NCBI GenBank assembly: GCA_036867785.1
Contig: CP145428.1
Location: 605,472-625,471, forward strand
From: Plasmodiophora brassicae
Taxonomy: Eukaryota
Length of the DNA: 20,000 nt
Direction: 5' to 3'
Part shown: piece after piece, positions 1 to 20,000 of the stretch
Position numbering within the stretch: position 1 is the stretch's first letter
Layout: every line of letters begins with the position of its first letter
Program-made: the position numbers and the translations under genes
The notes under the pieces: generated by a model
Database searches by the model: none
The model's input: the letters and a program-made list of their open reading frames with translations, nothing else
Told to the model about the DNA's origin: nothing

Positions 1-16
1 GGTTCCCTCTGCATAG

Positions 17-712
17 CACGCGCACGAATCTGAACCTGGTGGAGGACCCGACCGATCCTCTCAAATGGCACCTTCAAAGATACGTCGTCATGTGCTCGTC
101 GTCCTCCATGACGATTTTCACCGATGTGCTTCTTGCCTACAAGGTACGCGTCGGATATAACAGCGCAACCTCGTCAACCTGACCATGTCTGTAGGCCCTT
201 GTGATCGTTGCCAGTGCGTTTCTGGCGTTCAAGACGTCGCACGTGCAGATCCCGGCTATGAACGACTCGAAACAGATCGGCCTGGCGATTTACACCTCCG
301 GGTGGGCATGGCTGGCTGAACGTACAGGGACCAGATTGCTGACAATTGCCGCGCTAGGTTGATTTCGGTCATTGTGCTGCCTACGTTAGATCTCGTTGAT
401 GTCGGCAAACCCGATGCTGCCCTAGTTGTGTCATCGATGGCCATCTGGGCGTGTGCATCGTCGATTTTGACGATCGTGTTCCTCCCCAAAGTGTACAACG
501 TGACGACCGGTGCTCACAGCAATCTGACGGCGACGAATTCGGTTCGTCATATTCGCACGCCCGGGGATATCGCCGGCGGGTTCAAGACCATCGACAAGAA
601 TAAGACGTCGACGACACCGACCCAGTCGACCGGGAAAAACGCCGACTCGACTCGTAAACCGACCGAGTCGGGCGCTCCAGCTCAGCATGGCCTGTTCTTC
701 GAACCGAAGTGA
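17..712 (+). CDS. Class C (GABA-B-like, 7tm_3) G-protein-coupled receptor, 3' part; exons 17-143, 195-301, 358-712 (5' end lies upstream of the window)
   Basis: GT-AG introns 144-194 (51 nt) and 302-357 (56 nt) join in phase to give ...DVLLAYK|ALVIVASAFLAFKTSHVQIPAMNDSKQIGLAIYTSG|LISVIVLP...ILTIVFLPKVY. This matches GABA-B-type TM5-TM7 motifs (YK...FLAxxTxxVxIPAxNDSKxIG, FxPK). Stop TGA at 710-712; upstream acceptor AG at 15-16. Confidence 0.88.
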
Positions 713-749
713 TATGACCGGATGGGCCTCCTAATGCGAATACTATCAT

Positions 750-3007
750 TTAATAGCGAGATATTAACGAGCCCTTAGCAACGTTTGCATAGCATCGGAC
801 AGCCGCAATGTTCCGCTCACTCTGCTGGAGGCTGCGGTAGAACAGCAGTCGGTAGACGCGTTTGCTGAGCAGGCCGGCGACGTGCGCGTCGGAATACCGC
901 TTCACGTGTCTTGTGCCGCAAAAGGCCCAGCCAGCACGTGCCTGCTTCACCCAGGACACGTAATGACCTTCGTCGTGTCTAGCGACGTGGGCATTACCCC
1001 AGCGGTCGACAAGGCCGACCAGCTGGAGATGTGCACCTCCGACTTGGAGACCGCATGAGGCACCACATCCTGCACAAAGGAGAACTAAGATATTCCAAGG
1101 TATCTATCCATCATCGTTGTCGGTCCTGCACCTACCACCGCTGCCTTGCGCCGCGCCGCGCCGTACTGACCATCTGACCATCGAGACCTGGCTACTGGAC
1201 GGTTACGATGGGATCTTGCCGCACCAGCACCACTCGGCCTTGCTCGACCTTGCCCTTCAACTGGCGAACCGTCGTGCTGCGGCGCTCCACGTCTGGCCCG
1301 CGATTGCACGGCCGTTCGGAGGTGCACCTCCTGGCGACCGTCGTAGTGTGCTCTACCAGTAACGCGTCGGCAAGGATCGTCCGGCCGCGCGAACCACCCA
1401 CCATGACAACGGGGACGTCGCAGGGCGGGCGACTAATAATTGCACGGCCGGAGGTCGCGCACGTGTGACCTGCTCGACGAACCTGACGATCGCTCGATGC
1501 ATCGGTTGACCATTGGCCCAGATGACCGCATACGCCTGCATCAGCCGTAACAACTCCAATACGAAATCATCCGCGTCATGCTGTTTCCCGGCATCGAACG
1601 AACTCGTCGCCAGGTCAGTCTGGCTGATGACCTTGACGAGCTCAACCAACGTATCGGACGCCTCGTGCTGATACAGACGCGGGTTCATCATCTTATCGTA
1701 CAGGACAATCCAGGGCGCGAGGCCAGAGACACGTTCCCAGTCGGGCAATATTGCACGGACGATCTGCATCGGTGCAATGGCGTAGCAAACCGAACGGCAA
1801 ACGCCTGCCGCATCATTGTTCGATATGCCCCCTGGCAGTAACGTTCCAGCGTCACGCTCCTAAATGTCAATGTCAGCGTCGACTATGACAATTACAGTGC
1901 AGGATGTTGCGCTTCTTCGATCGGTTCGCGGTTGACGTCTTGGGCGGGCCGGCTCGCACGTTCTCCAGGAGTACGTTCAGATGCCTGCCGTCAATGCGCG
2001 CGTGTTAGATGTTAACTTCGCCTGAGTACCGGCGACGTCAGTTTCGAACCAGTTTGGGCGCTTTGAAACAGTGGTTCGCAGGTCCAGCAACAACTTTGCT
2101 CGTCCCCTTGTTTCGTACCTACAGCGGGCGGACCGTCAGTAACGCAGTCGAGAGGGGTATAAGGAACGCCAACCGATGCGGACGGCATGCTGCGCTTGTT
2201 AGCAGGGTCCTTGCTCACAGTCGTCGACATAACCGGCGGGGCCTATGCAACGTCACGCCAGGTTCAGTCTGCATCCCGCTCGCCGCACTGTATAGCAACT
2301 GACCACAGGGCGTGTCGTCGTGCCACAAAGCTTTCGGCGCTTCGCACCCTGATGACTTCGTTTCGGCTATGGAACACATCCATCGTCAGGATACGTGTCT
2401 GCAAACGGCGTCTAACGCTGTCAACCTTGCTTTCTCACGAGGTTGCCTGGCACAGCACCCGTCGGCAGCAGCGTCGTCGTCAACGGCCTCGTCCTCGTCG
2501 TCCCGGTTGCCCTGGCGCTGGCGAATGGCGGCTACAAACGCGGCAACCATGTCGTCGACGATGGCGCGGAATCTCAACGACGCTTGCTTCGTCATTGTGT
2601 TTGGTCGGGAGTCCAGGAAGACCAGCTCGAGCGCGTGGACGACGTAGTCGTGTGCGTGCCTCGAGCTCAGGCCGATCTCGACGAGCGAGCGCCCCACAGC
2701 GCCGATCAGCGCCAGAGCGTGCTTGAACGGTTGCCAGTCGATTGGCCCGGCGCCCAACGACTGTAGCAGGTCGGCGACGACGATCATATGTTCGGCCGGG
2801 TGGCGGTCGGCGTCGTCTGGTCGGTCGCCGACACAGGTCAGCACGCCGGGGCCCAGCGCCCGCGCGTGATACACAACGATCGGCCATTTTCCGCCGTGGA
2901 CCAGTCGACGGGCGACGGCCACCCGTTCTGGACGCGTTTGACAGCGGTGTGGACCTGCGCCGACAGCGTCTGGTCCCCCTTCGACAGATCGACGACTGCA
3001 TCGACTG
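750..3007 (-). pseudogene. Degenerate paralogue of the 3' part of the giant Ulp1-USP gene (end of core domain, linker exons and USP domain)
   Basis: 835-3007 aligns colinearly with 9935-12307 (roughly 80% identity by eye). USP motifs are retained (VCYAIAPMQ, QHDADDF, GHYVSWVK, YRLLFYR). Frameshifts at ~1048, ~1150, ~1465 and ~2888, plus a ~210-bp deletion at ~2458 corresponding to ~11536-11745. Confidence 0.85.
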
Positions 3008-4003
3008 CCGTCGGTGGCGACCTGCGGACGCTGGCTTCCCTGGACGCGTATGCCACCTGTAATGCCGGGCTCGTCTCGAATGCCCAGTTGCTGATGTGGT
3101 GCCCAGGTTCCGATTCTCGTTCGGCAGATTGCTGAACGTAAAACGTGGCGGCCCGCGTACCCGGCAACGGGAAACGGGCGCGCCTCCTGCCGTCTAGCGG
3201 GTCGCCGCCCGAATGTACGCCGCTCGTGTCGTCGCGTCGTCGCCGCCGCTAGCGTTGCGCCGAGTCGTTGCAATCGTCGCTGGTGCACCTACGAGGATAT
3301 GCTGAGCGCGTTGCGGTCACGAGGCAGCCGTGGCAGCTGTACGAGGCGTCGTCGCCGGGAGACGGGACGCCGCCCAGACAAACGTCACTGACCTGCGACG
3401 TCAACTCGGTCTGCTTATCACGCTGACGCATGGCGAACTGGCCGGCAGCGTTCGCCAGATCGTCAGCGGGTGCTCGTCGATTCCCGGCGCTGGATCGGTG
3501 GCGAAACCCGACACGGTGAGCAACCAACCAAAGGTGCCGCGACGCACCCCTACTGAAGCGGATCTTTAGGCGCTTCGCGAGCGACGCCGCGCCCCCGCCG
3601 AACAAGTTCTACGAGGGCAGGGGAAACCGGATCGCCACGACAGAAACGACAGCCGGGTGTACTTTGCACGAATATAATAACGACGGCCCGGGTGCCTCCG
3701 CCAGATGTTTTCAATCAAGATCGACTTGCGCTGGATCGCATCAGTCGACGTTGATATTAGAGCGTGATCATTTGCCTCCAGCGCCACCCAAGCCGTCCTT
3801 GACGGGATCTTATTCAGAGAATCGCTGCACGCCACCTGACCGCCCCTCCTCTTCCCATACCTGATTCTCTGGCCTATACCGATGATAACGGTGTCGTTCG
3901 AAACGATCTACCTATACGACCTCGTCGACAAGGGGCCGGGGATTTTGCGTTTATCACTGGTGCCGGAACTTTAGAAATTAAGCAACATTCGTGCAGATTC
4001 GTT

Positions 4004-5866
4004 TCACTTGCGCCTGGACTTGACAGGGTTGCCAACGACTTCTGGCCTGCGCTGGCGTTTGCGCCCAGTGTTAATGGGCAGCCGAAGCTTCATAACGCAT
4101 CGTCGCAAATAACGTGCCACACGGTTGATGCCTGCAGAGCCTTCGTCGACGTCGTCAACGACGCCTTGTTCTTTTAATATGCGCTTGACAATGCGGTCTT
4201 CCGCGGCTTTGAAGAAGCGATAACAGTTGGCTTGCCACCCACTGAAACCGTCGCTGCTCACAGGCTTCGGTGGCAACGACATTCCGGGCGGTTCCCACTC
4301 AGCTGTAGTGTACTGACGGACCCAGAACAGCGCATCGTAGATGGTATTCGCGTCGTTCCGTGTGAGACCTTGCCAATCCCATAGATCGGGGTCTTCTAGG
4401 GAGCGCGTAAGCGCGATCGTCGCGGCCCAAGCGGACGACATTACGCGAGGCAATGATGGGGCAGGCGCCATTGCCGACATGGGCCATGGAATGGTGTCCG
4501 CAATGTCGTCCGACCACGTAATCTTGCTCGGCGGAACAAGACCCAGCTGCGTCGCCAGTCTCTTTAGAGCCCGAGCATGACGGCACACGCGTCCAAGACC
4601 CTGGGCGACGCCCTTAGGGTTGTCTCGCTTCTCTAGAATGGCGTTGACGACGATGTCTTCAGCTGCTTGGAAGAAACGATGACAGCTGGCCTGCCAGCCT
4701 CTCATGGCACCCGGGTTAGTAGGTTTGGGCGGCAGCTCCATGTTGTCCGGTTTAAAGGTCATGAGGTAGTGGTTCTCCCAGAACAGGGCAGTATAGAAGT
4801 TATGTCTTGGCGATGAGTAGAGATGTTCCCGGTTCCAACACGAAATCTTGTCTAGAGCACGGGTATGCGCTATCGTTGCGGCCCAGGCGGATGACATTTC
4901 AGAAGGCAACGATGGGGCAGGCTTCACTTCCGATTCACTGGGCCAAGGGATGGCGGCGGCGATATCCGCTTCAGCAGTGCACGAGATGTCAGCACACCCG
5001 ACAACATTCAGCTCTCGATGGTTCGCCAGCGGAGACCTTCCGCTCCCCGCACTCGTGGTACTTGTCGGAGAAGGAATCGCGTTAGACGCTTCGCCGCTGG
5101 ATGCGTCAACAGTCTGCCGTCGATGACTTGCGACAGAACGACGACTGCCAGACGCTGAGGTATTTGGTGAGAGCTGACTCGAAATAGAAAGTGACTGATG
5201 TCTCCCAGGCTCCACATGGGCGGTATCCATCCTCTGCTGAACGTTACCCGTCCCACAATCAACTCGTCTACAGACCTCGTCAACGACTTGTTCGAGACGG
5301 ATGTTCCGGAAGCATAAATCCCCGTTGTCGAGAGCCAGCAACATTCCCAATTGTTCAATCGTGAACGGACGCTTGAACGCTGTCATGGAACGCGACCGTC
5401 CATCATGACAGATCCATATGGGCTGCCGCAGCGCAGATCCGATCCATGGACGAATCCTCGTTGGGACCTCACCGTCTACGATGCTTTGAGCAAGCGATTC
5501 GGGATTATTGGCGATGTCCATCAAATCCAGGTTCACGAATGCGAACGCGAGGCTTGTGGGGATCGTCAGGCGTTGGTAGTGGGGTGACATCAAACTGTCC
5601 GTATTGCCACAGGATGCGACGACGCGATCTTGGTCATATGTATACCCATCCGCCAGTGTCACCATCTTGTTCGTCACCCGCCCCGCCAAAGGACACGCGA
5701 ACCATGACGTCAAACCAAGAGCGGGTAGCGCGGCGTTGGTACGGTCGACCTCTTCCGACGTCATCCTTGACGGCATCTCCTCATATTCCGTCGGATAGAC
5801 TTGAAGATCAACGGCCAGCGCGCAACTCGTCGCGCATGTGAACAGGAACACCGCGAGGGCAGGCAT
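4004..5866 (-). CDS. Candidate secreted effector: signal peptide, two U-box-like domains, Ser-rich linker, two 153-aa tandem repeats, C-terminal bipartite NLS (620 aa)
   Basis: Long intronless ORF. N-terminus MPALAVFLFTCATSCALA is signal-peptide-like. FACPLAGRVTNKMVTLADGYTYDQDRV...SP...NLDL resembles the U-box consensus FxCPI...M.DPV...G.TYER..I. A second, degenerate unit is PWIGSALRQPIWICHDGRS...FRNIRLEQVVDE. The repeats DIAAAIPWP.../DIADTIPWP... are 459 nt apart. C-terminus RKRQRR...KSRRK. Confidence 0.8.
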   Translation of the reverse strand: MPALAVFLFTCATSCALAVDLQVYPTEYEEMPSRMTSEEVDRTNAALPALGLTSWFACPLAGRVTNKMVTLADGYTYDQDRVVASCGNTDSLMSPHYQRLTIPTSLAFAFVNLDLMDIANNPESLAQSIVDGEVPTRIRPWIGSALRQPIWICHDGRSRSMTAFKRPFTIEQLGMLLALDNGDLCFRNIRLEQVVDEVCRRVDCGTGNVQQRMDTAHVEPGRHQSLSISSQLSPNTSASGSRRSVASHRRQTVDASSGEASNAIPSPTSTTSAGSGRSPLANHRELNVVGCADISCTAEADIAAAIPWPSESEVKPAPSLPSEMSSAWAATIAHTRALDKISCWNREHLYSSPRHNFYTALFWENHYLMTFKPDNMELPPKPTNPGAMRGWQASCHRFFQAAEDIVVNAILEKRDNPKGVAQGLGRVCRHARALKRLATQLGLVPPSKITWSDDIADTIPWPMSAMAPAPSLPRVMSSAWAATIALTRSLEDPDLWDWQGLTRNDANTIYDALFWVRQYTTAEWEPPGMSLPPKPVSSDGFSGWQANCYRFFKAAEDRIVKRILKEQGVVDDVDEGSAGINRVARYLRRCVMKLRLPINTGRKRQRRPEVVGNPVKSRRK

Positions 5867-5964
5867 CGCTGGTCACCAGATTTCGAAGGTAGCTCCAACG
5901 GCAGCCGACGTGTCACGGCGGGCAGCCACGGGTGCCAGAGAGTCGCCCGCAAAACTCCGCAGAC

Positions 5965-5973
5965 GTATTTATA
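5965..5973 (-). promoter_or_regulatory. TATA-like box (TATAAATAC) upstream of the U-box gene
   Basis: AT-rich TATAAATAC on the minus strand ~100 nt upstream of ATG 5866, in otherwise GC-rich DNA. An exact inverted copy lies at 8511-8519. Confidence 0.35.
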
Positions 5974-6002
5974 GGCCGATGGTAAAGTTTCATTACTGGT
6001 CG

Positions 6003-6057
6003 TGGTAGGATGGTAGGAGGGTCACAAAAAATGCGCGCACTGCGCACTTTTGTGACC
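6003..6057. repeat. 2x TGGTAGGA followed by a 38-bp imperfect palindrome (GGTCACAAAA...TTTTGTGACC, 6020-6057)
   Basis: TGGTAGGA at 6003-6010 and 6011-6018. Perfect 10-bp inverted arms at 6020-6029/6048-6057, with inner TGCGC/GCGCA pairing. Confidence 0.85.
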
Positions 6058-6148
6058 GCTAAGGCCTATGTACTTAGCCGGGCGGTGCAAGCAAACCGAC
6101 GCATTGCCAGCTGGGAACGCAGGTAGGCCCGGAACGAATCGTTCCAAT

Positions 6149-8326
6149 TTATTGGGCCGGCTCCACACAACCGCACCCCTTCGAAAACCGGGAGTGTGAG
6201 AAGTTGGCCCCCCACTTGTCGACGAACTCGGGCAACGACGAGGCGCAATGTTCGCGGTAGCACCGCAGTACTGGCGTCGCGACCTGATTGACGAACGTGC
6301 GGGCACGCTCGGTCAGGTCTTTCTTGCTGGCCGGCAGCGACGCCTCGATGGATAGAAGCAGCACAATCTTCTCCGACGAAGTCGAAAGCTTGGCCAGCTG
6401 TGAACGCCCAGGAAGATCGACATTACCGCCTCGCCTCGCGCGCCCCCGGTTGTCATCGTTCGGATCAGGTTGCGGCAGCGGCGGCGGAGGTGACAATGAC
6501 GACGCCATCGGCGGTTGGACTGGGGGCGGGGCCGGTGGCTGCTGGATGGCTGGCTGAGATTCCGAATTGTTGAGTCGTTGGAGAACGACCTGGTTAACCA
6601 GCGACATCATCGTCTGTGCCAGCTGGGGCACATGCGTTTGAAGCAGTTGTTCCAATTGTTGAAACGCCGGCGTCTCAGGGATATCGCGCTCTGCCAGAGA
6701 GATGAGCTGCATCAGGGACACGGACGCCGGATCGACCCGGAGCTGTGTCGCGACGTACGTCGATGCCAACCCGGGTATCGAGCTCGACTGCGGCGGGCAC
6801 CTGCTATCGAGAGCGATCCGCCGAGCGTTGCGCAGGTTCTCCAGGAAGATCGGCTCCCACTTGGGCGTCAACGCCAGCACGTGGCTGTTCGTCCTGCGCG
6901 CCCGGGCCAGCAGAGCTTTCGAATCGCGGTAATACAATTCCGCGTTCTTGAGCGTCTTGTGGCGCGCCGCTTGCCTGATGTGATCGAGGTCGCCACCACC
7001 CCAGATGGCGAACAGGTACGCCGTCTTGCGGATCGAGTGCGGGCCGTACCGGTGCATCGTGTCGTCGCCGACGACAGGCCTGCAAACACGAACGAACTCG
7101 GCGTTGAACTCGTCGTAGGACAATCCATCCGGGAACGATTCGAACGAAGCGGCGCCTCGGTCGATCGCGTCAAGGTGTTGCTTCGTGCCGAAGACCAACC
7201 CGGACTTGATGCGTGTCCGAGACACCAGCGTGAACAACGCCCGGATGGGGCATAGCTTCGGGTGCGAATCAAGCCGGTACAAGACCAGATTGACGGGACC
7301 CTCGGCCTTGGCCCTCTCCGACTTGCCGCAGACCTGCACGACGAGCTGATCGACGCGGTCCAGGTCGTCCTTGGCCGTCATCTCGAGCAAGAAATCTTCA
7401 AGCGCGATGTCGACGATCTCGTCGGCCCGCAGGAACAGGTGGACGCCCAGCAGGATCGACACCCAGGTGGAATAGTCTCGGAGGGAGCCAGTCGCAACGA
7501 GCTGCCGCCTGATCTCCAGCACCTGGTCAGGCAGCAGAGCGAAGTTACCCTCTGCCTTGTACCCCTGCGTCTCGCGTTTCACCCATTGCTTGGTGTCGAC
7601 CGCAACTTGACTCAGCACAGGATTGCCGCGCCGCCACAGACGTGGCTGTCCGACGTGATGAAAGCAGCCGAAAGACTGATTCGATCTCGAGAACGTCGCC
7701 CAGCATGTGTCGCAAGAATCATCATGCTGTCCAACATGCAGGCCGCAGGCACTCGCTTGACGCGCCGCCTGGAACGCGTCCCAGCAGGCGTTGCACGCGT
7801 CTTCAAAGTTGCCACGTTGATCGCGCGCCGCATGCACCGCCGTAACGGCCGACTCGAACTGCTCCACGTTGCCAGGGCCATTCCACCCGCCTTGGCAGAC
7901 GACAGGCTGCCCACGCCGATCCAGGACGGGCACGCCCGAGGCATCGACAAGCGGCGTCCCCTGGACGCCCCTCTTGAACCGAACAAAGTTCGATAAGGTC
8001 TTCGCACTCATTGACGGGCAGTGGTCAGATGGCGCATCGTCCTGCAGGACAAGCAGGCTGTCGTAGTCACCGACCAGGCAACAGTAGTACCTTAGTCCAC
8101 GTATGTGCTTGCCGTAGGCATGCACCGAGTTCTTGGCCAGGGGCTTGCTCCCGGTGACAGGGCGGCTCGCTCCTTCCGACACGCGAAGGCGGCGACGAAC
8201 CAGGCCCAAACCGACAACGGCGTCCGCCCATAACTCGGCGGGGACATGGTACTTGGCCCGGTTGCTGACACGGAACTGGGCCGCTGTGCGCGTTCGTTGC
8301 CCTCCAGACGATCGTGATCGACCCAT
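6149..8326 (-). CDS. Tyrosine recombinase (Crypton-like), ~725 aa from ATG 8326; the open frame extends to 8485
   Basis: Full catalytic set in order: FLRADE (R), GKSERAK (K), HSIRKTA (HxxR), AARHK (H), AELYYRD (Y). Upstream GNPVLSQV motif, a Pro-rich linker and a Cys/His-containing C-terminal domain. No stops or frameshifts. Confidence 0.9.
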   Translation of the reverse strand: MGRSRSSGGQRTRTAAQFRVSNRAKYHVPAELWADAVVGLGLVRRRLRVSEGASRPVTGSKPLAKNSVHAYGKHIRGLRYYCCLVGDYDSLLVLQDDAPSDHCPSMSAKTLSNFVRFKRGVQGTPLVDASGVPVLDRRGQPVVCQGGWNGPGNVEQFESAVTAVHAARDQRGNFEDACNACWDAFQAARQASACGLHVGQHDDSCDTCWATFSRSNQSFGCFHHVGQPRLWRRGNPVLSQVAVDTKQWVKRETQGYKAEGNFALLPDQVLEIRRQLVATGSLRDYSTWVSILLGVHLFLRADEIVDIALEDFLLEMTAKDDLDRVDQLVVQVCGKSERAKAEGPVNLVLYRLDSHPKLCPIRALFTLVSRTRIKSGLVFGTKQHLDAIDRGAASFESFPDGLSYDEFNAEFVRVCRPVVGDDTMHRYGPHSIRKTAYLFAIWGGGDLDHIRQAARHKTLKNAELYYRDSKALLARARRTNSHVLALTPKWEPIFLENLRNARRIALDSRCPPQSSSIPGLASTYVATQLRVDPASVSLMQLISLAERDIPETPAFQQLEQLLQTHVPQLAQTMMSLVNQVVLQRLNNSESQPAIQQPPAPPPVQPPMASSLSPPPPLPQPDPNDDNRGRARRGGNVDLPGRSQLAKLSTSSEKIVLLLSIEASLPASKKDLTERARTFVNQVATPVLRCYREHCASSLPEFVDKWGANFSHSRFSKGCGCVEPAQ

Positions 8327-8415
8327 GACGTCGTCGACAATGCGGTGTGGAAACCTGCGTGGGGATGCGTGCGGCGGTGCGCTTGGTTGTACCGGGAGGG
8401 GGTGGCGGCGCCGTC

Positions 8416-8476
8416 TGGTAGGATCCGTGGGTGCGGTAGGATCCGTGGTAGGACCCTGGTAGGACCGTTGGTAGGG
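8416..8476. repeat. Five copies of a (T/C)GGTAGG(A/G) motif upstream of the recombinase ATG
   Basis: Copies at 8416, 8434, 8446, 8457 and 8469. CGTGGTAGGA at 8444-8453 is identical to 6001-6010. Confidence 0.85.
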
Positions 8477-8666
8477 ACGATACACGGCGTATTTTGAGGT
8501 AGTATATAGTTATAAATACAGGATGATATGACAGGTGTATCCCTTGTCTTGGTTACGCAAAAAACTCCTGAGACCTCCCAAAAAAAGCCGCGTTGTTTTT
8601 TGCTGGCGGCCCCGGTGGCGTGCGGCGGTGCGGCGTGCGGTCGCCTGGGCGGATGCGCTATACACC

Positions 8667-9910
8667 ATGGAGCGTGCGCCGTCCTCCGACGCCTCCTACA
8701 CGAGGTCGCGATGCGCATGCCCGTTGGAGGGCGGTATACGGCACAGACGTGGAGTCCTCTCAACGTGAAGCAGGCGCCGACTCCATGGTGGGCGTCGCCC
8801 GCGACTGACTACTCGACGACGCTGCCGGTCGCCAACGCCGCCTACTGCATCGTCGTCCACGCCCGCCGGATATGCTGTTGTGTTCAGCCTCGCACGTCGC
8901 AGGACGCCGACACCCTGACGCGCCTGTCTGCCGTGCCTGCACCCGCTGCGACGTCGCCGCAGATGGGCAGCACGGCCCAATGGACTCACGACGACCATAT
9001 CGCGTCCTGCTGGACGCCTGCCGGCGTGCCCGATCTGTCTGTGTGAACGCCCTGCAGTTGCAGCACTGGTACGTGTCGTCGTCTGATGCACAGGCGTGCA
9101 GGCCCTCTAACACGCTGGACAGGACGCACCTGCTGGCTGTCGCCTGCCGTCGTCCGTCCAGCATGAGCACCTGCCGGGTAGCTGTCATCGTGTCTTGGCG
9201 GGGCTGGTCCAGCATCGCGCCGGCATGCTCCTCAGCTGAGGCGGCGCGCTGGACGTTCGCCGATCGTTGCAATCGGTCGCGCGCGCCGCTGTCGTGCACC
9301 ATGCGTTGATGGCGGACCGAGCAACCAAAGGTCTTCTCGCCGATGTCCCCGTCGGCCTGTCGAGCGGCACCTGCCTGCCCTGCAGGTCTTCCAGCAGGCA
9401 GGTGGCGCCCAGTGTCCGTTGCCGTTGATCGACATGCGCACGCCTATCTGCCGTCGACCACCCGCCGCCGGCGTATCGCCTCACCCAGATCACTACAAGC
9501 AGATTAGGTCGACACGCGCGAACGCCGGCCCTGCAGGTCGTCCTGGCGTCAGGCGGCGCCGGACGGCATCCTTTGCTGAAGTGGCCGGCGGTCGACAGCG
9601 CCGACGTCGTCCCTGCATGCGTGTCAAGCATGGCAGGTCAGACCAGACGAGCGATGCAGGCGTTTCGGGTGTCGCAGCATGCACGTGAGGCAGGTGATTG
9701 CGCTCGACTCCAAGCAAACGCGGTTCAGTACGTGTCAGAGCGGTCCTACTTCATTATCCCTGAGTTGTACTGCAGCGTGCGGCCTGGCAAGAAGGCGTGA
9801 GGTACAACTTCTCAACAACGCAAACGAATACAACGTCTTTTACGGATCATATGTTCCACCATTCTTTCTACTGCATGGCCAGGCAGATGAACTCGACGAT
9901 GGACAAGCTT
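8667..9910 (+). pseudogene. Possible decayed plus-strand gene, divergent from the recombinase
   Basis: Chain of overlapping plus-strand frames with protein-like patches (e.g. VQYVSERSYFIIPELYC, EVQLLNNANEYNVFYGSYVPPFFLLHG), downstream of the AT-rich stretch 8490-8520. No continuous ORF or recognisable domain. Confidence 0.25.
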
Positions 9911-10953
9911 TATTGCCTTCGCAGTGCGAAGCACCTGTAGAACAGGAGTCGGTAGACCCGCTTGCTGAGCAAGTCGGCGACGTGCGCGTCGGAATACCCT
10001 TGCACGCGACTGGTGTCGCAGAACGCCCAGCCACCACGTGCCTGCTTCACCCAGGACACGTAATGGCCTTCGTCGTGTCCAGCGACGTGGGCATTACCCC
10101 AGTGGTCGACAAGGCCGACCAACTGGAAATACGCATCTCCAACTTGGAAGACCGCCTGTGGCACCACATCCTGCTCAAAGAAGAAATCAGATATGCCCAG
10201 GTTTCCATCCATCATCGTTGTCGGGCCGGCACGTACCACCGCTGTCTTGCGCCGCGCCATACTGATGGTCTGACCATCGAGACCTGGCTCCTGGACGATT
10301 TCGATGGGATCCTGCCGCACCAGCATCACTTGGCCTTCCTCGACCTTGCCCTTCAACTGACGAACCGTCGTGCTTCGGTGCTCCACGTCCTGCCCGCGAT
10401 TGCACGGCCGTTCAGCAGTGCACCTCCTGGCGATCGTCGTAGTGTGCTCTAGGAGTAACGCGTCGGCGAGGGACGTTCGGCCGTGCGAACCACCCAGCAT
10501 AACAACCGGGAGCTCGCAGGGCGGACGCCTAGTGACATGGCCGCAGGTCTTGCACGCGTCGACGACATGCTCGACAAAGCCAATGATCGCTCTTTCGATC
10601 GGATGACCTAGGGCCCCGACAACCTCGTACGCCTGCATCTGCTGCAGCAGCTCCAGCGCGAAGTCGTCGGCATCGTGCTGTTGCCCGGGATCGAACGACC
10701 TCGTCGCCCGGTCAGCGTCGCTGATGGCCTTGATGAGGTCAACCAGGATGTCGGACGCCGCGTTCAGATCCAGACGAGGGTTCATGACCTTATTGTACAG
10801 GTCAATCCAGGGCGCGGGGCCGGAGACACGTTCCCAGCCCGGCAATGACCGCAAGATCTGCACCGGTGCAATCGCGTAGCAAATAGATCGGCAAACGCCT
10901 GCCGCATCATTGTTCGATATGCCCGCTGGCAGTAACGACCCAGCGTCACGCTC
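9910..10953 (-). other. USP/UCH (peptidase C19) catalytic domain, terminal exon
   Basis: Cys box LPAGISNNDAAGVCRSICYAIAPVQIL (upstream of the listed ORF start), QQHDADDF, CKTC zinc ribbon, His box FQLVGLVDHWG...GHYVSWVK...WAFCDTSRV and YRLLFYR. Confidence 0.88.
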
Positions 10954-13900
10954 CTAAATGTCAATTTCAGCGCCGACTATGACAATTATGCAGTATACCA
11001 CACCTGTGAAGGACTTTGTTCTTCTTTCACCGGTTCGCGGTTGACGCCTTGGGCGGGCCGGCTCGCACGTCCGCCAGGTGTACGTTCGGGTGCCTATGGT
11101 CAATGCGAGCGTGTTAGATGTTATCTTCGCCTGAGTACCGGCGATGTCAGTTTCGAACCAGTTTTGGCGCTGTGAAACGGCGGTTCGCATGTCCAGTCTG
11201 TGCCTACAGCAGGCGGACGGTCAGTAACGCAGTCGAGGCGGGGTACAAGGAATGCCAACCGAAGCAGGCGGCATGGTGCGCGTGTTAGGAGGGTCCTTGA
11301 TCACAGTCGTCGACGTAACCGGCAGAGGCCTCTGCAACGTTCCGCCAGTTCAGTCTACATCCCGCTGGCATCACAATATAGCAACTGACCACAGGGCGTG
11401 TCGTCGTGCCACACAACTTTCGGCGCTTCGCACCCTGATGGCTTCGTTTCTTCTGTGGCACACATCCATCGTCAGTCTGCAAACGGCGTCCAACGCTGTC
11501 AACCTGGCTTTCGCGCGACGTCGACTGGCACAGCTCGCTGGTGTCCCTTGACGAGTCATCGCTGTCGTCTTCCGAGCTGGACATCGAGAGGGCGTCTGCA
11601 GCGGCCTGTTGGGAACGCAGTCAGTACAGTAATCCGTGATCAGCAAAGCAGCCAGCGACGAACGATTCGCCTGCGTTTGACTGCTGCGCGGCTCTGCAGG
11701 GTAACGGCGCGTCGACTGCTCCTCGTTCGACGCGTAGGTCCATCGCCGTCGGCAGCAGCGTCGTCGTCAACGGCCTCGTCAGCCTGGTCGGCTCGGTTCC
11801 CCCGGCGCTGGCGAATGGCGGCGACGTACGCGCCCACCATATCGTCGACGATGCCGCGAAACCTCGACGACGTCGCCTCTGCCATCGGCCTTGGTCGTGA
11901 GTCCAGGATCACCAGCTCGAAGGCGTTGACGAAATAGGCATGTGCGTGCCTCGAGCTCAGGCCGATCTCGACGAGCGTGCGCCCCACAGCGCCGATCAGC
12001 GCGAGAGCGTGCTTGTAGGGGCGCCAATCGATGCGTGCAGCGCCGAACATCTCCAGTAAGTCGTCGACGACGAGGACATGCTCAGCGGGGTCACGAACGG
12101 CGTCGTTTCGACCGGCGCCGACATACGTCAGCACGCCGGGGCCCAGCGCGCGTGCGTGATACACGAGAATCAGGATTTTTTCCGCCGTCGACCAAGTCGA
12201 CAGGTCGACGGGAGACGGCCACCTGTCCTTGACGCCCTTGACAGCGGCGTGCACCTGCGTCGACATTGTCCTGTGGCCCTTGGACAAATGCACGACCGCG
12301 TCGACGCCCGCTGCCTGGACTAGCAGGCCGTTGTGCGGGTCGGCCAGGAACGAGCCCCAGTCGATCTTGGTGCAGGCGCCCCGCGCGTCCGGCGACGAGT
12401 GCAGGACGCCCTGGATGAGGGCCAGCGCCTCCCATAGCCAGTGCCGCTTCTTGCTCCCCTGGTTTGCCGACGGGAGGGGTACGTCGCGCCAACTCTTGCA
12501 CGCATCAAACAGCGTGACTGACCGTGGTGCCAGCGGCAACGTGCTCAGAGTCATCGGGTCAGACGACGCTGGCAGACGCACCACAGCCGATCGATCATGC
12601 AATGGCGGGACAATCATGACGACGTGCGCCAATACGGCCAGAAAACGCGACGACGGCGCCCAGCGTCCATCGGGGCGAGCACGCATCGCTCGACGCTGAG
12701 CGACGGTCTTGGTCGCAGACCCCATCAGATCGGACACATACTCATCGGTGATTTCGTCAGGAGGCGGGTCGACCAGGGCGACGAACGGATGGATGACGCG
12801 TCCCGACCAGCGGAGCAACAGCGTCACGTGGATGCCATCACGTCCCTGACGGTCCCTGGTTCTCTTGACGCGCTCCACCAACGCTTTCGTCACGTTGTAA
12901 TCGTCGTATCGTGATTCGGGTATGATGGACATCACGTCGCGCCACAGGGCCCGGTGTGGCAACCGTTCGACGCCCGGCGACATCCAATTCGTTGCGATCC
13001 AGTTGGAAAAACTAACGGTTGGCAGCGACGACAGCGACGGATCGAGCGTCGATCCACGCCTGCCCAGGCGGTACAGGGCGTCCAGCGACCGCATGAAACC
13101 CGCGAACAGGTAATCGTGCTCCTGGTCCAGGTCCGGTCGATCCAGAGCATGCCATACCCCGGGCGCCAAAATCTTCCTCTTCGCCAACTGATCGTACGTA
13201 TACGCAGCTTCAGTCTGCAGAAGGTTCAGAGCAATGGCGTCCGGCGTCAGCATTGAGCTCAGCCCTGATGAGATGACCAGGAACCACGACTGGACCAGGT
13301 AGTGGAGCGCATGCCGGTTTCCTCTGACGGAGATCCGCAGGACTGTCGACATCATGTCGACGTAGTCGAGGCTCTGAATGAAATTCATAAACTCGCCCTT
13401 GTTGATGACCAGGGCAAGCGGATCCATGTACGTGTCGTCGACGAAGAAGCGGCCAAACTGCAGAGACGAAGACACGTAGTCGAGAGGCGACCCGTTCGAC
13501 AGCCACGGCCCGACATTGCTGTCCGGCGTGGCCCGGTGGTAGAACCGACCTGGGTTGATGGACGAGCCGTCAAAAACCGCATTGAAACAGTCTTCGAAGA
13601 TCTGCAGCGCGTTCAGCGACCGCCGATCGATGTTGGACACGAAAGGAGACCGGCGACCGCGCTCCAGCCGGCGAAACATCGCGCGGTACATCTTGCGAGG
13701 GAACACGACATACTGCTCTAGTTTCCGCCGGAGATGTGCCCAGACGGCTTCCGCGTCCAGCAGCAGGAACGTGGCATCGTCGTTGAACCCATCGGCCTCC
13801 TGCCACATGCTGTTGAAGCACGCATGGCGCATGGTCAGGTTAGCGAAGTACTCAACGCGGTGCACGACAGGAACGCGTTCGGCGGCCATCTGGCGACAGA

Positions 13901-16900
13901 ATCGGATACGCTTCCGCATCGCGTCCCTCACCGGATTCAACGCCCGCTTTACGTCTTCCTTCTTGACCGGGCCGTACTTCCTAAGCGCGGCGGGCAACCC
14001 AGCGATCGACTTCCGGACCTTGCCCTTCTCGAACGTAGCGCGGACGGCCGCGTTCAGGGTACCGATGTGGGCAAAGCGGACGGGGTCCACCAGAACGCGC
14101 CCACGATCCCGCGTGCGCTGCGACACGGTCGCGTTGTAGCACGAGCGCGCGGATGCCATAACGGAACTGCAACGTGACTTGCATCCACCGAACCCGGCGA
14201 CCTCCCCGACCGGATAGTACGAGCTCTTGCGTGGCGCGATGCCACAGCCGACGTCCAGATCTCGCAGCGCTGAGTAGTCGCGGCAGACGGCAACGGCTGT
14301 GTTGTCGGGGAAGGGTTCGGCCGACACGTTGGACCCGATGTCGAAGCGCGCGCAGTCCATTAACGTTGACGGCCAGAACGTTCGCAAGTAGCGGCGCACC
14401 TCGAGAACGTCGGCGACACACGTCATTTTCATCAACGAGCGCACACCTAGCGCTTGCATCAACACCATGATGGAGCCGTCAAGCTCATCCTCAAGAGCCT
14501 CCAGGACAGCGCGGGCGGACGAAGGTGGCATAACCACGGGGCGGCGGTGGGCCCCAAACTGGTTAAGGTAGTCGTTGATCTCGTCCGGCAGATCTGCTTG
14601 GCAGGCACTGAACGCAGCGGAAACCGCCCTGGAGCAGTGCTGCTTGAGGGAACGATGCGTCCAACGGGGTGCGGCAGCGATTAAGAAGATCGAGACATTT
14701 GCCATGGGATGGCAGTCAACCTGACCCAACAGGAATCGCGGCAACTGCGCCACTGACCGCGACGCCTTCTCGTCGTCTCGCTGCACACGCAGATCGTGTA
14801 CCGAGCTTCCCGTATCCGACTGACGTGCACGGTAGTTCCCGTACCTCTGCATCATGTGCAGGAAGGCAAACGATTTGGCTTCGTGCACAGGAAAGTGCTG
14901 CAGCCAGGTCCCGATCGAAGTCGTGATTGCTTGCAAAGAGTCGACGTCAAACACCGGCCGCAATCGCGGGCGACCCCCGTGAGCGTCTGAGGCGCGACGC
15001 GCCTCATCCGCCAGATCGAAGCGGAACCGGCCGCAGAAGGCCTCTTTCCTGGGGGATCCGAAGACATCCCAGAAGCGTTCGCCGGCGAATTCGTCGAGGT
15101 GTATGACCTCAAACGTGGACAGATCCATTGCTGGTGCACTAGCACAGGGCGGCGTCGACTGGCGGACGAGGTGGTCTACGGAGGGGTCGATGCGTTCGTC
15201 ATCGCTTCCGTCGACATTGCTGGGGTCAGGGACGTCGCCGTCATCCATCGAATACGAAGAGTCAGAATCAGTTTCGACGTCGTCCCCGATTGCGTCGCCT
15301 GGGTCAGGGTCATCGCACTCGGAGTCTCCCACCGGATCCTCCCAATCATCACCGACTTCGTCACGCTCAGCGGCTTCGTGTGCATCCCTGATACGCTCCA
15401 GGTATTCTATTGTGCGGTCGTCCTCGTCCCCGTGTTCGACTGGATCTTTGTGCCCGGTGCACTCCTGCTTAGGCTGGCCATGTCCGTCGCAGACCATTAT
15501 CATCGGGGCCGGCGCCCTTTCACAACTGACACGTACCGCTGACGACGGCAGTACTTCGAGCCAGAGCATCGGCGAGCTGTTCCGCAGGTGCATCAGGGGT
15601 AGCGCTATTGTAGACAGTACCGCCAAAGCTGCCACTCGTTTGACCGGCAACGAGTCGTCGCCCCTTCCTAACCGCTACATACGAAGTCAGAAACGTACAG
15701 GAACAAGGAATCGCAAAGGCTTACAGCAACGACGTCTGACGTGCCAAACCGCAAAGCGATGATGTGGGACCGCCGTCTGTCGATCAGAGGGTGGACGACG
15801 TCCCACAGGCAGCCGAACGGGACACCGTATTCGTTGAAGAGGGCGTCCACGTTGTCGACCGACACTGGCGAATCCAAGAATAGGTCGACGATGACAGGAT
15901 CGGTGCTCAAACACACTGTGACCATCAAATCCAGCGGCCACAAGCCGCATGATGTAGAGAGCAGGCTACAGTGGCGCATCATCTGTGCACCAGACGATGG
16001 TGTCGCAGTGGTCTGCCGAAGCCATTGGTCGAATTTGTCACGAAGGCCTGCCGGTGAAGCCTGCAGGCAAGATACGACCTCTCGCCGATGGCGTTCAATC
16101 ATGCCTTGGTGTGGTGGCACGTGGTCGTGCCAGCACAAGTAAGACAGAAGCCAGCCAGAGACGTTGCGGAACGAATCCCAGGACAGGTCTTCGCAGGATT
16201 CGAACAGCGAGAAAACGGCGGGATCAGGAGCATATCCGTACGTCATGGTGACATCGACCAGGGTCAGGCGAATGTTGTCCGAAAGCGCCCGGTTCGAGGT
16301 ACACGTCGTCAGACGACGGCGCCCGGCGAACCACGCACGATGGTCAAATGTCGATTGCAGGAGATCATCCATATCGGCATCATCTGACGAAACGGGCAAA
16401 TCGACCGGGTCTTCCTCAGGCGAAGGATATGGGAGGTCGTCTTCGATAGCAGCGTCAGGAACACGCGTTGGTGCACCACCGTCCCCGGTTAAAATTGCCG
16501 TCAAGGAGATGCCAGGAGAAGCAGAGCGGTTGTACAGTGTGTCAGCTGGGCACGCGGGTAGGTCAGCTTGGCCCATTAGTAAGTAATTGGACGCGATAGC
16601 AACCCTAAGCCAGATTACCTACCATGACACGAGTCTTCAGCTCCCGCAGCGACGGCGACGGTGGCGACTTCTGGATGTGCTGCTGAAGTGTCGACGGATG
16701 CACCAGAAGGGAGCGGCCCAAGTCGGTCGGCGTGTTGCGCCGGCGCATGTGTCGGGTCAGCTGGTAGCGATATTTCGATTTCCATCAGAGACGATTTTGA
16801 ACCACCTAACTCAAAATAAGCAGGTGAATATCGCGTTTGCCGGTGTCGATACCAACCGTCCCCGTCGTGTTCGTCGTTCATCGCGTCGCCAACGGCGGTC

Positions 16901-18347
16901 AGAGTCGCACCCGATCGGTCGGTCGTGTGCGACTTGACCACGCCCTTCGAATTCGGAGCGAAGTCATCAAACTCGATCAGCGGTGCAACATCGAAAGGTG
17001 TGGACTCAATCGACCGTTGCTCGTCTTCGGCAGGCATGTCGTTACGGTTTTCTGCTTCTCTCGGGTAGTCGTGTCTTGCGATCTCCACCGTCCATCGCCG
17101 ACGATATAAGCCGATATCGGTTCCCGAAAACCTCATGGGCGACGCGTTCGCCAAGAAGTCAGCGTACTCGATCACGAAGACGCCACAGTCGGTTCCATTG
17201 CTCTGCATAGGAAACCGACCGCCAGCACGACGACAGGTCCATTCCACCTCGCATGGGTGGCCAGTCAGGTCCAGATACAAATCCAGCATGTACTGGATGA
17301 CGTTGCGACCGAACTCAGTACGAGGTGGTGTGTGCCTCAGCGAGTCGTACCACTCGACCAGGTGGAGCTTCGGTTGGACAACCATCAGGAACCAATGGTT
17401 AGCGTCACAGATCGGGAAAAATATGAGGTCATAGCCAAACACGGGCTCGTGGGCGAACCATCTGGCCCACGTTCTCACATTCGCGTAGGCGTACTTGCCA
17501 TCCTGCATCATCTTCGCATACAACTGCGAGTCGAGCGCAAAGCAGGTCGGGTAGCGTCCAGGCATCGTTACGCGACGCATTTCGTCACGCTTGACGATCA
17601 GAGACAGGCATGCCATGATAACGGCATCGCTGAGCCAGCATTCGTCGCGAAGGCTCCGGATATCCCCCTAAAGCAAAAGGCATTCGTGACGAATCAGACT
17701 GATGTGCTGATGCGACTAGCCGATTGGTAAGCATTGGCATGCATACAGGTTCGACGGCGACATTGCCGATTGTGTACGAGCGCCGTGTGGTATCGTTCCA
17801 GATCTGTTCGGCTGTGGCGTGAATGTCAGCAACGTCAGGAAGCTCGGTCTCGGCTTCTGGCTGTGACAGTGAAGGGGACTGCACACGCCGGTCACGGTCG
17901 TCCGAACTTGTAGGAGACGTCTCCGGTCGACGTGCATAATCTTCGTCGACAGATACATGTCAATATGGGGGACAAGAGGCCACCATCAGGCTTACTGTTC
18001 GAATTGCCATTAGGCGGCAGGATCGTTGAATTACACGCGACGTCTTCGTCGTCCTGGCCGGAACGATCCTGACGAGGCTCCAGTATTGCGAAGTCGTGTC
18101 CTTGCCTACGGTCTTCAAGCAGAATGCGAGATATAGCACTGAACGTCCTCTTGTCATCCTCAACGTATGGGTTCGAGTGACCGATGCAACTCCAGTAGTG
18201 CCGACGTTTCCGTGCTCGCCTTTTGATGGAACTCTGCAGTGGATCTGTATTGCCAAGCCGCCCCATGCCCTGTCGCTTTGATAACGATCTCGGTCAGCCC
18301 GCTTAGGCCGTTTCGACTAGCTCAAACCGTACCTTGCGACCGCCCAT
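9910..18347 (-). CDS. Predicted 11-exon ~2615-aa protein: N-terminal Ulp1/SENP C48 protease, unknown core, C-terminal USP C19 deubiquitinase. Exons 18347-18333, 18269-17996, 17940-17747, 17667-16623, 16566-15725, 15674-11664, 11605-11390, 11331-11260, 11203-11159, 11093-11004, 10953-9910
   Basis: Ten GT-AG introns of 63, 55, 79, 56, 50, 58, 58, 56, 65 and 50 nt, most with YTRAY-like branch sites. They remove the in-frame stops and preserve phase (total 7848 nt = 2616 codons). Splicing restores the N-terminal motifs of both domains (NVAVEP|GDIRSLRDECWLSD; LPAGISNN...CY). Confidence 0.68.
9935..12307. repeat. Intact member of a diverged direct duplication with 835-3007
   Basis: Colinear similarity at an offset of ~9.1-9.3 kb, covering exons and introns. 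Confidence 0.88.
17075..17667 (-). other. Ulp1/SENP (peptidase C48) catalytic domain
   Basis: DIRSLRDECWLSDAVI...YDLIFFPICDANHWFLMVV...EWYDSL...FPMQSNGTDCGVFVIEYA. His, Asp, oxyanion Gln and Cys are all present. Confidence 0.92.
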
Positions 18348-18702
18348 AGTAGCAAAGAATATTGCCCAACTGAGAGGTATGTGGGGCAGTACTCAGGTCA
18401 GTACGGGTAGAGAGTCTGTAACGAAGCGGTGCCAATTGCAGATCGACTTTGGAAATGGACGAGGGCGGCAGCTTTGCCCGGAGGCCGCAACGAAGGCCTC
18501 GCCCTCGTCTGCCGGAAATAGCCCGCGTCCGAGGGATCAATCCAGAATAGCGACCCAACCGTGTCGGTATTTCCAAAAATAGATTCCTGACACTATCGAC
18601 AGCCTCGGAGTTTGGCTAAGGTCTACATTCTCGCGCGACCGTCGCAGAAGTCCGAAGCTGCCGGGAGGTCGGGTGGCGTTGACCACCACCGCGTTCGGGT
18701 TC

Positions 18703-19698
18703 AATTCCGATAGACGGGGGCTGCAATAATAAAGCGCCCGAAAAGTCCGAAGAGCTCCTGAGCGAAGACCAGTGATCGGATCATCCGGAAACCGACGTCA
18801 ATCGTGTTGCGATTTAATTCGCCACTATCTGCTTCGAGGCGGATCGAATTCGGATAGACGGGGGCTGCAATAATAAAGCGTCCGAAAAGTCCGAAGAGCT
18901 CCTGAGCGAAGACCAGTGATCGGATCATCCGGAAACCGACGTCAATCGTGTTGTGATTTAATTCGCGACTATCTGCTTCGAATCGGATCGAATTCGGATA
19001 GACGGGGGCTGCAATAATAAAGCGTCCGAAAAGTCCGAAGAGCTCCTGAGCGAAGACCAGTGATCGGATCATCCGGAAACCGACGTCAATCGTGTTGTGA
19101 TTTAATTCGCGACTATCTGCTTCGAATCGGATCGAATTCGGATAGACGGGGGCTGCAATAATAAAGCGTCCGAAAAGTCCGAAGAGCTCCTGAGCGAAGA
19201 CCAGTGATCGGATCATCCGGACACCGACGTCAATCGTGTTGTGATTTAATTCGCCACTATCTGCTTCGAATCGGATCGAAATCGGATAGACGGGGGCTGC
19301 AATAATAAAGCGTCCGAAAAGTCCGAAGAGCTCCTGAGCGAAGACCAGTGATCGGATAATCCGGAAACCGACGTCAATCGTGTTGCGATTTAATTCGCCA
19401 CAATCTGCTTCGAGTCGGATCGAATTCGGATAGACGGGGGCTGCAATAATAAAGCGTCCGAAAAGTCCGAAGAGCTCCTGAGCGAAGACCAGTGATCGGA
19501 TAATCCGGAAACCGACGTCAATCGTGTTGCGATTTAATTCGCCACAATCTGCTTCGAGTCGGATCGAATTCGGATAGACGGGGGCTGCAATAATAAAGCG
19601 TCCGAAAAGTCCGAAGAGCTCCTGAGCGAAGACCAGTGATCGGATAATCCGGAAACCGACGTCAATCGTGTTGCGATTTAATTCGCCACAATCTGCTT
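18703..19698. repeat. Subtelomeric 144-bp tandem repeat, ~6.9 copies
   Basis: Units start at 18703, 18847, 18991, 19135, 19279, 19423 and 19567 (AATTCGGATAGACGGGGGCTGCAATAATAAAG...). Units differ by only a few substitutions; the last is truncated. Confidence 0.97.
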
Positions 19699-20000
19699 AG
19701 GGTTTTTTTAGGGTTTTAGGGTTTTTTAGGGTTTTTTTAGGGTTTTTAGGGTTTTAGGGTTTTAGGGTTTTAGGGTTTAGGGTTTTAGGGTTTTAGGGTT
19801 TTAGGGTTTTAGGGTTTTAGGGTTTTAGGGTTTTAGGGTTTTAGGGTTTTAGGGTTTTAGGGTTTTAGGGTTTTAGGGTTTTAGGGTTTTAGGGTTTTAG
19901 GGTTTTAGGGTTTTAGGGTTTTAGGGTTTTAGGGTTTTAGGGTTTTAGGGTTTTAGGGTTTTAGGGTTTTAGGGTTTTAGGGTTTTAGGGTTTTAGGGTT
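19697..20000 (+). repeat. Telomere (TTTTAGGG)n
   Basis: Perfect TTTTAGGG array from ~19783 to the window end, G-rich strand pointing outward. Proximal units have T3-T7 variants. Confidence 0.98.

What the first reader, a model, noticed from the sequence alone, without database searches (positions are those of the whole stretch)
5951..18700. Candidate large tyrosine-recombinase mobile element carrying ubiquitin/SUMO-editing cargo
Seen: an intact YR gene 1.6 kb from the giant Ulp1-USP gene, a decayed second copy of that gene 9 kb away, and a subtelomeric location. Known: Cryptons are YR-only DNA transposons, and as I recall some oomycete CryptonS elements also encode a C48 peptidase; fungal Starships are large YR elements with cargo. 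Inference: YR + divergent gene + giant protease gene may form one ~12.7-kb element, possibly a new cargo-carrying YR family in Rhizaria. The alternative is a compact ~2.6-kb Crypton lying by chance beside a subtelomeric gene family.
Basis: inference. Interest (0 to 1): 0.8.

Follow-up and report, generated by a model that had tools for sequence, protein, structure and literature searches.

The report
Compact Crypton transposon beside subtelomeric protease gene
The clubroot pathogen carries a small, intact, multi-copy "Crypton" jumping gene next to a giant repeated ubiquitin/SUMO-protease gene at a chromosome end, but the evidence points to two separate neighbours and not to one large cargo-carrying element.

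Summary
The window is a Plasmodiophora brassicae chromosome end (TTTTAGGG telomere). There is an intact 725-aa tyrosine recombinase (6149-8326, minus strand). There is a spliced gene of about 2,400 aa with an N-terminal Ulp1/C48 domain and a C-terminal USP domain (9910-17616, minus). There is a decayed copy of that gene's 3' end (837-3005).

The recombinase has the full R-K-HxxR-RH-Y catalytic set and a Cre-like predicted fold. It belongs to a family of over 1,000 proteins that Pfam does not model.

Its mobile unit looks compact, about 2.53 kb (~5990-8520):
- All five exact TCCTACCA motifs in the window flank this one ORF.
- DNA contigs from another isolate show recombinase copies with a different flank.
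- The same run shows a paralogous site lacking the unit.

The giant gene is also multi-copy, but its central part has no relatives outside P. brassicae. No repeat or motif marks an outer boundary. I read this as an ordinary Crypton-type element, newly delimited in Rhizaria, inserted in a repeated subtelomeric block. The 12.7-kb composite element is not supported, with about 8% residual probability. Because no genome assembly was available, linkage across all copies remains untested.

The parts
5990..8520 (-). Inferred Crypton-type mobile unit, about 2.53 kb, ends good to about +/-4 nt. It holds one gene.
   Evidence: One search gives loose ends of DNA contigs at 5999 and 8520. One search shows other copies share only TCATTAC (5990-5996) and then differ. 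Searches show that the sequence before 8520 in two contigs resembles the window's 5955-5985, which reads as a paralogous empty site. Searches give the motif distribution.
6149..8326 (-). Tyrosine recombinase CDS, 725 aa, no intron, stop codon included.
   Evidence: It is identical to a 725-aa deposited P. brassicae protein, P0153.
8416..8476 (-). 5' subterminal array of TCCTACCA motifs: 3 exact copies plus 2 with one mismatch. It lies in the untranslated leader upstream of the ATG.
   Evidence: family D1; sequence read.
6003..6018 (-). 3' subterminal pair of tandem TCCTACCA motifs, in the same orientation as the 5' array.
9910..17616 (-). Giant multi-exon gene, model of about 2,398 aa. It has an Ulp1/C48 domain (about 17074-17637), an orphan centre of about 1,300 aa, and a USP/UCH domain (about 9943-10930). 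It is a neighbour of the element, not shown to be part of it.
   Evidence: for the domains. for introns at 10171-10236, 10954-11003, 11094-11158, 11204-11259, 11332-11389, 11606-11663 and 15675-15724; the introns at 16567-16622 and 16806-16856 are inferred. for the model. Deposited models P0165 and P0167 agree.
8521..9909 (.). Spacer between the two genes. It is the most repeated part of the window and the part most covered in RNA-like runs. No convincing ORF was found.
   Evidence: depth, many indel joints, and a plus-strand GT..AG joint at about 9069-9122.
837..3005 (-). Decayed partial copy of the giant gene's 3' end, covering aa 1719-2391 of the model.
4004..5866 (-). 620-aa gene with a hydrophobic N-terminus and an internal duplication, belonging to a multi-copy family. 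Its promoter region is the left flank of the inserted unit.
   Evidence: family D12; up to 15 contigs over one position in run X1.
18703..20000 (.). 144-bp satellite (6.9 copies) followed by the TTTTAGGG telomere repeat.

Best explanation
Positions ~5990-8520 are a compact, autonomous Crypton-type DNA transposon of Plasmodiophora brassicae. It carries one intronless gene for a Cre-like tyrosine recombinase. Same-orientation TCCTACCA motifs flank that gene, five upstream and two downstream, and are the likely recombinase-binding sites. By analogy with the Goodwin model for Cryptons, the recombinase would excise the unit as a circle and re-insert it by site-specific recombination at a short matching sequence, without inverted repeats or a real target duplication. 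This copy sits between the promoter of a multi-copy 620-aa gene and a highly repeated spacer, inside a repeated subtelomeric block. The giant Ulp1-USP gene 1.6 kb away is a separate, lineage-specific, multi-copy subtelomeric gene, not cargo.

Shown: the recombinase's identity and intactness, the motif distribution, the contig breaks at the two ends, the multi-copy state, and the structure of the giant gene.

Inferred: mobility itself, the circle intermediate, the role of the motifs, and the independence of the two genes at the other copies.
For: Recombinase:
- The catalytic residues R300, K335, H430, R433, R455, H456 and Y465 are conserved in 36 aligned relatives.
- The model has pLDDT 85.8. 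Cre, XerH, XerA, IntI and lambda Int are the fold matches, with 31 matches at E<=0.001.
- 5 of 36 relatives hit NDC10_II, a domain that PMC3212892 derives from CryptonF. 2 of 36 hit Phage_integrase.

Compact boundaries:
- Exact TCCTACCA occurs 5 times in 20 kb, all on the minus strand, only at 6003-6018 and 8416-8464. The chance expectation is 0.26, and 0 of 200 shuffles reach 5.
- Two more one-mismatch copies lie at 8434 and 8469.
- In DNA run X12, two contigs match rightwards from 8520. They are preceded by 24-30 nt that align to the window's 5955-5985 (22 of 27 aligned positions). Only 1 of 2,000 shuffles and 4 of 2,000 random places score as well. This is the junction expected if 5990-8520 were absent.
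- Two other X12 contigs match from 5999 and share only TCATTAC (5990-5996) with the window's flank. That is a recombinase copy in a different context.

Copies:
- In X1, one contig of depth 2,050 covers 6141. Contigs at 1-3597 have depth 272-289.
- P. brassicae models P0024 (95% identical fragment inside a different gene model) and P0060 (81%, degenerate) are further copies.

Family habit:
- 23 of 32 listed non-P. brassicae relatives of 600 aa or more lie on contigs of 2.2-3.5 kb.
- The chytrid Zopfochytrium has 5 paralogues within one 90% cluster.

Nothing else lies in the unit: there is no other ORF with a Pfam domain and no inverted repeat.
Against: - All boundary evidence comes from one call on short-read contigs of one isolate. 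The empty-site reading rests on only 24-30 nt. Its best whole-window local alignment is not significant (79 of 100 shuffles score as high). Only the test at the predicted place is significant.
- No clear 4-6 bp terminal direct repeat was found, only CT or (C/A)CT.
- Summed depth over the recombinase (about 5-9x at single positions, 9-13x by bin) is similar to that over the giant gene's 5' part (about 5-9x) in both DNA runs. That is what co-travel would also give, and the tool warns that such depths are not copy numbers.
- Transposition was not observed. There is no allelic empty site and no circle junction.
- Expression is not shown. Contigs of RNA-like runs cover the ORF, but at depths that DNA carry-over from several copies could explain.
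- No Repbase Crypton sequence was available for a phylogeny.
Confidence: 0.62

Rival explanations
1. The recombinase gene no longer moves on its own. It was inserted once, or is a resident gene, and is multi-copy only because the whole subtelomeric block (620-aa gene, recombinase, spacer, giant gene) has been copied between chromosome ends by ordinary recombination.
For: Depth multiples over the recombinase and the giant gene are similar in two DNA runs. The block lies next to a telomere. The gene is kept with intact catalytic residues in Spongospora at 51-54% identity.
Against: Some contigs carry a recombinase end joined to a different flank, and others carry the flanks without the unit. Fragmentary and degenerate copies appear in other gene models (P0024, P0060). 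The spacer and the 620-aa gene have clearly higher depth than the recombinase, so the block is not copied as one piece.
Confidence: 0.2
2. One reading: the recombinase, the spacer and the giant Ulp1-USP gene form one mobile element of about 12-14 kb, a cargo-carrying Crypton or Starship-like element.
For: Some CryptonS and CryptonF elements do encode a C48 peptidase (PMC3212892, passages; PMC13465315, passage). Both genes are on the same strand, 1.6 kb apart, and show similar depth multiples. The nearest Atlas clusters of the C48 domain are stand-alone Ulp1 proteins of about 200 aa from diatoms, basidiomycetes and oomycetes (a lead only).
Against: - No direct or inverted repeat and no TCCTACCA cluster lies near 18700 or anywhere outside the recombinase unit.
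- Contig breaks fall at 5990 and 8520.
- The repeated region extends left of 5951 into the 620-aa gene.
- The decayed gene copy ends at the stop codon, with no spacer or recombinase behind it.
- The central 1,337 aa have no relative outside P. brassicae in two searches.
- The one relative with more than 4 kb of flank (L001) has a PQ-loop gene as neighbour and no C48 or UCH in 5 ORFs scanned.
- There is no DUF3435 captain signature.
Confidence: 0.08
3. The recombinase is a domesticated host gene of plasmodiophorids, used for some cellular recombination task, and not a transposon.
For: The ORF is intact. Close homologues exist in Spongospora. Kojima and Jurka describe repeated Crypton domestication.
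Against: It is multi-copy with degenerate copies. The catalytic set is complete, whereas the domesticated DUF3504 genes have lost theirs. Flanking motif arrays and discrete ends also argue against it.
Confidence: 0.07

Closest known systems
Crypton DNA transposons, especially the CryptonS and CryptonF groups (Goodwin 2003 as cited in, and Kojima & Jurka 2011, PMC3212892)
   Same: It carries a single tyrosine-recombinase gene with the full R-H-R-Y set. The unit is 2.5 kb with no LTR, TIR or reverse transcriptase. Copy number is low. Like CryptonS it has a conserved C-terminal region with no GCR1_C hit. Relatives weakly match NDC10_II, a CryptonF-derived domain.
   Different: The host is a rhizarian, and neither literature search linked Cryptons to Plasmodiophora. 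The ends show only a 2-3 nt match, not a 4-6 bp repeat, and no TATGG termini. Arrays of an 8-nt motif lie inside both ends, a feature not mentioned in the Crypton passages I read. Group placement by phylogeny was not done.
C48-encoding Cryptons of oomycetes (CryptonF-2_PS and some CryptonS)
   Same: A tyrosine recombinase and an Ulp1-type peptidase occur in one neighbourhood.
   Different: There the peptidase is a second small protein inside the element. Here the C48 domain is the N-terminus of a protein of about 2,400 aa and lies more than 8.5 kb outside the inferred element end.
Starship elements of Pezizomycotina
   Same: Both involve a tyrosine recombinase next to large non-transposon genes in a plastic genome region.
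   Different: There is no DUF3435 captain domain, no shared outer boundaries, and the recombinase is transcribed outward at the putative end. According to PMC13465315, Starships are known only from filamentous Dikarya.
Cre/XerD-type site-specific recombinases
   Same: The two-domain fold and the catalytic residues match.
   Different: Sequence identity is only 11-18%. This protein adds a Cys/His-rich insert (C178, C181, C221 invariant; H224 at least 90% conserved) and a conserved C-terminal domain of about 90 aa.

Membership tests
Crypton | Encodes a tyrosine recombinase with the catalytic R-H-R-Y set | tested here: met
   R300, H430, R433 and Y465, plus K335 and R455-H456, are conserved in 36 sequences. 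The predicted fold is Cre-like.
Crypton | No reverse transcriptase or other transposase in the unit | tested here: met
   The YR frame is the only long ORF in 5990-8520; shorter overlapping frames (100-251 aa) were not scanned. No Pfam family was found in the window ORFs scanned other than C48 and UCH.
Crypton | No long terminal or inverted repeats | tested here: met
   No inverted repeats were found at seed 12 in the window. Within 5900-8650 only short arms of 74-89% complementarity appear, none at the ends.
Crypton | Short (4-6 bp) direct repeats at the termini, matching the target | tested here: inconclusive
   Only CT or (C/A)CT is shared at the two junctions. The ends are known to +/-4 nt, from a paralogous and not an allelic empty site.
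Crypton | Several copies in different genomic contexts | tested here: inconclusive
   The depth of contigs over the unit is several times that of the unique flank. Two contigs carry another flank. P0024 and P0060 are further copies. No assembly was available to list the copies.
Crypton | Recombinase groups with Crypton A/F/I/S in a phylogeny | not tested
   No Repbase reference sequences were at hand. The only indirect evidence is NDC10_II in 5 of 36 relatives and no DUF3504 hit.
C48-carrying Crypton (CryptonS / CryptonF-2_PS type) | The peptidase gene lies between the element's termini | tested here: not met
   The C48 domain is at about 17074-17637, and the inferred terminus is at about 8520.
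Starship | Captain recombinase with DUF3435 | tested here: not met
   The protein has no Pfam hit at E<=0.01. DUF3435 is not among the families hit by 36 relatives at E<=1.
Starship | Shared outer boundaries (direct repeats or TIRs) enclosing captain plus cargo | tested here: not met
   No repeat pairs 5951 with 18700.
DIRS/Ngaro retroelements | Reverse transcriptase/RNase H together with the recombinase, and split or inverted terminal repeats | tested here: not met
   No RT domain was found in the scanned ORFs and no such repeats were found.

The most novel reading that the evidence does not exclude
The recombinase unit and the giant Ulp1-USP gene are functionally tied. One form of this is that they move together as a subtelomere-specific composite descended from a C48-carrying Crypton. 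The other is that the recombinase, sitting at several chromosome ends, drives site-specific exchange of subtelomeric cassettes, including the multi-copy 620-aa secreted-type gene family, between chromosomes of this crop pathogen. Similar depth multiples of the two genes in two isolates and the Crypton-C48 precedent leave room for this.
Probability: 0.1. Interest if true: 0.75.

Novelty: new member of a known kind. Interest (0 to 1): 0.36.

Why it matters
Cryptons are rare, poorly delimited transposons whose transposition has never been studied. This copy is intact and apparently multi-copy, with candidate binding-site arrays and ends mapped to a few bases. It comes from a supergroup (Rhizaria) where my two literature searches found no Crypton report for Plasmodiophora.

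The recombinase belongs to a family with 1,183 matching representatives (50% clusters) at E<=0.001 that has no Pfam model, so a family definition would improve annotation.

For clubroot genomics, the result flags a repeated subtelomeric block: a 620-aa gene family, a Crypton and a giant Ulp1-USP gene. Short-read assemblies collapse this block, and it may vary between isolates. It does not reveal a new kind of mobile element.

Tried and rejected
- Whole-genome search: no genome is held for this window. Copies could therefore not be listed or their neighbours compared.
- Earlier scan notes: none exist for this genome or sequence. The word search returned Crypton-type recombinases in giant viruses and Naegleria, which do not bear on this locus.
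- Solved-structure sequence searches gave only chance-level hits, both with the single protein and with the profile.
- Pfam on the recombinase itself found nothing.
- Atlas search with the central 1,337 aa of the giant gene gave no usable hit.
- Rfam on the whole window gave no match at gathering scores.
- Translating the plus-strand spliced spacer transcript gave no convincing ORF.
- Metagenome loci: 9 loci were found, but only L001 has long flanks. No subterminal motif pattern was shared with the window in L001, L002 or L006.
- The look-up of sequencing runs listed no RNA holder on record. Runs X15 and X16 are 'RNA?' by guess only. Parts of the window without cover in those runs are not interpreted.
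- Whole-window alignment of the loose-end consensus was not significant. Only the test at the predicted place was significant.
- I considered a DIRS/Ngaro fragment and rejected it, because there is no reverse transcriptase.
- I considered TATGG termini as in CryptonS; they are not present at the ends read.
- I did not fold the giant gene's centre. It is an orphan without an alignment, so a poor model was expected.


Full report
**Where the window comes from.** The last 295 bases are 36 copies of TTTTAGGG, preceded by 6.9 copies of a 144-bp satellite. Passages of PMC11191646 and PMC6823432 give TTTTAGGG as the telomere repeat of Plasmodiophora brassicae. The proteins encoded here are deposited under that species: PBRA_009556/CEP03976.1 for a fragment of the recombinase, and CEO95394.1 and XXQ29550.1 for the large gene.

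**The recombinase.** ORF 6149-8326 on the minus strand is open for 725 aa. It equals a deposited 725-aa protein (P0153).

Sequence-only searches give little:
- Pfam finds nothing in it.
- Sequence searches of the PDB give only chance hits.

A full HMMER scan of 1.84 billion representatives is more informative. It finds 1,183 relatives at E<=0.001, 669 at 1e-10 and 173 at 1e-30. Many are about 680-750 aa and match from about residue 200 to 720.

In an alignment of 36 of them, R300 (LFLRADE), K335, R455-H456 and Y465 are invariant. H430 and R433 (HSIRKT) are at least 90% conserved. This is the complete catalytic signature of tyrosine recombinases.

The AlphaFold2 model built on that alignment has mean pLDDT 85.8 and pTM 0.70. 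Its best structural matches are Cre (3crx_A, TM 0.73 normalised on Cre, probability 1.00), then XerH, XerA, integron integrase, lambda integrase and the Tn1549 integrase. There are 31 matches at E<=0.001.

Among the 36 relatives, 5 hit NDC10_II (best E 1.4e-6) and 2 hit Phage_integrase. None hits DUF3504, DUF3435 or GCR1_C. Kojima and Jurka derive Ndc10/Cbf2 from CryptonF (PMC3212892, passages).

The family also has three invariant Cys (C178, C181, C221), one at-least-90%-conserved His (H224), and a conserved C-terminal domain.

Named members are from Spongospora subterranea (54% identity) and the chytrids Zopfochytrium polystomum and Blyttiomyces. Zopfochytrium has five paralogues in one 90% cluster on four contigs.

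**The giant gene.** Pfam places Peptidase_C48 (E 1.8e-20) in ORF 16615-17667 and UCH (E 2.7e-07) in ORF 9910-10953. The 1,344-aa ORF between them has no hit.

Laying contigs of four public runs on 1-18700 showed joints with minus-strand GT..AG ends of 50-66 nt in the two RNA-like runs. Neither DNA run has them. After the one-base shift the tool indicates, the introns are 10171-10236, 10954-11003, 11094-11158, 11204-11259, 11332-11389, 11606-11663 and 15675-15724.

One X15 contig of 3,041 nt runs from 17465 to 14268. It crosses the 15675-15724 intron and has 181 letters where the window has 288. That fits two further introns, 16567-16622 and 16806-16856, which keep the frame open.

The model from ATG 16576 has 2,087 aa, the length of CEO95394.1. 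From ATG 17616 it has 2,398 aa and includes the C48 domain. Deposited models splice out one or two more short segments, so the length is approximate.

The full-length form rests on a low-depth contig (depth 22). The spliced USP exons have depths in the thousands. A shorter USP-only transcript, or transcripts from paralogues, may therefore dominate.

**The second copy.** Two segments match:

| Copy 2 | Copy 1 | Identity | Length |
|---|---|---|---|
| 837-2456 | 9937-11534 | 82.7% | 1,642 nt |
| 2459-3005 | 11746-12305 | 79.7% | 561 nt |

Nothing else in 1-4003 matches 4004-18700. The copy covers residues 1719-2391 of the model. It lies in three frames with in-frame stops, so it is decayed. Its homology stops at the gene's stop codon, and neither the spacer nor the recombinase follows it.

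**Where the mobile unit ends.** Reading the flanks of the recombinase ORF, I saw CCTACCA repeated on both sides.
- Exact TCCTACCA occurs five times in the 20 kb. All are on the minus strand, at 6003, 6011, 8416, 8446 and 8457. The chance expectation is 0.26, and 0 of 200 shuffles reach five.
- With one mismatch there are 17 matches against 8.4 expected, and 2 of 200 shuffles reach 17. Seven of the 17 lie in these two clusters.

In DNA run X12 two contigs match the window from 8520 rightwards. Before that point they carry 24-30 other letters. Those letters align to the window's 5955-5985, directly left of the recombinase unit, at 22 of 27 aligned positions. Only 1 of 2,000 shuffles and 4 of 2,000 random 51-nt places score as well. 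A search of the whole window does not single this place out. I read this as a paralogous locus where the promoter region of a 620-aa-gene paralogue abuts the spacer without the unit.

Two other X12 contigs match from 5999 rightwards. A one-base deletion at 5998 is common among the copies. Their preceding letters share only TCATTAC (5990-5996) with the window. I read this as a recombinase copy with a different flank.

Together these place the ends at about 5990 and 8520, a unit of 2.53 kb. It holds a TATA-like start region, five motifs, the ORF and two motifs. The junctions share only CT or (C/A)CT. There are no inverted repeats.

**Copy number.** The tool warns that summed contig depth is not copy number, so I use it only roughly.
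- In X1, exact contigs at 1-3597 have depth 272-289.
- One contig over 6141 has depth 2,050.
- Three contigs over 6279 sum to 2,368.
- Exact contigs inside the giant gene have depths 1,354-2,174.
- In X12 the corresponding figures are about 84-98 for the unique flank, 436-522 over the recombinase, and 579-734 over the giant gene.
- The 620-aa gene and the spacer are higher still. Up to 15 contigs cover position 5714 in X1, and all-depth reaches 7,196 at 9074 in X12.

Both genes are therefore repeated several-fold and to a similar degree, inside a region whose parts are repeated to different degrees. Further recombinase copies show up as P0024 (95% identical over 116 aa, embedded in a different gene model on a 1.25-Mb contig) and P0060 (81%, degenerate).

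**Is the giant gene cargo?**

Evidence against:
- The motif arrays and contig breaks enclose the recombinase alone.
- No repeat pairs 5951 with 18700.
- The repeated region runs on to the left of 5951.
- The decayed gene copy lacks the unit.
- The central 1,337 aa found only P. brassicae's own protein among lengths 735-2,340, and one 115-aa fragment at 88% among shorter proteins. Both searches scored only the 8,000 candidates sharing most words. The recombinase, by contrast, has 51-54% relatives in Spongospora.
- 23 of 32 listed non-P. brassicae relatives of 600 aa or more lie on contigs of 2.2-3.5 kb. This is weak, since most contigs in the collection are short.
- The one relative with long flanks has a PQ-loop gene beside it and no peptidase in five ORFs scanned.

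Evidence for:
- Some CryptonS and CryptonF elements carry a C48 peptidase (PMC13465315, passage).
- The depth multiples are similar.
- The C48 domain's nearest Atlas clusters are stand-alone Ulp1 proteins of about 200 aa from diatoms, basidiomycetes and oomycetes (a lead only).

I put the composite element at about 8%.

**Mechanism.** The best reading is a Crypton-type element. The recombinase binds the TCCTACCA arrays inside both ends, excises the unit as a circle and re-inserts it at a short matching site. This follows the model of Goodwin as summarised in PMC3212892.

The recombinase's identity, the motif distribution, the breaks and the repeated state are shown. Mobility, the circle and the role of the motifs are inferred.

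A hint that the motifs matter comes from the Spongospora-like relative P0001. Its N-terminal extension reads PTTD..ILP..SPTT, which CCTACCA-type repeats would encode in two frames. I could not see its DNA.

**Novelty.** Two full-text searches found no paper that links Cryptons to Plasmodiophora. One search returned 2 papers, both irrelevant by title and abstract. One search returned 10 papers holding 'Crypton' and 'Rhizaria'. None is about a rhizarian Crypton by title or abstract, and I did not open them. The P. brassicae genome papers I searched do not mention recombinases or DNA transposons. This is a new member of a known kind, not a new kind.

Noticed in passing
window 4004-5866 (-): A 620-aa ORF with a hydrophobic, signal-peptide-like N-terminus and an internal duplication (4395-4507 matches 4851-4966). 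It has no Pfam hit. Up to 15 different DNA contigs cover one of its positions, and depth in RNA-like runs is high. It could be a multi-copy subtelomeric secreted-protein family.
   Followed up: partly
window 8521-9909: The spacer between the two genes has the highest summed depth in the window, in both DNA and RNA-like runs. It shows many indel-type joints between paralogues and a plus-strand GT..AG joint (about 9069-9122), yet no convincing ORF. It may be a repeated non-coding transcript or a fragment of another element.
   Followed up: partly
window 12706-12760 (+): Both RNA-like runs show a 55-nt GT..AG joint on the plus strand, inside the open minus-strand ORF of the giant gene. This suggests a spliced antisense transcript.
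   Followed up: no
window 9985-13104 versus 14353-16848: Depth in the RNA-like runs is about 100 times higher over the USP-encoding 3' third of the giant gene than over its 5' two-thirds. A shorter USP-only transcript, or transcripts from paralogues, may be the main product.
   Followed up: no
P0024 (SPQ99558.1): This deposited P. brassicae gene model is labelled 'mitochondrion' by one source. It fuses about 160 unrelated residues to a 95%-identical fragment of the recombinase N-terminus, so it is probably a mis-model across a truncated Crypton copy.
   Followed up: partly
window 18703-19698: A 144-bp satellite (6.9 copies, 98% matches) lies directly inside the telomere repeat. It creates an artefactual 331-aa open frame.
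   Followed up: no
P0001 residues 1-32: The N-terminal extension of the Spongospora-like relative contains PTTD, ILP and SPTT. These are the peptides that CCTACCA repeats would give, which hints that the motif array upstream of the start codon is conserved between genera.
   Followed up: no

Follow-up and report, generated by a model that had tools for sequence, protein, structure and literature searches.

Does a single gene at this chromosome end of Plasmodiophora brassicae encode both a SUMO protease and a ubiquitin protease? The original prediction, made from the letters of the 20,000-nt stretch analysed here (the window), had proposed a hidden 11-exon gene joining separately listed ORFs into a protein of ~2615 aa, and one very large protein with SUMO-removing and ubiquitin-removing proteases indeed appears to be encoded. 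The ten-intron model runs on the minus strand from an ATG at 18347 to a stop at 9912-9910, with the following introns.

Proposed introns 1-5, minus strand: 18332-18276, 17995-17941, 17746-17668, 16622-16567, 15724-15675
Proposed introns 6-10, minus strand: 11663-11606, 11389-11332, 11259-11204, 11158-11094, 11003-10954

Each of them is a GT...AG segment of 50-79 nt, all joins are in frame as had been claimed, and the joined ORFs give 2617 aa in the sequence without an internal stop. A YTRAY branch-like motif lies 5-25 nt from the 3' end in eight of the ten (18 nt away in 17995-17941), and the G+C content of the introns (0.40-0.61) is below that of the exons. The mention of a neighbouring GPCR gene could not be verified, since Pfam recognised no GPCR family in the window's 25 scanned ORF pieces.

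We compared the model with contigs assembled from four public runs of four studies, the RNA type of these runs being a guess; such contigs may merge overlapping transcripts and are no proof of single molecules. As a result, eight of the ten proposed junctions were present as exact joints. The five introns between 10954 and 11663 (including 11663-11606) were joined in all four runs, 15675-15724 in three, 16567-16622 in two and 17668-17746 in one (X1), the last three counts being among the joints listed. Introns 18332-18276 and 17995-17941 were not among the joints listed, and contig cover in the four runs ends at about 18110. Furthermore, the contigs contain two extra in-frame introns on the minus strand, 10236-10171 (66 nt, four of four runs) and 16856-16806 (51 nt, run X1 only, among the joints listed). 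The ten introns thus stay in the model, eight of them with contig joints, but the count of 11 exons does not, as the two additions give 13 exons and 2578 aa.

Exon 1 (proposed), 18333-18347, minus strand: 5 codons, ATG 18347-18345; from the sequence only, the weakest part of the model
Exon 2, 17996-18275, minus strand: basic N-terminus with RKRR at 18212-18201; in phase; GC3 only 0.57
Exon 3, 17747-17940, minus strand: in phase; joint of the downstream intron 17746-17668 in run X1
Exon 4, 16857-17667, minus strand: Peptidase_C48 domain (about 17637-17074); GC3 0.70
Exon 5 (linker), 16623-16805, minus strand: between introns 16856-16806 and 16622-16567; 181-nt middle piece of a 3041-nt X1 contig
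Fusion intron, 16567-16622, minus strand: 56 nt; joints in X1 and X8
Exon 6, 15725-16566, minus strand: 281 codons; joints on both sides; conserved in paralog P0019; no Pfam or NCBIfam family
Exon 7 (orphan core), 11664-15674, minus strand: 1337 codons, an uninterrupted ORF; RRSPFV motif at 13655; GC3 0.75
Exon 8 (acidic/basic linker), 11390-11605, minus strand: joints 11606-11663 and 11332-11389 in four of four runs
Exon 9, 11260-11331, minus strand: joints in four of four runs
Exon 10, 11159-11203, minus strand: joints in four of four runs
Exon 11, 11004-11093, minus strand: joints in four of four runs
Exon 12 (USP domain, first part), 10237-10953, minus strand: Pfam PF00443; motifs conserved in paralogs
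Exon 13 (USP His box, stop 9912-9910), 9910-10170, minus strand: intron 10236-10171 in four of four runs

Exons 4, 6, 7, 12 and 13 have a GC3 of 0.64-0.75 and a GC2 of 0.41-0.48. An in-frame ATG at 18266 offers an alternative start for the gene.

A Pfam scan of the eight ORF pieces of the gene gave matches in two of them, to Peptidase_C48 and UCH. The former (PF02902, ORF 16618-17667) scored 74.2 bits against a cut-off of 20.7 and covered profile positions 2-211 of 217. The best solved relative of this domain is SENP2 (E 2.8e-17), and its catalytic residues H254, D271, Q318 and C324, encoded by the codons below, align with those of SENP2 in chain 1tgz_A.

C48 catalytic codons, minus strand: His 17397-17395, Asp 17346-17344, Gln 17205-17203, Cys 17187-17185

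Like SENP1 and SENP2 (Ulp1 family, MEROPS C48), the protein has a catalytic domain of ~190 aa in which His, Asp, Gln and Cys are aligned; the difference is that this domain stands at the N-terminus of a ~2600-aa protein with a USP at its end. The claimed SUMO-protease domain is thus borne out, and we predict a deSUMOylase of the SENP type (C48) whose His-Asp-Gln-Cys set is intact.

The second match, PF00443 UCH in ORF 9913-10953, reached 30.9 bits (cut-off 23.9) over only profile positions 76-253 of 254, and the same profile gave 21.9-24.5 bits on the public models. Because the match omits the Cys box, the catalytic cysteine was assigned by eye, and we take C2278 to be this residue on the basis of the motif spacing of the family, in which the canonical Cys-box distance from C to Q is +7.

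USP residues in exon 12, minus strand: Asn 10914, Cys 10881-10879, QHDADDF 10680
USP zinc-ribbon Cys in exon 12, minus strand: 10554, 10545, 10422, 10404
USP His box in exon 13, minus strand: His 10065-10063, Asp 10017-10015

The Cys box, QHDADDF, zinc-ribbon and GHY motifs are conserved in five paralogous sequences; the Cys box (GISNNDAAGVCRSICY...Q), aligned by no profile, is conserved in all five aligned rows that cover it. Neither the domain sequence nor the USP family profile gave a significant match in the PDB, the best sequence match being that of the His box GHY...CDT to yeast Ubp8 chains, at an E of only 0.08. The His box, QQD-like box, CxxC...C zinc ribbon and Cys box are those of the ubiquitin-specific proteases (MEROPS C19), but the domain is very divergent from them, with ~6 residues inserted between the conserved Asn and Cys. 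With the profile above its cut-off and these motifs conserved, the second claimed domain was also recovered, and it is predicted to be a divergent but motif-complete USP (C19) deubiquitinase. A preference for SUMO can occur among USP-fold enzymes and is reported for USPL1 (PMC8983731).

We then asked what joins the two domains. The fusion intron holds the stop of the C48 ORF (TAA 16617-16615), the ATG of the public models and a CTAAT branch site, so that splicing out its 56 nt removes both this stop and the annotated ATG and makes one frame of the two. The C48 and USP domains therefore lie on one continuous reading frame, as had been proposed. The fusion joint has a depth of 22 in X1 and 6.3 in X8, and its short side measures 181 nt and 143 nt, respectively. 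Indeed, the 3041-nt X1 contig covers 14268-15674, 15725-16566, 16623-16803 and 16855-17465 and joins the C48 catalytic domain to the core with three introns removed. No contig of the four runs bridges the C48/core part to the USP part, and none extends from 17465 to below 14268. We base this connection on exon 7, which is free of interruptions, and on homologs that reach into either part; from the core to the USP, joints occur in all four runs.

The same boundary could separate two genes, one for a SENP-like protease of ~500 aa that stops at TAA 16617-16615 and the other the annotated PBRA_009661, with the spliced form as a rare conjoined read-through that has no protein of its own. The public models P0001, P0016 and P0017 all begin MGQADLPAC at the ATG inside the intron, the sense fusion joint is found in two of the four runs (among the joints listed) at a depth of 6-22, the model of paralog P0019 is without C48, and a similar C48 domain occurred in none of 2858 candidates of 614-2000 aa, a size range that does not include the ~2600-aa fusion. 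However, this would place both the stop and the start within a canonical intron of 56 nt that has a CTAAT branch site and whose splicing leaves the frame open for 2578 codons. Moreover, X1 and X8 assembled the spliced form across the boundary, with no intron-retaining contig among those listed, and the P0019 model may likewise be cut short at its start. We thus regard two genes as unlikely, and prefer one transcribed gene of 13 exons.

Much of this gene was not hidden, contrary to the original prediction. Model residues 495-2578 correspond to P. brassicae PBRA_009661 (2087 aa; P0017, CEO95394.1, UniProt A0A0G4IJP8, 'USP domain-containing protein', strain e3) with 2082 of 2084 positions identical; it is the same locus and shares the eight 3' exons (6-13), so that 2087 of the 2578 codons were already public. 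The public models, including PBRA_009661 and XXQ29550.1, are without the 494-aa N-terminal part bearing the C48 domain, and XXQ29550.1 ('Cysteine proteinase') also has two stretches (17 and 18 aa) removed, which are yet kept in X5 and X9 contigs. The new part is only the SENP-like 494-aa extension, fused by the splicing of intron 16622-16567, and the annotation of a clubroot-pathogen gene is corrected accordingly. PBRA_009661 was not found in the literature, although supplementary expression or effector tables may list it, and our searches of the clubroot literature returned nothing on C48 or C19 peptidases. Full-text searches likewise gave no description of a SUMO protease and a ubiquitin protease paired in one protein. 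Should the long form be produced, it would be a naturally occurring tandem of the two proteases, and SUMO-ubiquitin cross-talk, such as the reversal of SUMO-targeted ubiquitination, could be tested with a single polypeptide.

Between the two domains lies the large core, which had been called unknown and matched no family in Pfam or NCBIfam, no PDB profile, and nothing usable from the Protein Atlas. An exhaustive HMMER search of 1.84 billion representatives gave ten matches at E 0.001 or better; besides a 990-aa metagenome protein, these comprised seven short fragments from Logan and two short proteins of P. brassicae. With P0002, a metagenome protein, the core shares 23% identity over 914 aligned positions. 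Scans of metagenome and viral contigs for relatives of the locus found none, and the AlphaFold2 model of a 901-aa core segment from 12 rows was too poor (pLDDT 43). The model protein contains no Walker A, DEAD or HExxH motif and no transmembrane-like segment. Self-processing as a polyprotein, which had also been suggested, is unsupported, as Pfam found no Ubl domain and no LRGG/QTGG-like site was noticed by eye in the model protein.

We also considered secretion as an effector that would remove SUMO or ubiquitin from proteins of the host plant, since P. brassicae is an intracellular plant pathogen. Bacterial pathogens deploy CE-clan and USP-like effectors, and effector families often lie in subtelomeres. 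However, the proposed N-terminus is basic and not hydrophobic, the 19-residue windows of highest hydrophobicity lie inside the protein and score weakly (1.6 or less), and 2578 aa is very large for such a protein, which makes this role very unlikely.

The contig depth differs strongly along the gene, with 5-40 over 14160-17800 and about 600-3600 over 9600-12900, and the rise lies below about 13300. Thus the full-length mRNA is a minor species at most, and the 50-100 times deeper USP-encoding end indicates that most USP-coding RNA is either not full length or derived from near-identical copies elsewhere. It is accordingly possible, if doubtful, that the main product is a short protein (USP only, or core end plus USP) and the long frame a seldom-made evolutionary leftover. 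The short product would come from such copies or from a promoter within exon 7, at about 12000-13300. This idea is in line with annotated paralogs that consist of the USP alone (413-454 aa) or of the core end and the USP (872 aa), and also with a decayed partial copy (copy B) inside the window, 9.1 kb away, whose duplicated unit begins at about 12350. In variant contigs, 95-99% alike, 16 of the 24 differences fall on third codon positions, indicating another expressed copy. On the other hand, the dominant contigs over 12479-12760 have plus-strand introns and are therefore antisense RNA and not short sense mRNA, and the short public models may be fragments. In addition, exon 7 keeps its coding signature throughout and is 48% identical to P0019 along its whole length, a sign that the long form is under selection. 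The sequences at the loose ends of the contigs are absent from the 20,000-nt window.

The paralog XXQ38586.1 (P0019, 2036 aa) lies on another contig and aligns with model residues 568-2576 at 48% identity over 2040 positions, covering exon 6, core, linker and USP like the giant gene. Together with the shorter annotated paralogs and copy B, it places the gene in a small predicted protease family expanded in P. brassicae. The gene lies ~350 bp from a 144-bp satellite (18703-19698), followed by a telomere of (TTTTAGGG)x36 at 19706-20000, a motif given for P. brassicae in PMC6823432 and PMC11191646; it is the first gene inside a chromosome end.

On its other side, 1.4 kb downstream on the same strand, lies the following gene.

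Probable Crypton-type tyrosine recombinase gene, 8326-6152, minus strand

Its assignment derives from clusters with Phage_integrase, NDC10_II or DUF3504, to which the Atlas scores are 0.94-0.97, from two PHROG integrase families (E 0.0018 and 0.0026) and from the motifs R361, K396, H491, R494, H517 and Y526, whose spacing was read by eye. No sequence match was obtained in Pfam or the PDB, and a single-sequence structure model of the region was too poor (pLDDT 35). Oomycete CryptonF and CryptonS are reported to encode a C48 peptidase besides the recombinase (Kojima & Jurka 2011, PMC3212892). The present locus resembles them in that a probable tyrosine-recombinase gene adjoins a gene encoding a C48 peptidase, both on the same strand and in a protist pathogen, but here the host is a rhizarian, the protease gene is 8.4 kb long and adds the USP and the orphan core, and element ends were not found in the window. 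The giant gene could thus be cargo or an accessory of a large element of the Crypton kind that the recombinase moves, with proteases that serve the element and not the cell. The adjoining recombinase, the C48 peptidase of the oomycete elements, the subtelomeric location and the multi-copy family with decayed copies would all fit. Nevertheless, apart from the satellite, the telomere and copy B, the window has no direct repeats of at least 40 nt, neither terminal repeats nor element boundaries were found in it, and the recombinase assignment is weak. To our knowledge, described Cryptons are also far smaller than this locus, and we judge the cargo reading improbable. Rfam and tRNA scans of the window gave no match. 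An expanded lineage-specific protease family is placed at a chromosome end, adjoining a probable recombinase gene of a C48-carrying transposon type, and the locus is a concrete lead to the role of transposon-borne proteases.

Our preferred reading, which we hold to be probable though by no means assured, is a transcribed 13-exon gene with a longest frame of 2578 aa, whose long protein acts as a nuclear tandem deconjugase and whose family is of selfish or mobile descent. From N to C terminus, the protein would comprise a basic, nuclear-localisation-like N-terminus, the C48 domain, ~1700 lineage-specific residues that may form a scaffold or targeting part, a charged linker and the USP. In the nucleus, the N-terminal domain would remove SUMO and the C-terminal domain ubiquitin or a Ubl from the same targets. 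In origin, or even to this day, the family is probably selfish subtelomeric or mobile DNA, which may use deconjugation against SUMO/ubiquitin-dependent silencing, and the USP module would also be made separately at a much higher level, with an internal promoter or near-identical copies as the source. Activity, localisation and the full-length protein are predictions, and the practical value is modest.

A bolder and quite unlikely extension is that the locus is a unit of an undescribed class of large subtelomeric Crypton-related elements of Rhizaria, in which the 2578-aa accessory protein, a deSUMOylase and a deubiquitinase joined on an orphan scaffold, erases chromatin silencing marks that depend on SUMO and ubiquitin. 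The tyrosine recombinase would move the element, the marks would be erased where the element itself has inserted or at the ends of chromosomes, and the abundant spliced antisense RNA running towards the telomere would be part of the regulation. No ORF above 143 aa occurs in the spliced plus-strand RNA over 11700-13700, which was thus treated as non-coding. Antisense spliced RNAs are also present at the fusion site, where the two runs other than X1 and X8 contain a plus-strand intron at 16579-16640.

From 18347 down to 9910, the ORF listing of the window shows a series of long open frames on the minus strand, which the original prediction had joined through ten introns into one gene fusing a SUMO protease (Ulp1/C48) to a deubiquitinase (USP/C19). 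We rebuilt this model from the ATG at 18347 to the stop codon at 9912-9910, and removal of the ten introns, all GT...AG and 50-79 nt long, indeed joined the eleven pieces into a frame of 2617 aa with no internal stop. In a Pfam scan of eight ORF pieces, Peptidase_C48 matched 16618-17667 with 74.2 bits (cut-off 20.7), UCH matched 9913-10953 with 30.9 bits (cut-off 23.9), and the 316-aa and 1344-aa frames gave no family. Since the introns could be rebuilt in frame and both protease domains were matched, the prediction was reproducible as written.

Splicing was analyzed with the contigs of four public runs from four studies (X1, X5, X8 and X9; their RNA type is a guess), aligned to 9600-18700. 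As a result, eight of the ten predicted introns were matched exactly by minus-strand GT-AG joints, and two introns were added, with the following run counts among the joints listed:

10171-10236, minus strand, added intron, 66 nt, in frame: four of four runs, and used by the public model P0017
10954-11003, minus strand, intron: exact joint in four of four runs
11094-11158, minus strand, intron: exact joint in four of four runs
11204-11259, minus strand, intron: exact joint in four of four runs
11332-11389, minus strand, intron: exact joint in four of four runs
11606-11663, minus strand, intron: exact joint in four of four runs
15675-15724, minus strand, intron: exact joint in three of four runs
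16567-16622, minus strand, fusion intron: exact joint in two of four runs (X1 and X8)
16806-16856, minus strand, added intron, 51 nt, in frame: X1 only
17668-17746, minus strand, intron: exact joint in one of four runs

The final model, with both added introns, has 13 exons and encodes 2578 aa; its introns 1 and 2 and its start codon are predicted. The fusion intron (56 nt) encloses both the TAA of the C48 frame (16617-16615) and the annotated ATG, and the frame is kept after splicing, with the protein reading ...DSCH|ADLPAC... at the exon 5/6 junction. Indeed, a 3041-nt X1 contig, composed of 14268-15674, 15725-16566, 16623-16803 and 16855-17465, runs from the interior of the C48 catalytic domain to the core and so crosses the presumed boundary between two genes. 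A spliced transcript thus joins the C48 frame to PBRA_009661. On the 3' side of the stop codon, an X8 contig extending below 9600 contains a 60-nt GT-AG intron (9784-9843, minus strand), seen in this run only, which points to splicing in the 3' UTR or to read-through toward the next gene.

A search with the core frame returned a single protein at 100% identity, P0001 (XXQ29550.1, 'Cysteine proteinase [Plasmodiophora brassicae]', 2052 aa), whose 90% cluster also includes P0017 (PBRA_009661, CEO95394.1, 'USP domain-containing protein', 2087 aa) and the 302-aa P0016. All three share the start MGQADLPAC, with its ATG inside intron 16622-16567, and lack the upstream C48 part. Since P0017 corresponds to residues 495-2578 of the final model (2082 of 2084 positions equal), public annotation has for years joined the 302-aa piece to the core, linker exons and USP, which amounts to four fifths of the gene. 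The gene had been called hidden, and this description holds for the upstream C48 part, present in none of these three models, but not for the remainder. What is new is the in-frame C48 extension, and hence the C48-plus-USP architecture, of which full-text literature searches found no description. P0001 drops two in-frame stretches of 17 and 18 aa (11450-11500 and 10310-10363) that P0017 keeps; X5 and X9 contigs are unbroken through 11390-11604, and one X5 contig through 10236-10919, so that these two extra introns are unsupported and probably over-predicted.

Both catalytic domains are ordinary members of their families, and their catalytic motifs appear intact in the alignments. The C48 domain (about residues 150-360) is nearest to human SENP2 and SENP1 (E 2.8e-17), and its H254, D271, Q318 and C324 align with their catalytic residues. 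The USP (about residues 2250-2578) is very divergent; its best hit among PDB sequences, located at the His box, was not significant (E 0.08). The paralog alignment conserves its Cys box LLPAGISN-x-D-x-AGVCR-x-IC[YF]AIAP, a QHDADDF motif, a CxxC...C...C zinc ribbon and a GHY...CDT motif. From the Cys-to-Gln spacing of the USP family, we take C2278 to be the putative nucleophile. The stretch of approximately 1700 aa between the domains matched nothing in Pfam, NCBIfam or a PDB profile search, and contains no Walker A, DEAD or HExxH motif and no transmembrane-like segment. A search of 1.84 billion representatives turned up a single long relative of the core, the 990-aa metagenome protein P0002 (23% identity over 914 aligned positions), and structure prediction of the core (pLDDT 43) gave no usable fold.

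Among the contigs of the four runs, which cannot prove single molecules, none bridges the C48/core part and the USP. This link is instead drawn from exon 7, uninterrupted over 4011 nt, and from homologs overlapping both sides, namely P0002 over 15047-12399 and a further homolog, P0012, from 13016 into the USP. The contigs show the splicing of the C48 frame to the core, and a single record extending from there to the USP was not found. On balance, we lean toward one gene encoding two proteases. A reading as two separate genes, conjoined only in rare transcripts, seems unlikely; the presence of the fusion joint in just two of the four runs speaks for it, and the frame kept across the joint against it.

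Summed contig depth showed a 50-100-fold step within one reading frame (9600-13300 versus 14160-17800), with depths of 5-40 over 14160-17800 versus about 600-3600 over 9600-12900. The contigs of the deep region are short. Loose ends at 10004, 12003, 13604, 13650 and 14360 lead into sequence absent from the window. Variant contigs at 13650-14207 and 14021-14360 agree at 95-99%; of the 24 differences listed, 16 fall at third codon positions and 12 are synonymous. These contigs include a 1-nt deletion at 13794, and the difference at 13847 (Phe to Val) also occurs in P0001 and P0017. Such variants indicate at least one further near-identical, expressed copy elsewhere. Because of the depth step and the variant contigs, the surplus 3' signal may come from an internal promoter, other copies, or both, and the USP module may also be made separately at a far higher level. 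That the locus yields mainly short products is a less likely alternative, partly compatible with a single gene. Furthermore, strong spliced antisense transcription, also new at this gene, was detected:

12479-12533, plus strand, intron, 55 nt: run contigs, depth 400-1600
12706-12760, plus strand, intron, 55 nt: run contigs, depth 400-1600
16579-16640, plus strand, intron, 62 nt: in the two runs without the sense fusion joint

The dominant contigs at the first two sites are antisense, since their introns show GT-AG ends on the plus strand (GTACGT...CTGAC...CAG); the third intron overlaps the sense fusion intron. These RNAs are directed toward the telomere, and no ORF longer than 143 aa was found in them.

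The gene belongs to an expanded family and lies next to the telomere. A 2036-aa P. brassicae paralog on a different contig (XXQ38586.1), modeled without C48, shares 48% identity with model residues 568-2576; shorter P. brassicae models of 872, 454, 418, 413 and 210 aa also exist. Within the window we found:

about 828-3065, minus strand: copy B, partial duplicate of 9928-12350 (core end, linker, USP), DNA identity 79-91%
4007-5872, minus strand: orphan frame, 622 codons, hydrophobic N-terminus
8509-6152 (first Met 8326), minus strand, downstream of the giant gene on its strand: 786-codon frame, putative tyrosine recombinase by motifs
18703-19698: 144-bp satellite, 6.9 copies, 98% matches, preceding the telomere
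19706-20000, window end: telomere repeat (TTTTAGGG)x36

Copy B, approximately 9.1 kb from the original, has lost 209 nt in one deletion and carries seven or more frameshifting indels. Because its introns and exons are equally conserved, it is a pseudogene. TTTTAGGG is the P. brassicae telomere repeat according to passages of PMC6823432 and PMC11191646. Since telomere and satellite terminate the window, the giant gene is the first inside the chromosome end; the satellite also reads as a spurious 331-aa minus-strand ORF.

The 786-codon frame is a lead for a Crypton-type tyrosine recombinase. It contains LRADE, GK, HSIRK, ARH and LYY motifs spaced as R361-K396-H491-x-x-R494-H517-Y526, together with a Cys/His-rich segment. 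Its two best PHROG matches are both integrases (weak, E 0.002-0.003), and in the Atlas it resembles members of eukaryotic clusters in which Phage_integrase, NDC10_II or DUF3504 occurs. It is kept as a lead because Pfam and PDB sequence searches gave no match and no fold model was usable. The lead matters since Kojima and Jurka (PMC3212892) report a C48 peptidase, in addition to the recombinase, in CryptonF-2_PS and some CryptonS elements of oomycetes. The giant gene as cargo of a Crypton-like element is compatible with the single-gene reading but unlikely. This subtelomeric family setting with an adjoining candidate recombinase is likewise new.

Any specific cellular role is far less certain than the single gene itself. 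Given a basic N-terminus (RKRR) and the absence of any signal-like segment, the long product could be a nuclear tandem deconjugase, in which the C48 domain would remove SUMO, the USP would remove ubiquitin or a Ubl, and the core would serve as a scaffold or targeting part. The family may be, or descend from, selfish subtelomeric or mobile DNA profiting by erasure of SUMO/ubiquitin-dependent silencing. A secreted host-targeting effector, against which the same N-terminus speaks, is very improbable. As for the 622-codon frame, it has no Pfam family and no similarity to the giant gene, and shows an internal duplication, with IPWP...APSLP..MSSAWAATIA..TR.L present twice.
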